Shown in pieces: positions 1-64,000 of a stretch of 64,000 nt of DNA. The translations under genes and the position numbers were made by a program. Below the pieces are notes generated by a model. That model did no database searches. It worked only from the letters and a program-made list of their open reading frames with translations, and was not told where the DNA came from. Numbering within the stretch: position 1 is the stretch's first letter; every line of letters begins with the position of its first letter. Source of the DNA: Pirellulales bacterium (GTDB taxonomy: Bacteria > Planctomycetota > Planctomycetia > Pirellulales > JAIMBC01); assembly GCA_023511675.1 (NCBI GenBank), contig JAIMBC010000001.1, positions 13,263-77,262 on the forward strand. The letters are read 5' to 3'.

Positions 1-1
1 G

Positions 2-1078
2 GCCGGCCTGTGTGCGCTATCTTCCGGCGCCGTGCTGCTCCTCCTCGTGTGGCACCAGCGGGAGACCACCGGGCACGCCACGTATCTGACGAGCGTCTAT
101 GCGGGGCCAGCCGAGGCATGGCAGTGGCAGGCCCTGCGGCAGATCGACCCTTTTCCCGCAGGCGCGCTGGGGCTGGACCTGTTCTGGCACCGAGCACATG
201 ACTGGCTGCGTCTTGCCGGTTCTGGCAGGTGGGGGAGTTGGTGCTTGGCCGCGGCAGTGCTGGCGGCGTTTTCGCTGGCAGCACTTCGCGCTACGCAAGG
301 CGCGCACCGTTCTGCGTCTCGGGCCGCGTACTTCTACGGCACAGGCGTGGCGACGCTTCTCTGTACCCTTGCCATGCTGTGCTGGCTGAGCCTGCGCTAC
401 CCACCAATTAGCGGATGGACGCACGTCCAGGAGCTGCGCTACTATGCCCCCGTTTTCGGGTTCCTGACCGTGGCATGGTTTGGCGCTCCGTATCACTTGC
501 CGGCCTCTGGCAAGCAGGGGACTGCCCTGGGTCTGCAACAGCCGGAGCTGCTGCGGCCGTGGCAATGGTTCGCACGGGCTGCCGGGGACCGCGAGATCTC
601 CAGGTGGCGCCGGGGTGCAGCCTTGGGGCTGGCGGCCTTGCTGTTGGCCACGATGGCGGGCGGCACGGTTTGGCGAGCGCGCCGCTGGTGGCGTGTGGCA
701 GCAGGTACCACGCCGCGGCCGGAACACTCGGTGGTCTTCGATGCGCAGGGCATATTCGTCCATGCTCAGGTAACACGGCTGCGAGATACATGGGGCACCG
801 TATACTATGTAGATGAGCGACTGGATCGACGCGCCATGGCCCGTCTGGCTGGTGCGATCGTGCCGTTGCCTCACGAGCTGCCCCGTTGGCCGCGCGCCAC
901 GCGAGCCGTTGTCATGCTCATACCCGACGACCTTCACGGACAGGCAGCCCGCGCCCTGCTGGCCCGCTGGCCCGTGGCGCGCGTGCAGCACGTGGCGGGC
1001 CTCGAACTGGGGTTGTGGCAGTACGAAATCCCATCGCAGGCCCCCGCTCGGGGGCCGAGCGAGCAGGAGCTACAATGA
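2..1078 (+). CDS. Polytopic membrane protein, C-terminal part (5' end outside window); possibly the membrane partner of the downstream GT2/DUF2304 pair
   Basis: Frame is open from the window edge, with no stop between nt 2 and the first listed start at 32. Several hydrophobic helices (WGSWCLAAAVLAAFSLAAL, GVATLLCTLAMLCWLSL, YYAPVFGFLTVAWFGA, AALGLAALLLATMAGG) are followed by a soluble tail. The stop overlaps the next start (ATGA at 1075-1078). Function is not recognisable. Confidence 0.55.
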   Translation, partial: AGLCALSSGAVLLLLVWHQRETTGHATYLTSVYAGPAEAWQWQALRQIDPFPAGALGLDLFWHRAHDWLRLAGSGRWGSWCLAAAVLAAFSLAALRATQGAHRSASRAAYFYGTGVATLLCTLAMLCWLSLRYPPISGWTHVQELRYYAPVFGFLTVAWFGAPYHLPASGKQGTALGLQQPELLRPWQWFARAAGDREISRWRRGAALGLAALLLATMAGGTVWRARRWWRVAAGTTPRPEHSVVFDAQGIFVHAQVTRLRDTWGTVYYVDERLDRRAMARLAGAIVPLPHELPRWPRATRAVVMLIPDDLHGQAARALLARWPVARVQHVAGLELGLWQYEIPSQAPARGPSEQELQ

Positions 1079-1767
1079 CGGTCGACCCGGCAGGCGTGTT
1101 TGTCGTGGTGCCCGCCTACAACGAAGGGCCGGCCGTCCGCGCCGCCGTGGAACCGCTGCTCAAACGAGGCTATCAGGTGGTGGTGGTGGATGACGGTTCC
1201 ACGGACGCCACCTGGCAGGCGTTGGATGGCTTGCCAGTCTATCGCCTGCGGCATCCCATCAACCTCGGCCAGGGAGCAGCGCTGCAAACCGGTACGGAGT
1301 TTGCCGTGCGGCAGGGCGCGTCGTACGTGGTGCACTTCGACGCCGATGGCCAGCATCAGGCAGACGACGTACCCGGCCTGCTCGCACCGCTAGCGGCCGG
1401 CGCGGCGGACGTGGCGCTCGGCTCTCGTTTCCTGCGGCCGGAGCATGCGCGGATGGTCCCGCGCGGCCGCCGCTGGCTGCTGCGCTGCGGCATCCTGTTC
1501 CATGGACTGCTCACCGGCCTGTGGTTGAGCGATGCGCACAATGGCCTGCGGGCAATGACGCGCCAGGCGGCCGCAGCGCTACGCCTGCGAGAGAACCGGC
1601 AGGCACACGCCTCGGAGATTCTGCTTTGGATCCGCCGTGGTGGCTGGCGCTGGGTCGAATCTCCCACGGCTGTGCGCTATCACGCCTACGCGCGGAAGAA
1701 GGGACAGTCAGCGGTCAATGCGCTGGTGATCGGCATCGACCTCTTGTGGCGGAGACTTTGGAAGTGA
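1075..1767 (+). CDS. Glycosyltransferase family 2 (GT-A fold; polyprenyl-phosphate sugar synthase-like size)
   Basis: ATG at 1075 lies in an ATGA overlap with the upstream stop. Motifs VVVPAYNEG, VVVVDDGSTD and HFDADGQH are typical of GT2. About 230 aa. The upstream 63 codons of the track ORF (886-1074) overlap the previous gene and are Arg/Pro-rich junk. Confidence 0.85.
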   Translation: MTVDPAGVFVVVPAYNEGPAVRAAVEPLLKRGYQVVVVDDGSTDATWQALDGLPVYRLRHPINLGQGAALQTGTEFAVRQGASYVVHFDADGQHQADDVPGLLAPLAAGAADVALGSRFLRPEHARMVPRGRRWLLRCGILFHGLLTGLWLSDAHNGLRAMTRQAAAALRLRENRQAHASEILLWIRRGGWRWVESPTAVRYHAYARKKGQSAVNALVIGIDLLWRRLWK

Positions 1768-2201
1768 GACCCATCCAATACCTCCTGGCGGCACTGGTGT
1801 TGGCAGGCATGCTGGTGTACTTCGCCAGGCTGCGTTCCCGACTGGCAGACCGCCTGATCGTGCTGTTGCTGGGAGCCGCGGGGCTAGTGCTGGTGGCCTT
1901 TCCCGAGCTTGCCAACCGGTTGGCGGAATTCGCCGGGGTGTGGCGCGGGGCAGACCTGGTGGTCTACGTGGCCCTGCTGGGCCTGGCGTGGATCTGCCTG
2001 GTGCTGCTCTCCAGACTGCGCGAGCTGGACGCGCGGCTGACGGAGCTGGCGCGAGCCATCGCCCTGCTCACGCCGCACTTCCCCCATCGCCCCACCCAGC
2101 ACACGCCCGAGGCACTGCCCCAGCAGCGCGGCGGCGAGGAACAGCTTCAAGGCTCGCAGCAGGCTGCCGCGGGGCACGGCGGGGCGCAGTCGGCGTCCTA
2201 G
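1764..2201 (+). CDS. Small multi-pass membrane protein, DUF2304-like (GT2-associated)
   Basis: In-frame GTG at 1764 overlaps the GT2 stop (GTGA). Sequence VRPIQYLLAALVLAGMLVYFARLRSRLADRLIVLLLGAAGLVLVAFPELANRLAEFAGVWRGADLVVYVALLGLAWICLVLL matches the pattern of DUF2304 proteins that follow GT2 genes. Family assignment is from memory, not a search. Confidence 0.6.
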   Translation: MRPIQYLLAALVLAGMLVYFARLRSRLADRLIVLLLGAAGLVLVAFPELANRLAEFAGVWRGADLVVYVALLGLAWICLVLLSRLRELDARLTELARAIALLTPHFPHRPTQHTPEALPQQRGGEEQLQGSQQAAAGHGGAQSAS

Positions 2202-2239
2202 AGCCGCCAGGTGGTGGCGAGACGGTCACGCTCGGTCAC

Positions 2240-2288
2240 GGAGGGCCACGCGCATGGAGGGCCACGCTCAGTGATGGAGGGCCCACGC
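2240..2288. repeat. Three tandem copies of GGAGGGCC(C)ACGC (16- and 20-nt offsets)
   Basis: ggagggccacgc at 2240-2251 and 2256-2267, and ggagggcccacgc at 2276-2288. The same 12-mer recurs at 25253-25264 (+) and 5489-5500 (reverse complement), inside the dispersed elements listed below. Confidence 0.75.
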
Positions 2289-3310
2289 TCCGCCGTAGCC
2301 GTGGCTTGCCTCATAGCTACGGCATCTCGTTGCCTGGGAATGGACAGCAGAGGCGGTGATGTGCCTTGATGTGTGAACAACTGCAAAGGTTCCCACAGAC
2401 GCCCGGCAGCACTGTGTGCTGAGGAGCGCCGCCAAGAGGCATGCGCGGCCGGTGGCCACCCGCCCAGACGCCAGACCGAGCTGACAGGCGTGTGCACTGC
2501 CTCTGGAGCTTGACAGGACGTGGGCCGCGACCGTTGTACATGGCGACCACAAGGTGGAGGCAATCATGCGGCCCATCCACTGCGGCGCGCAGAACATAAC
2601 CGGAAGAATGGGGGCTGACGAAGGCCACGCTGGAGTGGGGACTGGCATGGTTGGGATCGCAACGCGTGATGCATGTGTGGCAAGGAACTCCGGGCGTGGC
2701 GGCATCAGGCCATGGCTGGGTGTGCGTTGCGCTGTGTGCGGCATGGCGTGTGGGGCAGGCGGAGCTTATGGCGGCAGCGTCATGAGAGGGGAGCGTGGGA
2801 GTGGTGTGGGGGCAGATTGCGGAACCAAAAGAGAGGGACGTGCTACTCTGGAAGGCCGCTTCGGCGCCTTCGGACCTGCCAGGGATGAATCGCGGCGGGG
2901 GAGGCAGCAGGGAGTGTGCAGTAAGGAGAAGGGGGGCTGGGTTGGGGAACGGGGCGGATTTTGTGTGTGGGCTGGCCGGCGCGTAACGTCGCAACGTGTT
3001 GTGCGGAAAGGCGTTATGTCAACACGAATTTGGGGGGGGCAAACATGCCCGCTAACACCTTGGCCGTTAAGCAGTTACGCCGCCGACCGTCTCAACGCAC
3101 TGCCCCGACGAAGAGGGGATTGAAACGGGGCCTACTCCTCTTCTGAATCCAGCGCACGGTGCGCATGCGCGGCCCTGGGCTATGACGTGCAAGCGCTACG
3201 CGGTTGGGTGGCGCACGCGGCGGGATCGGCAACACCCGTGTGCATGTTGACCCGCAAGCCAGGGTGCGAGTATGTGCACCCTGGGGTAAGAAGTGCAGCA
3301 AACAGGTCGT

Positions 3311-5281
3311 TCACTCCTGCCGCATGAGTTTTTCGCACAGGCGCTGCACGTCGTAAACGCAGCCGCTCCACACGCCGCCGCTGGCGTGAATCAGGGCTGC
3401 CCAGAGCCGCGTTTCGGGTGGCAAATCGGGGTCGGCAGCCAGGTCGGAGCGCGGGGTGCGGCGCGCCAGCTCCTGTTCGCCCCACGCCGCATCTCGTTGC
3501 ACGTCGCCGCTGCCGACCAGATCGACGAAACCTTCCAGCCGCCGCCGATCGATCACGATCTGCACTAGATCGCCGTCCCGCAGCTTGCCAATCGGGCCGC
3601 CGGCCAGCGCCTCGGGGGAAACGTGGCCCACGCAGGCCCCCGTGCTCACGCCAGAGAACCTCGCATCGGTGACCACTGCCACTTCCCGTCCCCACGAGAG
3701 ATACCGCAACGCGCTGGTCACCTGGTAGGTCTCCTCCATCCCCGAGCCGAGCGGACCCCGGCCGCACAACACGACCACGTCTCCCGGCCGGACCGGCTGG
3801 CCTTGCTGGCCCTTGATGGCCGCCACGGCATCGCGTTCGCGCACGAACACCCGAGCACGCAGCGTGCGGCGATAGACCCCATCCGCATCGACCACGCACG
3901 GGTCGATGGCCGTGCTCTTGATGACTGACCCTTCAGGGCAGATGTTACCGCGGGGAAAACAGACGGTGCTGGTGAGGCCGCGTTGGGCGGCGCGGGCAGG
4001 GGGCATGATCACGTCGTCCGGATCCACGCCGTCACGTTCCCGCAGCAGGCGGCGAAAGTGCTGCCTGCGCGGAGAGTCCTGCCACAAGTCGAGCGCCCTA
4101 TCCAGAGGCACGCCGCTGGCGGTAAGCACGCTGGTCTCGAGCAGGCCCAGGGCGCGCAGATGCAGCATGACCTCGGGCACGCCCCCGGCAAGGAACACCC
4201 GCACGGTGGGATGGCCCACGGGACCGTTGGGCAGGGCGTCAACCAGTCTGGGCACGCGGCGATTGATCTCGACCCAATCTTGCAGCGTGGGCCGTGCCAG
4301 ACCGGCTGCATGGGCCACGGCCGGCAGGTGCAACAGCAGGTTGGTGGAGCCTCCCACGGCGGCATGCACGGCCATGGCGTTGCGTACGGCTGCGTCGGTA
4401 AGCACGCTGCGCAAGGCGATGCCCCGCTGGCAGAGGGACCAGAGCGCCTCGGCCGACCGGCGTGCCAGATCGAGCCACACGGGCTGGCCCGAGGGCGCCA
4501 GCGCAGAATGGGGCAGGGCCATGCCCAACGCCTCGGCCACGACCTGCGACGTGGCAGCGGTGCCCAGAAACTGGCAACCGCCCCCAGGCGTGGCACAGGC
4601 ACGACAGCCCAGCACCGCGGCCTCTTGGAGGCTGATTTCGCCCTGCACGAAACGGGCGCCGATCGACTGCACCTTGCCCGCGTCTTCGCCCTCCTCCGGA
4701 GGCAGGGTCACCCCGCCCGGCACCAGCACAGCCGGCAAGTGGCCCGCCGCGGCGAGTGCCATCATCATGGCAGGCAGGCCCTTGTCGCAGGTCGCCACGC
4801 CCAGCAAGCCGCGGCCCGTGGGGAGCGAACGGATCAGCCGGCCAAGCACCGTGGCAGCGTCGTTGCGGTAAGGCAGGCTGTCGAACATGCCTGTGGTGCC
4901 CTGGGTGCGGCCGTCGCAAGGGTCCGAACAGTAGACCGCAAACGGCACTCCTCCCGCGGCCTTGAGCACCCGCGCTGCCGCCTCGACCAACAGATGCACC
5001 TCCCAGTGGCCGGTGTGGAAACCCAGTGCCACCGGCGTGCCATCCGCTGCGCGCAGTCCGCCGTGCGTACTTAGAATCAAGAACTGCGGCCCCAGCATCT
5101 GGTCCACCGGCCAGCCCATACCGGCGTTCTGGGAAAGGCCAAACAGCTCTCCGCTGGGCCAGCGGGACAACATCTCTGCAGTGAGCGGCAGCGCACCTGC
5201 CGGCCCGGGTGCAGCCGTGCGCACGTCGGCCACATCGGGCGGAAGCTCTTTCAGCCATGCGGCTAGATCGAAGTGGGTCAT
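3311..5281 (-). CDS. IlvD/Edd family dehydratase (length and architecture resemble YjhG/YagF-type sugar-acid dehydratases)
   Basis: Family motifs [39 protein letters not shown] and GGSTN. About 656 aa. ATG at 5281 has GAGG 12-15 nt upstream. The track start at 5299 is a TTG. Confidence 0.9.
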
Positions 5282-5404
5282 GGTACGGGGGTGCCTCAAG
5301 GCGGGCCGTGAGCATCAAGATAGCATGCGGCAGGCCGGTGCCGGCAAAGGCGGGCATGCCGGTCTCGCTCATCCTACTACGTTTCGCCCCGCCTGCTCAT
5401 CCTC

Positions 5405-5620
5405 GTAACCGTACAAGCCGCCTGGGGGGACGCGCTCCGTTGCGTCCGGGGAGCACACACGGCGGGCGCCCATCGCGGCCACGACGGAGCGTGGCCCTCC
5501 AGGACGGAGTACGAGCCTAAACGGTAAGCTGGAATGGCTTCTCATTCGTCGCTTCTCACTCTTCGCTTCTCTGTCTCACGTGTTGTCCGCCCCGGCGCGA
5601 TGGTGCCGGTGTACGGTTAC
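5405..5620. repeat. MITE/REP-like dispersed element, copy A (216 nt, perfect 11-bp terminal inverted repeats)
   Basis: GTAACCGTACA at 5405-5415 and its exact reverse complement TGTACGGTTAC at 5610-5620. The reverse-complemented first 26 nt match copy B (25077-25102) at 25 of 26 positions. Both copies share a GA/CU-rich tract, the GGAGGGCCACGC module and the hairpin module GGACGCG-ACGGAG-CGCGTCC. Confidence 0.65.
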
Positions 5621-5684
5621 CATTCTCTTGCAGACTGATAGCAGTGCGAGCCACGCCGCGGCGCGGCAGCGCGGGTAGCAGGCC

Positions 5685-6836
5685 TTACAAGCCGGCCAGC
5701 GATAGTGCCCGGTCAAGGTCGTCGCGCAGATCCTCGAAGGCCTCCAGGCCGACACTCAGGCGGATGAGCCCGTCGGCGATACCGGCCCGGCGGCGGTGCT
5801 CCGCGGCATAGCTGGCGTGAGACATGGTGGCCGGCTGCTCGATCAGCGATTCCACGGCCCCCAGGCTCACGGCAAGCTGAAACAGGCGCGTGGCTTGCAC
5901 GACGCGGCGGGCAGCGTCGAGATCGCCGGCCACTTCGAAACTGAGCATGGCGCCAAACCCGCCCTGCATCTGCCGCGCCGCCAGCGCGTGTCCCGGGTGT
6001 GCCGGCAAGCCGGGATAATAGACGCGCCGCACGCGGCGGTCTGCGGCCAGATACTCGGCCAGCGCCTGTGCCGTGCGAGACTGCTCGCGCACGCGCAGTT
6101 CCAGCGTTTTCAGGCCGCGCGCACAGAGGAACGACTCGACTGGCCCGAGCACGGCACCGGTGGCGTTCTGCAAGAAATAGAGTCGATCGTACAGGTCGCG
6201 TGCGGCCACGATCAGCGCGCCGCCCAGCAGGTCGCTATGTCCGCCAAGGTACTTCGTGGCGGAGTGCATGACGATATCCGCGCCCAACTCGAGGGGGCGC
6301 GTCAGCACCGGCGTGGCAAACGTGCTATCCACCGCCAGCAGGGCGCCATGCTGGTGTGCCAGCCCGGCGCAGGCGGCAATGTCTGAGATGCTCAGCAGCG
6401 GATTGCCGGGGCTTTCGATCCAGATCAGCCGCGTTTGGGGCGTGATGGCCGCAGCTACCTGATCGGGCTGCGTGGTATCGACGAGCGTGGTGGAGATGCC
6501 TTGCTGGGCGAGCACCTGGTGCAGTAGGCGGTAGGTGCCTCCATAGAGGTCCTGCCCTGCCACCACGTGGCTGCCGGGGGCAAGCAGCATCATGGCGCCG
6601 TGGATGGCAGCCATGCCGGAGGAATAGGCGAGCGCGGCTACCCCCCCCTCCAACGAAGCCAGGGTCGTTTCCAGTGCACGTCGTGTGGGATTGCCGCTGC
6701 GGGAGTAGTCGAATTCGCGCCACGCTCCAGCCTGGTGCTGCACAAAGGTGCTGGCCAGGTACAAGGGCGGGACCACTGCACCGGTGGCGGGGTCGGCGTG
6801 CTGACCCACGTGAATCGCGCGTGTGCGGAACTGCAT
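5685..6836 (-). CDS. Cys/Met-metabolism PLP enzyme (cystathionine gamma-synthase / gamma-lyase / beta-lyase family)
   Basis: PLP-lysine motif MHSATKYLGGHSD. N-terminus MQFRTRAIHVGQ. 383 aa. The exact activity cannot be assigned from sequence alone. Confidence 0.9.
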   Translation of the reverse strand: MQFRTRAIHVGQHADPATGAVVPPLYLASTFVQHQAGAWREFDYSRSGNPTRRALETTLASLEGGVAALAYSSGMAAIHGAMMLLAPGSHVVAGQDLYGGTYRLLHQVLAQQGISTTLVDTTQPDQVAAAITPQTRLIWIESPGNPLLSISDIAACAGLAHQHGALLAVDSTFATPVLTRPLELGADIVMHSATKYLGGHSDLLGGALIVAARDLYDRLYFLQNATGAVLGPVESFLCARGLKTLELRVREQSRTAQALAEYLAADRRVRRVYYPGLPAHPGHALAARQMQGGFGAMLSFEVAGDLDAARRVVQATRLFQLAVSLGAVESLIEQPATMSHASYAAEHRRRAGIADGLIRLSVGLEAFEDLRDDLDRALSLAGL

Positions 6837-6994
6837 GATCGGGCTCGGTGGAGCAAGAGGTAAGGCAGAGGGTGCATTCTAACGAGCCGCCGGCGTGGCT
6901 GTTGAGCCCCCCCGCCACGCCCAGACGTTTGCTGACAGCACACCGTGGTGGGGCGGTTTCCCCCCGCCATATCCTTCCGGCGGAACGCCGCCGC

Positions 6995-7600
6995 CTATCG
7001 ATACAGGTTGTGGCTGAGGATGTATTGCTCGACGGCAGGCGGCGTCTGGTACTTGATCGACAGGCCGGCTGCCGCGCGCCGACGGATCTCGCTGGAAGAG
7101 ATGCCCACCACAGGGATGCACACCGCATGGGCCCGGATCCGCTCGCAAGCCTCCGCGCCGAGCACGCCGGCCAGCGCAGCGAAAGCCGGCTGTTCGCATC
7201 CCGGGCGCGGCGCCACGACCAGCGTGGCCAGTTGACAGATCCGCGCCGGCTCGCGCCAGTGGACCAGATCGGCCAGCATGTCGCTGCCCAACAAGAAGAA
7301 CAGCGCTCGGGTCGGGTCCTCGGCATGCAGTGCGGCCAAGGTCTCCACGGTATAACTGGTACCGCCGCGGCGGATCTCCAGCTCCGACACGGCGAACGCC
7401 GGCTGCCCCGCAATGGCCAGCTCGAGCATCTCTACACGCCGCACGGCCGGCGTGAGCGGCGCGCCGCTCTTGTGCGGCGGCGTGGCGGCCGGCATGAACC
7501 AAACCTGGTCCAGGCGGTGTGCCTCACGGCATAGTTCGGCCAGCAACAAATGGCCATAATGCACGGGATCGAACGTTCCGCCGAACACACCCAAGCGCAT
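6995..7600 (-). CDS. nadD: Nicotinate-nucleotide adenylyltransferase
   Basis: N-terminal MRLGVFGGTFDPVHYGH (the GxFxPxHxGH nucleotidyltransferase motif). 201 aa. Confidence 0.9.
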   Translation of the reverse strand: MRLGVFGGTFDPVHYGHLLLAELCREAHRLDQVWFMPAATPPHKSGAPLTPAVRRVEMLELAIAGQPAFAVSELEIRRGGTSYTVETLAALHAEDPTRALFFLLGSDMLADLVHWREPARICQLATLVVAPRPGCEQPAFAALAGVLGAEACERIRAHAVCIPVVGISSSEIRRRAAAGLSIKYQTPPAVEQYILSHNLYR

Positions 7601-10076
7601 GCCACATCACTCACGCGGGTTAAAAGATCCGAAGCAGCAGTCTAGCGAGCAGGGCTGGCTGTTTGAAGTCGCGCCTCCGCCGTGGGAAGGGGATGCCGCC
7701 GAGGAGCCGCTGGCAGAGGTCGTTTTCCCTTCCGGTCCCGAGGGAGAGTGGACCTACCTGGTGCCGGCACGCCTGGCCGGGCAGGTGGAACCGGGCCGCC
7801 GCGTGCTGGCCCCCATGGGACGCGGAGACCGCTTGCTGATCGGCTACTGCGTGCGGGTCGAATACGCCGTCCCTCGCGGCAAGCTGAAGAGCATCCGCCA
7901 GGTGCTGGATGAAGTGCCGCTGGTTCCCCCAAAGCTGCTTGCCCTGACGCGCTGGCTCGCCGACCGCTACCTCTGCCCCTGGGCCCAGGTGCTGGAAACC
8001 GTCGTGCCCTCAGCGGTGCGGCAGCATGCCGGCACGCGGTTGACCACGCTGTTGAGCGTCCCGCCGGACGTCTCCGCTCGCCTGAACGACCTCAAGCTGC
8101 CAGCCGCCCAGACCCGCGTGCTGCGCCTGTTGGCCCAGTGCCCCCAGCCGCTCACACCGCGCCAGCTCGCCTTCGAAGCCGGCTGCACCCAGGCCCCCAT
8201 CTCGCAACTCCGCCGCAAGGGGCTGATCCGGGCAGAGCATCGCCGCCTCAGCCGCTTCGAGGCCCAGGAGGTACCCGCCCCGTCCGACGCTCCCCACGCT
8301 CTCAATCAATACCAGCAGGCTGCCTTGGACCTCATCCGCCAGGCAATCCAACAGCGGCGGCACGAAGTGATCCTGTTGCACGGCATCACGGGCAGCGGCA
8401 AGACAGAAGTCTATATCCGCGCCATAGAAGAGGTGATCTCCTTCGGGCAGCAAGCCATCGTGCTGGTACCGGAGATCAGCCTTACGCCGCAGACGCGGCA
8501 GCGGTTTCGTGCCCGCTTCGGCCACGTGGCCGTGCTGCACAGCCACCTCAACGATGCGGAACGGCACTGGCAATGGAATCGCATTGCACGCGGAGAAGTG
8601 CATGTGGTCGTGGGCGCCCGCAGCGCCGTGTTCGCCCCCACGCCGCGATTGGGCATGATCGTGGTCGATGAAGAGCACGAAGGCTCCTTCAAGCAGGCCA
8701 CAGCACCCCGCTACCATGCCCGCGACGTGGCCCTGGCACGCGCCCAAAGCGAGCAGGTGCCCGTGGTGCTAGGCTCTGCTACGCCCTCCCTGGAGAGCTG
8801 GTATCGCGCTTTGCAGGGCGAGTACCGCCTGGCAGAGCTGCCCGCTCGCGTGCTGGACCGTCCACTGCCGGAGGTCCGCGTCGTCGACCAACGCACTCAG
8901 CTCGGCTCTGCCGCGCGGCACGGCCCCCTCTCGCGTCCCCTGGACGAAGCCATGCGGCAGGTGCTGCGCGAAGGGGGGCAGGTGATGCTGTTGCTGAACC
9001 GCCGCGGCTATGCGACGCACCTGCAATGTCCGTATTGTGCGCATGTAGTGCGCTGCCCAGCTTGCGATATTGCCCTGGTGCACCACCGCCAGCAACACGC
9101 GGCCCTGTGCCATTACTGCGAGCACACCCAGCCCCCTCCAGATGTGTGCCCCGAGTGCGGCAAACCCGGCATCCGCTACAGCGGCCTGGGCACGCAGCGG
9201 CTGGAGCACGAAGTCCAGACGCGGTTCCCGGAGTACCCGGTGCTGCGCATGGATCGCGATACGATGCAAGGCCCCGGCAGCCACGAAAGGGCCCTCGATG
9301 CCTTTCGTGCCGGGGACAAGCGCATTCTGCTGGGCACACAGATGATCGCCAAGGGACTCGATTTTCCGGATGTGACCCTGGTGGGCGTGGTCAATGCCGA
9401 CGTGGCCCTGCACCTGCCGGACTTCCGTGCCACGGAGCGGACCTTCCAGCTACTGGTGCAGGTAGCGGGCCGTACTGGGCGAGGCGATCGCGGCGGCTGC
9501 GTGCTGATCCAGACGCTGAATCCCGAGCATGTGGCCATACAGGCCGCTGTCCGCCACGACTACGAGCTGTTCGCCCGCCGCGAGCTGGCCAACCGCCGCG
9601 AGTTCAACTATCCTCCCTTCTCCAGCCAGATCCGCATGGTCATTCGCGGTCCGAGAGAGGCTGCCACGCGAGCCACAGCCGACGAGCTGGCTGGCCACAT
9701 CCGTGCGGCGCTGGGCATACCACCTGGATCCATGCAGCCGGGCCAACGGGCAGCGCCGCAGGCGGAGAAGCAAACCACCCCCGCGGGACAGGCTGCTACG
9801 CCGGCACCCGAAAATGGCCGTGAGGCCCAGCAGGGCCTGGCCGGCCCGTGTAGCCCCGAGGCCGCAGGTGGACCAGAACGTGAGGCTGCCACTCGGGTGC
9901 TTGGCCCGGCACCGGCCCCCTTGGCACGCTTGCGGGGGCTGTACCGATTTCACCTGCTGATACAGGGGCCACAGCTCGAGCCGCTTGCGGCCGCCGTCCG
10001 GCAAGCAACGGCCTCCGTGAGCACGCCCGAACACGTGCAGTGGATCGTGGACGTTGATCCGCTGGATATGCTCTAG
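7599..10076 (+). CDS. priA: Primosomal replication protein N' (PriA helicase)
   Basis: Walker A GITGSGKT, DEEH box VVDEEHE, and a Cys-rich zinc region CPYCAHVVRCPACD...CHYCEH...CPECG. The only canonical in-frame start is ATG 7599. It overlaps the nadD start inside a CATG. Confidence 0.9.
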   Translation: MPHHSRGLKDPKQQSSEQGWLFEVAPPPWEGDAAEEPLAEVVFPSGPEGEWTYLVPARLAGQVEPGRRVLAPMGRGDRLLIGYCVRVEYAVPRGKLKSIRQVLDEVPLVPPKLLALTRWLADRYLCPWAQVLETVVPSAVRQHAGTRLTTLLSVPPDVSARLNDLKLPAAQTRVLRLLAQCPQPLTPRQLAFEAGCTQAPISQLRRKGLIRAEHRRLSRFEAQEVPAPSDAPHALNQYQQAALDLIRQAIQQRRHEVILLHGITGSGKTEVYIRAIEEVISFGQQAIVLVPEISLTPQTRQRFRARFGHVAVLHSHLNDAERHWQWNRIARGEVHVVVGARSAVFAPTPRLGMIVVDEEHEGSFKQATAPRYHARDVALARAQSEQVPVVLGSATPSLESWYRALQGEYRLAELPARVLDRPLPEVRVVDQRTQLGSAARHGPLSRPLDEAMRQVLREGGQVMLLLNRRGYATHLQCPYCAHVVRCPACDIALVHHRQQHAALCHYCEHTQPPPDVCPECGKPGIRYSGLGTQRLEHEVQTRFPEYPVLRMDRDTMQGPGSHERALDAFRAGDKRILLGTQMIAKGLDFPDVTLVGVVNADVALHLPDFRATERTFQLLVQVAGRTGRGDRGGCVLIQTLNPEHVAIQAAVRHDYELFARRELANRREFNYPPFSSQIRMVIRGPREAATRATADELAGHIRAALGIPPGSMQPGQRAAPQAEKQTTPAGQAATPAPENGREAQQGLAGPCSPEAAGGPEREAATRVLGPAPAPLARLRGLYRFHLLIQGPQLEPLAAAVRQATASVSTPEHVQWIVDVDPLDML

Positions 10077-10265
10077 CCGTGCCAGCCGCACCTGGAGGTG
10101 CCGCCTGCCCGCAAGTCGCGGCCGCACATGCGGCAACAGAGCGTGCCCGTCCATTTTCTGTCAGTGGGCCTTCGGTCGCGGTATTGTGATCGCCGGCGGG
10201 GGATGCAACGCAGCGTGCGCGTCAACCTTCGGCTGGCACGCCCAGCAAACCGGCCCACCACGGCG

Positions 10266-10294
10266 TTGATTGTCTGGTGCCGATCTGATATATA
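10266..10294 (+). promoter_or_regulatory. Sigma70-like promoter candidate for the DUF1501 gene
   Basis: TTGATT (10266-10271), 17-nt spacer, then TATATA (10289-10294), in a locally AT-rich patch about 50 nt upstream of the start. A GGAGGAG Shine-Dalgarno at 10329-10335 follows. Confidence 0.35.
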
Positions 10295-10343
10295 AGTAGG
10301 TGTTGATAGGTCAGCAAGCGCCCCCACTGGAGGAGAGTTGGCG

Positions 10344-11744
10344 ATGCTAGCGCTTTGGGACCCGCGTCGTCGGATCGGGCGGCGAGAGTTCTTGAGAATT
10401 GGGGGGCTTGGCCTGGGCGCGGGACTGGCAGGCACCGGCCTTGCCGGCTTGAGTGCCTCGCACGGCTTCTCCGCCACCACTGGCCTGCCGGTCACGGGCA
10501 AATCGGTGGTGTTTCTGTTCATGCACGGCGGGCCCAGCCAGGTGGAGACGTTCGACCCCAAGATGACGGCCCCCGCCGAGATCCGCAGTGCAACAGGCGA
10601 GCTGGCCACGTCCATCCCGGGAGTCACCTTCGGCGCTTCGTTCCCCAGGTTGGCAGCGCTGGCACACAGGCTGGCCGTGGTGCGTTCCTTCGTCCCGGGC
10701 GACAGCAATCACGATCTCAAACCCATTGTCGGGCGGGACACGTACGGTGCAAACCTGGGTTCCCTGTTCGCACGCGTGGCCGGATCCAATCACCCCTTCA
10801 CCGGCATGCCCACCAATGCCGCCTTGTTTCCCCAGGCGGTCGATCCCAGCACCCAGCCCGCACAGACTGCTTTCGGCCGGTTCGATGCCACCGGCAGCTT
10901 GGGCAGCGGCACGGCCCCATTCGTGCCTGGTGCCGGCGGCAACCTGCAACAGGACATGGAGCTGCGCATCCCGGTTGAGCGGCTGGAAGAACGCCGCAGC
11001 CTGCTTGCCGAACTCGATCGCGTCCGCTTCGAGCTGGATGCGCCGGGCAAACTGGCAGGCTTGGACGATCTGCGCCGCCAAGCGTGGCAGACCATTCTCT
11101 CGGGCGTGGCGGGGGCGTTCGACCTCACCCAGGAGGATGCTGCCACCGTGGCCCGCTACGATACGGCCCCGCTGGTGCGTCCCGACCAGATCAGCCGGCG
11201 CTGGAACAACTACAACTACTATGTGGACAATGCCAAGACACTCGGCAAGCTGCTGCTGCTGGCGCGCCGGTTATGCGAAGCGGGGTGCGGCTTTGTCACC
11301 GTAACCACCAACTTTGTCTGGGACATGCACGCCGATCAAAACAACGCCGGCGTGGCGGAAGGCATGGCGTACATGGGCCCGCCGTTCGACCACGCCGTCT
11401 CTGCGTTCCTGGAAGATGTAGAGGCACGCGGTCTGGCGGACCGCATCCTGCTGGTTTGCTGTGGCGAGATCGGCCGCACGCCCCGGATCAATGCCATGGG
11501 CGGCCGCGATCATTGGGGCAATCTGGGCCCGCTGTTGCTCGCGGGCGGCGGTTGGCGGATGGGACAGGTAATCGGGCAATCGACCCGCGATGCCGGCGAT
11601 GCTCAGGCGGATCCCGTGTACATCAAGAACCTTGTGGCCACCATCCTGCACACGCTGTTCGACGTGGGACAGTTGCGCGTGGTCCGGGGGGTGCCCGAAG
11701 AGGTGCTGCGGGCGGCAAGTCAGGACGTGATCCCCGGCCTGTAG
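10344..11744 (+). CDS. DUF1501 domain protein (sulfatase-fold, Tat-signal)
   Basis: Twin-arginine N-terminus RRRIGRREFLRIGGLGLGAGLAG. FLFMHGGPSQVETFDPK and GRDHWG motifs are typical of DUF1501. ATG 10344 sits 8 nt after GGAGGAG. The track start at 10338 is a TTG. Confidence 0.85.
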   Translation: MLALWDPRRRIGRREFLRIGGLGLGAGLAGTGLAGLSASHGFSATTGLPVTGKSVVFLFMHGGPSQVETFDPKMTAPAEIRSATGELATSIPGVTFGASFPRLAALAHRLAVVRSFVPGDSNHDLKPIVGRDTYGANLGSLFARVAGSNHPFTGMPTNAALFPQAVDPSTQPAQTAFGRFDATGSLGSGTAPFVPGAGGNLQQDMELRIPVERLEERRSLLAELDRVRFELDAPGKLAGLDDLRRQAWQTILSGVAGAFDLTQEDAATVARYDTAPLVRPDQISRRWNNYNYYVDNAKTLGKLLLLARRLCEAGCGFVTVTTNFVWDMHADQNNAGVAEGMAYMGPPFDHAVSAFLEDVEARGLADRILLVCCGEIGRTPRINAMGGRDHWGNLGPLLLAGGGWRMGQVIGQSTRDAGDAQADPVYIKNLVATILHTLFDVGQLRVVRGVPEEVLRAASQDVIPGL

Positions 11745-11873
11745 GCGCGGGCAGGTTTCTCAGCCGCTACAGCGCTCGTCTTAACTTTGCATGCGGGCGT
11801 GTGTGGCAAGGGACGAGGGGGGAACGCGCTGGCCGCTCGGCCAACGTCAATGCAGCCCCGCTGACCGGCCGTC

Positions 11874-12995
11874 TCAAATCGCGTCCGTACGGCCTTTGAG
11901 CGGTTGAGAGAAGCTGAGAAGGCCATCGAGGTTGGCCAGTTCTCTCTGGTAAAAGTCATTGCCGTTGCGGAGGTCGAAACGCAGGGCCAGGCGTTCGGCC
12001 TGCTGGGTAAACCAGCTTTGCAGCTCCGCTACGTGGTACTTGCCTGCCGTATCCGGGGGAGGAATGCCATCTGGGATGCGCAGCTTGAACTGGTGCGTGC
12101 CCGCCTCGCGGAGGCGGCGCAGCCAAAGGCAGGCAGCCACATAGAATGCGTACCTGTCCAGTTCCAGCGGGGCGGCGAGGGCACACGGCAGGTGGCGCTG
12201 GAAGATGCGGCGGGCCAGGTCGAGGTCTCCCGCCAACGCGGCGAACTTGAGTTGCTGCGCATGTTGCTCAAGGAACTGCTGCTTGCCGGCCACCAGCCGG
12301 TAGCCGCGAGCCTGATAGTGCCATGCCTCAGAGAGCCGGCCAAGCTTGAGCAGGGGCAAGAGAACCCGGTGCAGCGCGACATGGGGTTCTTCAACACAAC
12401 GTAAGCGGCCTTGCAACACGGGTGCCGCGGCTTCGACCGCCTTTTTGGGCTGGTTGCAAAACGCATAATAGCCAGCCTCTTCGCTGGCCTGGCAGGCAGG
12501 ACAGTCGCTCAGCTCGTCGCGCGCGCGGCGCTTGACCTGCCGGTGCATCTGCTGGGCCAGCTTGCGTTCTCCCATGCACTGGGCCACGCGGCGGCGGCAG
12601 GTGTACACGGCGTGCAGCGTCGAACCGCAGGCGCGGTAGCGGCACGCCATGTCTTCCAGCAGGGCTTCAATCTGTGCGCGACTGATCTCCGCAAACCCGA
12701 CCACATTCGTTACGATCCACTTGTACTGCCAGAGCACGTCGTGACCGTCGAACTTGGCGGGGTTGGCATCGTAACACGCCAATCGCCAGGCGAAATGCGT
12801 CAGCATTAGATCCGCCCGCCCGGAGAACGATGCTGCCGCAATGAGTTCTCCACGCAGGTCGTAGCCCAGTTCACGATCGTTGAGCGTGTCCGCCAGCGAC
12901 ACCGCCTGTTCGAGCAACGCTACCTTGGTGGGCGAGTAGGGCAGGCAGTCGGCCTGCCACCGCAAACCGTAGATCTTGTCCCGTAGATCTCTCAC
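11874..12995 (-). CDS. Uncharacterized helical (TPR-like?) Cys-bearing protein, translationally coupled to the HSP90 paralog
   Basis: GTG at 12995 overlaps the upstream TGA (GTGA) and has GGAG 5 nt upstream. The alternative ATG 13025 lacks a Shine-Dalgarno. About 373 aa, predicted all-helical, with Cys clusters (CRYRACG, CRRRVAQC, DCPACQ). I recognise no family. Confidence 0.7.
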   Translation of the reverse strand: MRDLRDKIYGLRWQADCLPYSPTKVALLEQAVSLADTLNDRELGYDLRGELIAAASFSGRADLMLTHFAWRLACYDANPAKFDGHDVLWQYKWIVTNVVGFAEISRAQIEALLEDMACRYRACGSTLHAVYTCRRRVAQCMGERKLAQQMHRQVKRRARDELSDCPACQASEEAGYYAFCNQPKKAVEAAAPVLQGRLRCVEEPHVALHRVLLPLLKLGRLSEAWHYQARGYRLVAGKQQFLEQHAQQLKFAALAGDLDLARRIFQRHLPCALAAPLELDRYAFYVAACLWLRRLREAGTHQFKLRIPDGIPPPDTAGKYHVAELQSWFTQQAERLALRFDLRNGNDFYQRELANLDGLLSFSQPLKGRTDAI

Positions 12996-14800
12996 CGCTT
13001 CTCCGATATCTGGCGCGTGCCCCATTCCATCAAACCCACCAAGCCGTCGCTGAGCAACGCCAGTTCTGCGGTCGAGAGAGGCTGGCGGGCATGTAGCAGT
13101 GCCTGCACGTAGAGCACTTCCAGACAGTGACGGCGCCCCGCCGAGTCGGACATGTGTGCCAGCCTTTGCACCAGCGGATTGCGCAGGTTTAGACACACCC
13201 GCGCCGAAGCACCTTCGTGCCGGCTGGCAATGCTGCCCAGCACGCCGGCGAACAACGGATCGGCCACCTCACGTGCCTGTTCCAGCGAGCGCAAGAAGCG
13301 GGCCTCGCTTCCGGCCAGGTACAGACACGGCACCTCGGCAGGCAGGAACTTGCGCACCTCTGCCATACAGCGAAAGCGCCGCAGCACTTGCTCCGCCGCG
13401 GCGAGCAGATCTTGCAGCCGTAGCTGCTCCTCCGCGTCGAGTTCTTGCAAATCGTGGACCAGTTCTGCGGGTTCGACCAGCTCGACCTGCACGTCGTGGA
13501 AAACATGGGGCAGTTGTGCGATCAGTTCTGCGTCGTACACATATCCGGCATTTACCAGCAAGATCCCCTGGGCAGAGGCCACTCCCAACATCTGCTCGTA
13601 CTGGGCCACGTCGTCCACGTAGCGAATCGTCCCGCCGCGTCGCCGCAATTCGCCGCCGGTCATCCGCCCTTGCGAGGTGTCGAAGGGGAGCCAGTCGATA
13701 AACGTCCGATAGCACTCCTCGTCCTCGGCTGCCAGGGCCTTCAGTGCCAGGCAGTGTACAGACAGAAAATGCTCGAACCGCTTGCTTTCCCGTTCGGCCA
13801 GCCGCAGCAGGTACTTCCGCAGGCAGCTACCCAGCTCGTCACGCGCCGCGGCCAGCCGCTCGTCTTCATAGAACGACTCGCGCGAGGCAGTAGGGCGCAG
13901 CTCGCGGGCGTTCACCACAGCCTTCACGAAGAATGCCCAATCCGGCAACAGGTTATCTGCCGCCTCACTCAGCAGCATGTCCTTGAGATACACGCGATGG
14001 CTGCGGCGGGCGGCCAGATTGGCCGGCTCTGGCAGCACAAAGGCCACGCCATCGATGCCGCCGGCCTCCGCACGCAACACAATGGCATCGAGAAAGTCCA
14101 TACTCAGCACCCGCCTGCCGTAACGCAGCAGGGCCCGCCGCTGCTCCATCTCGCTACCATATTTCTGCCGCCAGGGCGGCTGCTCCTCATTGACCTGAAG
14201 CGTGCCTCTGCGTGATATCACCCGGATGGGATGCGGCAATAACCCGCCATAATGCGCAGCAAGTTCCGCCACCCTCTCCGTATCGAACAACTCCTCTGCA
14301 CCTGCCCGGCAGGTCACATACACCTGCGTGCCAGGGGCTAGATCGCCGCTCAGCGAACGCACCGTATACGTTCCATCGGCATGGCCGCGCCACTCGACCG
14401 CCGGCCCGCCGTGCAGGGAACGGCTGACCATCACGATCTCATCGCTCACCACGAAACTAGACAACAGCCCGATGCCAAACTGTCCAAGAAACTCAAGGCT
14501 CGGCTTGCCGGCGGCGTCGCGCTTCGAGGTGGCGCCAATCGTGGCCACAAAGCGGTGCAGTTCCTCTTCCCTCAGGCCCACGCCATTATCGCTGACCATC
14601 AAGGTGGGCGGCTTGCCTCGCGCCGCCGTAACCTCAATCTGGATCTCACCGCGAAAACCGGGTTCCTGCTGCTGACGAGCTGTGATCGCGTCTGCCGCAT
14701 TTTGCAGCAACTCCCGCAAGAAGACCTCGCGCCGACCATAAAGATGGTTCGACAGCAGCTCGATCATCCCCCGCAGATTGACCTGAAAGTGATGCGCCAC
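12992..14800 (-). CDS. HSP90-family protein (divergent HtpG paralog, GHKL ATPase)
   Basis: GHKL motifs ELLQNAADA, SDNGVGL and GQFGIGLLSSF at the N-terminus, followed by full-length middle and C-terminal regions. 602 aa with a GTG start. Divergent from canonical HtpG. Confidence 0.9.
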   Translation of the reverse strand: MAHHFQVNLRGMIELLSNHLYGRREVFLRELLQNAADAITARQQQEPGFRGEIQIEVTAARGKPPTLMVSDNGVGLREEELHRFVATIGATSKRDAAGKPSLEFLGQFGIGLLSSFVVSDEIVMVSRSLHGGPAVEWRGHADGTYTVRSLSGDLAPGTQVYVTCRAGAEELFDTERVAELAAHYGGLLPHPIRVISRRGTLQVNEEQPPWRQKYGSEMEQRRALLRYGRRVLSMDFLDAIVLRAEAGGIDGVAFVLPEPANLAARRSHRVYLKDMLLSEAADNLLPDWAFFVKAVVNARELRPTASRESFYEDERLAAARDELGSCLRKYLLRLAERESKRFEHFLSVHCLALKALAAEDEECYRTFIDWLPFDTSQGRMTGGELRRRGGTIRYVDDVAQYEQMLGVASAQGILLVNAGYVYDAELIAQLPHVFHDVQVELVEPAELVHDLQELDAEEQLRLQDLLAAAEQVLRRFRCMAEVRKFLPAEVPCLYLAGSEARFLRSLEQAREVADPLFAGVLGSIASRHEGASARVCLNLRNPLVQRLAHMSDSAGRRHCLEVLYVQALLHARQPLSTAELALLSDGLVGLMEWGTRQISEKR

Positions 14801-15079
14801 AGACCATGCTCCCCGCCGCCCGGCTCTGGAGTTTCTACATCCCGCCCATCACGCAGCTTCCACTATACGGCCTGCATGCCAGATGTAAAACCCATTCGCC
14901 GTCACGCGCGGGCAACGCACAGGCACACAGCATGGCCCCTCACGTGGCGGGCAGCCACCCTTACTCTCCCTATCGCCTGGGCGGAGATATTTACCCGGCT
15001 TGCCGGGAATGCGGCCGTCTCTGGCCGCCTGCTGGGAACGGCCGGCGAGGCACCAGCCCGCCAGGGGGCAGGTTGCGCT

Positions 15080-16390
15080 TTACTCAGAAGGAGGGCAGGG
15101 ATGCCCGCCCCCCGTGGCATGGCGCAGGCGGGCAAACTCGCGGTAGCGCTGGAGGGCTGTCTGCCGGGCCTCGTCGTCCGCAAAACCGAGCGTGGCCGTG
15201 TTGAAATACGTCAGGGCGTTTGCCTGCGCACGCTCGAAGCCGTATGCCCTCAGATCCTGGCCCGTAAGCCGTACCAGCACCGCCAAGGCCACGTCGCGCA
15301 CCTGAGTCTGGATCTCCTGGTCGTTCAGCTTGAAGCTGGCACAGGCAGCCGTGTCTTCGAGCAGCGGTTCGATCTGTTCGATGTAGGCGGCCCCGCCCAG
15401 CTTGGCCACGCACAGGATGCCGTACTGGCGAATGTGGGGCGGCGTGGCGGGAGACTGCATCACGGCCAGGGCGGCCGGAATGCCCTCGGTCAGTTCATAG
15501 CGCAGAGACAGGACAATGTTCTGGTAGGTCACGGTGGAGTCGGCATCGAAGGGTCGAGCGACCCACGCGCCCAGCAGGCGGCGGACCACGTCGGTCTGGC
15601 CGGCATCGCGCATGGCCTCTTGCAGCTCTTTCTGATAGGTAAAACCGGCAATGGTGGTGGCGGTTTCGGCCGAGATGGGAACGTCCTCGCGGGACCCCAC
15701 CAGGAGCAGGGCAAGCACGCTGCCGGCCCCGGGGGGGCGGCGCTGGGTCGGATCGAAGTGTTGCATCGACTGTTGCCACTGCTGGCAGCGCGATTCGATC
15801 GCCTCTGCAACCGCTGCGGCAGAGTTCTCAGCCCCTTGCAATAGCCAGCGTTCTGCGCGGAGCATCTCCACAAACAGGCGCCGGCTGGCGGCGTTGTTGC
15901 CTGCCAGGGCCCGGTAGCGCTCCCAGCAGGGAAGGTCGTGCTGCAAACAGCCCTCCACATCAGCGCTGAAGGCCTCCAGCCTGGCCTCAAAGTCGAGGTC
16001 CATGATGTGCGCCAGGATCTGCCGCGCACGCCGGCGCACCTCCGCATCGGGGCTGGCAAGCGCTTGCTCCAATGGCTGGCGTGCGGGCAGACCGATCTCC
16101 GCCAGCCGCGCTGTGGCACGTTCCCGCACCCGGTAGCGGCTGTCTCCAAGCTGGCTGATCAACCGCTCGATCTCACCTGCCGGACCAGCCGCTCTGGCAG
16201 GCATTGCCTGTGCCGCCAGAAGCATACACCATCCCGCACAGACCAGGCCACGCACCCAAGAACTGCGTCCACGTTGTGCCACGGTTAACAGGAGATAGCC
16301 TTGCCTCACGGCAGGTCGCCTCCAGGATGTGCTCACTTCAGGACCGGTGTACCGTCGCGGTGCGCGCCGCGGTGATCGAAACACGTCCAC
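15080..16390 (-). CDS. Hypothetical secreted protein with HEAT/armadillo-like helical repeats
   Basis: Signal-like segment VRGLVCAGWCMLLAAQAMPARAAG, then repeats of the type SRYRVRERATARLAEIG / DAEVRRRARQIL. The start is uncertain: GTG 16390 as tracked, or internal GTG 16255. Confidence 0.6.
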   Translation of the reverse strand: MDVFRSPRRAPRRYTGPEVSTSWRRPAVRQGYLLLTVAQRGRSSWVRGLVCAGWCMLLAAQAMPARAAGPAGEIERLISQLGDSRYRVRERATARLAEIGLPARQPLEQALASPDAEVRRRARQILAHIMDLDFEARLEAFSADVEGCLQHDLPCWERYRALAGNNAASRRLFVEMLRAERWLLQGAENSAAAVAEAIESRCQQWQQSMQHFDPTQRRPPGAGSVLALLLVGSREDVPISAETATTIAGFTYQKELQEAMRDAGQTDVVRRLLGAWVARPFDADSTVTYQNIVLSLRYELTEGIPAALAVMQSPATPPHIRQYGILCVAKLGGAAYIEQIEPLLEDTAACASFKLNDQEIQTQVRDVALAVLVRLTGQDLRAYGFERAQANALTYFNTATLGFADDEARQTALQRYREFARLRHATGGGHPCPPSE

Positions 16391-16837
16391 GCGCCCGCCA
16401 CCAAGGCCAGTCCGGGTCAGTCACACGGCCATTCTAGGCCAGTCCCCCAAGCGGCGTCCAGCCGCCGACATGCTCTTTGCCATCGCCGCACCCATCGCGC
16501 GTGGCACGCAATTCCACGGAGCTATCTGGCTGGCAAACCGCCGCAAATCGGCAACGGCTGCACGCGGCCGAGCGGCGGACGCCGTAACGGGATCGGACGG
16601 TCGCAAGGCCCCCGGCACCTTTTCACGTTCTCCGTGCCCACTCGCCCAGACGGCTGTACCGCGTGGCCAAAAGCCGCGGCTCGCCACGCTCCCACCGCAC
16701 GCCTGCGGCACTGGCTGCGGAGCGCTGCTCATACGATGGACATGCCTTTCCGACACGTCTACGGGGCAACGCCAACACGCTTTGACGGAGAAGCATCTCG
16801 ATCCCCCGCGCCAAGCGCTGCCGGACAGGATGAGCGC

Positions 16838-17305
16838 TTACACGCCCAGGGCCTTGCGCTTCTCAGCAATGAAGGCAATGTGGTGCGGGATGTGTTCCGT
16901 CACGGAACGCAGCAGTTGTTCGAGTGTGAGAGGGCCGCGCTGGTTGTGACGGCAGCGGCGGGCGAAATCCTCTTCGGGGATGGCGCGCAGAATCCTTGCT
17001 ACATGGCGGCGTACAGCCTCGATGAGGGCGAGTTCTTCTTCCAGGTCGCGCTGGTGATAGGCCAGACGTGCGGCGAAGCCATCTGGATCGCCGCCGAAGA
17101 CGGTGGGTTCGTCCTCGGCGAGGGTCCGCTTGATGCGATCCGCATAGATCGGCTCGAAGTCGGCGATGTGGCAGACCACCTCCAGGGTGGACCACTTGCC
17201 GGGGATGGGGCGTGCCAGAAGCTGCTCGCGCGTCATACCCTGCACGGCGGCGCGCAGCGCGGATGCGCCAGCCACATAGTCATCAATGAGTTGTGCACAT
17301 GCCAC
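16838..17305 (-). CDS. DinB-family (DinB_2-like) four-helix-bundle metalloprotein
   Basis: GKWSTLEVVCHIADFE ... VTEHIPHHIAF histidine pattern. GTG 17305 has GGAG 8 nt upstream and overlaps the upstream gene by 23 nt. The upstream part of the track ORF lies inside the previous gene. Confidence 0.7.
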   Translation of the reverse strand: MACAQLIDDYVAGASALRAAVQGMTREQLLARPIPGKWSTLEVVCHIADFEPIYADRIKRTLAEDEPTVFGGDPDGFAARLAYHQRDLEEELALIEAVRRHVARILRAIPEEDFARRCRHNQRGPLTLEQLLRSVTEHIPHHIAFIAEKRKALGV

Positions 17306-18428
17306 GGCGTGGTCTCCAGGGTGGTTCGTGGGCGCGCAAGAACCAGCGTTCCACGAGCAGGTGTTGTGTGAGGTAGGCACTGGAAAACAGAAGGCGGGCA
17401 GCCAGACCGGTGAGCGTTTGGCGTAGGCGGCCGTTTTTGGGTGGCACGCCGCGGCGCGTGCCAAAGCGTGCGCGAATCTGCTGCTCGTAAGGATGCAGTC
17501 GTGCGGCACGGTAATCGCCGCGTGCATCGAGAATGGTCTGGGCCGCCATGAGGCCCGACTCCACTGCCGGCCGGATTCCCTCTCCGCTGTAGGTGTAGGC
17601 CAGCCCCGCGGCGTCGCCGATCAGCATGGCGCCGTCCTGCACCAGCCAGCGGGGAGAGTGCTCATACAGCCAGTAGGCATGGCCGTGGAAGGCCTGCGGC
17701 AGATCGACAGGAATGCGGCCTTCGCGTTGCAACGTGCGGCAGAATTCGCTCACGTGATGCACCAGGCCATGCCGGTCGAGCCGCCCTAGCCCCACATTCA
17801 GCCAGCGGCCCTTGCGAAAACACCAGCCATAACCGGCCAGATCGCGGCAGTAGTACAGTTCCGCCACCTCAGGCTCGACCCGGCACTGGGCTTCTTGCTC
17901 GGGTGTCAGGGCAAACTCCACCTCCTGGGCCAGCACGGCCGTGGCCGTGGTCGGCGGATCGGCACCCAGGCGGCGCGCTACCGGGCAGTAGTGGCCGCCC
18001 GCACCGATCACCAGCGGCGTCCGCCAGGTGCCGTTGATCTGCCACACGTCGCCAACACGCTCTAGCGCCGTGAGTGCCTGCCCCAATTCCAACTGGGCAC
18101 CGCTGCGTTGCAGCAGGTAATGGTCGAACTCGCACCGCCGGATGCCGTAACTGACAGGCTGCGCGTAGCGGGTTGTCAGCATGCGGCCACCCAGCCGGCC
18201 GGTGCGCAGGCCCAGCACGGGCTGCAGCACGCGGTCCGCGGCATAGGCCTCCAGGTCCAGCTCCAGCTCCTCCACCACGGCGGGGGTGATCCAGCCGCCA
18301 CACGTCTTATCGCGCGGGAAGGCAGCGCGGTCCATCACTACCACGTGCCGTCCCGCCTGGCACAATCGCCAGGCGCAGCTCGAGCCGGCGGGCCCGCCTC
18401 CCACAATCAGCACGTCGCAGGAGAGCAT
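17283..18428 (-). CDS. FAD-dependent oxidoreductase, geranylgeranyl-reductase-like
   Basis: N-terminal dinucleotide fold MLSCDVLIVGGGPAGSSCAWRL and a DKTCGG motif. ATG 18428 overlaps the cfa-like gene by 22 nt. Confidence 0.85.
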   Translation of the reverse strand: MLSCDVLIVGGGPAGSSCAWRLCQAGRHVVVMDRAAFPRDKTCGGWITPAVVEELELDLEAYAADRVLQPVLGLRTGRLGGRMLTTRYAQPVSYGIRRCEFDHYLLQRSGAQLELGQALTALERVGDVWQINGTWRTPLVIGAGGHYCPVARRLGADPPTTATAVLAQEVEFALTPEQEAQCRVEPEVAELYYCRDLAGYGWCFRKGRWLNVGLGRLDRHGLVHHVSEFCRTLQREGRIPVDLPQAFHGHAYWLYEHSPRWLVQDGAMLIGDAAGLAYTYSGEGIRPAVESGLMAAQTILDARGDYRAARLHPYEQQIRARFGTRRGVPPKNGRLRQTLTGLAARLLFSSAYLTQHLLVERWFLRAHEPPWRPRRGMCTTH

Positions 18429-19999
18429 GGCGGTTCGTCCGCGGCAGGAGGATCCGCATAGAGATGGGCGCGGGTCCAGGCCAGATCGTTCAGTGTGGGC
18501 CGGGCAAAAAGAACCTGAAACAATTGCAACGAGCCGGCCGAAAAAGCGGCCGCGCTGCCTGCCAGGTACAGCCGCCACAGACGCACGAAGCGCTCGTCGA
18601 ACATCTGCCGCACGCGCTCGACGGCCGCCTCAAACCGCTCCAGCCAATGCCGCAGCGTCCGCACATAGTGCAGCCGCAGATTCTCCACGTCGAGCACAGA
18701 GAAACCATGTGGCTCCAGCACGGAAAGCATCTCTCGCAATGAGGGTGCGTACCCTCCCGGAAACACATACCGTGCCGTCCAGCGATCGGTCTCTTGCGGC
18801 CAATTGCGGCCAATAGAGTGCAACAGCCCCCGGCCGTGCGGCAACAACACGCGGTCGATGGTCCGGCCCAGCGCGGCATACTGCGCACGGCCCACGTGCT
18901 CCAACATGCCCACGGAAACGAACACGTCGTACTTGCCCTCCATGGCGCGGTAATCATCCTCGATAAACTCCACCTGCCCTTGCAGCCCCTGCCGGCGGAG
19001 CTGTTCGCGTGCATACACGATCTGTTCGTGCGAAAGATTGTACGCCCGCACATGTACGCCGTAATGACGGGCCATGTGCAGGGCAAGAGCGCCCCAACCG
19101 CAGCCGGCTTCCACAACTCGCTCGCCGGGCCGCAGCCGGAGCTTGCGGCAGACGTGATCGAGTTTGGCCGTCTGGGCCTGCTCCAGGCTGCAATTCGGAG
19201 AGGGAAAGTAGGCACAGGTATAGACAAGCTGCTCGTCGAGCCAGAGCCGATAGAAATCGTTGCCCAGGTCGTAGTGGTGATGGACATTGCGGCGCGAGCG
19301 GGCTGGCGTATTCCGCCGCCACCAGCGAACGCACGCACGCCCCAGCTCTTTCCAGAAACGGGGCGAGGGGTCGTGCCGTTCCACGGCGCAGCGGCCCACG
19401 CATTCCAGAAACCGCACCAGGTCATCGGGCACTTCGAGACGCCCGTCCACATAAGCCTCTCCAAAACCCAGCTCGCGCTGCCAGGCAATGCGCAGCAGCG
19501 TCTGCCGATCTCGCAGCTCCACGGTGGCTGGTGAGGACGCCCCTGGGGAAGCAACCACCTCCCCGTTCCACAGTCGCACCGCGATGGCAGGCCAGCCCAG
19601 GCGGCGCAGGATGGCCCTGGTCAGCCAGCGGTCAAAGCGCGTGCAGCGTCCTGCCGTGGCCGCAGCCCGCCCGGCATGTGAAGAACTTGTGGCGCCCGCG
19701 GCAGTACCTACGGATTCCGGCGCGCCAGGCAGAGCCGGCGGGCATGGCGAGGCCGAACCTTCGGCGGCATGGAGCGCCTGGGCACCGCCGTTTGCTGCGG
19801 AAGCCCGGCCCCCACTCGCCGCCGGCAAGCCCGGCTCGCGCGCCGCGGGCTCACTGGCGGTGCCATTTCTATCGGCAAGCAATCGCGAAATGGGCATGGT
19901 TTCGGCGGGCATGGCGGCCGAACCTGCCTGCTCATCCACCACCGGGGCCATCGGCTGCGAACCCCTCTCCTCACGCGACGGGTGCGAAAGGCCTGTCAT
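18407..19999 (-). CDS. Cyclopropane-fatty-acyl-phospholipid-synthase-family SAM methyltransferase with a disordered N-terminal extension of about 125 aa
   Basis: HHHYDLGNDFYRLWLD, SAM motif VVEAGCGWGALALHMA and SVGMLEHVG. ATG 19999; the track start 20017 is a TTG. The N-terminal Ala/Gly/Ser/Pro-rich region precedes the catalytic domain. Confidence 0.85.
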   Translation of the reverse strand: MTGLSHPSREERGSQPMAPVVDEQAGSAAMPAETMPISRLLADRNGTASEPAAREPGLPAASGGRASAANGGAQALHAAEGSASPCPPALPGAPESVGTAAGATSSSHAGRAAATAGRCTRFDRWLTRAILRRLGWPAIAVRLWNGEVVASPGASSPATVELRDRQTLLRIAWQRELGFGEAYVDGRLEVPDDLVRFLECVGRCAVERHDPSPRFWKELGRACVRWWRRNTPARSRRNVHHHYDLGNDFYRLWLDEQLVYTCAYFPSPNCSLEQAQTAKLDHVCRKLRLRPGERVVEAGCGWGALALHMARHYGVHVRAYNLSHEQIVYAREQLRRQGLQGQVEFIEDDYRAMEGKYDVFVSVGMLEHVGRAQYAALGRTIDRVLLPHGRGLLHSIGRNWPQETDRWTARYVFPGGYAPSLREMLSVLEPHGFSVLDVENLRLHYVRTLRHWLERFEAAVERVRQMFDERFVRLWRLYLAGSAAAFSAGSLQLFQVLFARPTLNDLAWTRAHLYADPPAADEPPCSPATC

Positions 20000-20278
20000 A
20001 AGATAGCAACTCCCCAAAAACGGATTTCGGTCCCATGAGCTTGGATTCTACCCGCCGTAAGTTGGGCAGCAAGCAAGGGCCGCGGCGCGTCAGATGGGAG
20101 CAGGCGGCGAGGCCAACGGAGCCGTGGTGGCACAGAAGTCAACCGCCCACCGGGCGGGAGCCCGCGGCATGCCCGGTGCCGGCCGCCTTGCCTAGGGGCG
20201 GTGGCACGTCCACCCCGTACCCTGCGACAGCACTCGCCCCCAGCATTCGCCGCGGTGGCGTTGCACATGGAACGCCGC

Positions 20279-21307
20279 TCAGGGCACCACGAGGCGCGCC
20301 TGCTGCGCCGCCACACTAAAGCGTGCGATGCTGCCGCTGTTGAACTCCAGGGCATCCGCCTCCATACCGTCTGAAAAGATCACGCCTCCCGTGGGCATGT
20401 GAGATTCGACGACCAGTTCCTCACCCTGTTCGAGGCAGCCGATCACCAGCTCCGCGCTGGACTGCCGGCTGACAAACGGCTCGCGAGCGACCCATACCAG
20501 CCGGTGGTCTTCCCACCGCACGGCCGGGCGTTCCGGCACCGCCTGGCCGCAGTAGCGCGCCACGCCGGCCGCCATGTTGAAGACGCTGGAGAGCCAGCCA
20601 GTGGACCCTGCCCCCGTGGCCACCAGCAGACCGCTAGAGGACTGCTGCTCCGTCCTCCCTCCCGCGCGCAGCAAGTAGCGGCTGGAGACCAGAGAGGCCG
20701 CACCCAGGTAAAAGTCGTTAAAGGCCAGCATCTCCTGGCCGTCGTTCAGAGCGACATGCGCCAGCGTGACCGCGCGCCAACGGGCCGTGCCCTCCAGAAC
20801 GGCCCGCACGGCCGTGGCCGCGCGTTCGACCGTGTAGGGCAGCAGCACGCCATCAAAACGTGTCGGGTCGGGGTTGACGCCCACGATGGGAAGCTCGCCC
20901 ACGTACTTGGCTGTGTTCGCCACCAGGCCGTCTGGCCCGACCACCAGCACCGCCAGCGTATTCCAGAAGTCATAGCTGGGCACCTGCGACCGGTCCAGCT
21001 CATGGATGGGGATCTCCGGCGGCAGCGAGGCGCGCAGCCGTGCCAGGGCGGCGCGGTACGCCTGATCCTCCTCTTCGTAGCGGCGGGCCTCGGCGGCCGC
21101 CTGTGCCTCGGCGGCCGTGAGCGACTGCAGCTCGGCCTGAGCGTCGGCGGCGGTAGCACCTGCCTGCATCGGCCGCTGCCGCATGGCTTCTTGCAGGTAC
21201 GCCTGCGCCAGGTGGAACTTTGCCCACCCGGGCGTGACGTGCCGCGCAAGCAGCATGGCCTGCCGCGTGGCTCGCGTCACGAGTGCGATGCTCTTGATGG
21301 CTGCCAT
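20279..21307 (-). CDS. NAD-kinase/diacylglycerol-kinase-fold protein with N-terminal coiled-coil region
   Basis: VVVGPDGLVAN resembles the GGDGT motif, and ATGAGSTGWLSS resembles the NADK TGSTAY motif. An Ala/Glu/Gln-rich helical segment of about 100 aa lies N-terminal. Confidence 0.75.
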   Translation of the reverse strand: MAAIKSIALVTRATRQAMLLARHVTPGWAKFHLAQAYLQEAMRQRPMQAGATAADAQAELQSLTAAEAQAAAEARRYEEEDQAYRAALARLRASLPPEIPIHELDRSQVPSYDFWNTLAVLVVGPDGLVANTAKYVGELPIVGVNPDPTRFDGVLLPYTVERAATAVRAVLEGTARWRAVTLAHVALNDGQEMLAFNDFYLGAASLVSSRYLLRAGGRTEQQSSSGLLVATGAGSTGWLSSVFNMAAGVARYCGQAVPERPAVRWEDHRLVWVAREPFVSRQSSAELVIGCLEQGEELVVESHMPTGGVIFSDGMEADALEFNSGSIARFSVAAQQARLVVP

Positions 21308-21437
21308 ACTAGTTCCTCGGGCAAGGACGGTCGCAAATGCGGTGCGCGGGCCGGCTCTGCGCGGCAGGCTGCGGCAGCCCCCGCTTCCGCGCCGCGCTTG
21401 GCGTGCCCCGTGACACGTGATCCTGCTGCGAGGTGTT

Positions 21438-22457
21438 TCACTTTTCCTTGTTACGCGTGCGCAGCAGAGTCGTCAGCAGCTCGGGCGAAACGTTGAACTC
21501 GCCGATCTTGGCCGCGTTCTGCGCCAGTTCCTGGAAGGCCAGCGAAATCAGCATCTTGGGATCGCCAGCACCAGCCGTCGCCAGGAGTACACGCCAGTCG
21601 ATGCCCTGGATCGGCTCCAGCACGGCACGCAGACCGTAGGCCCGCGCGTCGGCCTCCTTGCGCTCGTTGGCCGCGCGCCGCTCCACCAATTCCGTACGCT
21701 GCACCTCCAGCGCCACCTCGGCCGCCATCTGGGCCTCGCGCACCTGTCGCCGCCGCTGCTCGATGGCCAGTTCGGCGTCCATCTCGGTCTCGCGGACCTG
21801 CCGCTGCTTCTGCTGGACGGCAATTTCCGTGTCCAGCTCGTTCTCCCTGATGGTGCGTTCCAATTCCACGGCGGTGTTGCGGCGGGCATAGATGGCGTGG
21901 TCCGCCTCCAGCAGGAGCCGCTCGCGTGCCTCGGCCTGCAGCGCCTTGGTCATCTCGGGCGTGGCGCGCACCTGCTGGACCACCAGCCCAAGAATCTCGA
22001 CGCCCAGCATGGCGGCCTCCCCCGAGTTGCGTAGCTCTGGCAGCAGCGCGGCCGCCAGCCGGTCGGCGCTGGTGAGCAACTCTCTTAACGGGTGCCGCAG
22101 CGCAAAGGCACGGGCGAGCATCTGCACGGCATGCACCAGACGTTCGCCCAGACGTTTGTAGTCCTCGGTGCGGTAGCTGCCGTCCGCTGCCAGAGTGAAG
22201 TCCAGCACGGCGGCCGCGCGGCGCGGATCGGTGATGCGGTAGGTGAGCAGCCCCTGAAGGGAGGCCTCCTGAAAATCTGCTGTCATCTCGTGGAAGACGA
22301 AGGGCACGTCCACGCTGGCCAGGGGCACGTTCACAATCACCGAGTGCGGGGCGAAGTAGTAGAACGAGAGGCCCGCCCCCTCCCGACACAGCCGCCCGCG
22401 GCGATAGTGCATGACATACGAGGTGGGTGCGGCCTTGAGAAACCTCACGCCAAACAT
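21438..22457 (-). CDS. SPFH/Band-7 domain protein (no obvious N-terminal TM anchor) with C-terminal coiled coil
   Basis: SPFH-like core (VPFVFHEMTADFQEASLQG...LGVEILGLVVQQVRATPEMTKALQAEARE), followed by repeated ER/EL heptad-like segments. ATG has GGGAGG upstream. Confidence 0.85.
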   Translation of the reverse strand: MFGVRFLKAAPTSYVMHYRRGRLCREGAGLSFYYFAPHSVIVNVPLASVDVPFVFHEMTADFQEASLQGLLTYRITDPRRAAAVLDFTLAADGSYRTEDYKRLGERLVHAVQMLARAFALRHPLRELLTSADRLAAALLPELRNSGEAAMLGVEILGLVVQQVRATPEMTKALQAEARERLLLEADHAIYARRNTAVELERTIRENELDTEIAVQQKQRQVRETEMDAELAIEQRRRQVREAQMAAEVALEVQRTELVERRAANERKEADARAYGLRAVLEPIQGIDWRVLLATAGAGDPKMLISLAFQELAQNAAKIGEFNVSPELLTTLLRTRNKEK

Positions 22458-22673
22458 GGCAAAACCTCCCTAGATGGGTGCTGGAACGACGGCTATGCAA
22501 GCTGGCAGCCACTCCATTGTTGCCCGCCCGCCGCGCAGGGCTGCGCCCCCTGCACCGGTTTGACCCTCTGCCCGCCCTGTGATGGACGTAAGTTCTTTAG
22601 CTTCCGAGTCTTATCCCCTTCACTCTACCGACGTACTCTGCGGCACATTGCCGGCTCGCCACAGGGCGGAAAC

Positions 22674-22694
22674 TTAGTGTAATGATAACACTAA
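22674..22694. promoter_or_regulatory. AT-rich perfect inverted repeat (operator, promoter or hairpin candidate)
   Basis: TTAGTGT-aatgata-ACACTAA (7-bp arms, 7-nt loop), followed by TAATAT. This is the only strongly AT-rich patch in the 0.8-kb divergent intergenic region between the SPFH gene and the GNAT-like gene. Confidence 0.4.
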
Positions 22695-22788
22695 TATGCC
22701 CGGTGTGCAAACTCTGCGGGAGCTAGGAGCGAGCACGCCGCTGCCAGCGTCGCCACGCTCGAGTCTGCCCCAGTGGGAGAGCCACGAT

Positions 22789-22921
22789 GCGAGGGGAAGA
22801 TGCAATCGAGCAGATCTCCGAGGCGGGTGATTATCGGCCCCCCATGTCGTGAGGGGTAGATCGTTGGCGGAGCTGCCGGTCAAGGCAGGCGTGACGCCGC
22901 TCTTGCGGTGAGGGGTAGAGA
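22789..22921. repeat. Three degenerate direct repeats, core G(C/T)GAGGGG(A/T)AGA, at 60- and 59-nt spacing
   Basis: GAGGGG cores at 22791, 22851 and 22910. About 14-16 of 20 nt match between neighbouring copies (cccatgtcgtGAGGGGtaga type). The intervening sequence is unrelated. The unequal 60/59 spacing (59 is not a multiple of 3) argues against a coding repeat. Confidence 0.5.
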
Positions 22922-23281
22922 TGGGAGGACCGTGGCGGCGACGGTGTCATGACGTTGAGGTCCATGGGCGCGGAGACCATGCCAGCCTGCGACAAGAATG
23001 TGCCGCTTGCAGCGCAAAGCTGCTCGATCGCCGTCTGCGTGTACATCGGTTTGTTCAGCCTTCTCGGTTTGCCTAACATCGGCAGCACGGGCCGTTGGCC
23101 GCACCCAGAGCAGATGGGGAGGTTGCCTTATAGCTCTGTTCGCAGTGTGCGGCAGGCGACATGCACCTCTTGCCCTCTTGCCCTAGGCGGCACGAGGTCT
23201 ACATTGACCGAGGGTTGCGGGGCAGGTAGGCTTCGCCACTTTGAGGCTTAGCTAGAGAACCGCGGAGTGGAACGCTGTGCG

Positions 23282-24415
23282 ATGACGGAGGTGGCTGTCA
23301 ACCCAGTGCGCTCGAGGCATCAGCAGCGGCAGTTTCTGCACTTGCCCTGGGAGCTCTATCGCCGGGATGCGAATTGGGTGCCACCGCTGTTGCGCAATCA
23401 GCAGCAGCTTCTGGGGTACCGGCGCCACCCCTTTCACGAAATTGCCGAAGTGCAGACGTTCCTGGCATACCGAGACGGCCGCGCAGCGGGGCGGATTGCC
23501 GTGTTGGTGAACCACCGGCACAACCAGACCTATAACGAGCAGCGCGGCTTCTTTGGTTTTTTCGAGTGCGTGGAAGATCAGCAGGTGGCCTCGGCCTTAT
23601 TCGACGCTTGCCGCGGTTGGCTGGCGGAACGGGGAATCTCGCGCGTGCGTGGTCCGGCAAATCCCTCGATGAACTACGAGTGCGGCCTGTTGATCGAGGG
23701 GTTCGATAGCCCGCCGGTGTTCATGATGACCTACAATCCCCCCTACTATGCGAACCTGCTAGAGTGCTATGGCTTCCGCAAGGCACACGACTTGCTTGCC
23801 TACCTTGGCCATCGCAGCCAGCTTCCGGAAGTGGTGGGCCAGCTTGGCGGGCTAGCAGACCAGGCACAAGAGCGCTGCAATGCCATCGTCCGGCCGCTGA
23901 ATACCAGTGCGTTTCTGGATGACGTACGGCTGTTTCTGGATCTGTACAATCGTTCCCTCCTGGCTACCTGGGGGTTTGTGCCGTTGACGGAGGCGGAGCT
24001 GCGTGCCCTGGCCGCCTCGTTGCGGCATCTGCTGGTGCCGGAACTCTCTCTGTTTGCCGAGGTGGACGGCCGGCCGGTAGGCGCCATCCTCGGCCTGCCC
24101 GATTACAACCCGGTGATCAAGCGCATCAACGGCAGGTTGTTTCCCTTCGGATTCTGGCACCTGTTGCGAAGCAAGCGCTCGGTGCGGCGCGTCCGGGTGC
24201 TCTCCATCAATGTGGTGCCCGAGTACCAGCGATGGGGGCTGGGACTGGTGTTGATGAAGGCTCTGGTTCCCAAGGCACTGGAGCTAGGAGTGGAAGAGGC
24301 CGAGTTCTCGTGGGTCTCTGAGGCCAACGACTTGGCCCGGCTGGGGCTGGAGAAGGGCGGTGCCCGCTTGTACAAGCGCTATCGCATGTACGACCTGGAA
24401 TGGACGCCTGCATGA
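23282..24415 (+). CDS. GNAT-fold acyltransferase-like protein (uncharacterized ~377-aa family)
   Basis: ATG 23282; the track GTG 23267 is upstream. The sequence FFGFFECVED...ANPSMNYECGLLIEGFDSPPVFMMTYNPPYY and the C-terminal WGLGLVLMKAL...EFSWVSEAN resemble a tandem GNAT-like fold. Functional call is tentative. Confidence 0.7.
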   Translation: MTEVAVNPVRSRHQQRQFLHLPWELYRRDANWVPPLLRNQQQLLGYRRHPFHEIAEVQTFLAYRDGRAAGRIAVLVNHRHNQTYNEQRGFFGFFECVEDQQVASALFDACRGWLAERGISRVRGPANPSMNYECGLLIEGFDSPPVFMMTYNPPYYANLLECYGFRKAHDLLAYLGHRSQLPEVVGQLGGLADQAQERCNAIVRPLNTSAFLDDVRLFLDLYNRSLLATWGFVPLTEAELRALAASLRHLLVPELSLFAEVDGRPVGAILGLPDYNPVIKRINGRLFPFGFWHLLRSKRSVRRVRVLSINVVPEYQRWGLGLVLMKALVPKALELGVEEAEFSWVSEANDLARLGLEKGGARLYKRYRMYDLEWTPA

Positions 24416-24416
24416 C

Positions 24417-25019
24417 ATGCCTGCTAGCTCGCGGATTTACGGGCTGATTTTCGATCTCGACGGCACGCTCGTGCAGAGCAGTCTGGACTTCGACGCCATC
24501 CGCCGTGAACTCGGCCTGCCACCGGGTGAACCCTTGCTGGAGGTGCTGGCGCGCCTGCCGGCGTCCCAAGCCCGCCATGGGCTGGCCGTACTGGAGCGGC
24601 ACGAAGAACACGCGGCGCAGCGTGCCACGGCCACGCCGGGTGTTGTCGAACTGCTCGCTTGGCTAGCGCGGCGCAAGGTGCGGGCAGGAGTGCTGACACG
24701 TTCAGCCCGCCGCTTTGCCCTGGCCAGTCTGGCCCGCACCGGCCTGCAATGCGACCCCGTGCTGGGACGCGAAGACGCGCCGCCCAAGCCGGACCCGGCA
24801 GGCATCTGGAGCATCTGCGACTACTGGGGGCTGCGGCCGGAGCAAACTGCCATGGTGGGGGACTACCGGTTTGACATCGAAGCCGGCCGCCGGGCAGGCG
24901 TGCGCACGGTGCTGTACACAGGGGGCCGCGAACCGACGGAGGAAGAGCTATCTTGGGGTGCCGACCTGGTGCTCGGTTGCTTTCTGAAGGCCGAAAAGTT
25001 GCTGGAGTGGCTGGAGTAG
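24417..25019 (+). CDS. HAD-superfamily hydrolase (subfamily IA, phosphatase-like)
   Basis: Motif I LIFDLDGTLV, motif III/IV PKPDP ... MVGDYRFDIEAGRRAG. ATG 24417 lies 1 nt after the upstream TGA. Confidence 0.85.
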   Translation: MPASSRIYGLIFDLDGTLVQSSLDFDAIRRELGLPPGEPLLEVLARLPASQARHGLAVLERHEEHAAQRATATPGVVELLAWLARRKVRAGVLTRSARRFALASLARTGLQCDPVLGREDAPPKPDPAGIWSICDYWGLRPEQTAMVGDYRFDIEAGRRAGVRTVLYTGGREPTEEELSWGADLVLGCFLKAEKLLEWLE

Positions 25020-25076
25020 CACGTACCGCTTGTGCAACAGCGCACGCCGCTCGGCAGCCTTCGACGCTGCATCGCG

Positions 25077-25396
25077 GTAACCGTGCACCGGCACCATCGC
25101 GCGGGGGGCGACGAACATGGGGGAGAGAGGAGCGAGCGGAGAGGAGGGGGCGCGGGGAAAGGGCCGGCGGGATACAAGTTCGGTCTTGGCTGGGGCGTCG
25201 TGTCGGGAAGCAGGTCCGGACGCGACGGAGCGCGTCCCTCCAGCGCCCGGATGGAGGGCCACGCGGATCTCTGCACGCCATAGGTAAGGATCCGTCGCAC
25301 CCACTGCGGGTGCATCAGCTCCACGGGCAGCAAGGCCTCCGGGGCCGGTGACGCAAGTTACCCACCGCGTCAAGAATGGTCGTGATGTACGGTCAC
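25077..25396. repeat. MITE/REP-like dispersed element, copy B (320 nt, imperfect terminal inverted repeats)
   Basis: GTAACCGTGCA at 25077-25087 versus TGTACGGTCAC at 25386-25396 (9 of 11 complementary). Shares with copy A the conserved 26-nt end, a GA-rich tract (gggggagagaggagcgagcggagaggaggggg), the hairpin GGACGCG-acggag-CGCGTCC (25218-25237) and GGAGGGCCACGC (25253-25264). Orientation is opposite to copy A. Confidence 0.65.
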
Positions 25397-25582
25397 GCAT
25401 CGTGCACCGCGAGCCGACATGTGGTCGTGAAGCAGCCAGGTCCGCCTGCCGTAGGTGCTTTTGAGCGTACATCGGCGAAGCGCTGATATGTCGTCTCGTC
25501 CCTCAGCACCCTGTGCCGCGACTCTCTCGCGGAGCACTGCCGTGGCCCCGAGCCAGCGCGCACGCGGCCGATGGCTGCTCGA

Positions 25583-26614
25583 TCATTCGGCCATCTGGTC
25601 GCTGGCTGAGGCGCGGCGAAGGCGATCGCGCACGGCCAGCCAGTCTTCACCACTGGGCGGAGCGGCGCACACGATGTATTGCACGCCGGCCTGTTCCAAC
25701 TCGAACAGCGTGGCGTACAGGAGTGCGGCGGCCTGACGGGGATCAAGCGGCAGCACCCTCAAGAGGATGGGCGAAGGCGTTAGGGGCTGCTCTCCGAAGG
25801 TGACCAGGCCTACCATCATGCCCTGGCGGCTGAGGCGGAGCGCCTGCTCGACGGGCTGATCAGAAAGCATCAACGGCACAGCGGGAGAGTAATGGCGCAG
25901 CATCCGCCCAGGAGATGGCAGCGGCCGGCCTGGCGGTTGTACCCCATCCGCGGCCAGAACGACATCGCCCAGTACCTCCCGAAGCTGCTGGGGCGAGATG
26001 AGACCGGGGCGTAGAATGCGAGGCGGCTGGACGGTCAGATCGAGCACGGTCGATTCCAGGCCCCCTGGTGTTGGCCCGCCGTCGAGGATCAGCTCGATCC
26101 GGCCTGCCAGCCCGGCCAGCACGTGTTCTGCACGCGTGGGGCTGAGGCGATTGGCCAGATTGGCGCTGGGCGCCGCAATCGGCACCGCCGCAGCCCGCAA
26201 TAGCGCCAGGGCCACAGGATGGGCCGGTGCTCGAATACCCACAGTAGGGCCGCCCGCCGTTACCTGGTGGGGAATGCAACTCGCACGGGGCAGAACGAGC
26301 GTCAGCGGTCCGGGCCAGAACCGTTGGACAAGCGTGCTGGCCTGCTCCGGCCAGTCAGTAACGAGGCTCATGGCCAGGGCTGGATCGGCCACGTGGACGA
26401 TCACGGGGTTTTCCGGCGGCCGGCCCTTGGCCCGGAAAATCCGCTGCACGGCCAGCGCGTCGAGGGCATTGGCGCCAAGGCCGTACACGGTTTCGGTAGG
26501 GAAGGCGACCAGTCCGCCCGCGCGGAGCACCTCTGCTGCCCGACGAATGGCAGCGGGCTGCGGATGCTGGGCATCGACGTGAAGAATCTCGGTTTTCATA
26601 AAATGCAGTAACAT
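25583..26614 (-). CDS. tsaC: L-threonylcarbamoyladenylate synthase (YrdC domain plus Sua5 C-terminal domain)
   Basis: LVAFPTETVYGLGANA, KGRPPENPVIVHV, and a C-terminal Sua5-type domain. Start is ATG 26614 or ATG 26599 (MKTEILHVD...). Confidence 0.9.
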   Translation of the reverse strand: MLLHFMKTEILHVDAQHPQPAAIRRAAEVLRAGGLVAFPTETVYGLGANALDALAVQRIFRAKGRPPENPVIVHVADPALAMSLVTDWPEQASTLVQRFWPGPLTLVLPRASCIPHQVTAGGPTVGIRAPAHPVALALLRAAAVPIAAPSANLANRLSPTRAEHVLAGLAGRIELILDGGPTPGGLESTVLDLTVQPPRILRPGLISPQQLREVLGDVVLAADGVQPPGRPLPSPGRMLRHYSPAVPLMLSDQPVEQALRLSRQGMMVGLVTFGEQPLTPSPILLRVLPLDPRQAAALLYATLFELEQAGVQYIVCAAPPSGEDWLAVRDRLRRASASDQMAE

Positions 26615-26763
26615 TGTAGCCGGAGGGGGCCGGAAGGGCCGGTGCAGATGGGGTGCGGTCGCATTGTGGGGCAAAGCGCGGGCGCGTCCGGGAGGCTGGC
26701 CGGGGAGTTGGTCCGCAGGGTTTGCCGGCGGGGTTGCCGTGCGCTACACTGGGGCGAAGAGCG

Positions 26764-27357
26764 ATGATTCTGCTAATAGACAACTACGACTCGTTCACGT
26801 ACAACCTCGTGCAACGGCTGGGAGAGATCGACCCTGCCCTGTCCATCTGGGTTGTGCGCAATGATCAGGTTACGGTGGAGCGGATCGAGGCCTGGGGGCC
26901 GACGCACATCATCATATCTCCCGGCCCTTGCACACCGCGGGAGGCGGGGATCTCTTGCGAGTGCATCAAGCATTTTGCAGGCCGCGTACCGTTGTTAGGG
27001 GTGTGCCTGGGCCACCAGGCCATCGGCCATGCGTTTGGAGCCAAGATTGTGCGGGCCAGGCAGCTTATGCACGGCAAGGTGGACAGGGTGTACCACAACG
27101 ATCGGGGCTTGTTCGCGGGGTTGGAGAACCCCTTTGAGGCTACCCGCTACCACAGCCTGGTCATTGAACCGGGCACGCTGCCCAGCGAGCTGGAGGTGTG
27201 TGCGTGGTGTCCAGCCCCGGATGGTTCGCAAGAGATCATGGCGGTGTGTCACAAGAGCTGGCCGCTGTGGGGAGTGCAGTTTCACCCCGAAAGCTTTTTG
27301 ACGCACTGCGGCCCCGAGATCCTGCGGCGTTTTCTGGCATTGGCACCCGTGCTGTGA
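26764..27357 (+). CDS. trpG: Glutamine amidotransferase component II of anthranilate / aminodeoxychorismate synthase
   Basis: MILLIDNYDSFTYNLVQ, catalytic Cys in LLGVCLGHQA, and GVQFHPES. TrpG and PabA cannot be separated from sequence alone. Confidence 0.9.
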   Translation: MILLIDNYDSFTYNLVQRLGEIDPALSIWVVRNDQVTVERIEAWGPTHIIISPGPCTPREAGISCECIKHFAGRVPLLGVCLGHQAIGHAFGAKIVRARQLMHGKVDRVYHNDRGLFAGLENPFEATRYHSLVIEPGTLPSELEVCAWCPAPDGSQEIMAVCHKSWPLWGVQFHPESFLTHCGPEILRRFLALAPVL

Positions 27358-27367
27358 ATCACGTGGC

Positions 27368-28603
27368 ATGTTGACGGTCGCAGAGGCGCTGGTAGTGGTG
27401 GCAGACTGCGTCACGGTTTGCCCCAGCATCGAGGTACCGTGCCAGGATGCGTGGGGAATGGTCCTGGCGGAGGCCGTGGCCAGCGACGTGGACTCGCCGC
27501 CATGCGACCGCTCGGTGGTGGACGGCTACGCAGTGTGCTCGGCGGACTTGCGGGACGGCAGGGCGGAACTGACCGTGCTGGAGGAACTACCAGCGGGCCG
27601 CCTTCCCAAACACGCGGTAACTCGCGGGACCGCCGTGCGGGTGATGACGGGGGCCGCCATTCCCCCAGGGGCAGATGCGGTGGTGATGGTGGAGCACGGC
27701 CAGCTTCTGGAAGATGGCCGCGTGCGGTTGCCGCAGGCAGCCGCCACTGCCGGCCAGAACATTCTGCGCCGCGCCGCCGCGATGTCTCGGGGAGAGGTGG
27801 TGATGGAAGCCGGCCGCCTGTTGCGCCCTGCCGATGTGGGACTGCTGGCCGAGGCGGGACACAGCCGCGTCCGCGTGGTGCGGCGCCCCACGGTGGCCGT
27901 GCTCGCGACCGGCAGCGAGTTGGTACCTGCGTGGCAGAAACCCGGTCCGGCTCAGATTCGCAACTCGAACGGTGCCATGCTGCTGGCAGCCGTTCGGCAG
28001 GCAGGTGGCGTGGCGATCGATCTTGGCATTGCCATCGACGAGCCAGAGGCCCTGCGGCGCTGCATCAAGGCGGGCTTAGAGTGCGACGTGCTGGTGCTCT
28101 CGGGAGGCGTCTCGGCCGGCGCCTGGGATCTGGTGCCTGGCATCTTGCAAGCTTTGGGCGTAGAACAGCGCTTCCACAAAGTACGGCTGAAACCGGGCAA
28201 GCCGCTCTGGTTTGGCACGCTGGCCGGACCGCAACGCAGCCGGTTGGTGTTCGGCCTGCCCGGCAATCCGGTAAGTTCGTTCGTCTGCTTTGAACTTTTC
28301 GTGCGGCCAGCGCTGGCGGCCTTGGCAGGCCGGCCAGCCTGGCAACGCCCAGAGCGGACGGGCCGCCTGACTGCCGGCTTTCGCCACCGAGGAGACCGAC
28401 CTACCTACCATCCCGCCACCGCTGTTCCCCCCGCCGACGCCCAGAGCAACGAACCGCCTCTACATTATGATGTAACACCGCTGGACTGGCAGGGATCGGC
28501 CGATCAGCGCACGCTCGCCCGGGCCAATGCCCTGGCCATCTTTCCGGCGGGAGACGGCACCTACCAGGTCGGTGATGCGATTCCGCTTTTGCTGTTGGAC
28601 TAA
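27368..28603 (+). CDS. moeA: Molybdopterin molybdenumtransferase
   Basis: Typical MoeA N-terminus (...DSPPCDRSVVDGYAV), a central MoCF-biosynthesis domain (VLVLSGGVSAGAWD) and LPGNPVSSFV. Confidence 0.9.
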   Translation: MLTVAEALVVVADCVTVCPSIEVPCQDAWGMVLAEAVASDVDSPPCDRSVVDGYAVCSADLRDGRAELTVLEELPAGRLPKHAVTRGTAVRVMTGAAIPPGADAVVMVEHGQLLEDGRVRLPQAAATAGQNILRRAAAMSRGEVVMEAGRLLRPADVGLLAEAGHSRVRVVRRPTVAVLATGSELVPAWQKPGPAQIRNSNGAMLLAAVRQAGGVAIDLGIAIDEPEALRRCIKAGLECDVLVLSGGVSAGAWDLVPGILQALGVEQRFHKVRLKPGKPLWFGTLAGPQRSRLVFGLPGNPVSSFVCFELFVRPALAALAGRPAWQRPERTGRLTAGFRHRGDRPTYHPATAVPPADAQSNEPPLHYDVTPLDWQGSADQRTLARANALAIFPAGDGTYQVGDAIPLLLLD

Positions 28604-28708
28604 CTTCGAACCGCCTTTGCACTTGTTTCTGACAAACGTCCAAGTCGCTGCCGGGTTGGCCGCCGGTCAAGCTGCCGGACTGGTCTGCGATTCACAAGCG
28701 TGCTCGGC

Positions 28709-31700
28709 ATGAAGAAAAAGAGACAACAGCACGTGCTGCCCGGCCTGGAAGACGAAGGCGTGCAAGCACTCCCCGCTCTGGATCCGGCCGCGCCAGCGCC
28801 GCTCTCGCCTGCTGCCTTTGCGAGCGAATCCCGACCGCAGCAGGGAATGGAAGCGGCCGGTCGTACGCCCAGCGAGGTGCCCCCAGCCGATCATCCGCCT
28901 GAGGCCGCGCAATCATTGGCCGCCGATGCGCAACAGCTCGCCGAAACGGCTCCCGCAACACCGACGGTCTGGGTCGTGGATGCCCACAACCTGATCTTCC
29001 AGGTGTTCCACGCCGTTCCCGAAATGACCAGCCCCGCGGGGGAAGCCGTGAACGCGGTGTTCGGCCTTGCCCGCGATGTGCTCTTCCTGCTGGAAACGAG
29101 GCGGCCCGATTACCTCTTCGTCGCCTTTGACATGCCCGGCCCCACCTTTCGCCACGAATTGTACGAAGGCTACAAACGCGATCGGCCGGACATGCCCGAC
29201 GAACTCGTGCCCCAGATTTCCAAGATCCGCGAGCTACTCGCCGCGCTGGGAGTGCCCGTGCTGGAGTACCCTGGCTTCGAGGCCGATGACATTCTGGCCA
29301 CCCTCGCCCGCCTGGCAGAAGAACGCGGCTGGCAATGCTACCTGGTCACGGCAGATAAAGACTGCCGGCAGCTCATTACCGATCGAGTACGGTTGTTCAA
29401 TGTCCGCAAGAACCAGGTGATGGACCGCGAAGCGCTGCGGGCAGAGTGGGGCATTAGCCCGGAGCAGGTGGTCGACTTCCAGGCACTGGTGGGAGACACG
29501 GTGGATCAGATACCGGGCGTGCCGCTGATCGGGCCGAAGAATGCCAGCGAGCTGTTACAGCGCTACGGCAGCTTGCAACAAATCCTGGCTCACGCCGACG
29601 AGGTGCCGGGCAGCAAGCGCCGCGAGAATCTAAAGGCGTACGGAGAAAAGGCCCTTCTCAGCCGCGCGTTGGTGCGGTTGCGCCCCGATGTGCCCCTGGA
29701 GTTTGATTGGGAGCAGGGCCGGGCAGATCGCTTCCCTCTGGCACGGGCAGAGCCGCTGTTTGCAGCCTTTGGATTCCACCGTCTGGGGGCGCAGCTCCGT
29801 CGTCTGGCGGCACGGCAGGCCAAGAACGGCCCAACCGGAAACACTGTGGAGGCGATGCAGCCGCCACACGCCGCCGGGCAGCAGGAACCAGCATCTGGCG
29901 GTGCAGCGGGGGTGGGCCCATCCCTCGCCCGGCCGCCACGGTATGTGGAGCGGCCGTCACAGCATAGGCTGGGGGAGCCGCAGTCGGCGGCTCTGGAAGC
30001 AGCGAGTCCCGCCTCGCTGGCTCACCAGACAAATGTGCTGGAAGCTCCCTGGCAGGCTGACTATCGCACGGTGACAAGCCTGGAGCAGCTCACGCAGCTC
30101 GTCGACGCCATCCGGCGTGTCGGCCTCGTGTCGTTCGACACCGAGACCACCAGCGTGCGCCCCGCGGAGGCGGACCTGGTCGGCTGCTCCCTCGCGTGGC
30201 AAGAGGGCCTCGCCTACTACGTGCCGTTGCGAGCGCCCCCGGGCGAGCCATGCCTGGATGCCGCATCAGCCCTGAATGTTTTGCGGCCCATGCTTGAAGA
30301 TCCGGCCGTGGGCAAAGTCGGCCAGAATCTCAAGTTCGACATGGTGGTGTTACGAACCGTGGGCATCGAGCTGAAAGGGCTGCGTTTCGACAGCATGATG
30401 GCCAGCTACCTGCTGGATGCAGGAGAGCGCGTCCACAACCTGGACGAGCTGGCACGGCGCTACCTGCGCCACACGAACATCAAGATCGACGAACTCATTG
30501 GAACCGGCCGCAGTCAGCGGCGCATGGACGAGGTGCCGGTGGCAGAGGTCACGCGGTATGCCGCGGAAGATGCGGACGTGGCCCTCCGGCTTTACCCCAT
30601 CCTCGAAGGGCGGCTCAGGGAAGAGGGATTGCACGCTTTGTTCACAGACCTCGAGCTGCCGCTGGTCGAGGTGCTGGCCGCCATGGAGGCGACCGGCATA
30701 CGGGTGGACGTCGATCGGCTGGCCCGCCTGAGCCAGCGGTATGAGCAGAGGTTGAAGGAGCTGGAGGCCGAGATCTTCCGCCTGGCGGGCCGAGCATTCA
30801 ACCTCGCATCGACGCAGCAGCTCCAGCAGGTGCTGTTCAAGGAGCTGAAATTGCCCACTCGCAGGCGAACCCTCACCGGCGCCAGCACCAACATGGAGGT
30901 GTTGGTCGAGCTGGCGCGCCTGCATCCCCTGCCTGCGCGGATGATCGAATACAGGCAATATGCGAAATTGAAGAGCACCTATCTTGACGCATTGCCGGCG
31001 CTGGTCAACCCCCGCACGGGGCGCGTGCATGCCTCGTTCCACCAGGCGGTCGCGGCGACGGGCCGGCTCAGTTCCAGCGATCCGAATTTGCAGAACATCC
31101 CGGTGCGCACCGAGGAGGGGCGGGCAATCCGGGCCGCCTTTATGCCGGGAGAGCCCGACTGGAAGCTGCTCTCCGCCGACTACTCGCAGATCGAGCTGCG
31201 CATTCTGGCACACTTTTCGCAGGATCCGGCCCTGCTGGAGGCGTTCGCCCGCGATGAAGACATCCACGCTCGTGTGGCAGCAGAGGTCGCTGGCGTACCG
31301 CTGGAGGAGGTGAACGAGGAGCTGCGGCGGCGTGCCAAGGCGGTGAACTTTGGGGTGATTTACGGGCAGAGCCCGGCGGGGCTGGCGCGGGCACTGGGCA
31401 TCAGCCAGGAGGAGGCGGCGGCCTTCATCGACTCGTACTTCGCCCGCTACCGCGGCGTGGACGAATTCATCGGCCGAACTCTGGCAGAATGCTGCGAAAG
31501 GGGTTATGTTAAAACGATCCTGGGGCGCAGGCGAGCCATCCGCGGCGTGCGCCGGGCGGCCGGCCGCCAGCGTAACCTTCCCGAGCGCACGGCGATCAAC
31601 ACAATCATCCAGGGATCGGCAGCCGACCTGATCAAACAGGCGATGGTGGCTATCCATCGCCGTTTGCAGCATGAAGGCATGGCGGCGCGTATGTTGTTGC

Positions 31701-31864
31701 AGATCCATGACGAATTGGTGTTCGAAGTTCCCCCGCACGAAGTGGACCGCCTTGCCCGATTGGTCCGCGATGAAATGACCCGCGTGGGGCCGCTTTCCGT
31801 GCCGTTGAAGGTCGACCTGCAAGTCGGCCCAAACTGGGCCGAGACCGTGGAGTGGGCGTGCTGA
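28709..31864 (+). CDS. polA: DNA polymerase I (5' nuclease + 3'-5' exonuclease + polymerase)
   Basis: Exo I SFDTETTS. Polymerase motif A DYSQIELRILAH, motif B RRRAKAVNFGVIYG, motif C QIHDELVFE. ATG 28709; the track GTG 28700 is upstream. Carries an 86-aa N-terminal extension and a long inter-domain linker. Confidence 0.95.
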   Translation: MKKKRQQHVLPGLEDEGVQALPALDPAAPAPLSPAAFASESRPQQGMEAAGRTPSEVPPADHPPEAAQSLAADAQQLAETAPATPTVWVVDAHNLIFQVFHAVPEMTSPAGEAVNAVFGLARDVLFLLETRRPDYLFVAFDMPGPTFRHELYEGYKRDRPDMPDELVPQISKIRELLAALGVPVLEYPGFEADDILATLARLAEERGWQCYLVTADKDCRQLITDRVRLFNVRKNQVMDREALRAEWGISPEQVVDFQALVGDTVDQIPGVPLIGPKNASELLQRYGSLQQILAHADEVPGSKRRENLKAYGEKALLSRALVRLRPDVPLEFDWEQGRADRFPLARAEPLFAAFGFHRLGAQLRRLAARQAKNGPTGNTVEAMQPPHAAGQQEPASGGAAGVGPSLARPPRYVERPSQHRLGEPQSAALEAASPASLAHQTNVLEAPWQADYRTVTSLEQLTQLVDAIRRVGLVSFDTETTSVRPAEADLVGCSLAWQEGLAYYVPLRAPPGEPCLDAASALNVLRPMLEDPAVGKVGQNLKFDMVVLRTVGIELKGLRFDSMMASYLLDAGERVHNLDELARRYLRHTNIKIDELIGTGRSQRRMDEVPVAEVTRYAAEDADVALRLYPILEGRLREEGLHALFTDLELPLVEVLAAMEATGIRVDVDRLARLSQRYEQRLKELEAEIFRLAGRAFNLASTQQLQQVLFKELKLPTRRRTLTGASTNMEVLVELARLHPLPARMIEYRQYAKLKSTYLDALPALVNPRTGRVHASFHQAVAATGRLSSSDPNLQNIPVRTEEGRAIRAAFMPGEPDWKLLSADYSQIELRILAHFSQDPALLEAFARDEDIHARVAAEVAGVPLEEVNEELRRRAKAVNFGVIYGQSPAGLARALGISQEEAAAFIDSYFARYRGVDEFIGRTLAECCERGYVKTILGRRRAIRGVRRAAGRQRNLPERTAINTIIQGSAADLIKQAMVAIHRRLQHEGMAARMLLQIHDELVFEVPPHEVDRLARLVRDEMTRVGPLSVPLKVDLQVGPNWAETVEWAC

Positions 31865-31874
31865 TCCTTTGCGC

Positions 31875-32492
31875 ATGCTCGTTGTGGGCCTGATTGGCGG
31901 CGTAGCCAGTGGAAAGAGCCTTGTTGCCCGGTATTTCTGCGAGTGTGGTGCACAACTGGTGGACGGGGACCGTGCCGGCCATGCTGTGCTCGATGAGCCG
32001 GAGGTTCGCGCGGCGTTGCGGGCACGATACGGCCCGGCCGTGTTTGGCCCGGATGGCCGCGTGGTTCGTCCGGCACTGGCTCGTATCGTCTTCGGCCCAC
32101 CGCCGGCAGGACCGTGTGAGCTAGCGTTTCTCGAGGAGGTGACGCATCCACGTATCGAAAAGGTATTGCAAGCCCGCCTGGAAGAGCTGGCCGCATCCGG
32201 GACCCAGGTGGCGGTGCTGGATGCCGCGGTGATGTTGAAGGCTGGCTGGGACCGGTTTTGTGATAAAATGGTGTTTGTCGCAGCCCCATACGAAACTCGT
32301 CTGCAACGGGCACTGGCTCGCGGCTGGACGCCAGAAGAGTTCGCCGCCCGCGAGGCAGCGCAAGAACCCATCGAGGAGAAGCGCAAAGCAGCCGCGCTGC
32401 TCATCGACAACTCTGGAACCCCGGAGCAGACCCGCCAGCAGGTGCTGCGCCTTTGGCAGGAGTTCACCGCCATGCCCCATGCCCCCCCTTGA
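31875..32492 (+). CDS. coaE: Dephospho-CoA kinase
   Basis: MLVVGLIGGVASGKS P-loop. ATG 31875; TTG 31869 in the track. Sits directly downstream of polA. Confidence 0.9.
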   Translation: MLVVGLIGGVASGKSLVARYFCECGAQLVDGDRAGHAVLDEPEVRAALRARYGPAVFGPDGRVVRPALARIVFGPPPAGPCELAFLEEVTHPRIEKVLQARLEELAASGTQVAVLDAAVMLKAGWDRFCDKMVFVAAPYETRLQRALARGWTPEEFAAREAAQEPIEEKRKAAALLIDNSGTPEQTRQQVLRLWQEFTAMPHAPP

Positions 32493-32796
32493 CCCGCCGT
32501 GTTCTGGCAAGCAGCCGCTGCTGTCATCGGCTGGCAGTACGTTGGCGTTCCCTGTGATGGTGTAGATTTGAATACGTCGATGATGCGGTTTCCGGTAGCT
32601 AACATGTGATCAAGTGGCCAGAGGGTCTCGATGCGGGCATGCGAGCCGATGCCTGCCGTCGCAGGCAGGGCAGGTTGTCATGCAGCGAGGCCTTCGGGAT
32701 GATGCATCTATCAGCCCCCGCAACGGGGCGCAACTTCACCTGCCGCCGGTGCCTTCAGCGCACTGGCTCTCCCTTCTCATCTGGAGGTTCTTCACC

Positions 32797-34506
32797 ATGG
32801 CCGAAACGAAGAGCAGCAAAGGCCCTCGGGCCCGGCGCTCTGAATCCCGGCCCGAAGCGGCGTCTGATGTGCCGGGCACTTCAGCCGAGGCAGGCGTGCC
32901 GGCTCGGGCAAGTGGAGGTGTTTCACCCGCCGCCAGCTCGGCGCCTGCAACCTGCGAGCCGGCCGCGGGGCGCACGGCAATGACGTCTGGCCGTGCAGAG
33001 GAGAACAGTTCGTCAGCCGCAACGGACGTTTCTTCAGCCCCCGCCGACCGCTCTGCGGAGCCCAGCCCCCTCTCCGCACCGGGCGGGCCAAGCGCGGTGG
33101 GCAGCCAGGCTTCTTCACCTTCTGCTGGAGCTGCCCCGGCGCGTGCGGAGGAGGCAGAACCGCTCAGCCTGGCCGAGGAACTTGCCGCCGAGGCCGAGCA
33201 GCAAGCCGAGACCAACCGCCGCTACGAGCGCATCAAACAGGGGGACATCCATATTGCCGAATTGCAACGGATGACCATGCCCCAGCTCATCGAGCAGGCG
33301 CGGAAGGCCAACCTTACCGACATCACGGGCATTAAGAAGCAGGACCTGATCTTCAAGATCCTCAAGGAGCGGGTCAAGCTCAACGGCCTGATGTACGGAG
33401 AGGGCACACTGGAGGTGCTTCCCGACGGCTTCGGCTTCTTGCGCAGCCCCGACTATCACTACCTGGCCTGCCCCGACGATATTTACGTTTCCCCCAGCCA
33501 GATCCGCCGCTTCGGCCTGCGGACGGGTGCCACCGTCTCCGGTCAGATTCGCCCCCCCAAGGAGAACGAACGTTACTTCGCCCTGTTGAGGGTGGAAGCC
33601 ATCAATTTCCAGGATCCCAACCTGCTGGCACAGAAGATCGCTTTCGACGAGCTGACACCGGTCCACCCCGACAAGCGGATCGTCCTCGAGGCCGAGCCGG
33701 AAGAGATCAGCATGAGGGTGGTCGATCTGATCACGCCCATTGGCTTTGGCCAGCGGGGTCTGATCGTCAGTCCGCCGCGGGCAGGCAAGACGATCCTGTT
33801 GCAGAAGATGGCCAAGAGCGTGCTTCGCAACCACCCCGACGTGTACGTGATCATGTTGCTGATCGACGAGCGGCCTGAAGAAGTGACCGACATGGAACGC
33901 CAGGTCAAGGGCCCCAACTGCGAGGTGATCAGCTCCACGTTCGACGAGCCGGCCGCTAGGCACTTGCAGGTCTCGGAGATGGTGATCGAAAAGGCCAAGC
34001 GGATGGTGGAGTACGGCCACGACGTGGTCATTTTCCTGGACTCCATCACGCGGCTTGCCCGCGCCTGGAATGCCGAGGTGCCGCACTCCGGCAAGATCCT
34101 CACCGGCGGCGTGGATGCCAACGCCCTCCAGAAGCCCAAGCGGTTCTTCGGCGCCGCACGCCGTGTGGAAGAGGGCGGCTCCCTGACGATCATCGCCACG
34201 GCCCTGATCGACACCGGCAGCAAGATGGATGAGGTGATCTTCGAGGAGTTCAAGGGTACCGGCAATCAGGAGATCGTGCTGGATCGCCGGCTGGTGGATC
34301 GCCGCATCTGGCCAGCCATCGACATCAATCGCAGCGGTACCCGGCGCGAGGAGATGCTGCTGGATCCCGAGGAATATCGGCGCGTGTGCATCCTGCGGCG
34401 CGTGCTCCACGAAATGAATCCGCCGGAAGCCATGGAACTGCTGATCACCCGGCTGCAAAAGACGCGGAGCAATGCCGAATTCCTCATGAGCATGAAGTCG
34501 GCATAG
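32797..34506 (+). CDS. rho: Transcription termination factor Rho with disordered N-terminal extension of about 140 aa
   Basis: ATG 32797 lies 10 nt after GGAGG (32783-32787). Canonical N-terminal domain from [14 protein letters not shown]. Walker [19 protein letters not shown]. The first 61 codons of the track ORF have no Shine-Dalgarno support. Confidence 0.95.
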
Positions 34507-34512
34507 CCAGTC

Positions 34513-35010
34513 ATGCCCCACGAGTTTCGCGGAGAGCAGCGGGCCCCGGCAGGGAAGCTGGCCATCGTGGTCTCGCGGTACAACCAGGCCGTCACGTCGC
34601 GACTGCTCAGCGGGGCGCTGGAGACACTCGCCGCGCATGGCGTGCCCGATCAGGCAGTGGACGTGGCCTGGGTGCCCGGTGCTTTCGAGCTGCCGCTGGC
34701 GGCTTCCCGCATGGCACACACGCGACGCTACCAGGCCATCATCTGCCTTGGCGCCGTGGTGCGCGGAGAAACAACCCACGACCAGCACATCAACCGGGCG
34801 GTCAGCCTCGAGCTGGCCAGGCTGGCGGCCGCTACCGGCCTGCCCGTGCTGTTCGGGCTGCTGACCTGCGAGAGCCTGGAACAGGCCTTTCAGCGCGCGG
34901 GCGGCTCGGCCGGCAACAAGGGAAGCGAGTGTGCGCTGGCAGCGCTGGAAATGATCAGCCTGCTGGAAAAACTCGGGCCAGCCCCGCACGGCAACCAGCC
35001 CGCTCCTTAG
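34513..35010 (+). CDS. ribH: 6,7-dimethyl-8-ribityllumazine synthase
   Basis: KLAIVVSRYNQAVTSRLLSGA ... VPGAFELP ... VVRGETTHDQHI family pattern. 165 aa. Confidence 0.95.
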   Translation: MPHEFRGEQRAPAGKLAIVVSRYNQAVTSRLLSGALETLAAHGVPDQAVDVAWVPGAFELPLAASRMAHTRRYQAIICLGAVVRGETTHDQHINRAVSLELARLAAATGLPVLFGLLTCESLEQAFQRAGGSAGNKGSECALAALEMISLLEKLGPAPHGNQPAP

Positions 35011-35388
35011 CACGGCTCATCCTCCCTCTCCCTGCCTACCCGCCCCGACCTGCTGGCTCCGCTGCGTTGCAGCAGTGGCCCTTCGTGGCTACAGAGCCGC
35101 GCGGCGAGCGCGGAACGCACCAGCCGGGGCGTGTGCCGCGCGTGGCCCCCCGTAGCCCCCTGACGTGATGTGCCTCCCACCCGTGCACCCTGGCAAGGGG
35201 CATACACAATCTTGCCGAGGCTGACGGTAAGGCGGGCAGACGCTCATACTGCCATGAGAAGCCTCGGCCGCATGGCCCGCCTCCTCAGCGCACCCCCCTC
35301 GCCCGACCCAGAACCACCGACTGCCGCAGACGGCACATCCCCGCGCGGATACAATTCTCTGCCGTGTGCCTTAGGAGCCGGCACCACC

Positions 35389-35802
35389 ATGGGAATGACT
35401 CGTCGCAGCCTCGCACGTGAAGCAGCCTTGCAGGTCCTGTTCCAGGACGACTTGAATCCAGGCGCCAACCCCGCCCTGGCCGAGCAGTTCCTCCGCGCCC
35501 GCCTGGCGCATTTTCCCAACCTCGTCGAATTCGCGCAGTCCCTCGTGGATGGGGTGCGACGCAACCGCAACGAGATCGACAACCTGCTGGCACGCACGGC
35601 CGACAACTGGAGCCTGGAGCGAATGGCAGTGACCGACCGTAACATCCTTCGCATCGGCACGTTCGAACTCCTCTATACCGATACGCCCGGCCGCGTGGCC
35701 ATCAACGAGGCAGTGGAGCTTGCCAAACGCTATGGCACCGCACATAGTGCCCAGTTCGTCAACGGCATTCTCGACCGCTTTCTCGCGCTGCGACAGGAAT
35801 AG
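35389..35802 (+). CDS. nusB: Transcription antitermination factor NusB
   Basis: RRSLAREAALQVLFQ ... DRNILRIGTFELLY ... INEAVELAKRYG. ATG 35389 lies 11 nt after AGGAG. A longer N-terminus (ATG 35254) cannot be excluded. Confidence 0.85.
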   Translation: MGMTRRSLAREAALQVLFQDDLNPGANPALAEQFLRARLAHFPNLVEFAQSLVDGVRRNRNEIDNLLARTADNWSLERMAVTDRNILRIGTFELLYTDTPGRVAINEAVELAKRYGTAHSAQFVNGILDRFLALRQE

Positions 35803-36723
35803 ATGGGACTCTTCGACAAGCTCAAGGCCGGCCTCAAGAAGACCGCCGCCCTGCTCAGGACCGACATCCGCGACCTCTTCAAGACCCAGGGGCGGCTGGT
35901 GGACGAAGTGTTCCTCCAGGAACTTTTCGCTATTCTCGTCCGCACCGACATGGGCGTCGACGCCGCACAGCAAACGGTCGACGAAATCCGCGCCGCCTAT
36001 CGCGGCCGCGTGGTCCAGATGGCCGACATTCTGGAAGTGGTCAAGGCCAGGCTGAAACAACTCTTGGCCCAGCCCCATGAGCCCTTGCGGCTGGCAGCCA
36101 CAGGGCCTACGGTCATCATGGTGGCTGGCGTGAACGGGGCTGGAAAGACTACCTCGATTGCCAAGCTGGCACGCTACTTCCTGAACCAGGGCAAGCACGT
36201 CGTGCTCGGGGCCGCCGATACCTTTCGAGCCGCCGCCGTGGAACAGCTTACCATCTGGGCACAGCGGTTGGGTGTCCAGATCATCACAGGTCCTGCCGGC
36301 AGCGATCCGGCTAGCGTGGCCCATAGGGCAGTGGCACACACCCTGGAAACACAGGCGGACGTCTGCATCGTCGATACCGCCGGTCGGCTGCAAACCCAGC
36401 AGAACCTGATGCAGCAGCTCGCCAAGATACACCGCGTGCTGGGCAAACAGATCCCCGAGGCGCCCCATGAGGTGCTGCTCGTGCTCGACGCCACCACTGG
36501 CCAGAACGGCATCAGCCAGGCCCGCCACTTCACCGCAGCCGTGAAGTGTACCGGCATCATCCTGGCCAAGATCGACGGCACGGCCAAGGGCGGTGTCGTG
36601 GTGGCCATCCGCCAGCAAGTTGGACTGCCGGTCAAGTTCGTGGGCGTGGGGGAAAAGGCCGAAGACCTTGAGCCGTTCGACGCAAGTGCTTTCGTGGACG
36701 CCATGTTCGACGAGGCAGGGTGA
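35803..36723 (+). CDS. ftsY: Signal recognition particle receptor FtsY
   Basis: GVNGAGKTTSIAKLA, DTAGRLQ and KIDGTAKGG SRP-GTPase motifs. ATG immediately follows the nusB stop. Confidence 0.95.
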   Translation: MGLFDKLKAGLKKTAALLRTDIRDLFKTQGRLVDEVFLQELFAILVRTDMGVDAAQQTVDEIRAAYRGRVVQMADILEVVKARLKQLLAQPHEPLRLAATGPTVIMVAGVNGAGKTTSIAKLARYFLNQGKHVVLGAADTFRAAAVEQLTIWAQRLGVQIITGPAGSDPASVAHRAVAHTLETQADVCIVDTAGRLQTQQNLMQQLAKIHRVLGKQIPEAPHEVLLVLDATTGQNGISQARHFTAAVKCTGIILAKIDGTAKGGVVVAIRQQVGLPVKFVGVGEKAEDLEPFDASAFVDAMFDEAG

Positions 36724-36890
36724 GTGACCCCCCCTGCCGAGGCCACGCGTCAAAGCCAGGCCACAGCCCACCTACCCACCCTTCCGCCCTCAACGCCCGC
36801 CCGCTACCAACCTCGGCCGAAGCCCCAGTTCGCCCATCCATCGCCTTTTTCCAGGCCGGTTGCCGCATTTGCGCCCCCTGACATCACCTT

Positions 36891-36913
36891 ACCGCAAGAT
36901 CTTCGGTTTTTTT
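36891..36913 (+). terminator. Weak intrinsic-terminator-like element after ftsY
   Basis: ACCG...CGGT short stem enclosing the AAGATCTT palindrome (36891-36907), immediately followed by a T7 run (36907-36913). T-runs are rare in this GC-rich sequence. The stem is weak. Confidence 0.25.
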
Positions 36914-36915
36914 CC

Positions 36916-36944
36916 TTGAAGCGCCGTACTTGCCCAATTACTCT
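36916..36944 (+). promoter_or_regulatory. Sigma70-like promoter candidate for the giant secreted-protein gene
   Basis: TTGAAG (36916-36921), 17-nt spacer, then TACTCT (36939-36944), preceded by a T-rich tract. About 118 nt upstream of ATG 37062. Confidence 0.3.
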
Positions 36945-37061
36945 AACTTTCAAACTCCACACGTCGGATATGTTGCCGAGCCCCGGTGCCCCGCGGGTTG
37001 GGGAATGGACGCCACCCGCCCCGCGGCTGCTTGCGGGCAGCACTTAGCAGGAGATCTCCCC

Positions 37062-40000
37062 ATGCGATCCTGGCCAGATTCACACAAGCAGCGCTCCAAG
37101 ACCGCACGCCGGCACGGCCTAATAGCCCATGCCCCACGACGCCGTTTGGGCTTGCAATGGCTCGAGGATCGTCGCCTGCTGACCGTCGACATCACGGCCT
37201 TTGATTTTACCCTCGGCCAGTTCACGTTTACCGGCGACCAGACTGGTGCCAACGAGGTCGACCAGCTTCAACTCGGCGTCTTCGGCGGTTTGCTCACGCA
37301 CAACCTCCTTGCAATTGGCGGTACGGGAGACTACCTCAGCGCTTTCGACTTCGATCCCACCGCTGGCGTGCAGACCATTGCGGTCGGGGCCGGCACCAAC
37401 CCGCTGATCACTGTCAACCTCTTGGGTGGTGACGACAGCCTCACAATTACGACCGACGGGCTGATTGGCATACACCCCATCGTCTACGACGGCGGCACAG
37501 GCTCCGACACGCTCAGCCTCTCGGGCAGCACCGCCGGCCATGCGGTTACTTTGAGCGCAAACGGAGATGGCTGGAACGGTGGCACCACGGGGATCAGCTT
37601 CTTCAACGTCAACGTCGTGGAAGGGTCGGCAGGCGACGATACGTTGAACGTGCAATCCACCTTCGCCGCAATTACTTACATCGTCGATGCAGGCCCGGGC
37701 AACGACGTGATCAACGTGTCCGCCGACGCGCCGGCCAATACAGATACCCTGGATTTCATTCTGGGCGCGCTGTTCATCATCGGCAACGCGGGCAGCGACA
37801 CGCTGAACATCAGCGATGCCGGCCGTGCCGGGGCCAGCACCTTCCTGCTGACGAACACCACGCTGGACCGCACGGGCATGGCCCAGATCACGTATGGCAC
37901 GGTGGAGGCGTTCAACCTGGACACGGGCGACCAGGCCACCAGCGACGACACGATCAACATCCAGTCCACCGCCGCGGGTACCACCTACACCGTGGACGCC
38001 GGCGCGGGCAACGATGTGATCAACGTCTCCAGCGATGCGCCGGTGAATGCGGGCGATCTGAACGGCATCCTGGGTGCGCTCACGGTGAACGGCGGGGCGG
38101 GCACGGACACGCTGAACATCAGCGATGCCGGCCGGGCTGGGGCCAGCACGTTCCTGCTCACGGGCACCACCCTGAACCGCACGGGCATGGCCCAGATCAC
38201 GTATGGCACGGTGGAGGCGTTCAACCTGGACACGGGCAACCAGGCCACCAGCGACGACACGATCAACATCCAGTCCACCGCCGCCGGCACGGTGTACACC
38301 ATTAACGCCGGCCAGGGCAACGATGATGTGAACGTTTCGTCAGATGCCCCCACCATGGCGGGTACGCTCGACGGCCTGCTGGGACCGATCACCTTGAATG
38401 CCGGGGCTGGCACCAACGATCTGTTCTTCAGCGATGCCGGCCGGGCCGCGGGTGCAACGTTTGATCTGACGGCCAGCACGCTTGCCCGCACGGCGATGGG
38501 GCTGGCCACCTATAATGGCTTTGCCACCTTCCGGCTCGATGCCGGCACGGGGGACGACACGCTGAACGTTGTCTCTACCAACGCCGCCACTGTCTATACG
38601 CTCAATACCGGCCTGGGGAGCGACACAGCCAACGTGCTATCTCTGGCCGTGGGCGGCGACACGACGCTGAACATGGGTGGCGGCGACGATACGGTGAACG
38701 TTTCCTCCACGGCACCCAGCCTGCTGGGCTCGCTGGATGGCATTCAGGGCTTGTTCGCTCTGGACGGGGGGGCTGGCACGGATCACGCCAGTTTCAGCGA
38801 TCTGGGGGATCCGGACGCCAACGTGTACACCGTTACCCACGAATCTGTGTTCCGTGGCGGCATGGGAGACGTGCAGCACAGCAACCTGGAGATCCTCACG
38901 CTGAACACGTCTGCCGGCAATGATCGGGTGAACCTGCGGCTCGATACCGCGGCTCCGGCACTTCCCAACGTGGTGCAGCTCGACGGCGGCGCGGGCGGCC
39001 TGAACCTGTTCTGGGTGCTGGGCACGTCCCTGAACGATACCGTGACGGTGGGCAATTATGTGGTCGGCCCCCCCGCCGCCATCCTCGCCGGTGATCCGGT
39101 ACAGATCCAGAACTTCGCCTCCATGTTCATGTTCGGCTTCGAGGGCGACGACACGTTTACCAATAATACGGCCACCCCCTCGCTGTTGAGCGGCGGAACG
39201 GGGACGGACAATCTTACCGGGGGCTCGAACAACGACTTGATCTTTGGTGGTGCCGCGGGCGACAACCTCTTCGGCAATGCGGGCGACGATCAGATCTTTC
39301 TCGATCTGGACATCGCCCTGGACGGCACCATCTCAGCGGTCGCCGTGGCAGGCGGCGTGGGGAACGGCGGGCCAGGAAACGACGTTGTCATCGCCTCGTC
39401 GCCGGCGGCCATCGTGAGTGGTGCCGAAGTGTTCCAGCCCCTCGGCGTGCTGGACGTGATAAGCTGGCTCACCGGGCGTCCCATCCCGCCGGACGTCGTG
39501 GTGGCCATCATCGGTGCACTGCCCTCGCACCCGCTGGTGCAGCAGTTGGCCCAGTTCTCGCCGCCGCCTGCGGGCCTGCCCGCAAGCGTGCAGCTCCCGC
39601 TCAATCCCTTCGTGGCGGAGGCATACCAGACCCTGCTGGGCCGCACGGTGACGGACTCCGACCCCGGCGCCCAGTACTGGACGAATCGGGCCGCCTCGGG
39701 CACGAGCATCGAGGAGATCCGCCTGGGCTTCCTGGCGAGTGCCGAGTACTTTGTACGTGCGGGCGGCACGAACGCCGCCTTTGTTGCGGCCCTGTACCGC
39801 GACCTGCTGGGCCGGAATGGTGCCTCGGGTGAAATTGCCTACTGGACGCAGCTTCTGGCTCAGGGTGCTTCGCGGTGGCAGATCGCTTATGGCATCATGC
39901 ACAGCCAGGAGGGGCTGCACTACCAGGTGAGCGCGATCTACGCCAAGCTCGGCCACCCGGTACCCGCGGCGGCGGATCTGAACCGACTGGCCATGGTGGC

Positions 40001-40688
40001 GGATTTCCTGGCTGGCGTGCCCTACAAGTTCGCGTACGACCAGGTCCAGCTCCAGGCGGGCAACTACACAGCGGCCAGCAAGAGCTACCAGTACGTGTTG
40101 GGGCTATATGAGCGCGTGCTGGGCCGCACGCCGGCAGACGCGGAGCTGGGCTACTGGCTGGCGCAACTCGCCTCGGGGCAACTTACCCAGGCCGGGCTGG
40201 CGCACACGTTCATCAACTCCACGGAGTACCGCATGCAGCGGGTTGAGGCGCTGTACCAGCAGCACCTTGGCCGATCTGCTGATCCCGCTGGCCTTGCCCA
40301 CTGGCTGGCCCTGTTGGGCCGCGGCGGCAGCATTGCCGACGTGCAACTGGCTATCATCGGCTCGCAGGAGTACTACACGCGTGCCGGCGGTACGGACCAG
40401 GCGTTTGTGGCCAGCCTGTACGTGGAGTTGCTCGGTCGTGCAGCCGCGCAGGCGGAGGTAGACTACTGGACGGCCGTGCTGGGGGGCAGCTCGCGTGGCC
40501 GCGTGGCCGCCTCGATCATGGCCAGCGCGGAGTTCCGCACGGTGCTTGTGGCGAACTGGTACCAGCAGTACCTGCACCGTCAGGCGGGCAACGCCGAACG
40601 CGACCGCCAGGTGGCTGCGCTGGGCAGCGGCGTGCCGCGTGAGCAGGTGCAAATCAGCATCCTGGCGGAGGCAGACTTCCGCGTCTAG
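37062..40688 (+). CDS. Giant secreted repeat protein (~1208 aa): N-terminal basic/LEDRRLLT motif, ~100-aa beta-rich tandem repeats, RTX-like Gly/Asp repeats, five C-terminal DUF4214-like modules
   Basis: ATG 37062 follows GCAGGAGA. N-terminus MRSWPDSHKQRSKTARRHG...RRRLGLQWLEDRRLLT. Repeats TY(I/T)VDAG.GNDVINVS...DTLNISDAGRAGASTFLL. GGTGTDNLTGGSNNDLIFGGAAGDNLFGNAGDDQIF. DUF4214-type LYxxLLGR...YW modules (FVAALYRDLLGRNGASGEIAYW and similar). Confidence 0.85.
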   Translation: MRSWPDSHKQRSKTARRHGLIAHAPRRRLGLQWLEDRRLLTVDITAFDFTLGQFTFTGDQTGANEVDQLQLGVFGGLLTHNLLAIGGTGDYLSAFDFDPTAGVQTIAVGAGTNPLITVNLLGGDDSLTITTDGLIGIHPIVYDGGTGSDTLSLSGSTAGHAVTLSANGDGWNGGTTGISFFNVNVVEGSAGDDTLNVQSTFAAITYIVDAGPGNDVINVSADAPANTDTLDFILGALFIIGNAGSDTLNISDAGRAGASTFLLTNTTLDRTGMAQITYGTVEAFNLDTGDQATSDDTINIQSTAAGTTYTVDAGAGNDVINVSSDAPVNAGDLNGILGALTVNGGAGTDTLNISDAGRAGASTFLLTGTTLNRTGMAQITYGTVEAFNLDTGNQATSDDTINIQSTAAGTVYTINAGQGNDDVNVSSDAPTMAGTLDGLLGPITLNAGAGTNDLFFSDAGRAAGATFDLTASTLARTAMGLATYNGFATFRLDAGTGDDTLNVVSTNAATVYTLNTGLGSDTANVLSLAVGGDTTLNMGGGDDTVNVSSTAPSLLGSLDGIQGLFALDGGAGTDHASFSDLGDPDANVYTVTHESVFRGGMGDVQHSNLEILTLNTSAGNDRVNLRLDTAAPALPNVVQLDGGAGGLNLFWVLGTSLNDTVTVGNYVVGPPAAILAGDPVQIQNFASMFMFGFEGDDTFTNNTATPSLLSGGTGTDNLTGGSNNDLIFGGAAGDNLFGNAGDDQIFLDLDIALDGTISAVAVAGGVGNGGPGNDVVIASSPAAIVSGAEVFQPLGVLDVISWLTGRPIPPDVVVAIIGALPSHPLVQQLAQFSPPPAGLPASVQLPLNPFVAEAYQTLLGRTVTDSDPGAQYWTNRAASGTSIEEIRLGFLASAEYFVRAGGTNAAFVAALYRDLLGRNGASGEIAYWTQLLAQGASRWQIAYGIMHSQEGLHYQVSAIYAKLGHPVPAAADLNRLAMVADFLAGVPYKFAYDQVQLQAGNYTAASKSYQYVLGLYERVLGRTPADAELGYWLAQLASGQLTQAGLAHTFINSTEYRMQRVEALYQQHLGRSADPAGLAHWLALLGRGGSIADVQLAIIGSQEYYTRAGGTDQAFVASLYVELLGRAAAQAEVDYWTAVLGGSSRGRVAASIMASAEFRTVLVANWYQQYLHRQAGNAERDRQVAALGSGVPREQVQISILAEADFRV
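37674..38594 (+). repeat. In-frame tandem coding repeats (units of 309, 309 and 300 nt) inside the giant gene
   Basis: Unit anchors (Thr-x-Tyr codons) at 37674, 37983, 38289 and 38589. Blocks 37797-37973 and 38106-38282 differ by about nine substitutions by my count and share an identical run of more than 55 nt. Confidence 0.85.
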
Positions 40689-40701
40689 CCGACGGCGGCC
40701 G

Positions 40702-41217
40702 CTAGCGTCGCAGCAGCCATTCCGGCAGCAACCGCTTCCTGGGCGCAGGGGTCGCTGGCGCGGCTGTTTGGTGGCCGACCGGTATGGTCGAGGCGTCTGA
40801 AGGCTCTGCCTGCTGGGGCGCGGCCACAGGCAGTTGTTCCTGCGTCAGCTCGTGGCAGCAGTCGCCGCACAGCTCTTCCACCACCCACTTCCAGCTTGGG
40901 CGGCGCGTCACCACCTCGTGCTTGACGAGCTTGTGCCGCGTCCGTACGCGGGCACACGTGGGCTGCCAGACGGTGTAGTGCTCGCAGCCGTCGCACGCCT
41001 CGCCGCAGGGGATGCTACGGCCGGGAACGCAGAAATCCTCAGCCACGGAAGAATAGCAAACGTGCTTGACCTCCTTCTCCTCGCACACCAGGCGGCAGTA
41101 CTTGTGGACGCCATGCGTGCAGCCGCAGCGTGCGCATGGCCCGCCTGCCTGGGCTGGCACCGCGCAAACGAGCGTAGCCAACATTCCGATCCACATCCCT
41201 ATTCGCGTCTTTAGCAT
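40702..41217 (-). CDS. Small secreted Cys-rich protein (18 Cys in the mature ~145 aa) with Pro/Ala-rich tail
   Basis: ATG 41217. Signal peptide MLKTRIGMWIGMLATLVCAVPAQA, then CARCGC...YCRLVCEEKEVKHVCY...DFCVP...PCGEACDGCEH...LCGDCCHE. The stop lies 13 nt from the convergent giant gene. Confidence 0.7.
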   Translation of the reverse strand: MLKTRIGMWIGMLATLVCAVPAQAGGPCARCGCTHGVHKYCRLVCEEKEVKHVCYSSVAEDFCVPGRSIPCGEACDGCEHYTVWQPTCARVRTRHKLVKHEVVTRRPSWKWVVEELCGDCCHELTQEQLPVAAPQQAEPSDASTIPVGHQTAAPATPAPRKRLLPEWLLRR

Positions 41218-41508
41218 TCTTCCAAGCCCACAAGCGAACCAGCCTGGATCCGTGCTAGAAAGCGTTCTTTCCCAAGCATCGGCATGGCGATGTGGCCGAC
41301 TGGTACAAACTTGTTGGTCTGGCGGAGGCAAGCGTCTCGCACCTAGGCGCAAGGGAGGCAAGATACGCTAACTCTGCGGCCTCAGAAACCGCTAGGGCAA
41401 AACGGCCTGACTGTAGCTGTGATTCGCCGGCGCGAGGGACTTTCTTCCCCGTCCCGTGCCGCGCATACTGGGCAAATCCTTGAGGCGGCTTCGGAGAATT
41501 GCAGACTC

Positions 41509-42189
41509 GTGCCTCGCGTCCTGGCAATGGGCGACATTCATGGTTGTGCCACGGCGCTGCGCTTGCTGCTGGAGGCCCTCCGTCTGCAACCGGACGACAC
41601 GCTGATCACGCTGGGAGATTACATCGACCGCGGGCCCGACTCCGCCTCGGCCGTGCAGCAGCTCCTCGAGCTTGCACGCACCTGTCGCCTGATCGCCCTG
41701 CGCGGCAATCACGAGGAGATGCTGTTCGATGCATTGCGCAGCGGCGTGGCGTGCTCGCTCTGGCTGCAATGCGGCGGCCAGGCCACCCTGGCGGCATATG
41801 GCGCCGATCACGACATGCCTCGCCTGCCTGACGCCCACTTGCAGTTCTTGCAGAGCACGTTGCCGATGTATGAAACCCCCACCCATTTCTTTGTGCATGC
41901 CAACTACGAGCCGCATCTGCCATTGGATGCCCAGCCGGCAGAAGTGCTCCTGTGGCGGTCGCTGCGCGATGTGATTCCCGCGCCACACGTCTCGGGCAAG
42001 ATCGCCGTGGTTGGGCACACGCCGCAACCCAGCGGCAGCGTGCTCAACCTCGGCTATCTCAAGTGCCTCGACACTGGATGCTGCTACGGCGGATGGCTCA
42101 CCGCCATCGACGTGGCTACGGGTGCCGCTTGGCAGGCCAACCAGCGGGGAGAGCTGCGCACCATCCCCCCCCTCTTGGCCGGCGGCTAG
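41509..42189 (+). CDS. Metallophosphoesterase (PPP / ApaH-like Ser/Thr phosphatase family)
   Basis: GDIHG, GDYIDRG, RGNHE and VVGHTP motifs. The start is either GTG 41509 or ATG 41527. Confidence 0.8.
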   Translation: MPRVLAMGDIHGCATALRLLLEALRLQPDDTLITLGDYIDRGPDSASAVQQLLELARTCRLIALRGNHEEMLFDALRSGVACSLWLQCGGQATLAAYGADHDMPRLPDAHLQFLQSTLPMYETPTHFFVHANYEPHLPLDAQPAEVLLWRSLRDVIPAPHVSGKIAVVGHTPQPSGSVLNLGYLKCLDTGCCYGGWLTAIDVATGAAWQANQRGELRTIPPLLAGG

Positions 42190-42387
42190 ACCTCGCACCA
42201 GGCTGAGCGTGGCATACCGCACAGACGCCCGGGGCCGTCCCCCGTATGCAGCTTGACGCCTGCGTAAGGCAAGGTCTTCACGGAGCTGCGGAGTGATGCT
42301 TGCCGCAAGGCTGGCGACACCTCATTGGCACCAGCACGGGCGCGCTTTACCATAGGGCCTGGCTGCGTCTTCCCAGGAGAAAACATC

Positions 42388-42840
42388 ATGCTGCGCGAAG
42401 TTGGTTCCAGCACATCGCTCGTCTGGGCCGCTGCCCTCACAGGGCTTGTGTTGCTCGCTGCCATGGCGGCCCGTCCCCGTTCTCACGCCCAGGATCCCTC
42501 CCAGACCGCGAGGCTGTTCGAAATGCGCACGTACATCGCCCACGATGGCAAGCTGGAGGCCCTGCACCGCCGCTTTCGAGAGCACACCACGCGGTTGTTT
42601 GAAAAGCACGGCATGACCAACATCGGCTACTGGGTGCCGGCCGAGGGAGACGAGGCCGCCAACACGCTGATCTACATCCTTGCCTATCCCAATCGAGAGG
42701 CACGCGAAGAGGCATGGAAAGCCTTTGTCAACGACCCCGAGTGGAAGGCCGCCAAGGAGGCCTCAGAAATCGACGGCCCCCTGGTGAAAAGCGTGGAGGT
42801 CAAGTTCCTCAACCCTACCGACTACTCGGCCATTCGCTAG
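42388..42840 (+). CDS. NIPSNAP-family protein with signal peptide
   Basis: ATG 42388 follows AGGAGA. Signal-like LVWAAALTGLVLLAAMAARPRSHA. LFEMRTYIAHDGKLEALHRRFREHTTRLFEKHGMTNIGYW is a typical NIPSNAP dimeric alpha-beta barrel. Confidence 0.85.
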   Translation: MLREVGSSTSLVWAAALTGLVLLAAMAARPRSHAQDPSQTARLFEMRTYIAHDGKLEALHRRFREHTTRLFEKHGMTNIGYWVPAEGDEAANTLIYILAYPNREAREEAWKAFVNDPEWKAAKEASEIDGPLVKSVEVKFLNPTDYSAIR

Positions 42841-42891
42841 CTCCCCTGCCGCGGTGCAGCCTGCCGCGACGCGCGTGACAGCAGACCCGGC

Positions 42892-44094
42892 ATGAAAATC
42901 GACCGCATCGAGCCCGTCAGCTTACGCTTCGCCTACCCGGCCGGCCAGGGCTTCTGGTGCGCCGGCGGTTACTGCGATGCCCGCGTCACCACGCTGGTCG
43001 AGGTACACACGGACACGGGCCTGTGCGGCCTGGGTTCGGCCTATACGTTGCCCGCACTCGCTCACGTGGTAGTGAAGGAGCAGCTCGAGCCGCTGCTACG
43101 CGGGCGGGAGGCAGACGACATCGAATCCCTCTGGAACCTCATGTACCGGGCCACGCGCTGGTACGGCCGCAAGGGTGCTGCCATGAGCGCCCTGGGTGCC
43201 GTGGATACGGCGCTGTGGGATCTGCGTGGCAAGCGCCTTGGGAAACCGGTCTGGGAGCTGCTGGGTGGCCGGCGGAGCACCTGCCCGGCCTACGCCAGCG
43301 CGCTGCTCTGGCAGCCGGTTGAGTCGCTCGCTGCCGAGGCACGCCGCCACCTGGACCGCGGCTATGTACGCATGAAAATGCGGCTTGGCCGCGACGAGCC
43401 GTACGACACCGCCGCCGTGGCCGCCGTGCGGCTGGCCATTGGCAACAAACACGATCTGATGTGCGATGCCTCGATGCGCTACCACCCGGCGCTGGCGGAG
43501 CGGATAGGCAAGTACCTGGCCACACAGGACGTGTTCTGGTTAGAAGAGCCTTTTGAGCCCGAAATGCTGGATGCCTACTCCGCTTTGCGTGGCCGCATTG
43601 GCGTGCCGCTGGCTGCCGGAGAGAACGAATTTGGCCTCCAGGGCTTTCGCGAGCTGATCGAGGCGAAGGCTGTCGAGATTGTGCAGCCCGATGTCTCTCG
43701 CGCAGGCGGCATCAGCGAGGTCTGGCGCATAGCGCAGCTTGCCGGCCGGGCGGGCCTCAAGCTGGCCACTCACTCGTGGAGCGATGGCCTGGCCGTCATC
43801 GCCAATGCCCACGTGGTGGCGGCGAGCGACTGCGGCCTCACCGTGGAGGTCGACCAGACCGGCAATCCCCTGGTGGACGATCTGCTCGACCCGCCGCTAA
43901 CAGTGCGCGACGGCCAGCTCGAGCTGGGCCGCGAACCCGGCCTGGGCGTGCGCTTGAACCGCACGCTCGTAGACCGCCTGAGCATGGCAGATCCCATGCG
44001 GCTCCCCGAGGGCTTCTACTCCGACATGGTTGCTGGGGCGGCTTACCTGCGGCCGGCCGACCCGTACCGCGAAACAGATGCTGTACCCGCATGA
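42892..44094 (+). CDS. Enolase-superfamily enzyme (mandelate racemase / acid-sugar dehydratase-like subgroup)
   Basis: Metal-ligand pattern D (LMCDASM), E (WLEEPF), E (AAGENE), plus QPDVSRAGG and ATHSW (Asp/His dyad region). 400 aa. Confidence 0.9.
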   Translation: MKIDRIEPVSLRFAYPAGQGFWCAGGYCDARVTTLVEVHTDTGLCGLGSAYTLPALAHVVVKEQLEPLLRGREADDIESLWNLMYRATRWYGRKGAAMSALGAVDTALWDLRGKRLGKPVWELLGGRRSTCPAYASALLWQPVESLAAEARRHLDRGYVRMKMRLGRDEPYDTAAVAAVRLAIGNKHDLMCDASMRYHPALAERIGKYLATQDVFWLEEPFEPEMLDAYSALRGRIGVPLAAGENEFGLQGFRELIEAKAVEIVQPDVSRAGGISEVWRIAQLAGRAGLKLATHSWSDGLAVIANAHVVAASDCGLTVEVDQTGNPLVDDLLDPPLTVRDGQLELGREPGLGVRLNRTLVDRLSMADPMRLPEGFYSDMVAGAAYLRPADPYRETDAVPA

Positions 44095-45593
44095 ACCGCC
44101 CACATCGCATCGCCATTGGGGCGCTGTTCACAGAGTGCAATCACTTTGGCGGGCGGCGCATGGACCTGGCCTGGTTTGCACGCACCCAGCTTGCCTACGG
44201 CGAGGAACTATTGCAAACCCAAGCGGGCGCGCTGGGCGGCGCCCTGGAAGTGCTGCGTGCAGCCGACGTGCAACTGGCACCGCTGTTGGCCGCCTCTGCC
44301 TGCCCCGGCGGCGTGTTGACGGCCGCTTGCTACAACCACCTGCGCGGCGAGGTGTTGTCACAGCTTGACTGCTCAGCCCCGGTCGACGGCGTACTCTTGG
44401 TGTTGCACGGTGCCGCGGCCGCAGAGAACGCGCCCGATCTGGAGGGCGATTTGCTCGCCGCTGTGCGTGCCCGAATCGGTCCCGAGGCGCCCCTGGTGGC
44501 CACGCTGGACCTGCATGCCCATGTTACGGCAGACATGGTCCGCAACGCCACGGCCCTGCTCGCCTGGGAGACCTATCCCCATCAGGACGCACACACCACC
44601 GGACAGCGTGCCGCGCGGCTGCTGTTAGCCGCGGTGCAGGGCCGCGTGCGCCCCGCCATGGCACTGGCCAAGGTGCCCGTGGTCGTGGCAGCCCTGAATG
44701 GCCACACCGAGGGAGAAGGACCTTTTGCAGAGGTGATGCGGCTGGCCAAGAGCCTCGAGCAGCAGCCGGGCGTGCTCTCTACCAGTGCCTTCATGGTGCA
44801 TCCTTATCTCGATCTGCCCGAGATGGGCGGCGGAGGGCTGGTGATCACAGATAACGACCCCTCCCTCGCCGCCCAACTGGCCCGACAGATCGCCACCGCC
44901 TACTGGGAGCGCCGCGGGACGCTCGAGCCCCGGCTCTATGCCCCTGCCGAGGCACTGCGTGCCGCGGCGGACATACCGGCGGGCCCGGTGCTGCTGGTCG
45001 AAACGGCCGATTGTTGCGGCGGCGGTGCCGCGGGAGACAGTGTGCATGCACTGCGTGCCCTGCTGGAGGCGGGAGTTACGGAGCCATGTCTGGTTCCGGT
45101 TGTCGATCCTGCGGCGGTGCGGGCAGCCCAGCACGCCGGCATCCTCGGCCGCATCGCATTGCGGCTCGGGCATCAAGTGGATCCGCAGTGGGGAGAGCCT
45201 GTCGAGGTCACGGGCGTGGTCCGCAGGCTTGGGGACGGGCGCTTTCGATATGCGGGCGGCATCTTCGCGGGCACCTGGGGAGAGATGGGCCCCACCGCTG
45301 TGCTGGAAGTGGGCAGCATCCGCATCCTGATTGCTTCCGGCGGCACATACGACTATGCGGACGAGCAGTACCGCAGTGTGGGCCTCGACCCGCGGCAGGC
45401 CCGCTTTGTGGTGGTGAAGAATCCCATGAACTATCGCTTTGCCTATGACGGCGTCGCCAGGGCCGCCTTTGTACTTGACACCCCAGGCCCAACGCCCCCC
45501 ACCACACGCCGTCTGCCCTACCGCCGCCTGACACGCCCTTGCTTCCCCCTGGATGAGGACATGCCCGAGATCACCCCACACGTCATGGCGTAA
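44091..45593 (+). CDS. M81-family metallopeptidase (MlrC/microcystinase C-like; DUF1485 + MlrC_C)
   Basis: ATG 44091 overlaps the upstream stop (ATGA). Sequence RIAIGALFTECNHF, LVLHGAAAAE, DLEGDLLAAVRARIGPEAPLVATLDLHAHV and ETYPHQDAHTTG matches the MlrC pattern. Confidence 0.85.
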   Translation: MNRPHRIAIGALFTECNHFGGRRMDLAWFARTQLAYGEELLQTQAGALGGALEVLRAADVQLAPLLAASACPGGVLTAACYNHLRGEVLSQLDCSAPVDGVLLVLHGAAAAENAPDLEGDLLAAVRARIGPEAPLVATLDLHAHVTADMVRNATALLAWETYPHQDAHTTGQRAARLLLAAVQGRVRPAMALAKVPVVVAALNGHTEGEGPFAEVMRLAKSLEQQPGVLSTSAFMVHPYLDLPEMGGGGLVITDNDPSLAAQLARQIATAYWERRGTLEPRLYAPAEALRAAADIPAGPVLLVETADCCGGGAAGDSVHALRALLEAGVTEPCLVPVVDPAAVRAAQHAGILGRIALRLGHQVDPQWGEPVEVTGVVRRLGDGRFRYAGGIFAGTWGEMGPTAVLEVGSIRILIASGGTYDYADEQYRSVGLDPRQARFVVVKNPMNYRFAYDGVARAAFVLDTPGPTPPTTRRLPYRRLTRPCFPLDEDMPEITPHVMA

Positions 45594-45862
45594 CGCAGGC
45601 TTGCCGAGAAGCACTGTGGCGCCCGCCGTGATTGCCCTGCGGGAACCGGGGCAGAGTTTCCGGCCCCTCCTTGTGCCGCCTAGAGTGCGCTCGTAGCGGA
45701 ACCGTTCGGCCGCACCTAACGGTCATTCCGACAGGAAGTGCAGCCGTGCCGCCTGGTCCAGCCCCGGCCGCAGAAAAACCACGATGATCACCAGGCTGCG
45801 CGAACTCCCTTGGGCGCGGCACGCCGTCGAGCTGCGCCGTCGGCTCACACAGGTCCAAGGGA

Positions 45863-47221
45863 TCACAGTCCCAAGAACGGCACGGGTACCAGAAACGCGT
45901 GCTGCTCGTATAGGCTGGCCACGCCGTACCACGAGGTGTACTGGGTGAAGTACACAATCAGCACGTACATGCCCACCACAGGCAGCATGGCCAGCCGTGC
46001 CGCCTGGCGGACAAACCAGTTGCGCGGCCGCTGCCGACGCGCTGCGTAGCCGCATACCCACCCGACCAATAGCCGTGCGGGCAAGATGAAGATCACAAAC
46101 ACCAGGCTGGGCAGCCAGGCCGCCTCCCGCGGCACAATCTCGATCTTGAGCAGGTACAGCGGCACTGCAAAGGCCAGTGTTACCAGCACTGCCAGCCAGA
46201 AGCCTACCGGCGCCTTGCGGAACAATCGCCGCACGGCGCCCCCTTCAAACATGGCGGCAAAGCGGTTCTCGGCCGCAAAGCGGGTCTGCAAGAACGGCAG
46301 GTACAGCAGTACCACCATCAGGCCCAGGGCGCCAAGAAACCCCGCCACGGGATGCCCACTGCTTCCCAGTGCCAGCAGCGAGATGGGTAGCACCAGCCAG
46401 ATCATGCCGCCCGCGAAGCCACGCAACCCCAACCAAAAGTAGTAGGGAACCCGCAAGCCCACGGCAAACTCCCACAACCTGTCTCGCACCCAGACGTACA
46501 AGCGCGGCTCCCAGGCCCTCCGGCGCGGGGGCAGACGCCAGGCAGCCGCCATCGGCTGGCCAGAAACCAGCGACTCGACAGCACGCCCGCACATCAGCAC
46601 TCCGATCAGCCATAGCGCCAGGGCCGCGATCGTCAACAACACCATGAACCACAGCCCGATGCTCCAGCCCCGATCGGCCAGTCCGCCTGGCTCGATCAAC
46701 CGCGCCCGCGCCGCCATGGACGAAACAAACCGCACCGGCAGCAGCAGTACCCACGCACCAGCCACAAAGATCCCCAGTCCCGCTGCCTTGTGCAGCCCCA
46801 CAAAGCCGTCTCGCAGGCGGCCGCTACGTGCGACCCGGCCGCTGCACTCCAGCAAGTAGCCCAAGCTCACGAACTGGGCTAGCGGAAACGTGGCCAGCAC
46901 GGCCAGCCCGGCGACGATCGTCGCCAGGCCAGCCAGCTTGACCTGCAAGCCCACCAGCCACGCCAGCAGGCGAACAGGCCAGCGGCGCGAGGCTCTGTGC
47001 ACCATTTCCGCCAGCACCACAGCACCACCGGTGCCAGGCGGGCCGGCGGCATCGAGCACCAGGGCGTCGCGCAGCTGATCTCGTGATGCCAGTCCGGCAG
47101 CGGGAGGCCCCTCCGGATCGACCAGAATGGCATCCCTGGGCTGGTTGCCGTCGCCGGTGTGTGGCAAACGGTCAGCCGGGTGCACCAGTTCGGCATCCCA
47201 CACGCGTTCCGGCGTGGACAC
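45863..47221 (-). CDS. Polytopic membrane protein, DUF4013-like
   Basis: At least 8 hydrophobic helices. The segment FPLAQFVSLGYLLECSGRVARSG resembles the DUF4013 signature. GTG start with an N-terminal cytoplasmic region of about 75 aa. Family call is tentative. Confidence 0.65.
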   Translation of the reverse strand: MSTPERVWDAELVHPADRLPHTGDGNQPRDAILVDPEGPPAAGLASRDQLRDALVLDAAGPPGTGGAVVLAEMVHRASRRWPVRLLAWLVGLQVKLAGLATIVAGLAVLATFPLAQFVSLGYLLECSGRVARSGRLRDGFVGLHKAAGLGIFVAGAWVLLLPVRFVSSMAARARLIEPGGLADRGWSIGLWFMVLLTIAALALWLIGVLMCGRAVESLVSGQPMAAAWRLPPRRRAWEPRLYVWVRDRLWEFAVGLRVPYYFWLGLRGFAGGMIWLVLPISLLALGSSGHPVAGFLGALGLMVVLLYLPFLQTRFAAENRFAAMFEGGAVRRLFRKAPVGFWLAVLVTLAFAVPLYLLKIEIVPREAAWLPSLVFVIFILPARLLVGWVCGYAARRQRPRNWFVRQAARLAMLPVVGMYVLIVYFTQYTSWYGVASLYEQHAFLVPVPFLGL

Positions 47222-47833
47222 GAGTCTTCACCTTGTGGTAGACCGAATCCGTCAGGGGCCAACGACCTTCCACATAGTTATACCCGCTTGAACTGCCCGT
47301 CGTTGCAGGTGCCGGGACTGCGCCGGCGTCATCGCGGCAGGCGCGCTGGGTGCCCGCATCGAGGCCGCCAGTGGTTGCAGGCGCGGGGCTTGCGCCGGCG
47401 CCGTGTCGCCGTCGAGCCGCACTGGTGTGCTGCCCCCCACAGGCCTGGTGTGCCTGAGGCGCCCGGGATGCCCACATCGGCCGACTGCTTGCTACCCGTA
47501 CAGGCCTGGCACGCCGTGGCCAGGCCGGGATTGCCCCGCCTTCGCTCGTAAAATGGCGTGTGCCTACTGGGTAGAGCCCTTCCCTCACCGTCGTGCTCCA
47601 GGCGCCCAGCAGCCGCTGGCCTTGTTGGAATCGGTGACTGGGGGGCAATCGTTGCGTTGTAAAGAAACACCAATCCGCCGGCGCGGAGCCCTCTTAGCGT
47701 CCGCGCCGTCTGAATGGAGGCGCCTTCCACCCTCGCGCAGCCTGCTTCTGCTGCACCAATGTTGGTACAGCCGGCACCACGGCGGCTGCCGCAAGCGGGC
47801 AGATCTTGCCAGCTTGATTTGCCGCCTGGCAGC

Positions 47834-47862
47834 TTGCCCGCACAGGAAGAGGGCCCTACAAT
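47834..47862 (+). promoter_or_regulatory. Sigma70-like promoter candidate for sucCD
   Basis: TTGCCC (47834-47839), 17-nt spacer, then TACAAT (47857-47862), about 50 nt upstream of the sucC ATG. Confidence 0.35.
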
Positions 47863-47912
47863 CCTGCCCATCGGCCGCGTGCGTCCCGTTTCAGCATTCC
47901 ACCTTAGCATCC

Positions 47913-49106
47913 ATGAAAATCCACGAGTTCCAGGCGAAAGAGATCCTGCGCCAGGCTGGAGTGCCCGTGCCCGCGGGCATGGTGGCCCGCACGCCCGAGG
48001 AGGCAGCGGCCGCGTTCAAGCAGCTTGGCGGATCGGTGGCGTTGGTGAAGGCGCAGATCCATGCGGGGGGACGCGGCAAGGGGACCATCAAAGAGCACCC
48101 GAGCCAGCGCGGCGTGCAGGTCGTTCGCAGTGCGGAGGAGGCAGCCGCGGTGGCGGGGCGCATTCTTGGTCATGCGCTGGTGACCTTGCAGACGGGGCCA
48201 GAGGGGCGGGTAGTGCATCAGGTGCTGGTCGAGGCGGGCTGCGAGATCGCTCGCGAGCTGTACCTGGGGATCGTGCTGGATCGATCTCGTCAGGCTCCTG
48301 TGCTGATGGTTTCCAGCGAAGGCGGCGTCAATATCGAGGAGGTGGCAGCGCAGACGCCTGAGAAGATTTTCAAGGAGTGGTTCCATCCGGATGGGGGGTT
48401 GCGGCCGTACCAGGCGCGTAAGCTGGCGGTGAAGCTGCAACTTAGGGGGGCGAGTCTGGCACACGCGGAGCGTTTCATGTGCGGCCTGTGCCGGGTGTTC
48501 GTGTCTCAAGATTGCAGTTTGCTGGAGGTGAATCCGCTGGTGGTGACCTCGCGAGGCGAGCTGCTGGCACTGGATGCGAAGCTGAACTTCGATGACAATG
48601 CGGCTTTCCGCCATCCGGAGCGTGCGAACCTGCGGGATCTGGCCGAGGAAGAGCCATCGGAGGTGCGTGCCGCCGAGGCGGGTTTGAGCTATGTGAAACT
48701 CGATGGCAACATCGGCTGCCTCGTAAACGGAGCGGGGCTGGCGATGAGCACCATGGACCTGATCAAGTTGCACGGCGGCGAGCCGGCGAACTTTCTGGAT
48801 GTGGGCGGCGGCGCCAACGCCGAACAGGTCACCGAGGCCTTCCGCATCCTGTTGGCCGACGGCAACGTGCGCGCGGTGCTGGTGAATATCTTCGGCGGCA
48901 TCATGCGCTGCACCACGATCGCTCAGGCGCTGATCGAGGCCTATCGCATGGTGGGCTTCAACGTCCCGCTCGTGGTGCGTTTGGAAGGCACCGAGGTAGA
49001 AGAGGCGCGGCGGATGCTCGCCGAAAGCGAACTGGACATTATCTCCGCGAGCGACCTGACCGATGCGGCACGCAAGGTCGTCGCGGCAGCACAACAAGCG
49101 CCATGA
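47913..49106 (+). CDS. sucC: Succinyl-CoA synthetase beta subunit
   Basis: [32 protein letters not shown] and NIFGGIMRC. The 170 upstream codons of the track ORF are non-coding-looking. Confidence 0.95.
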
Positions 49107-49205
49107 GCCAGATCGAACTTTTTGCATCCTCCCATCGCGCGGCGGTCACGACGGCTCACGCCTGTCTGCCTCTCCAGTTCCCACGCTAACTTTACTGCAC
49201 GTACG

Positions 49206-50087
<882 letters not shown>

Positions 50088-50281
50088 CCCCCCACACGCG
50101 AGACGCGGCAGCTAGCGAATTCGACCAGCTTCCTTCCTTCGAATCCGGCCTTCGCAGCCGCCGGGGTTTGCAGCGCGTTGCGGTCTAGCAAGGCAGCAAG
50201 CATGGCCGCTTGGCCAGAAATGGTGGGCGACCTTAACGGCCAACTCCTGCCCTGGAGCCCGTGGCCGAGCCATGACGTCAT

Positions 50282-50370
50282 CTGGCGCCCACGTGGGCGC
50301 ATTCGTTTGGACACAGGCGAAGATTGACGGGCTGCCGACGAACTGGCGCCCACGTGGGCACATTCGTTTG
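50282..50370. repeat. Two 28-nt direct repeats (27/28 identical) separated by a 33-nt unique spacer: CRISPR-like mini-array or tandem operator
   Basis: CTGGCGCCCACGTGGGCGCATTCGTTTG at 50282-50309 and CTGGCGCCCACGTGGGCACATTCGTTTG at 50343-50370, a period of 61 nt. Each contains the 16-nt palindrome GCGCCCACGTGGGCGC (one G-to-A change in copy 2). No third copy and no cas genes in the window. Confidence 0.75.
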
Positions 50371-50588
50371 AGCGGTTCATCGTGCGTCATGGCCCTGCTG
50401 TTGCTGGGGGGGACGGAGCGGCTGCCCATCAAATCCGTTATCGCGCGCGTGCCGGGCCAAGTAGCCCCTACTTCGACGGAGGCGCGTGCGGCTCTAAAAC
50501 AGGGCGTTGCGGCGGCCTGAGGGCAAATGCCTTGCCCTACTCGTGCCAGCCGATTCAACAACGCTGCCTGGGCGGCTAACATGAACAG

Positions 50589-51995
50589 ATGCTCTATGTT
50601 CAGTTTGGCTGTCCGCGGTGCGGTGCCATTTCACAGATCGACGCCTCGATGGCTGGCCGACAGGCGACGTGCCCAGTCTGTGGCGGCGTGCTCGTGGTTC
50701 CCGCAGGGGTGCCGTTCCAGGCGGCGCCACCCGTGGGTGGTTGGCAAAGTGCGGTGCCGCCAGGGCCGCCACCCGTGGTCCCTGGCTCCGGTGCTGTGCC
50801 GCCCATTGCAGCCGGCCCCCCGCCTGTAGCCCCGCCGCAAAGGCTTTCCGTCCCACCTCCAGTGGCCGCACCACCTACCACGGCTGGACCGCCGCCGGTG
50901 GCCGGACCGCCGCCCGTTGCTGCACCACCTCCCGTTATTCCACCGCCTCCCCCAGCCGGACGGCCACCCGCAGCCGCACCACCTCCGGTCGCAGCAGCAG
51001 CTCGCGAGGCAGCACCGCCTCCCGGGGCAGCCTTGCCGCCTGCAATGGCGCCGCCACACTCGGGCGGTGCGCCACCTGAGACCAGCCTGCCACCTCTTGC
51101 GGCTCACCCTGTCTCGCAAAGTGTTCCACAGCCGCGCGGGCCCGCTGCTGCGGTTGGGCCGGGCTCGGCAAGCCCGCCGGCAGCCCCGCCCCCTGTGCCC
51201 ACATCGACGGTGCCGGTGGCTGTACCCGCGCATCCGCCTCCTGCGGCCGCCCCGGTAGGGAGTGTGCACGCTCCCTCACCGTCCACAGCCGCTGCCAGCG
51301 GCCAACCGGTAACTGAGCCGCCGCCGCAAGCCGCCATGCCCAAGTCTGCGGCGGGCGGTGCAGCTAGGCCGGGGGTGTCCCCGCCCGTCATGGAGAGCCC
51401 GCTAACGGCGCATCAAACCACTACGGTCGCAGAGCCGCCAGCCTGCAAATCGCCGCTCGTGGGTACTGCACCGCCTGGCGAGAGTGCCAGTCCTACCGCG
51501 GCAGACAGCTCAAGCGATGCTGGTTCATCACCACTAGCCGCTTCAGCGGGCCGAGATTCGGGCACGGCCGCCACAATGACGCTGCACGCTCCCAGCGTGC
51601 CGGCATCTCACGCTTCTGCTGCGCGGGCCGCGCCTTTAGGGCCCGTCGTTCCGACAGTACCGGCGGCATCAGCGCCGCTTGCCGGTGGCGCGGTCTCGGT
51701 CGGCACGGGGGTGGCGCCCGCGCGCGCGGAGCAAGCAGGCAGTCGAACGATCGCCCAACCAGTGCCTCCGCAGCCGCAGCTCGCTGCCGGCATGCCCGTA
51801 CCGGTAACGAGCGCTACCACGGCACGTTCGGGGGAGACACGAGCGACTTCCTCGGCAACCGGCCATTCGAGCAGCCTCGTACGCCGCCTGACGCCTGAGG
51901 AGAAGCAACTGCGGCGCGCACGCCGCAACCTGGTCACGGCGTGCGTGTGTGTGGTGATTCTGATCATCGTGCTGGCTATCTTGCTGCAGTTGTAG
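50589..51995 (+). CDS. Zinc-ribbon protein with ~400-aa Pro/Ala-rich disordered region and C-terminal transmembrane tail anchor
   Basis: N-terminal CPRCG...(16 aa)...CPVCG ribbon. PPPV/APPP low-complexity repeats. Basic stretch RRARRN followed by the terminal helix LVTACVCVVILIIVLAILLQL. Confidence 0.75.
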   Translation: MLYVQFGCPRCGAISQIDASMAGRQATCPVCGGVLVVPAGVPFQAAPPVGGWQSAVPPGPPPVVPGSGAVPPIAAGPPPVAPPQRLSVPPPVAAPPTTAGPPPVAGPPPVAAPPPVIPPPPPAGRPPAAAPPPVAAAAREAAPPPGAALPPAMAPPHSGGAPPETSLPPLAAHPVSQSVPQPRGPAAAVGPGSASPPAAPPPVPTSTVPVAVPAHPPPAAAPVGSVHAPSPSTAAASGQPVTEPPPQAAMPKSAAGGAARPGVSPPVMESPLTAHQTTTVAEPPACKSPLVGTAPPGESASPTAADSSSDAGSSPLAASAGRDSGTAATMTLHAPSVPASHASAARAAPLGPVVPTVPAASAPLAGGAVSVGTGVAPARAEQAGSRTIAQPVPPQPQLAAGMPVPVTSATTARSGETRATSSATGHSSSLVRRLTPEEKQLRRARRNLVTACVCVVILIIVLAILLQL

Positions 51996-52267
51996 GGCCG
52001 GCCATGCTGCCGTGTGCCCTGCGGCTGCGACGATTCTTGCGCAGAACGCCGCCTCCCTCAGTCTGGTTGACGCCGATCCTGTTGAATCGGCGCTGCTTCG
52101 AGTATTCCTGGGCAGAACGCCGCCTCGCTCATGCGGTAGGCGGCCGTGCATCGAGTTGCGCGGCGCGGAACATGCGTGCGGTAAGGGGGCGAGGTCAGCG
52201 GGCGCGGGGGGCGGAACGCCCGGTCCTGCGACACGAGCGGAGCCGCATTGCCGCTGCATGTCTTGCC

Positions 52268-53458
52268 TTACGGAGCAGCGCGGGACGGTGCCTGGGGCAA
52301 TGGCACCTGTGCCGGTTCGCGCTGGCGCCACAGCGCCAGGGCATGAGCGGCGTGCGAGAGGAAACCATAGCCTTCTTGCACGTCCTTCTCCGGCATCTCG
52401 GAGATGGTCCGCACCAGCCATTGGCCGGCACGGACCAGCACCTCGCGCGGTGGCAGAATCGGTTCCGGTGCCAGAGCCCACCACTCCATGGGATGGCCGG
52501 TGGCCAGAATCCAGTTTGCCAGGGTGTTCTCATACGCTGCGCTGGAGCGCTGGGAGCCGACGTCGTAGCCGGGCCAGGTGTGCGTCCAGTAACCTTCAGG
52601 ATGCTGGTTTTGCACCAAAAGCTGCGTCACGTTCTGCAAGTATTCCGTGACGCGCTGTCGCATGGCCGCGCTCAGCAGCGGCTGCTGTTCGTCAACGCGC
52701 AAGAAGACTACCAGCGTGTGCATGCGATGGTTGGCCAGGCACACGCCTTGTGGCAGCTCCTGCCGCATGATACGTTCGGCCAGCCGGTCAAATGTAATCT
52801 CCTGCCCCTCTCGCGTGCGCCAGCGTCGGACGTGCGGCATGTAGAGGGCAAATACCATGGCGGACCATTCGTACTCTGCCTGGTTCAGGCTGAAGTCTCT
52901 CAGGCATTGATCGAACATGGCACGCACTGTGGTCTGTTGCCGCGGCGTGCGCAGCGGGTAATCAAGGGGCGTACCCGTTTCCGCCAGACATCCCAGCACA
53001 TGATCGTAATGGCTCGAGCTGTGCTGGCCCTCCTGCACCCGGACGCGCACGCCTCGCTCCTCGGTATCGATCAGCAAGGGAGCCGTCTCTGGACCCCACG
53101 CCTCGGCGAACCGCCCATGGTCTGTCAGAAGCTGCCGCATCTCTTCGCCCGAGAGGCAGTTGGGGTCGTCGAACGCCGTCTGTACGCCCCAACAGCGCAG
53201 GGCGTGATCGACAAAGTTAATCTTCGGCTTCGGCACGCGAAACTGAGGCCGCAGCCGCCACAACACCAGGGCAAGCTGTTCGTCGGTGACAATTTCCGGG
53301 ATGTCATACAGCGGACCCACCCGCACCGGCTCGTTTCGCGGCTGCGGCAGAGCCCAGTCCTGCTCCAGCCGGGCCCAGCGCACGCTCGCCCAGGCGCTGA
53401 CTCCCCCCCAAAATGCAAGTTGCAGGATCCCAAAACCCAGCAGCCTGCGGCGAGCCAT
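52268..53458 (-). CDS. Signal-anchored hypothetical protein (~396 aa) with a single QxxxGxW (QW-like) motif
   Basis: ATG 53458 follows AAGAGGTG. N-terminus MARRRLLGFGILQLAFWGGVSAWASV. QNQHPEGYW fits the QxxxGxW motif of prenyltransferase/terpene-cyclase alpha-toroid repeats. That is weak evidence. Confidence 0.65.
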   Translation of the reverse strand: MARRRLLGFGILQLAFWGGVSAWASVRWARLEQDWALPQPRNEPVRVGPLYDIPEIVTDEQLALVLWRLRPQFRVPKPKINFVDHALRCWGVQTAFDDPNCLSGEEMRQLLTDHGRFAEAWGPETAPLLIDTEERGVRVRVQEGQHSSSHYDHVLGCLAETGTPLDYPLRTPRQQTTVRAMFDQCLRDFSLNQAEYEWSAMVFALYMPHVRRWRTREGQEITFDRLAERIMRQELPQGVCLANHRMHTLVVFLRVDEQQPLLSAAMRQRVTEYLQNVTQLLVQNQHPEGYWTHTWPGYDVGSQRSSAAYENTLANWILATGHPMEWWALAPEPILPPREVLVRAGQWLVRTISEMPEKDVQEGYGFLSHAAHALALWRQREPAQVPLPQAPSRAAP

Positions 53459-53652
53459 CGTCACCTCTTTATCCACCATTTGTCATCTCACCCTTCATAA
53501 CCCAGTATGGCACATCGCCCTGCACGCCGTAAGCCGCTATCGCCATGCTCGTCTCAGCGCCGCTAACGCCATCCCGCCATATGGCAGGCTTACCCCAGCC
53601 TGCCTCGCCAGGCCGTGCCGCAGGCTGCACATGGCGCATGGCACAGCAATCC

Positions 53653-55086
53653 TCAACTTGTGGCGTGCCCGAATCGTGCCGAGACCTCCTCTACCTGGCG
53701 TGCGCGCGTTGCCGCCCATGCCAGGAACAACCAGAAACTCAGCAACGCGTAAGTCCTAAGAGAGAAAACCAGCAGCGAGTATTTGGGCGTGGCCGGTGTG
53801 GGAACGCCGCCGCTCAGAAACCCGACCAGAATCGGAGGCCACCACACGGGCAGCAGCAGCACCACCACCCCCAGCACAACGAGACGGCTTTCCGAAATAC
53901 TGGACCAGACCTGTGCCGCGGGTAACACCAGCATCAACAGATAGTGGGGCCAACAAACGGGGCTGATCAACAGCATGGTCACGACGAACAGCCCAAGACT
54001 CAGTTCGCGGGCTTGCGGCGTACGTGCACGCCACGCGATCCAGCACGCCGCACCCACCAACAACGATGCTGTGACATAGTTGCCAGCCTTCGCCAACCAC
54101 GGGTTGTAGACCATCGGCGTGACAAGGCCACCTTTCGTCCCCGGATCAAAAAGCCGCGACCACCAGCCCAGCACCGAGAGGTTGCCCCACCCCGCTCGCC
54201 ACTCATGCACGCGCGGTACCACCTCCCATGCGTACTGGTAGTGTGTGTCTAGTCCAAACACGAGCACGGTCATACCGCACCAGGCTAGCGCTGCCAGCAA
54301 TGCAGCAACTACCAGCCGCCAGCGACGTTGCATGGCAAAGAACGCGACCAGCAAAGCGGGGTAGAGCTTGACGGCCACGGCCGTGCCTAGAAGCACTCCC
54401 GCAAGTCTATCCTGCTGGCGCCGCGCGGCCGCCCAGGCGCCGACCAGCAGAAACAACAGCAGCAGGTTCAGTTGTGCAAAAAGTGTCTGAGCGAGCAGCG
54501 GATCGAACAGCAGGGCGAGAGTCACGACCACCAGCAACGTTCGCCAGCTCTCGGCCAGCTTGCATTCCACATTGATCACCCAGAGTGCAGCAGCCCCCAG
54601 CACCAGCGACAGCAGGTTCCAGGCGAGCGTGGCACGGGGATAATCGAGCCAGAACATGGGCATGGCCATCAGCACCGACGCCGGCGGATGTGCGTTCACT
54701 TCCACTGCTTGCTGTTCTGTTGGGTCAATCTTAATCCCAAGATAGCGGTCCACAGCCAAGACCTGCTCCTCGTAGATAGGAAGGCCCCGCCGCCAATTCT
54801 GTACGGAAGACCACTCCTGAAAAAAGTCGACCAGCACCCTCGACGGCGGCATCAATGTCTGCACGAACACGGGCCCGCGCCACAAGAGGACGATCAAAGC
54901 CAAGAGCGCCCAGACCGCAGTGCGTATACGTGTCCAGTACGCGCCGGGATGGCGCCGCGCCGCAACCGTTTCATGGGCCAGCAAGCCGAAAAATGCGGTG
55001 ATTAACGAGACCGCTATGATGCGTGCTTCCAGCTTCGTCAGATAACCCAATACCGCGAGGCTAGCCATAGAATGCAACATGGCCAT
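53653..55086 (-). CDS. GT87/DUF2029-family polytopic glycosyltransferase (GT-C type), paralog 2
   Basis: At least 10 TM helices. DFFQEWSSVQNWRRGLPIY, VNAHPPASVL and AVKLYPALLVAF resemble DUF2029 signatures and are paralogous to the upstream gene. Start is ATG 55086, or TTG 55101 directly after the upstream stop. Confidence 0.8.
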   Translation of the reverse strand: MAMLHSMASLAVLGYLTKLEARIIAVSLITAFFGLLAHETVAARRHPGAYWTRIRTAVWALLALIVLLWRGPVFVQTLMPPSRVLVDFFQEWSSVQNWRRGLPIYEEQVLAVDRYLGIKIDPTEQQAVEVNAHPPASVLMAMPMFWLDYPRATLAWNLLSLVLGAAALWVINVECKLAESWRTLLVVVTLALLFDPLLAQTLFAQLNLLLLFLLVGAWAAARRQQDRLAGVLLGTAVAVKLYPALLVAFFAMQRRWRLVVAALLAALAWCGMTVLVFGLDTHYQYAWEVVPRVHEWRAGWGNLSVLGWWSRLFDPGTKGGLVTPMVYNPWLAKAGNYVTASLLVGAACWIAWRARTPQARELSLGLFVVTMLLISPVCWPHYLLMLVLPAAQVWSSISESRLVVLGVVVLLLPVWWPPILVGFLSGGVPTPATPKYSLLVFSLRTYALLSFWLFLAWAATRARQVEEVSARFGHATS

Positions 55087-55101
55087 GGTAGCGTTCAGCA
55101 A

Positions 55102-56472
55102 TCAAAGTGCTAGAATACACGGTTCTGCCCCGGGGGCGTCTGCTGAACATGTACCTTGCCGCGTCCCTTCGCCAGGCCAGGCAACAATGCCCCAGAGCAC
55201 CAGCAGCGAGAAAAAGCCAATGGAGAACAGCGAGATCGACTCGAGCGGTTGAATTCTCACATGTGCCATCTGCTCCCTGCCATACCAGAGGGCCCACAAC
55301 AGCACCGGGTTCAGCCACAGACCCGCAGATGACAGCGCGAATGCTACCCGCTGTCGCCAGCAGTTCCGACTGGATAGCCAGCTCAGGATCCAGGGCAGCA
55401 ACAAGAGCACGAAGTAGTGATCCCAGCTAATCGGGGAACATAGCAACATCCCCGCCAAGCATGTCCCCCAGGCACGGCTCTGCTGGCTTACCGTGCCGGC
55501 GCGCCACGTCACGTACGCAGCTACCCCGCTCACCAAAGCGCTGCCTGCCAGTGCCAGAACGTTACCCACAGCCGGTGCCGGCAATAAAGCAACGAACCGC
55601 GAGCCAGGCGGCGCCATCAGTCTGAGCCAGAAGCCGTGCCAAGATGCATTCAGCCCCGCCAGCCGCCAGCTCTCTACCCTGGGCAATACGTCGGTAAAGT
55701 ATTCCACGTACGGCGCCCCACCAAATAGCAGCCAAGCTATCAGGATCATGGCCAGTGCGCCCGCGAACATTCCCAGTAGAGCCCGTCCATTGCGCCGACA
55801 CGAGAAATACACCAGCAGATAGGCAGGAAATAGCTTGATCGCTGCTGCCGCGCCCACGGCGGCTCCGCTAGCCCAGCTCAGACCGCGCCGATCGCAAAAC
55901 CAAGCGGCCGTTAATAAAGCGAGCAGCACGGCGTTGAGCTGTCCCTGGTCGAACTGTGCACGCACTGGGTTAGAACAGAATAACACCGCCAGTGGTGCCA
56001 GCGACGCGGCTGTTACACGGAGCCTCAGTTCCCTGGCGGTCACGTACGCACTCGCCGCAACAAGACAGATGCCTAGCAGGTTCCAGATTTGCAGTGCCGT
56101 AGGATACTCCAGGTGTGCCAGCGGCAACACGAGCAGTACGGCCGGCGGCGGATGTGCATTGACCTCGACCTCGCCCGGCTGGAGTTCGCGGTGCAGGTAC
56201 GCTCGCACGGTGTGCCGCTGCGACGTGTACAGATCGCGTCCCTGCAGCCAGTTGCGGGCCGACGCCCACTCCTGAAAAAAGTCCTTTAGCCCGCGATCCC
56301 GCGGCAGCAGGCTGCCGAGGATCGGCAGGCCGTTAAGCCCTATGGCGGCAGCGGCGGCCACAGCCCAGGCTATGTGCCGCACCGCCCTGCTGGAGACGGC
56401 GGCCGGATGCATAAGCCATCTACCCTGCTTAACGACCCGCGGCCCCTCCAGACTGATCCGCCGCAGAGACAT
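55102..56472 (-). CDS. GT87/DUF2029-family polytopic glycosyltransferase (GT-C type), paralog 1
   Basis: DFFQEWASARNWLQGRDLY, VNAHPPPAVLL and AIKLFPAYLLVYF. ATG 56472 has GGAG 4 nt upstream and overlaps the upstream gene by 44 nt. Alternative ATG 56412. Confidence 0.8.
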   Translation of the reverse strand: MSLRRISLEGPRVVKQGRWLMHPAAVSSRAVRHIAWAVAAAAAIGLNGLPILGSLLPRDRGLKDFFQEWASARNWLQGRDLYTSQRHTVRAYLHRELQPGEVEVNAHPPPAVLLVLPLAHLEYPTALQIWNLLGICLVAASAYVTARELRLRVTAASLAPLAVLFCSNPVRAQFDQGQLNAVLLALLTAAWFCDRRGLSWASGAAVGAAAAIKLFPAYLLVYFSCRRNGRALLGMFAGALAMILIAWLLFGGAPYVEYFTDVLPRVESWRLAGLNASWHGFWLRLMAPPGSRFVALLPAPAVGNVLALAGSALVSGVAAYVTWRAGTVSQQSRAWGTCLAGMLLCSPISWDHYFVLLLLPWILSWLSSRNCWRQRVAFALSSAGLWLNPVLLWALWYGREQMAHVRIQPLESISLFSIGFFSLLVLWGIVAWPGEGTRQGTCSADAPGAEPCILAL

Positions 56473-58519
56473 GGGACTCCGCCGCAGTGCCGCGGCCAGG
56501 CTCCGCGGCCCCACGCTGCTCCGGTCGGTTCGACGCGGCAGCATTGGCCGGGACTGAAGTTCCCGGCCCCTGCCGGATGAACACCGCCGCCTGGCCATCT
56601 TCATAGCGCAGCCCCCAGCCGCTTCGCTGGCGCATGGCCGCCAGCAGGGACTGCATCAGCTCCTTGTCGACGATCACGGTGGTCACGCGGTAGCGGGCCA
56701 GAGCCTCTTCCCAGCCCTCCCGCACGCTGGCAATGCGGGTATAGTCGCGGTAGACGCGGGGTGGAATGAGGTGCACATGCGTCGTGGCAAACAGCTTCAT
56801 GCCGGCCGGCCCACGGTAGGCCAGCCAGTCGCCCCACCACTGAGGGTTAAAGACTTGCCCCTGCGGGGGATTCGCATGCAGCCACCGTGTCAATTCCAGC
56901 GGCGTCTGGCGGCTGTAGAGCCTTTGCTCGCTGCGTGGCGTACCACCCAGAATGGGACGCGAGAGATCGGACAGCGCAAACACGACCCAAAGAACAAACA
57001 GTGTGGCCGCGCACCAGTACCAGTGGCCGCGTGCAGCCAAGACTGGCAGGGTGCTGCCACTCTCAGACACATTGGCGCTGGCCGTGTCCTGGGCAGAGGG
57101 CCTCGCGCCCGAAGAAGGGCTGTCCGAGCTATTCTGTGCAGGCGCCGGCCCCCTGGCAGCGGCTATAGCGGTCCCCCCAGCAGCGGAGTCCCCTTCACTT
57201 CGGTATGCTGCTAGCCTGCCCGCGAGCGCTGCTAGTTGTGCCGGCTCCCCGGGCGAGGCGCCTGCACTTGCATCCTGCGCCCCTGCCGATCCTCGCGCGG
57301 GAGCAGCCAAAGGGGTGCCTGCCGCCGTGGCGTCCTTCTTGAGCGGATGACGGCCTGCCAGACCACGGATCGTCCCGCCCAGATGTCGGATCAGCACCAG
57401 AGACGCTGCCATGCTGAACCAACCGACCATGCGCAGGCTGGTGGCAACCAGGAACGAGAACAACAGCCAAGCCAGCACCTCCCATACCTGGATTCGCAGT
57501 GGGCTTAGGCGTGCGAGGATCACCGCGGCGAGCCAGGCCAGGGCAAATTGAGCACCGGTGGGACTGGCCAGCACCAGCGGGTACCACTCCGTAATGTCTC
57601 GTAAATTCTCATTTGCCGAGAATCGCAGCACCTCGATCCACAAGTCCATTCCATAGGGGTTTACCAGCGTGGCCGCGGCTGACAGTTCGGCCAATAGGAT
57701 CGTTTGGCGCACACGACTGTCGGCTAGCACGCCCCACAGGCTGCGCCGCTGCCAGGCAGACTCCACGATCTGCCCGCCTGCCAGGCAGACAAGCATTGCC
57801 AAACCACACACGAACGAGCCGTGCAGATTGGCCCACAACATCATCACCAGCGGCAGCAGCACCCACGTCCACAGAGGAATACCCCCCGGCGCCGTGCTTT
57901 GCCTGGGGCCGAGGTCACCGCCCAGCCACGCCGCAGGGCGCTCGCCGGCGGCGGCCGCCTCCTCGCCGCGCTGCAAGCTGCGGTCGATAACCACGGCCAG
58001 CCAGAGTACGGCTGCAAAACAAATGCTGCCCAGCACCTCTGGGCGCAGCGTCATCAAGCGGCTCCAGCCAATGATCACGACCAGCCCCACGCCCAGCAAT
58101 CCCAACCACGTGTAGCCGCTGCGTAGCACAAATGCCCGGGCCAACAAGCCGTATGCAGCGGCCATCAGCATGGCAAACAGGACAGTCAGGCCAGCAGCTC
58201 CTGCTAGCTTGTGCGTGATAGCCAGCACCACTTGTCCTAGCCATGCCGAGTCTACCAGCGGCATGCCCTCGGCCAACGGCTGCCAGGGATCCTCCGTGGG
58301 CAAGGCCTGATGCTCGAGGATCCATTCTCCGAACGCCACGTGCCCCCAAAGATCCGTGTGGAACAGGGGCAGGTAATTAAAGTATAGAAACAGTCCCCCC
58401 AACACCAGAGCGTATGCCAGGTGTAGCGGGGTAAAGCGAGCGGCCCAGGCAGCACCCGGCCCGGGCGCCGCCGCTGCCGGAGGGACCATGCTCTGCTTTT
58501 GGCCTGTGGCTGCACTCAT
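56429..58519 (-). CDS. Large polytopic membrane protein (~696 aa) with low-complexity loop and C-terminal soluble domain; GT-C / polymerase-like
   Basis: ATG 58519 lies 10 nt after the TPR gene stop. At least 10 TM helices. First-loop motif FHTDLWGHVAFGEWILEHQALPTEDPW. C-terminal domain ...NPQWWGDWLAYRG.... Family not recognised with confidence. Confidence 0.7.
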   Translation of the reverse strand: MSAATGQKQSMVPPAAAAPGPGAAWAARFTPLHLAYALVLGGLFLYFNYLPLFHTDLWGHVAFGEWILEHQALPTEDPWQPLAEGMPLVDSAWLGQVVLAITHKLAGAAGLTVLFAMLMAAAYGLLARAFVLRSGYTWLGLLGVGLVVIIGWSRLMTLRPEVLGSICFAAVLWLAVVIDRSLQRGEEAAAAGERPAAWLGGDLGPRQSTAPGGIPLWTWVLLPLVMMLWANLHGSFVCGLAMLVCLAGGQIVESAWQRRSLWGVLADSRVRQTILLAELSAAATLVNPYGMDLWIEVLRFSANENLRDITEWYPLVLASPTGAQFALAWLAAVILARLSPLRIQVWEVLAWLLFSFLVATSLRMVGWFSMAASLVLIRHLGGTIRGLAGRHPLKKDATAAGTPLAAPARGSAGAQDASAGASPGEPAQLAALAGRLAAYRSEGDSAAGGTAIAAARGPAPAQNSSDSPSSGARPSAQDTASANVSESGSTLPVLAARGHWYWCAATLFVLWVVFALSDLSRPILGGTPRSEQRLYSRQTPLELTRWLHANPPQGQVFNPQWWGDWLAYRGPAGMKLFATTHVHLIPPRVYRDYTRIASVREGWEEALARYRVTTVIVDKELMQSLLAAMRQRSGWGLRYEDGQAAVFIRQGPGTSVPANAAASNRPEQRGAAEPGRGTAAESHVSAADQSGGAAGR

Positions 58520-58529
58520 CGCTGGCCGC

Positions 58530-61500
58530 TTAGCCGGACTCGCCTTCCGCCTTGATGGCGGCGAGCGCGGCACGCGCCTCCGCCACCCGCTCGTCGGGCA
58601 AACCAAGTTGCAAGGCCGTTTCCAATGCAGCCCGCGCGCCTTGCGGGTTATCGATGGCCGCATAGGTCAAGCCGAGCTGGAGCTGCACCAGCGCCTCCGT
58701 GGGGAATAGGCCCACGGCCTCCTCGAGCAGGTCGCGGGCCTCTTGGTAGCGTTGATTCCGACGGAGCACGGTTGCCAAGGTGTCGATGAAGTTGACCGGC
58801 AGCCGGCTGACGGGGAGATTGCCGCGGACCCGCAATGCCAGCTCCAGCGCCGGGCGCGGTTCGTTCAGGTCGACGGCCAGCAGCCAGGCCAGGTTGTTGC
58901 CCGCCACCATGTGGGTGGGGTAAGCAGCCAGCACCTGTTCATAGTGCTGGCGGGCAGCTTGCAACCGCGAGGCATCTTTTTTCTGTTGGCCCTGCCGCAT
59001 GGCGATTTCGGCCAGCAGGAGTTGCGCATCGGCGCGCTGCTCGGCGGGTGCCTGCTCGAGGGCACGGTCTGCCCAGGCCTGAGCGGCATCGAACAGGCCT
59101 GCGTTCATGGCGGCGTGTCCCAGCCCGAGGCAGGTGGGGAGGGAGGGCTGCTCGCCGGCGAAGGCCTCGAGCAGTTGGGCGGCCTCTGCCTGGCGGTTTT
59201 GCTCCGCCAGCAGCTTGACCTCTGCGGCCAGCAGGTCGAGATCGGTGGGGGCGAGCGAACGTCCTTCGCGGAGCAGGGCAAGCGCTGCGGCGGCATCGCC
59301 CCGATCTGCCAGGCGCCGGGCCAGTCGCGTGCGTGCGGCTGTCATGCCGGGCTGGTTGTTGAGGAGAGAGCGGAGCACGGCCAGGGCCTGGTCTTGCTGC
59401 CCGGTGCGCCAGAGGGCCTCGGCCTGGGTGAGGTACGCTTCCCATGCTTGGGGATTCAGGCGGACGGTCTCATTGGCCTGGAGCAGGGCGTCGGAATCGC
59501 GGCGGCGTGCCAGATACAGTTCGGCCAGCAGGCTGCGGATGCCCAGATCGCGAGGATGGAGATCGAGCCCTCGCTCCAGCTCGGCAATGGCTGGGTCGAT
59601 CCTCCCTTCGGATAGCCAGGAGCGTGCCTTGAGAAGGATCGGCTCGGCGGAGGCAGGCAGCAACAGTTCCAGCTTGTCCAGTTCCTTGCGTGCTTGGGAG
59701 AATTCAGCGGCCGCCAGATAGAGCTGGCTGCTGAGGCGCAATAGTTTCGCGTCGTTAGCGACAAGCTGCAGCGCCTGGTCCACCACGCGGCGCGCCTCCT
59801 CTGGCTGATTGAGGCTGAGGTAGATGGTGGCTAGCGTGTCCACGAGTTCAGGCGGCATCACGCCCTGGGCGATGGTCTGGCGGACCTTGTTCGCTGTCTC
59901 GAGCGCTTGCTCCGGGCGGTTGAACTTGACCGCCTGAATCCAGGCCAGATTATTTCCGACCACAAAGTTCTGAGGCTGGGCCGCGAATGCGGCGGCATAG
60001 GCGTCGGCCGCCTGCTCATATGCAGCCTGCGCCTCGGCAGCCTGGCCCTGTTGCTCGGCTGCCAGCGCGCGTTGCAGGTGGATATCTCCCAGCAGCCACT
60101 GAACCTGCGGCCTCTGCTCGTCCGAGGCAGCGGCCAGTGCACGCTCGGCCCATTGCTGGGCCAGGTCCTGCCGTCCGGCAACATGGAAGGCCCGGCCGAC
60201 CGCGAGTGTCCGCACGGCATCAGGCGGGTCTCCGGCCAGTTCCGCGGCGGCCTGTTGAGCGGCTTCTTCACGGCTGCAGCGGACCAACAGAGAGATCTCG
60301 GTTTGAGCGATGGCGAGGTTGTCGGGCAGGGCCTTGCGGCCGCGTGTGATGGCGGCCAGTGCCTGTACCCTATCGCCAGCGGCCGCATAGAAGTCCGCCA
60401 GCAGGGTGTAGGCAAGCGCCATGTTAGGCTGGCTTTGCACCAGGGCCTCCAGGACGCTGCGGGCTTCTTGGCCGCGGTTGAGCTGCTGCAAGGCGGCAGC
60501 CTGGACGGCGTACATGTTCACAAGCTGCGGGTTCTCGCGCAAGGCACGGAGAGAGAGGTCGAGGGCCTCGGCAGGGCGGCCTGCGTCGAGGTGCAATCGT
60601 GCTCCCAGGGCCAACGAGGGCAGATGGCGCGGATCGGCCTGTAGCGCACGCGCCAGCTCTTCCAGCGCCCGATCCGCACGGTTGCGAGAGACCCACGATT
60701 GGGCCTTGAAGTAAGGTCCCAGGGGGCCGCGCGGATCGAGGGCCTCCAATTCGTCGAGTGTCTTTTGCACGTCATCGAAGCGCAGCAGGCGCGTGCACAA
60801 TTCCACGCGGGCGAGGAGCAACACGGGTTCGCGGGGATGCTCGCGGCGCAACTCGTCGACGCGTTCCAGGGCCCTGGCGGGCGATTCCTGCCGGGCCAAC
60901 TCCAACAGCGCGCTGAACAGCCGCACCCGGGCTTGTCCCTCAGTGGGCGCTGCGGTGAGCGACGAGGCGAGGCTGGTGATCGCCGTCTCGTAATCTTGCT
61001 GCGCGGCCGCGAGTTCGCCCCGCCAAAGCTGCAAGAATCCGCTGCGTTGCATATCGGGATCGGTTTGGGCCAGCAGGTCTGCCGCCAGCCCGAGCTTCTG
61101 CTCCTTGAGTGCGGCTTGTGCCCCCAGCAACGCAGCAACGCCGGCCGTGTCCGCATGCTGCTTGAGAGTCTCGGCGATGGCCAGGGCCTCGGCAGATTTA
61201 CCCTGCTCCAGCAGCAGTTGCGCACGCAGCACGTCGATGGCCGGAGCATTGTTGAAGCGCGGAGCCACCTGATCCAGCCAGGCAAGGGCGGCATCGGGCT
61301 GACTTTGCTCGGCATACCAACGCGCAACCAAGAGCTGGGCTGCCAGATTGTCTGCGTGGCCCGAGGCAAAACCGGCAATCAAGCGGCCTGCCTCGGCACC
61401 CTGGTTCAGCCGCAATAGCGTGCTTGCCAGAGTCAGCAGTACGCCCAGGTCATCTGGATGGCGCGCGTGCGCGGCACGCAAGATGTTTAATGCATCTTCC

Positions 61501-63167
61501 GTGCGCCCCTTCGTCCAGTAGTAGGCCGCGCGCAACTGTTCTCCGCGCGGCTCCTGCGGCGTGCCCCGCAACGCGGCCAGGTGCGGCTGGGCTGCGTCCC
61601 AGCGATCCAACGACAGCAGGGCCTGGGCCTGCAACAGATGGACGGCGCCGCCGCTGCCCAACGTACTGCCAAGCCACGCCCGCTGCTCTGGATCCAGCTT
61701 TGCCGGATCCATCTGCAAGGCGTCCAGGTGCGGCAAGGCATCGGCCCACTGGCGCAAGTTGATGTAGGCATGGGCCAGCGCGAGATGGACATAGATGCTG
61801 TCTCCAAGCATCTTTCGCGCCAGCAGCAAGTGGTCCAGCGCCCGCTGCAGGCGACGTTCCTCCGTGGCCAGCACCCCGGCGATCAGATGCCCCCAGCCGG
61901 CGGTTTGCTCGTCGGCTAGCAGGGGCTTGATGTGCTGCTCCGCCTCGGTGAAGCGGCGCAGGGCGATCAAGCGGCGAGCGGCCAGCTCGCGGAGCTGGAG
62001 CACCTGCCGCTCCTGCTGCGCCAGCTGTTGCTGGCGGGCACGGTCGGTGCGGTTCTGCCGCCGATCTTCATCGATTTGCTGGCGCAGGTCAGCCAGTGTG
62101 GCCTCCCCTTGCTTGATTCCGGCGGTCAGCAGGCGCAGCCCCTTCTCGTCGGCGCCGCTGGCCAGGGCTGTGCGTGCCGCAAAATGGTACATGGCAGGCG
62201 TGCCGGCCTTGGCATCGATGGCGGCCTCGACCAGGGCGGAAGCGGCTTGCATCAACTCGCGGCGCGTATCGACCTCTGCCCCGTTGCGTGGGGGGAACTG
62301 GGCCGTCAGCCGGTCCCAGATGGCCACCACCAACTCAGCGGAGGGACCAAGTTGCGGCACCCCATCCACGCTCGCCTCGCGCAAGCTATCCAGCCAGGAC
62401 AGTACCCGGCGGAACCGCGCCTCGGCCGTGGGGCCATCGGCAGCACGCAGCACGCTCAGCGCGAGCACATCGCGGACCAGCCTGCGGTCCGGCGTGCGGA
62501 GGGCCTCCAGATCCTTTGCCGTGAGTCGGCAGATGCCTTCCACGCAAGATTCCAGCGCCTGCTGGAAGGCGTCTTGCGTTTCGGCTGCATCCGTGGCCGC
62601 CGTGCGCAGGGCCAGGGAACGCACACTGGGGCCGGGCTCCAGCGTGTCCAGCTTGTCCAGCTCGCGGAGGGCGGCCGCCCGGTCGCCGCCGTTGAGCGCC
62701 CGCCAGGCCGCCATGTATTGAGCGTCGGCATTCTTGGGATCAAGTTGGGACACGCGTGACGCCACTTCTACCGCGCTGGTGAGGCGCCCGCTGTCCAGCA
62801 ACTCGTCCAGTATCCGCTGTTGCAGCTCGAGGTTCTCGGGCTCCGCCGCGGCTGCCGCTAACAGGTGGTCCAGCGCTGCGGGCACGTCTGGGCTGCGCAG
62901 CGTGTCAATCTTTGACCGCTCGCGTGCCTCCTGCGTCAGCAACTCCGCCAGGCGCAGATGCGCTTGTACGTCGTTTCCTCGGCGGTTCAGCAGGTTGCGC
63001 AGGTGCAGGATGGCCGCCTGCCGGTCCCCCTTGGCCAGGGCCGCCTCGGCCTGCTGCCAGTAATACGACGGCTGCGTGCGTAGGTAGGCCTGAAAGCCCA
63101 AGAATCCTAGCGCACCCAGCACCAACAGCGCAATCACCCAACGAAAGATAATGCGTCCCAAGTCCAC
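58530..63167 (-). CDS. Giant TPR-repeat protein (1545 aa) with single N-terminal TM helix; PrsT-like (PEP-CTERM-system TPR protein) but much longer
   Basis: GTG 63167 lies 6 nt after GAAGAGGT. N-terminal anchor IIFRWVIALLVLGALGFLGF. Essentially uninterrupted TPR-type A-x-x-x-L/Y-x-x-A repeats run to the C-terminus. Confidence 0.9.
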   Translation of the reverse strand: MDLGRIIFRWVIALLVLGALGFLGFQAYLRTQPSYYWQQAEAALAKGDRQAAILHLRNLLNRRGNDVQAHLRLAELLTQEARERSKIDTLRSPDVPAALDHLLAAAAAEPENLELQQRILDELLDSGRLTSAVEVASRVSQLDPKNADAQYMAAWRALNGGDRAAALRELDKLDTLEPGPSVRSLALRTAATDAAETQDAFQQALESCVEGICRLTAKDLEALRTPDRRLVRDVLALSVLRAADGPTAEARFRRVLSWLDSLREASVDGVPQLGPSAELVVAIWDRLTAQFPPRNGAEVDTRRELMQAASALVEAAIDAKAGTPAMYHFAARTALASGADEKGLRLLTAGIKQGEATLADLRQQIDEDRRQNRTDRARQQQLAQQERQVLQLRELAARRLIALRRFTEAEQHIKPLLADEQTAGWGHLIAGVLATEERRLQRALDHLLLARKMLGDSIYVHLALAHAYINLRQWADALPHLDALQMDPAKLDPEQRAWLGSTLGSGGAVHLLQAQALLSLDRWDAAQPHLAALRGTPQEPRGEQLRAAYYWTKGRTEDALNILRAAHARHPDDLGVLLTLASTLLRLNQGAEAGRLIAGFASGHADNLAAQLLVARWYAEQSQPDAALAWLDQVAPRFNNAPAIDVLRAQLLLEQGKSAEALAIAETLKQHADTAGVAALLGAQAALKEQKLGLAADLLAQTDPDMQRSGFLQLWRGELAAAQQDYETAITSLASSLTAAPTEGQARVRLFSALLELARQESPARALERVDELRREHPREPVLLLARVELCTRLLRFDDVQKTLDELEALDPRGPLGPYFKAQSWVSRNRADRALEELARALQADPRHLPSLALGARLHLDAGRPAEALDLSLRALRENPQLVNMYAVQAAALQQLNRGQEARSVLEALVQSQPNMALAYTLLADFYAAAGDRVQALAAITRGRKALPDNLAIAQTEISLLVRCSREEAAQQAAAELAGDPPDAVRTLAVGRAFHVAGRQDLAQQWAERALAAASDEQRPQVQWLLGDIHLQRALAAEQQGQAAEAQAAYEQAADAYAAAFAAQPQNFVVGNNLAWIQAVKFNRPEQALETANKVRQTIAQGVMPPELVDTLATIYLSLNQPEEARRVVDQALQLVANDAKLLRLSSQLYLAAAEFSQARKELDKLELLLPASAEPILLKARSWLSEGRIDPAIAELERGLDLHPRDLGIRSLLAELYLARRRDSDALLQANETVRLNPQAWEAYLTQAEALWRTGQQDQALAVLRSLLNNQPGMTAARTRLARRLADRGDAAAALALLREGRSLAPTDLDLLAAEVKLLAEQNRQAEAAQLLEAFAGEQPSLPTCLGLGHAAMNAGLFDAAQAWADRALEQAPAEQRADAQLLLAEIAMRQGQQKKDASRLQAARQHYEQVLAAYPTHMVAGNNLAWLLAVDLNEPRPALELALRVRGNLPVSRLPVNFIDTLATVLRRNQRYQEARDLLEEAVGLFPTEALVQLQLGLTYAAIDNPQGARAALETALQLGLPDERVAEARAALAAIKAEGESG

Positions 63168-63248
63168 GGCGACCTCTTCAGGCTATGTTCCAAAAGTTGA
63201 CAGGTGGCATGAGGGCAACGCCCCGCATGGCATGTGTACGGATCCGGC

Positions 63249-63923
63249 TCACTTCAACATGATGACGGGTTCACGCGTGCTGCCTCGCCCTGCGCCCGCC
63301 GGCAGGTGCGTCCGCAAGGCTGCGTCGACGAGCCGCACAAATTCCCGCGCCCCCTCGGCATCTGCTGGCATCTGCTCCGGGGCAAACACTTCTATGGTGA
63401 TGCTGGCCGGTCGTTCCACCAGGCGGCGGCGCAGCCGCTGTATCGCATCGAGATGGGGAGGCTCCTCGGAGGGCAATGTGTAGTGCCAATAGAAAACCCA
63501 CTGTCGCTCACCAGGAAGGCCAAAGCGGTACTGCTGTGCAGGCTCCCCTGGTCCTGGCAAGGAAACTGTCTGCCGCACGCTGGTGTCCTCCGGCTGTCCC
63601 GCCACCGCCATGCACACCTCGGGATGATGGCCTCGGTCCCTGCCTGTACTAGAATAGGCTATCCAGAGCATCAGTGACTGGCCTCGCGTGGTGTGGACGT
63701 AGGTGCGGTTCAGGTGCTCGTCGGCATATCGCTGCCGCGGTTCCACGGGTACGTCCGCTCCCTGCCAATCCCCCAGTACCAGCGGCAAGTTCGCCAGTGG
63801 CCGTACCAGCGTCCCGGGTTGCGCCGCGCCGCCTCCCAGCACATGCCGGGCAAGCAAACTATGGGCCGCTAGGCCCACGGCGAGCAACACGACGGTTCCC
63901 CACAAGCGCCAGCCCAAACTCAT
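63249..63923 (-). CDS. Exosortase-associated EpsI-family protein
   Basis: N-terminal anchor WRLWGTVVLLAVGLAA. LPLVLGDWQG and the GHHPEVC motif (HxPxxC type) are characteristic of EpsI. ATG overlaps the upstream stop (ATGA). Confidence 0.85.
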   Translation of the reverse strand: MSLGWRLWGTVVLLAVGLAAHSLLARHVLGGGAAQPGTLVRPLANLPLVLGDWQGADVPVEPRQRYADEHLNRTYVHTTRGQSLMLWIAYSSTGRDRGHHPEVCMAVAGQPEDTSVRQTVSLPGPGEPAQQYRFGLPGERQWVFYWHYTLPSEEPPHLDAIQRLRRRLVERPASITIEVFAPEQMPADAEGAREFVRLVDAALRTHLPAGAGRGSTREPVIMLK

Positions 63924-64000
63924 CGAGCGCCCTCCTTATGCCGTAGCCAGCGATCTTCAGCCTTCCCCAGTCCCCAGGCCATCGCCAGCAGCAGCACCAG
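63920..64000 (-). CDS. 3' end of an upstream gene (probable exosortase; remainder outside window)
   Basis: The reverse strand reads LVLLLAMAWGLGKAEDRWLRHKEGAR* with its TGA overlapping the EpsI ATG. The hydrophobic tail is consistent with a membrane protein. Identity is inferred only from the usual exosortase-EpsI adjacency. Confidence 0.45.
   Translation of the reverse strand: MVLLLAMAWGLGKAEDRWLRHKEGAR

What the first reader, a model, noticed from the sequence alone, without database searches (positions are those of the whole stretch)
11874..14800. Divergent HSP90 paralog translationally coupled to an unknown Cys-bearing helical protein
The 602-aa protein has intact GHKL/HSP90 N-terminal motifs (ELLQNAADA, DNGVGL, GQFGIGLLS) and full-length middle and C-terminal regions, but it is clearly not a canonical HtpG. 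Its TGA overlaps the GTG (GTGA at 12992-12995, GGAG 5 nt upstream) of a ~373-aa all-helical protein with Cys clusters (CRYRACG, DCPACQ) that I cannot assign to any family. Bacterial HtpG is generally described as lacking dedicated co-chaperones. A stoichiometrically coupled helical-repeat partner would be a candidate bacterial HSP90 co-chaperone, adaptor or obligate client. A HEAT-like secreted protein lies 279 nt upstream on the same strand.
Basis: partly seen in the sequence, partly recalled or inferred. Interest (0 to 1): 0.55.

Follow-up and report, generated by a model that had tools for sequence, protein, structure and literature searches.

The report
HSP90 paralog with conserved helical partner
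A non-canonical bacterial HSP90 gene is followed, overlapping by four bases, by a gene for an unnamed helical-repeat protein with three invariant cysteines; the same pair recurs in at least eight bacterial phyla, including Listeria and Streptomyces, so this protein is a strong, testable candidate for a dedicated bacterial HSP90 partner.

Summary
Window 12992-14800 (-) encodes a 602-aa full-length HSP90 with intact ATPase motifs. It belongs to the NCBIfam family "HSP90 family protein" (NF010683, 759 bits) and fails the canonical HtpG model (175 bits, cut-off 371). Its TGA overlaps the GTG of a 373-aa all-helical protein (11874-12995, -) that matches no Pfam, NCBIfam or PADLOC model.

The pairing is conserved. 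In 80 genomes of other species, 72 of the 77 loci with readable downstream DNA carry the partner directly downstream on the same strand, and 43 of 75 measured junctions allow the same NTGA overlap. Going the other way, 8 of 8 partner-bearing metagenome contigs carry the HSP90 directly upstream. No third gene is conserved, and the upstream HEAT gene is not part of the unit.

The partner family is large (2,900 clusters at 50% identity). It folds as a TPR-like solenoid (pLDDT 93.7). It keeps a Cys triad (CxxC plus a third Cys) in 87 of 87 copies. CRYRACG is not conserved. Actinobacterial versions add long TPR arrays, and Listeria has two tandem copies (lmo0941, lmo0940; function stated as unknown).

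Best reading: an obligate two-protein unit in which the partner acts as a dedicated co-chaperone or adaptor. Physical binding is inferred, not shown. I found no paper describing the pair.

The parts
14862..14889 (-). Promoter-like site (TTTACA-16 nt-TATAGT, 10 of 12 matches), about 60 nt upstream of the HSP90 start, inside the 279-nt gap after the HEAT gene
   Evidence: This is a consensus match only. It is consistent with the pair being its own transcription unit.
12992..14800 (-). HSP90-family ATPase gene, 602 aa, GTG start. Member of NCBIfam NF010683 'HSP90 family protein', not canonical HtpG.
   Evidence: 759 bits against a cut-off of 455; the HtpG model gives 175 bits against a cut-off of 371; alignment to TRAP1 and HtpG over residues 3-375. 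AlphaFold2 pLDDT 86, and full-length structural match to HSP90, TRAP1 and HtpG (E about 1e-34, TM 0.6-0.66).
14690..14713 (-). Codons E30-D37 (ELLQNAAD), the Bergerat-fold catalytic Glu, Mg-binding Asn and Asp motif
   Evidence: E30, N34 and D37 are invariant in alignments A2 and A3.
13877..13882 (-). Codons R307-E308 of the middle-domain 'SRE' catalytic arginine loop
   Evidence: (aligned to TRAP1 LSRELLQE). R307 is invariant in both alignments. E308 is invariant in A2 and nearly invariant in A3.
13001..13004 (-). GGAG Shine-Dalgarno-like sequence, 5 nt upstream of the partner's GTG, inside the end of the HSP90 gene
12992..12995 (-). GTGA junction where the partner start codon (GTG) overlaps the HSP90 stop codon (TGA). 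This geometry allows translational coupling.
   Evidence: An NTGA overlap is possible in 43 of 75 homologous loci, and most of the rest overlap or are separated by fewer than 20 nt.
11874..12995 (-). Partner gene, 373 aa, a TPR-like all-alpha solenoid from an uncharacterised family. An alternative ATG start at 13025 would give 383 aa.
   Evidence: 2,900 clusters at E <= 1e-3; pLDDT 93.7, pTM 0.90; only generic TPR, PPR and anaphase-promoting-complex (APC/C) subunit matches; source names and the alternative start.
12396..12503 (-). Conserved Cys triad of the partner: C165 and C168 (DCPAC, at the N-terminus of a helix) and C200 (RLRCVEEPH loop). A putative metal or redox site.
   Evidence: 96% of 237 sequences; 87 of 87 copies in the fetched loci; coordinates. 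The spatial clustering is inferred from the helix-hairpin topology and was not measured.

Best explanation
The two genes form an ancient, self-contained operon. It encodes (i) a catalytically competent HSP90-type ATPase of the non-canonical 'HSP90 family protein' group (NF010683, probably HtpG Group C) and (ii) a TPR-like solenoid protein carrying a Cys3 (CxxC plus a third Cys) metal or redox site.

The overlapping stop and start codons would let the two proteins be made together in matched amounts. I propose that the solenoid binds the HSP90 dimer as a dedicated co-chaperone or adaptor. In that role it either presents specific clients to the ATPase or tunes its ATPase cycle. The long actinobacterial versions would add extra TPR arrays as further docking surface.

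Shown: gene identity, fold, motif conservation, and conserved adjacency in both directions across phyla.

Inferred: co-translation, physical complex formation, the adaptor role, and metal binding.
For: HSP90 side:
- NF010683 scores 759 bits, against 175 bits for the HtpG model.
- The ATPase motifs and the catalytic Arg loop are intact and invariant.
- The model matches full-length HSP90 structures over three domains.

Pairing:
- The partner lies directly downstream on the same strand in 72 of 77 genomes. These span Planctomycetota, Acidobacteriota, Myxococcota, Bacillota (Paenibacillus), Actinomycetota, Deinococcota, Bacteroidota, Desulfobacterales and a betaproteobacterium.
- An NTGA overlap is possible in 43 of 75 junctions.
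- In the reverse direction, 8 of 8 metagenome contigs carry the HSP90 upstream.
- In the independent plasmid collection, 7 of 7 records with the HSP90 paralog have the partner adjacent.
- Listeria monocytogenes has lmo0942 followed by lmo0941 and lmo0940.
- No third gene is conserved across phyla, while flanks are syntenic within genera.
- Divergence of the two proteins is correlated, r = 0.90.

Partner as a scaffold:
- The model is a confident TPR-like solenoid.
- Long forms add TPR_12 arrays.
- Tandem partner duplicates sit behind a single HSP90 in L038, L051 and Listeria.
- The Cys triad is present in 87 of 87 copies.
Against: - No interaction evidence of any kind was obtained. No multimer prediction or interface could be computed.
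- The HSP90 C-terminal tail is variable and has no MEEVD-like motif, so the eukaryotic TPR-clamp docking mode does not apply.
- The partner matches no TPR Pfam profile.
- 5 of 77 genomes lack the partner near the HSP90.
- One partner-like 1011-aa protein in Actinomyces oris has no adjacent HSP90.
- Adjacency and coupling fit an obligate client or a non-chaperone two-subunit machine equally well.
- No classical heat-shock operator (CIRCE, HAIR, CtsR box) lies upstream in 85 loci, so a stress-chaperone role is not supported by regulation.
Confidence: 0.5

Rival explanations
1. The partner is the dedicated client or substrate of this HSP90, not its helper. It would be a metalloprotein whose folding or metal loading at the Cys3 site needs the ATPase. 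It would be encoded next to its private chaperone, as with other chaperones dedicated to a single client.
For: The same adjacency and coupling data apply. The invariant Cys triad suggests a cofactor site that could need assisted maturation. The partner evolves faster than the HSP90, 34% against 47% mean identity.
Against: The partner is predicted to be a very regular, highly confident solenoid (pLDDT 93.7), the type of fold that usually acts as a scaffold. It has no enzyme-like match. The C-terminal TPR extensions and tandem duplicates fit adaptors better than a single end-product client. If it were only a client, its own downstream function would still be unexplained.
Confidence: 0.17
2. The pair is a non-chaperone ATP-driven switch. 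The TPR-like protein would sense a ligand, protein or redox state through its Cys site and repeats. The GHKL ATPase would act as the transducer or effector, in signalling or in conflict or defence, rather than in general protein folding.
For: The N-terminal GHKL domain gives weak hits to the PADLOC TmtA models. TPR arrays are common sensor modules, and the long forms resemble sensor architectures. No heat-shock operators lie upstream. In Listeria a SUKH/SMI1 gene follows the pair, and from my own knowledge that superfamily includes immunity proteins of polymorphic toxin systems.
Against: The PADLOC hits cover only about 100 residues of the shared ATPase fold, and the partner has none. The protein keeps the complete HSP90 middle and C-terminal domains. 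The locus is syntenic within genera and sits among housekeeping genes, both here and in Streptomyces. The Listeria partner proteins were each seen on at least 1,000 contigs. Only 3 phage-collection records matched, and all are short and unannotated. Defence islands are usually strain-variable.
Confidence: 0.2
3. The two genes are co-transcribed for some shared regulatory reason, but the proteins do not touch or depend on each other.
For: Nothing positive supports this. It is the null explanation that remains because no binding evidence exists.
Against: Adjacency, order, strand and near-zero spacing are kept across at least eight phyla while every other neighbour changes. Operons that stable are typical of subunits or pathway partners.
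Confidence: 0.08

Closest known systems
NCBIfam NF010683 (PRK14083) 'HSP90 family protein', probably the 'HtpG Group C / hsp90C' paralog of Chen et al. 2006 (PMC1525184) and Press et al. 2013 (PMC3708813)
   Same: The 602-aa protein is a full-length member (759 bits, cut-off 455). Streptomyces and Listeria, whose HSP90 sequences were in the Chen 2006 dataset, carry the same family.
   Different: Those papers define the paralog only by phylogeny. Press et al. explicitly ignore hsp90B and hsp90C in their analysis. Neither mentions a partner gene. The equation with Group C is my inference from taxon distribution and length, not a tree.
Canonical bacterial HtpG (E. coli Hsp90; NCBIfam NF003555)
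   Same: Same three-domain fold and ATPase motifs.
   Different: The window protein scores 175 bits against a cut-off of 371 and shares about 19% identity in the structural alignment. HtpG is described as working without co-chaperones. The papers retrieved say this of bacteria, TRAP1 and GRP94 (abstracts).
Eukaryotic TPR co-chaperones of Hsp90 (Hop/Sti1, PP5, FKBP51/52, AIPL1, XAP2)
   Same: A helical-repeat (TPR-like) protein functionally tied to an HSP90 ATPase. The fold search returns TPR-class structures.
   Different: No sequence match to any TPR profile. The HSP90 has no conserved MEEVD-like tail for a carboxylate clamp. The partner carries a Cys3 site. The link is an operon, not a shared network. 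Homology is not indicated.
CNPY3 with gp96/GRP94 (a client-specific co-chaperone for an HSP90 paralog once thought to have none; PMC2982182)
   Same: A precedent that an HSP90 paralog believed to lack co-chaperones can have a dedicated, paralog-specific helper (abstract).
   Different: The fold and lineage are unrelated. This is a conceptual analogy only.
Listeria monocytogenes lmo0942-lmo0941-lmo0940
   Same: The same module in a model pathogen: an HSP90 family protein followed by two tandem partner paralogs, each with the Cys triad.
   Different: The partners are shorter (320-324 aa). The HSP90 has Thr at the C478 position. The genes are separated by 11 nt rather than overlapping. lmo0941 is stated to be of unknown function (PMC6901971).

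Membership tests
HSP90 family (GHKL ATPase plus middle plus C-terminal domain) | Bergerat-fold motifs: ExxxNxxD, DxGxG, GQFGxG | tested here: met
   E30, N34, D37; D71-G75; G106-G111. E30, N34, D37, G75, G106, G109 and G111 are invariant in both alignments. D71 is invariant in A2 and nearly invariant in A3.
HSP90 family (GHKL ATPase plus middle plus C-terminal domain) | Middle-domain catalytic arginine loop (SRE) | tested here: met
   R307 and E308 align to TRAP1 LSRELLQE. R307 is invariant.
HSP90 family (GHKL ATPase plus middle plus C-terminal domain) | Full-length three-domain fold, including the C-terminal domain | tested here: met
   The AlphaFold2 model (pLDDT 86, pTM 0.79) aligns over about 620-660 columns with full-length HSP90-beta, TRAP1 and HtpG (E about 1e-34, TM 0.6-0.66). 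The HtpG HMM aligns residues 3-575.
HSP90 family (GHKL ATPase plus middle plus C-terminal domain) | ATP hydrolysis, dimerisation and chaperone activity | not testable with these tools
   These need biochemistry.
Canonical HtpG (NCBIfam NF003555 equivalog) | Score above the curated cut-off of 371 bits | tested here: not met
   175.4 bits.
NCBIfam NF010683 'HSP90 family protein' | Score above the curated cut-off of 455 bits over the full length | tested here: met
   759 bits, residues 1-599 on profile positions 4-600 of 604.
HtpG Group C (Chen et al. 2006) | Placement in the Group C clade and shorter lengths in four variable regions | not tested
   No reference Group A, B or C sequences were available to build the tree. 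The assignment is inferred: Actinobacteria and Firmicutes appear only in Groups A and C, and S. coelicolor has a second HtpG of 615 aa.
TPR-clamp co-chaperones of Hsp90 | TPR motifs recognisable by sequence profile | tested here: not met
   The 373-aa partner and five other members had no Pfam hit at E <= 0.01. Only the C-terminal extensions of long forms hit TPR_12.
TPR-clamp co-chaperones of Hsp90 | A conserved acidic C-terminal peptide (MEEVD-like) on the HSP90 as the docking site | tested here: not met
   The last 10-18 residues vary in length and sequence.
TPR-clamp co-chaperones of Hsp90 | TPR-like helical solenoid fold | tested here: met
   The model is all-alpha hairpin repeats. The best PDB matches are PPR and TPR proteins, an APC/C subunit (chain O) and LGN.
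TPR-clamp co-chaperones of Hsp90 | Direct binding to HSP90 and modulation of its cycle | not testable with these tools
   No multimer prediction or experiment is available.
Known anti-phage defence systems (PADLOC) | Profile match of the component proteins, and a variable, island-like genomic context | tested here: not met
   Only about 100 residues of the ATPase fold hit the TmtA models, and the partner has no hit. Flanks are syntenic within genera and neighbours are housekeeping genes.
Structural or regulatory Cys-ligated metal site | Three or four conserved ligands positioned to bind one metal | tested here: inconclusive
   C165, C168 and C200 are invariant. The candidate fourth ligands vary: H205 varies, and the position that is His in 84% of the family is Gln in this protein. 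Model coordinates could not be read, so no distances were measured.

The most novel reading that the evidence does not exclude
This is the first dedicated co-chaperone family of a bacterial HSP90. An ancient TPR-like protein with a Cys3 metal or redox site would be co-translated with, and bound to, every 'Group C' HSP90, and would gate its ATPase or client loading. That would overturn the view that bacterial HSP90s work without co-chaperones, and it would give Listeria and Streptomyces a tractable two-gene system for testing HSP90 regulation.
Probability: 0.4. Interest if true: 0.85.

Novelty: new variant of a known kind. Interest (0 to 1): 0.68.

Why it matters
Bacterial HSP90 is routinely described as lacking co-chaperones, and its cellular role is poorly understood. 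The non-canonical bacterial HSP90 groups have been set aside in functional studies (PMC3708813).

A whole ancient HSP90 paralog group turns out to travel with one uncharacterised partner gene. The partner has no Pfam or NCBIfam family despite about 2,900 sequence clusters. This gives a concrete, cheap experiment in organisms with good genetics: Listeria monocytogenes lmo0942/0941/0940, Streptomyces, Myxococcota and Paenibacillus. The experiment is to ask whether the proteins bind, whether the partner changes the ATPase, and what depends on them.

If the partner is a co-chaperone or adaptor, it would show that HSP90 helpers arose independently in bacteria. It would also provide a minimal two-component HSP90 machine. 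At the least, the partner family deserves a name and a domain model.

Tried and rejected
1. HEAT-like gene as a third component. Rejected: no homolog recurs next to the pair in 83 other loci, and clustering of all flanking ORFs found only within-genus synteny. A promoter-like site also sits between it and the HSP90 gene.
2. CRYRACG as a functional Cys cluster. Rejected: it is not conserved.
3. H205 as the fourth metal ligand. Rejected: it varies among H, Q, E, R, K, A and L.
4. A metal site shared between the partner's Cys3 and the HSP90's conserved C478. Weakened: C478 is Thr in Listeria and L038 and Val in L035, L045 and L065, although their partners keep the triad.
5. Heat-shock regulon membership. 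No CIRCE or HAIR site was found in 85 upstream regions. There was a single 3-mismatch CtsR-like match and three weak sigma-32-like matches.
6. Defence system. PADLOC gives only ATPase-fold hits. Phage-collection hits are three short unannotated records.
7. An alternative partner in the five partner-less loci. The downstream ORFs have no informative domains, except an ankyrin-repeat protein in L021 and a PQQ-like beta-propeller (PQQ_2) match in L047.
8. Streptomyces and Micromonospora upstream '+' ORFs. In Streptomyces this ORF is the antisense shadow of recG. In Micromonospora no ORF gave a domain match.
10. Literature. Eight searches and eight papers read gave no description of the partner or of the pair.
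Full report
**Source of the window.** The partner protein is 100% identical to NCBI MCL6501049.1 from a Pirellulales (Planctomycetota) metagenome-assembled genome. The window has about 65% G+C. The genes around the pair are ordinary chromosomal genes. They include priA, a DUF1501 protein, a Cys/Met-metabolism PLP-dependent enzyme, a dihydroxy-acid/6-phosphogluconate dehydratase-family protein, a cyclopropane-fatty-acid-synthase-like methyltransferase and a DinB-family protein.

**Checking the observation.**
- ORF 12992-14800 (-) encodes 602 aa from a GTG start. That start gives MAHHFQVNLRG, which matches the M-DH(R/K)FQINLRG N-termini of homologs, and a GGGGAG sequence lies upstream.
So is the middle-domain SRE arginine loop.
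- The junction reads cGGAGaagcgGTGAgag, so the partner's GTG (12995-12993) overlaps the HSP90 TGA (12994-12992).
- The partner is 373 aa. An in-frame ATG ten codons upstream (13025-13023) is an alternative start, used by some gene callers on near-identical contigs. Homolog N-termini and the dominant junction type elsewhere favour the GTG.
- The HEAT_2 protein at 15080-16390 (-) lies 279 nt upstream and has a signal-peptide-like N-terminus.

**What the HSP90 is.**
- NCBIfam places it in NF010683 'HSP90 family protein' (759 bits, cut-off 455, full length). It fails the canonical HtpG equivalog (175 bits, cut-off 371).
- Against solved structures, phmmer aligns residues 3-375 to TRAP1 and E. coli HtpG at E about 1e-30. 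No structure of this subfamily appears among the hits.
- An AlphaFold2 model (pLDDT 86, pTM 0.79) superposes over its whole length on full-length HSP90-beta, TRAP1, Hsc82 and HtpG (E about 1e-34, TM 0.6-0.66, 17-20% identity). The C-terminal domain is therefore there too.
- The catalytic Glu, Mg-binding Asn, nucleotide-binding Asp, Gly-rich loops and catalytic Arg are conserved among homologs. It is most likely an active ATPase.
- The literature recognises deep bacterial HSP90 paralogs, Groups A, B and C (Chen et al. 2006, PMC1525184). Press et al. 2013 (PMC3708813) call them hsp90A, B and C and explicitly leave B and C out of their functional analysis.
- Chen et al. report Actinobacteria and Firmicutes only in Groups A and C, and report a second 615-aa HtpG in S. 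coelicolor. This family occurs in Streptomyces and Listeria. I therefore infer that it corresponds to Group C. I could not build the tree to prove this.

**What the partner is.**
- It has no Pfam, NCBIfam or PADLOC match, and neither do five other family members.
- A profile search of 1.84 billion cluster representatives finds 2,900 clusters at E <= 1e-3 and 1,864 at E <= 1e-30. This is a large unnamed family.
- AlphaFold2 gives a very confident all-alpha solenoid of helix hairpins (pLDDT 93.7, pTM 0.90).
- Foldseek against the PDB and against viral models returns only generic TPR, PPR, APC/C-subunit, LGN and SNAP-like repeats (E about 1e-4 or weaker). A profile search of PDB sequences finds nothing meaningful.
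- Across 237 family members the strongest conservation is at R48, W70, D76, W89, K92, W93, D115, R119, the DC165xxC168 motif, C200-x3-P204, and a C-terminal FDxR343N344G motif.
- The Cys triad is present in 87 of 87 copies from the loci I fetched.
- C165 and C168 sit at the N-terminus of one hairpin helix. C200 sits in the loop after the partner helix of that hairpin. The three should therefore lie close together. A metal or redox site is a reasonable inference, but I could not measure distances.
- The fourth ligand is unclear. H205 varies. The position that is His in 84% of the family is Gln in this protein.

**Is the pairing real?**
- I scanned one genome per species (GTDB) with an alignment of the HSP90 paralog. 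I kept the best 80 loci.
- With a profile of the partner, 72 of the 77 loci that have readable downstream DNA carry the partner immediately downstream on the same strand.
- The taxa are Planctomycetota, Acidobacteriota, Myxococcota, Paenibacillus and Saccharibacillus, many Actinomycetota, Deinococcota, a Chitinophaga, a Desulfobacterales genome and Undibacterium.
- In 43 of 75 junctions a start codon can overlap the stop as NTGA. Most others overlap by 1-14 nt or are within 20 nt. The start was chosen as the candidate nearest the stop, which biases the count towards overlaps. However, the profile match itself begins within a few codons of the stop in most loci.
- In the reverse direction, eight partner proteins looked up on metagenome contigs all have an HSP90-like gene directly upstream with a 4-nt overlap.
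- In the independent plasmid collection (several of these records are of chromosomal size), 7 of 7 records with the paralog have the partner adjacent. The only partner-bearing record without the paralog is an Actinomyces oris 1011-aa protein.
- Clustering all flanking ORFs found no third gene conserved across phyla, only within-genus synteny in Micromonospora and Streptomyces. The HEAT gene is therefore not part of the unit.
- Pairwise divergence of the two proteins is correlated (r = 0.90; 0.65 among distant pairs). The partner evolves faster, with 34% against 47% mean identity.

**Variants.**
- Actinobacterial partners are about 900-1,050 aa. The conserved domain is at the N-terminus, followed by TPR_12 arrays.
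- L038, L051 and Listeria have two partner genes in tandem.
- In Listeria monocytogenes the module is lmo0942 (HSP90 family protein), lmo0941 (Q8Y8G3) and lmo0940 (Q8Y8G4), next to fri.
- The Listeria partners are annotated as hypothetical or as 'tetratricopeptide repeat protein'. A population-genomics paper states that the function of lmo0941 is unknown (PMC6901971).
- Truncated Lmo0940 fragments occur in some strains.

**Mechanism.**
- The evidence shows a self-contained, vertically stable two-gene unit: an intact HSP90-type ATPase and a scaffold-type repeat protein with a conserved Cys3 site.
- The most economical reading is a stoichiometric complex in which the solenoid is a dedicated co-chaperone or adaptor. 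Repeat scaffolds, added TPR arrays and duplicated partners behind one ATPase all fit adaptors.
- It cannot use the eukaryotic MEEVD-clamp mode, because the HSP90 tail is not conserved.
- A private-client model, a non-chaperone sensor-ATPase switch and a no-contact null model remain open. The defence-type version is disfavoured by the stable housekeeping context and the absence of PADLOC matches.
- No CIRCE or HAIR site, and only one weak CtsR-like match, precede the gene in 85 loci. So the unit is probably not part of the classical heat-shock regulons.
- An idea that the HSP90's conserved C478 completes the partner's metal site has counter-examples.

**Novelty.**
- The HSP90 paralog family is known and named.
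- The partner family is unnamed. I found no description of the conserved pairing in eight full-text searches and eight papers read. That library lacks most subscription journals, so prior mention elsewhere cannot be excluded.
- I rate it a new variant of a known kind: an HSP90 system with a dedicated, operon-encoded helical-repeat partner.
- Interest is 0.68, because it makes the question 'do bacterial HSP90s have co-chaperones?' directly testable in model organisms.

Noticed in passing
L085 (Listeria monocytogenes NZ_LR134399.1) 3139-7766: Listeria carries the module as lmo0942 (HSP90 family protein) followed by two tandem partner paralogs, lmo0941 and lmo0940, and then a SUKH/SMI1-KNR4 gene. 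Some strains have lmo0940 truncated to 83-87 aa (about 110 contigs).
   Followed up: partly
L053, L058-L083, L087, L093 (Actinomycetota and others): The partner is about 900-1,050 aa in actinomycetes. The conserved 360-aa domain is at the N-terminus, followed by TPR_12 arrays. NCBI annotates it as a hypothetical protein.
   Followed up: partly
L086 (Actinomyces oris NZ_CP116225.1) 4962-7997: A 1011-aa protein with a clear partner-type N-terminal domain (227 bits) has no HSP90 gene next to it, and the record has no HSP90 paralog. This is the only partner without an HSP90 that I saw.
   Followed up: partly
L006, L011, L021, L047, L052: Five genomes (four Planctomycetota and one Sandaracinus) have the HSP90 paralog but no partner within 6 kb downstream. 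The ORFs in that position have no informative domains, except ankyrin repeats in L021 and a PQQ_2 beta-propeller match in L047.
   Followed up: partly
window 13367-13369 (HSP90 residue C478): A Cys in the HSP90 C-terminal domain (FxCxxEVRKF) is conserved in about 93% of paralogs. It is Thr in Listeria and L038 and Val in three other loci. Its role is unknown.
   Followed up: partly
window 13023-13025: An in-frame ATG ten codons upstream of the partner's GTG gives a 383-aa product. JGI and Logan gene calls on near-identical contigs use it, while NCBI uses the GTG.
   Followed up: yes
window 36930-40688 (+): A 1252-aa protein has four DUF4214 repeats at its C-terminus and a weak match to the phycobilisome-linker family.
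   Followed up: no
window 58530-63167 (-): A 1545-aa giant TPR protein matches TPR_19, TPR_14, ANAPC3 and TTC21-like ARM repeats.
   Followed up: no
window 7599-10076 (+) and L064 3570-5831 (-): In the window the pair lies about 1.8 kb from priA. In Streptomyces it abuts a divergently oriented recG. This is probably coincidence, but both are replication-restart or repair helicases.
   Followed up: no
window 20279-21307 (-): A 342-aa ORF with strong coding-type GC3 (0.83) has no Pfam match. It lies next to an SPFH/Band 7 protein (21438-22457).
   Followed up: no

Follow-up and report, generated by a model that had tools for sequence, protein, structure and literature searches.

A 28-nt sequence that occurs twice around a 33-nt insert, in an intergenic gap of a Pirellulales-like planctomycete, may be the recent trace of a single spacer-type integration at a repeat-like palindrome, now decaying neutrally. 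We favor this reading tentatively and hold it with rather less than even confidence. On this model, a 33-bp segment would have been inserted into an intergenic site bearing a palindrome, with 28 bp of the target duplicated on either side. The enzyme would have been a type I-E-like Cas1-Cas2 integrase acting at a non-canonical, repeat-like site (a 'neo-CRISPR' locus or isolated mini-array), and the product would since have been inherited vertically, its architecture unchanged, while drifting by point mutation. That the unit is neither an active array nor a conserved guide is well supported.

A repeat pair in the gap between sucD and a zinc-ribbon gene

The window, by which we mean the whole 64,000-nt stretch of DNA that was analysed, is housekeeping DNA with priA, polA, rho, nusB, ftsY, sucCD and GT87 glycosyltransferase genes. 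The initial annotation had reported a 28-mer present twice (27 of 28 positions identical, 61 nt apart, with a 33-nt spacer) in a 501-nt gap between sucD and a zinc-ribbon gene. We confirmed the coordinates and the mismatch count, and gene coordinates bear out the gap, which runs from the sucD stop codon at 50087 to the zinc-ribbon ATG at 50589. The features of the locus are:

49206-50087, + strand: sucD (succinyl-CoA ligase alpha; Pfam), the upstream neighbour, with homologs up to 94% identity
50264-50398: weak outer inverted repeat GCCGAGCCATGACG / CGTCATGGCCCTGC, 86% complementary, bracketing the unit
50282-50309, + strand: repeat copy 1, 28 nt, CTG + GCGCCC-ACGT-GGGCGC + ATTCGTTTG
50310-50342, + strand: spacer or insert, 33 nt, GACACAGGCGAAGATTGACGGGCTGCCGACGAA, unique in the window
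50343-50370, + strand: repeat copy 2, 28 nt, with the imperfect palindrome GGGCAC
50520-50538, + strand: hairpin AGGGCAA-atgcc-TTGCCCT, 51 nt upstream of the zinc-ribbon ATG
50589-51995, + strand: gene for a zinc-ribbon, Pro-rich protein with a C-terminal TM segment, the downstream neighbour

Copy 1 reads CTGGCGCCCACGTGGGCGCATTCGTTTG, and its only mismatch to copy 2 is a G to A change at 50360; the unit has a period of 61 (28 + 33 + 28). In both ungapped and gapped comparisons, identity stops sharply at the 28-nt edges and the spacer and the two flanks are mutually unrelated. The spacer and flanks do not align, as the initial annotation had stated, and simple tandem duplication of a 61-nt unit is therefore ruled out. 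Neither the repeat nor its core or tail was found a third time in the 64 kb at up to 3 mismatches, and 100 dinucleotide shuffles of the window gave no match to the 28-mer at the same threshold. With just two copies in the 64 kb and in ~70 kb of related contigs, a dispersed REP or MITE element is likewise ruled out.

The identity between the copies includes 12 bases that are not palindromic. The 16-nt palindrome GCGCCC-ACGT-GGGCGC had been ascribed to the repeat as a whole; this stands for copy 1 of the window, where it is perfect, whereas it is imperfect (GGGCAC) in copy 2 and in both copies of the relatives described below. As RNA, copy 1 of the window folds into a hairpin of -13.1 kcal/mol and copy 2 into one of -7.7 kcal/mol. 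The region of the outer inverted repeat has fold z-scores of -2.4 (+ strand) and -4.1 (- strand), which are low largely because the two palindromes pair with each other; the outer inverted repeat is probably incidental.

The gap has no coding signal in any frame by a codon-usage log-odds score self-trained on the long ORFs of the window, and the ORFs of 82-156 aa that overlap it score negative and look spurious. The initial argument that a period of 61, not being a multiple of 3, makes a coding repeat unlikely agrees with this score, and on the two grounds together a coding repeat is ruled out. Searches of ~40 ORFs across the 64-kb window with Pfam, PADLOC and NCBIfam found no Cas families, upholding the earlier remark that no cas genes lie nearby, and none appeared in the Pfam lists of the relatives' loci. 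Rfam returned nothing at gathering thresholds and noise at E <= 10, with no CRISPR-DR family, placing the repeat outside the described repeat families; no match to a known RNA family was found. A homology search with the zinc-ribbon protein gave no match, probably owing to low complexity. The hairpin noted earlier at 50520-50538 is present, and its stem is kept in five close relatives, in which a 1-nt deletion shortens the loop.

Several observations concern other parts of the window. A 519-aa + strand ORF at 51941-53500 is a spurious antisense frame; opposite it lies a 403-aa gene (52268-53479, minus strand, codon score +134). Homologs of its product number in the hundreds among planctomycetes, no Pfam family covers it, and in distant relatives the gene sits among Tad pilus genes (TadE, RcpC, prepilin peptidase). 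A 1252-aa protein that has DUF4214 and RTX-type repeats is encoded in part by three 309-nt repeats in tandem (37633-38550; 80% and 61% identity).

Inheritance and probable drift of the unit among relatives

A 96%-identical homolog of the uncharacterised neighbour gene at 52268-53479 (minus strand) led us to five metagenome contigs (L205-L209) that are syntenic with the window; their identity to it is 94-96% overall and ~96-97% across the intergenic gap. The repeat-spacer-repeat unit and its spacer are shared by all five. Copy 2 shows no difference from the window in any of them, while copy 1, which reads CTGGCGCCCACGTGGGCACATTCGTGTG in the relatives, differs from the window's at two positions, 50299 (G in the window, A in the relatives) and 50307 (T in the window, G in the relatives). 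Differences between the window and these contigs thus amount to 2/28 in copy 1, 4/33 in the spacer and 0/28 in copy 2 (2/56 for the repeats), compared with 12-14/412 in the rest of the gap and ~1.5% in sucCD. The spacer has changed faster than the surrounding non-coding DNA (p about 0.015-0.04) and the repeats no more slowly than it. There is no spacer turnover between strains, since a single spacer with 4 point differences is found in the 5 relatives.

Both copies in L205-L209 have the imperfect palindrome (GGGCAC), indicating that the perfect palindrome of copy 1 in the window is a derived single-base change. By parsimony, the two repeat copies would have been 28/28 identical, and imperfect in their palindromes, when the window lineage split from these relatives; the RNA hairpin of this ancestral type reaches -7.7 kcal/mol as against -13.1 kcal/mol for the derived copy. 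The unit is inherited, with its architecture frozen and without detectable constraint. The identity of the ancestral copies and the pattern of substitutions suggest that the unit arose recently and has since drifted, without being maintained by selection.

More distant relatives were available in L210-L213, in which the neighbour protein is 81-83% identical and which were recovered from the samples that also yielded the closest SucD homologs, L081-L084. These contigs keep the zinc-ribbon gene (with 78% conservation over the N-terminus in L210 and L212) and have sucCD elsewhere, so the two genes are not adjacent. Homology of their DNA to the window breaks off at the sucD stop codon and picks up again at ~50550, and segment 50088-50550 has no homolog in relatives at ~80% protein identity; this gap in homology indicates that the segment carrying the unit is specific to the species-level lineage of the window. 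A search for relatives through SucD returned only rearranged loci with unrelated DNA 3' of sucD. No empty, pre-insertion allele was found: the close relatives all carry the unit (5/5), and the next relatives lack the whole segment.

Two further observations concern these relatives. In L210 (12371-12500), the conserved start of the zinc-ribbon ortholog (MPFVQFGCPRCG...) lies at 12371, whereas the gene caller had set it 129 nt further upstream and had thereby wrongly put one L210 repeat copy inside the called gene. In addition, a hypervariable island at ~52900-55700, comprising the 3' part of the 403-aa gene, the GT87 gene at 53653-55101 and the start of the GT87 gene at 55102-56604, diverges from L205-L209 by 17-20%, against 1.5-4% for flanking DNA. 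This pattern suggests that alleles of this glycosyltransferase (cell-surface) locus have been replaced by recombination.

Resemblance to CRISPR repeats and the case for an integrase

A metagenome scan for two GCCCACGTGGGC cores lying 35-60 nt apart returned at least 120 matches. Among the matches listed were protein-coding tandem repeats, many paired TTTTGCCCACGTGGGCAAAA palindromes and genuine arrays. The arrays among the matches listed include L090 and L111, with period 61 and repeats GTC-GCGCCCACGTGGGCGC-GGATGTATCG / -GGATAGACCG, and L100, with the I-C-like repeat GTCGCGCCCACGTGGGCGCGTGGATTGAAAC and period 65. No cas genes were found in the fetched flanks of L090 and L111, which are putatively of type I-E as judged from repeat sequence and period alone. 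The palindrome pairs form a recurrent element of their own: soil metagenome contigs L092, L094, L097, L101, L106, L107, L113 and many others carry pairs of long perfect palindromes of the form (G)TTTTGCCCACGTGGGCAAAA(C), spaced 52-70 nt from each other, with flanks that are unrelated and outer stem bases that vary.

The unit is closest in form to the type I-E arrays. It shares with L090 and L111 the period of 61, a 3-nt 5' flank and the 16-nt stem-loop GCGCCC-ACGT-GGGCGC, and it has the I-E geometry of a 28/29-nt repeat, a 33/32-nt spacer, a 6-7-bp stem and a 4-nt loop. The initial annotation had placed its dimensions in the type I range, and 28 + 33 is indeed the duplicon plus spacer of type I-E (PMC5039180). 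In Escherichia coli the duplicated I-E unit is 28 bp, a size fixed by molecular rulers that are anchored on two inverted repeats around 4 nt (PMC5039180). The unit differs from the arrays in its tail, ATTCGTTTG as against GGATGAATCG / GGATAGACCG, and in having two repeats only, the same spacer in all relatives and no cas genes within 64 kb. The conserved 3' handle of I-E repeats has the consensus ATAAACCG / ATGAACCG, which the 9-nt tail of the unit does not resemble. The stem had also been compared with that of type I-C, and the same stem-loop does occur in the I-C-like repeat of L100. It is all that the two share: I-C repeats are 31-32 nt long with an 11-nt ...ATTGAAAC handle and a period of ~65-68, whereas the unit has 28-nt repeats and a period of 61. 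A ParB parS site (TGTTNCACGTGNAACA) has the same central CCACGTGG; its arms are TGTT/AACA, those of the unit GCGC, and with no canonical parS cluster or parAB genes nearby this candidate was rejected.

Experiments have demonstrated that off-target integration can give rise to new arrays (Nivala et al. 2018, as cited in 10.1101/148544 and PMC7054753), and it is one of three origins proposed for arrays distant from cas genes (Shmakov et al. 2020, as summarized in PMC13142298). Like the neo-CRISPR loci and isolated mini-arrays outlined in those accounts (Nivala, Shipman & Church 2018; Shmakov et al.), the unit has a spacer-sized insert in a directly duplicated, repeat-length target with sharp edges, lies far from cas genes and has a target with a repeat-like palindrome. 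It differs in that the duplicated sequence matches known repeats in the stem-loop only and not in the handle. Natural isolated repeats, as these accounts describe them, are usually identical or nearly so to the cas-adjacent repeats of their own genome; for the unit, the comparison covered the 64-kb window.

We infer that a CRISPR integrase would have made the unit, and hence that a system of this kind would be present in the lineage or have been so in the past. The exact 28/33 geometry and the stem-loop of L090 and L111, with the same 3-nt offset, argue for this reading, as do the recent drift, the restriction to one lineage and the sister units with similar insert sizes described below. To our knowledge, CRISPR integrases are the only enzyme class that makes such products, and we know of no other bacterial process that gives 25-40-bp target duplications around ~33-bp inserts. 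Against the reading stand the lack of a cas gene in the 64-kb window, a tail unlike I-E or I-C handles, the absence of an Rfam CRISPR-DR match, the failure to find a protospacer and the lack of an empty-site allele among the relatives.

The 28-mer is absent from 185,579 GTDB species genomes; a 22-mer of the repeat (GGCGCCCACGTGGGCRCATTCG) had 0 matches in the JGI contig collection and a 19-mer had 0 in IMG/VR. The 22-mer is nevertheless present in JGI contigs Ga0137716_10000510, Ga0373637_0004146 and others (L205-L209) that the scan missed, which makes absence in collection scans weak evidence; the JGI DNA collection is a subset of the contigs covered by the protein index. The spacer had no match among INPHARED phages or IMG/VR contigs, in which planctomycete viruses are poorly sampled. 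Within the 64 kb, the longest word that it shares with any other site is 11 nt, and there is no partial match of at least 12 nt.

Sister units and rival explanations

The unit is the cleanest of several sharply bounded two-copy intergenic units in the clade, each with a sequence of its own that has no other copies. The others are:

Window 10133/10205: block 19 nt, insert 53 nt, period 72, 21/28 identical over a 28-nt frame; upstream of a DUF1501 gene
Window 22849/22908: block 12 nt, insert 47 nt (about 24 and 35 nt when extended), period 59, 12/12 identical (19/24 extended); in the 22458-23266 gap
Window 47295/47367 (47295-47328 / 47367-47400): block 34 nt, insert 38 nt, period 72, 28/34 identical; in the divergent region between a DUF4013 gene and sucC
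Window 52021/52092 (52021-52060 / 52092-52131): block 40 nt, insert 31 nt, period 71, 33/40 identical
L210 11328/11389 (11328-11412): block about 27-29 nt, insert 34 nt, period 61, 22/24 identical in the best ungapped segment
L210 12473/12534 (12473-12561): block 28 nt, insert 33 nt, period 61, 21/28 identical
L210 15174/15247 (15174-15286): block 40 nt, insert 33 nt, period 73, 78% identical
L081 8400/8471 (8400-8509): block 39 nt, insert 32 nt, period 71, 34/39 identical

In the well-defined units the inserts are ~31-34 nt and the blocks ~28 or ~40 nt, and the sister units have no palindromes. The 52021/52092 pair, whose insert contains a GCCGAT/ATCGGC hairpin, lies between the convergent zinc-ribbon and 403-aa genes and is also found in L205-L209. 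The L210 and L081 units flank the zinc-ribbon ortholog on both sides, lie in the gap near a Glu_synthase-family gene and lie upstream of sucC. Intergenic pairs of at least 18/28 number 27 in the window, compared with 14.8 +/- 4.2 in shuffles, and 13 of the 27 have offsets of 59-75, an offset statistic that is post hoc. In 860 kb of SucD loci from other bacteria there were 0 pairs at period 61 and 2 at period 71, one of them the L081 unit. No two-copy units were found in the L212/L084 lineage, which favors a lineage-specific mutational process over a regulatory architecture that is conserved; a conserved architecture upstream of orthologous genes was accordingly not upheld.

We consider it doubtful, though worth stating, that the intergenic DNA of the clade is peppered with single-insert footprints, with blocks of ~28 or ~40 bp and inserts of ~31-34 bp, made by a CRISPR integrase or by an undescribed process. 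The implied density is ~0.5 footprints per kb of intergenic DNA, far above reported off-target integration, and it speaks against an integrase. Because the sister units are non-palindromic and several have ~40-nt blocks, which is not a standard repeat length, a process unrelated to CRISPR could explain the whole set. Under this first alternative, insertion-duplication or local duplication, for example by repair-associated templated insertion at staggered breaks, would have made all the units, and the 28/33 geometry and the stem-loop would be coincidental. The sister blocks are also unrelated to one another, a looser threshold spreads the offsets over 59-75 with no two sharp peaks, and the 12-nt core GCCCACGTGGGC occurs in many unrelated contexts among the matches listed. 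By contrast, the three period-61 units all have ~28/33 geometry, and no alternative process known to us yields such products. We judge this explanation somewhat unlikely, while taking it seriously.

A second alternative is that the copies form an operator pair, bound by a dimeric protein that regulates the zinc-ribbon gene or the 3' end of sucCD, with the two sites ~6 helical turns apart and acting cooperatively or through looping. In its favor, the 16-bp palindrome with its CACGTG core is found 219-307 nt before the zinc-ribbon ATG, and the periods of 61 and 71-73 come near to 6 and 7 turns. L210 also has a different, unrelated 28-nt pair (21/28) at period 61 upstream of its ortholog, a coincidence with a chance of ~0.002 by the window background. 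However, the identity extends over the 12 non-palindromic bases, both palindromes are imperfect in the relatives and no purifying selection is visible when the repeats are compared with neighbouring non-coding DNA. The 64 kb contain no other copy of the motif and no regulator gene lies nearby. Neither L210 nor L212 has the motif upstream of its zinc-ribbon ortholog, L212 lacks any pair, and similar pairs lie between convergent genes, where there is no promoter. The palindrome's position and the L210 pair lend the operator pair proposed in the initial annotation some support, but on balance it is not supported, and we regard it as unlikely.

It is improbable, in our estimation, that the copies act as RNA hairpins with U-rich tails, either as tandem intrinsic terminators or stabilisers at the end of the sucCD transcript or through alternative long-range pairing in the zinc-ribbon leader. 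Copy 1 ranks first among the terminator-like sites of its 20-kb segment, the orientation agrees with that of the + strand genes, and the two palindromes can pair mutually. The tail, however, has only 5 U in 9 nt and the ancestral hairpin is weak (-7.7 kcal/mol). Terminator-like sites occur at or modestly above chance across the window and mostly inside genes, rho is present, no such element lies 3' of sucD in the relatives and no Rfam family matches.

Least probable of all, and in our view very much so, is a working isolated mini-array or CreA/CreR-like guide served by Cas proteins encoded elsewhere: its architecture and stem-loop would be compatible with class 1 crRNA processing, and mini-arrays with regulatory spacers exist (10.1101/2023.03.03.530964), but those described lie in or next to cas loci, with conserved spacers that are partly complementary to promoters (10.1101/2023.03.03.530964), whereas the unit, which like CreA and CreR mini-arrays has two repeat-like sequences around one spacer, has no cas locus within 64 kb, no complementary target of at least 12 nt in the window, a handle unlike those of known subtypes, a stem weakened in both copies of the relatives and a fast-evolving spacer that outpaces its surroundings. 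A functional array requires at least 3 repeats with different spacers, and there are two copies in the 64 kb. The same inherited spacer in 5/5 relatives and its evolution at or above the neutral rate mean that the unit is not an acquiring array and that its spacer is not conserved as a CreA guide would be; the orphan-array and CreA-like readings put forward initially both go unsupported on these points, the latter also for want of an adjacent cas locus.

Returning to the integration footprint, the unit would be a small scar, probably functionless, and its annotation as a CRISPR array or regulatory guide is unwarranted. Its interest lies in being a clean natural candidate for off-target integration, a process documented for the most part in engineered E. 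coli and inferred for a few genomes. The unit is also an entry point to the wider repeat-insert-repeat pattern of the clade, and to the question of whether integrases or another process routinely write short insertions into the chromosome. If the CRISPR adaptation integrase proves responsible, the units would be natural evidence, on a large scale, that off-target spacer integration is a recurrent mutational force acting on non-coding DNA, with this unit as its youngest example; if not, the pattern would point to an undescribed insertion-duplication mechanism with ruler-like control of length.
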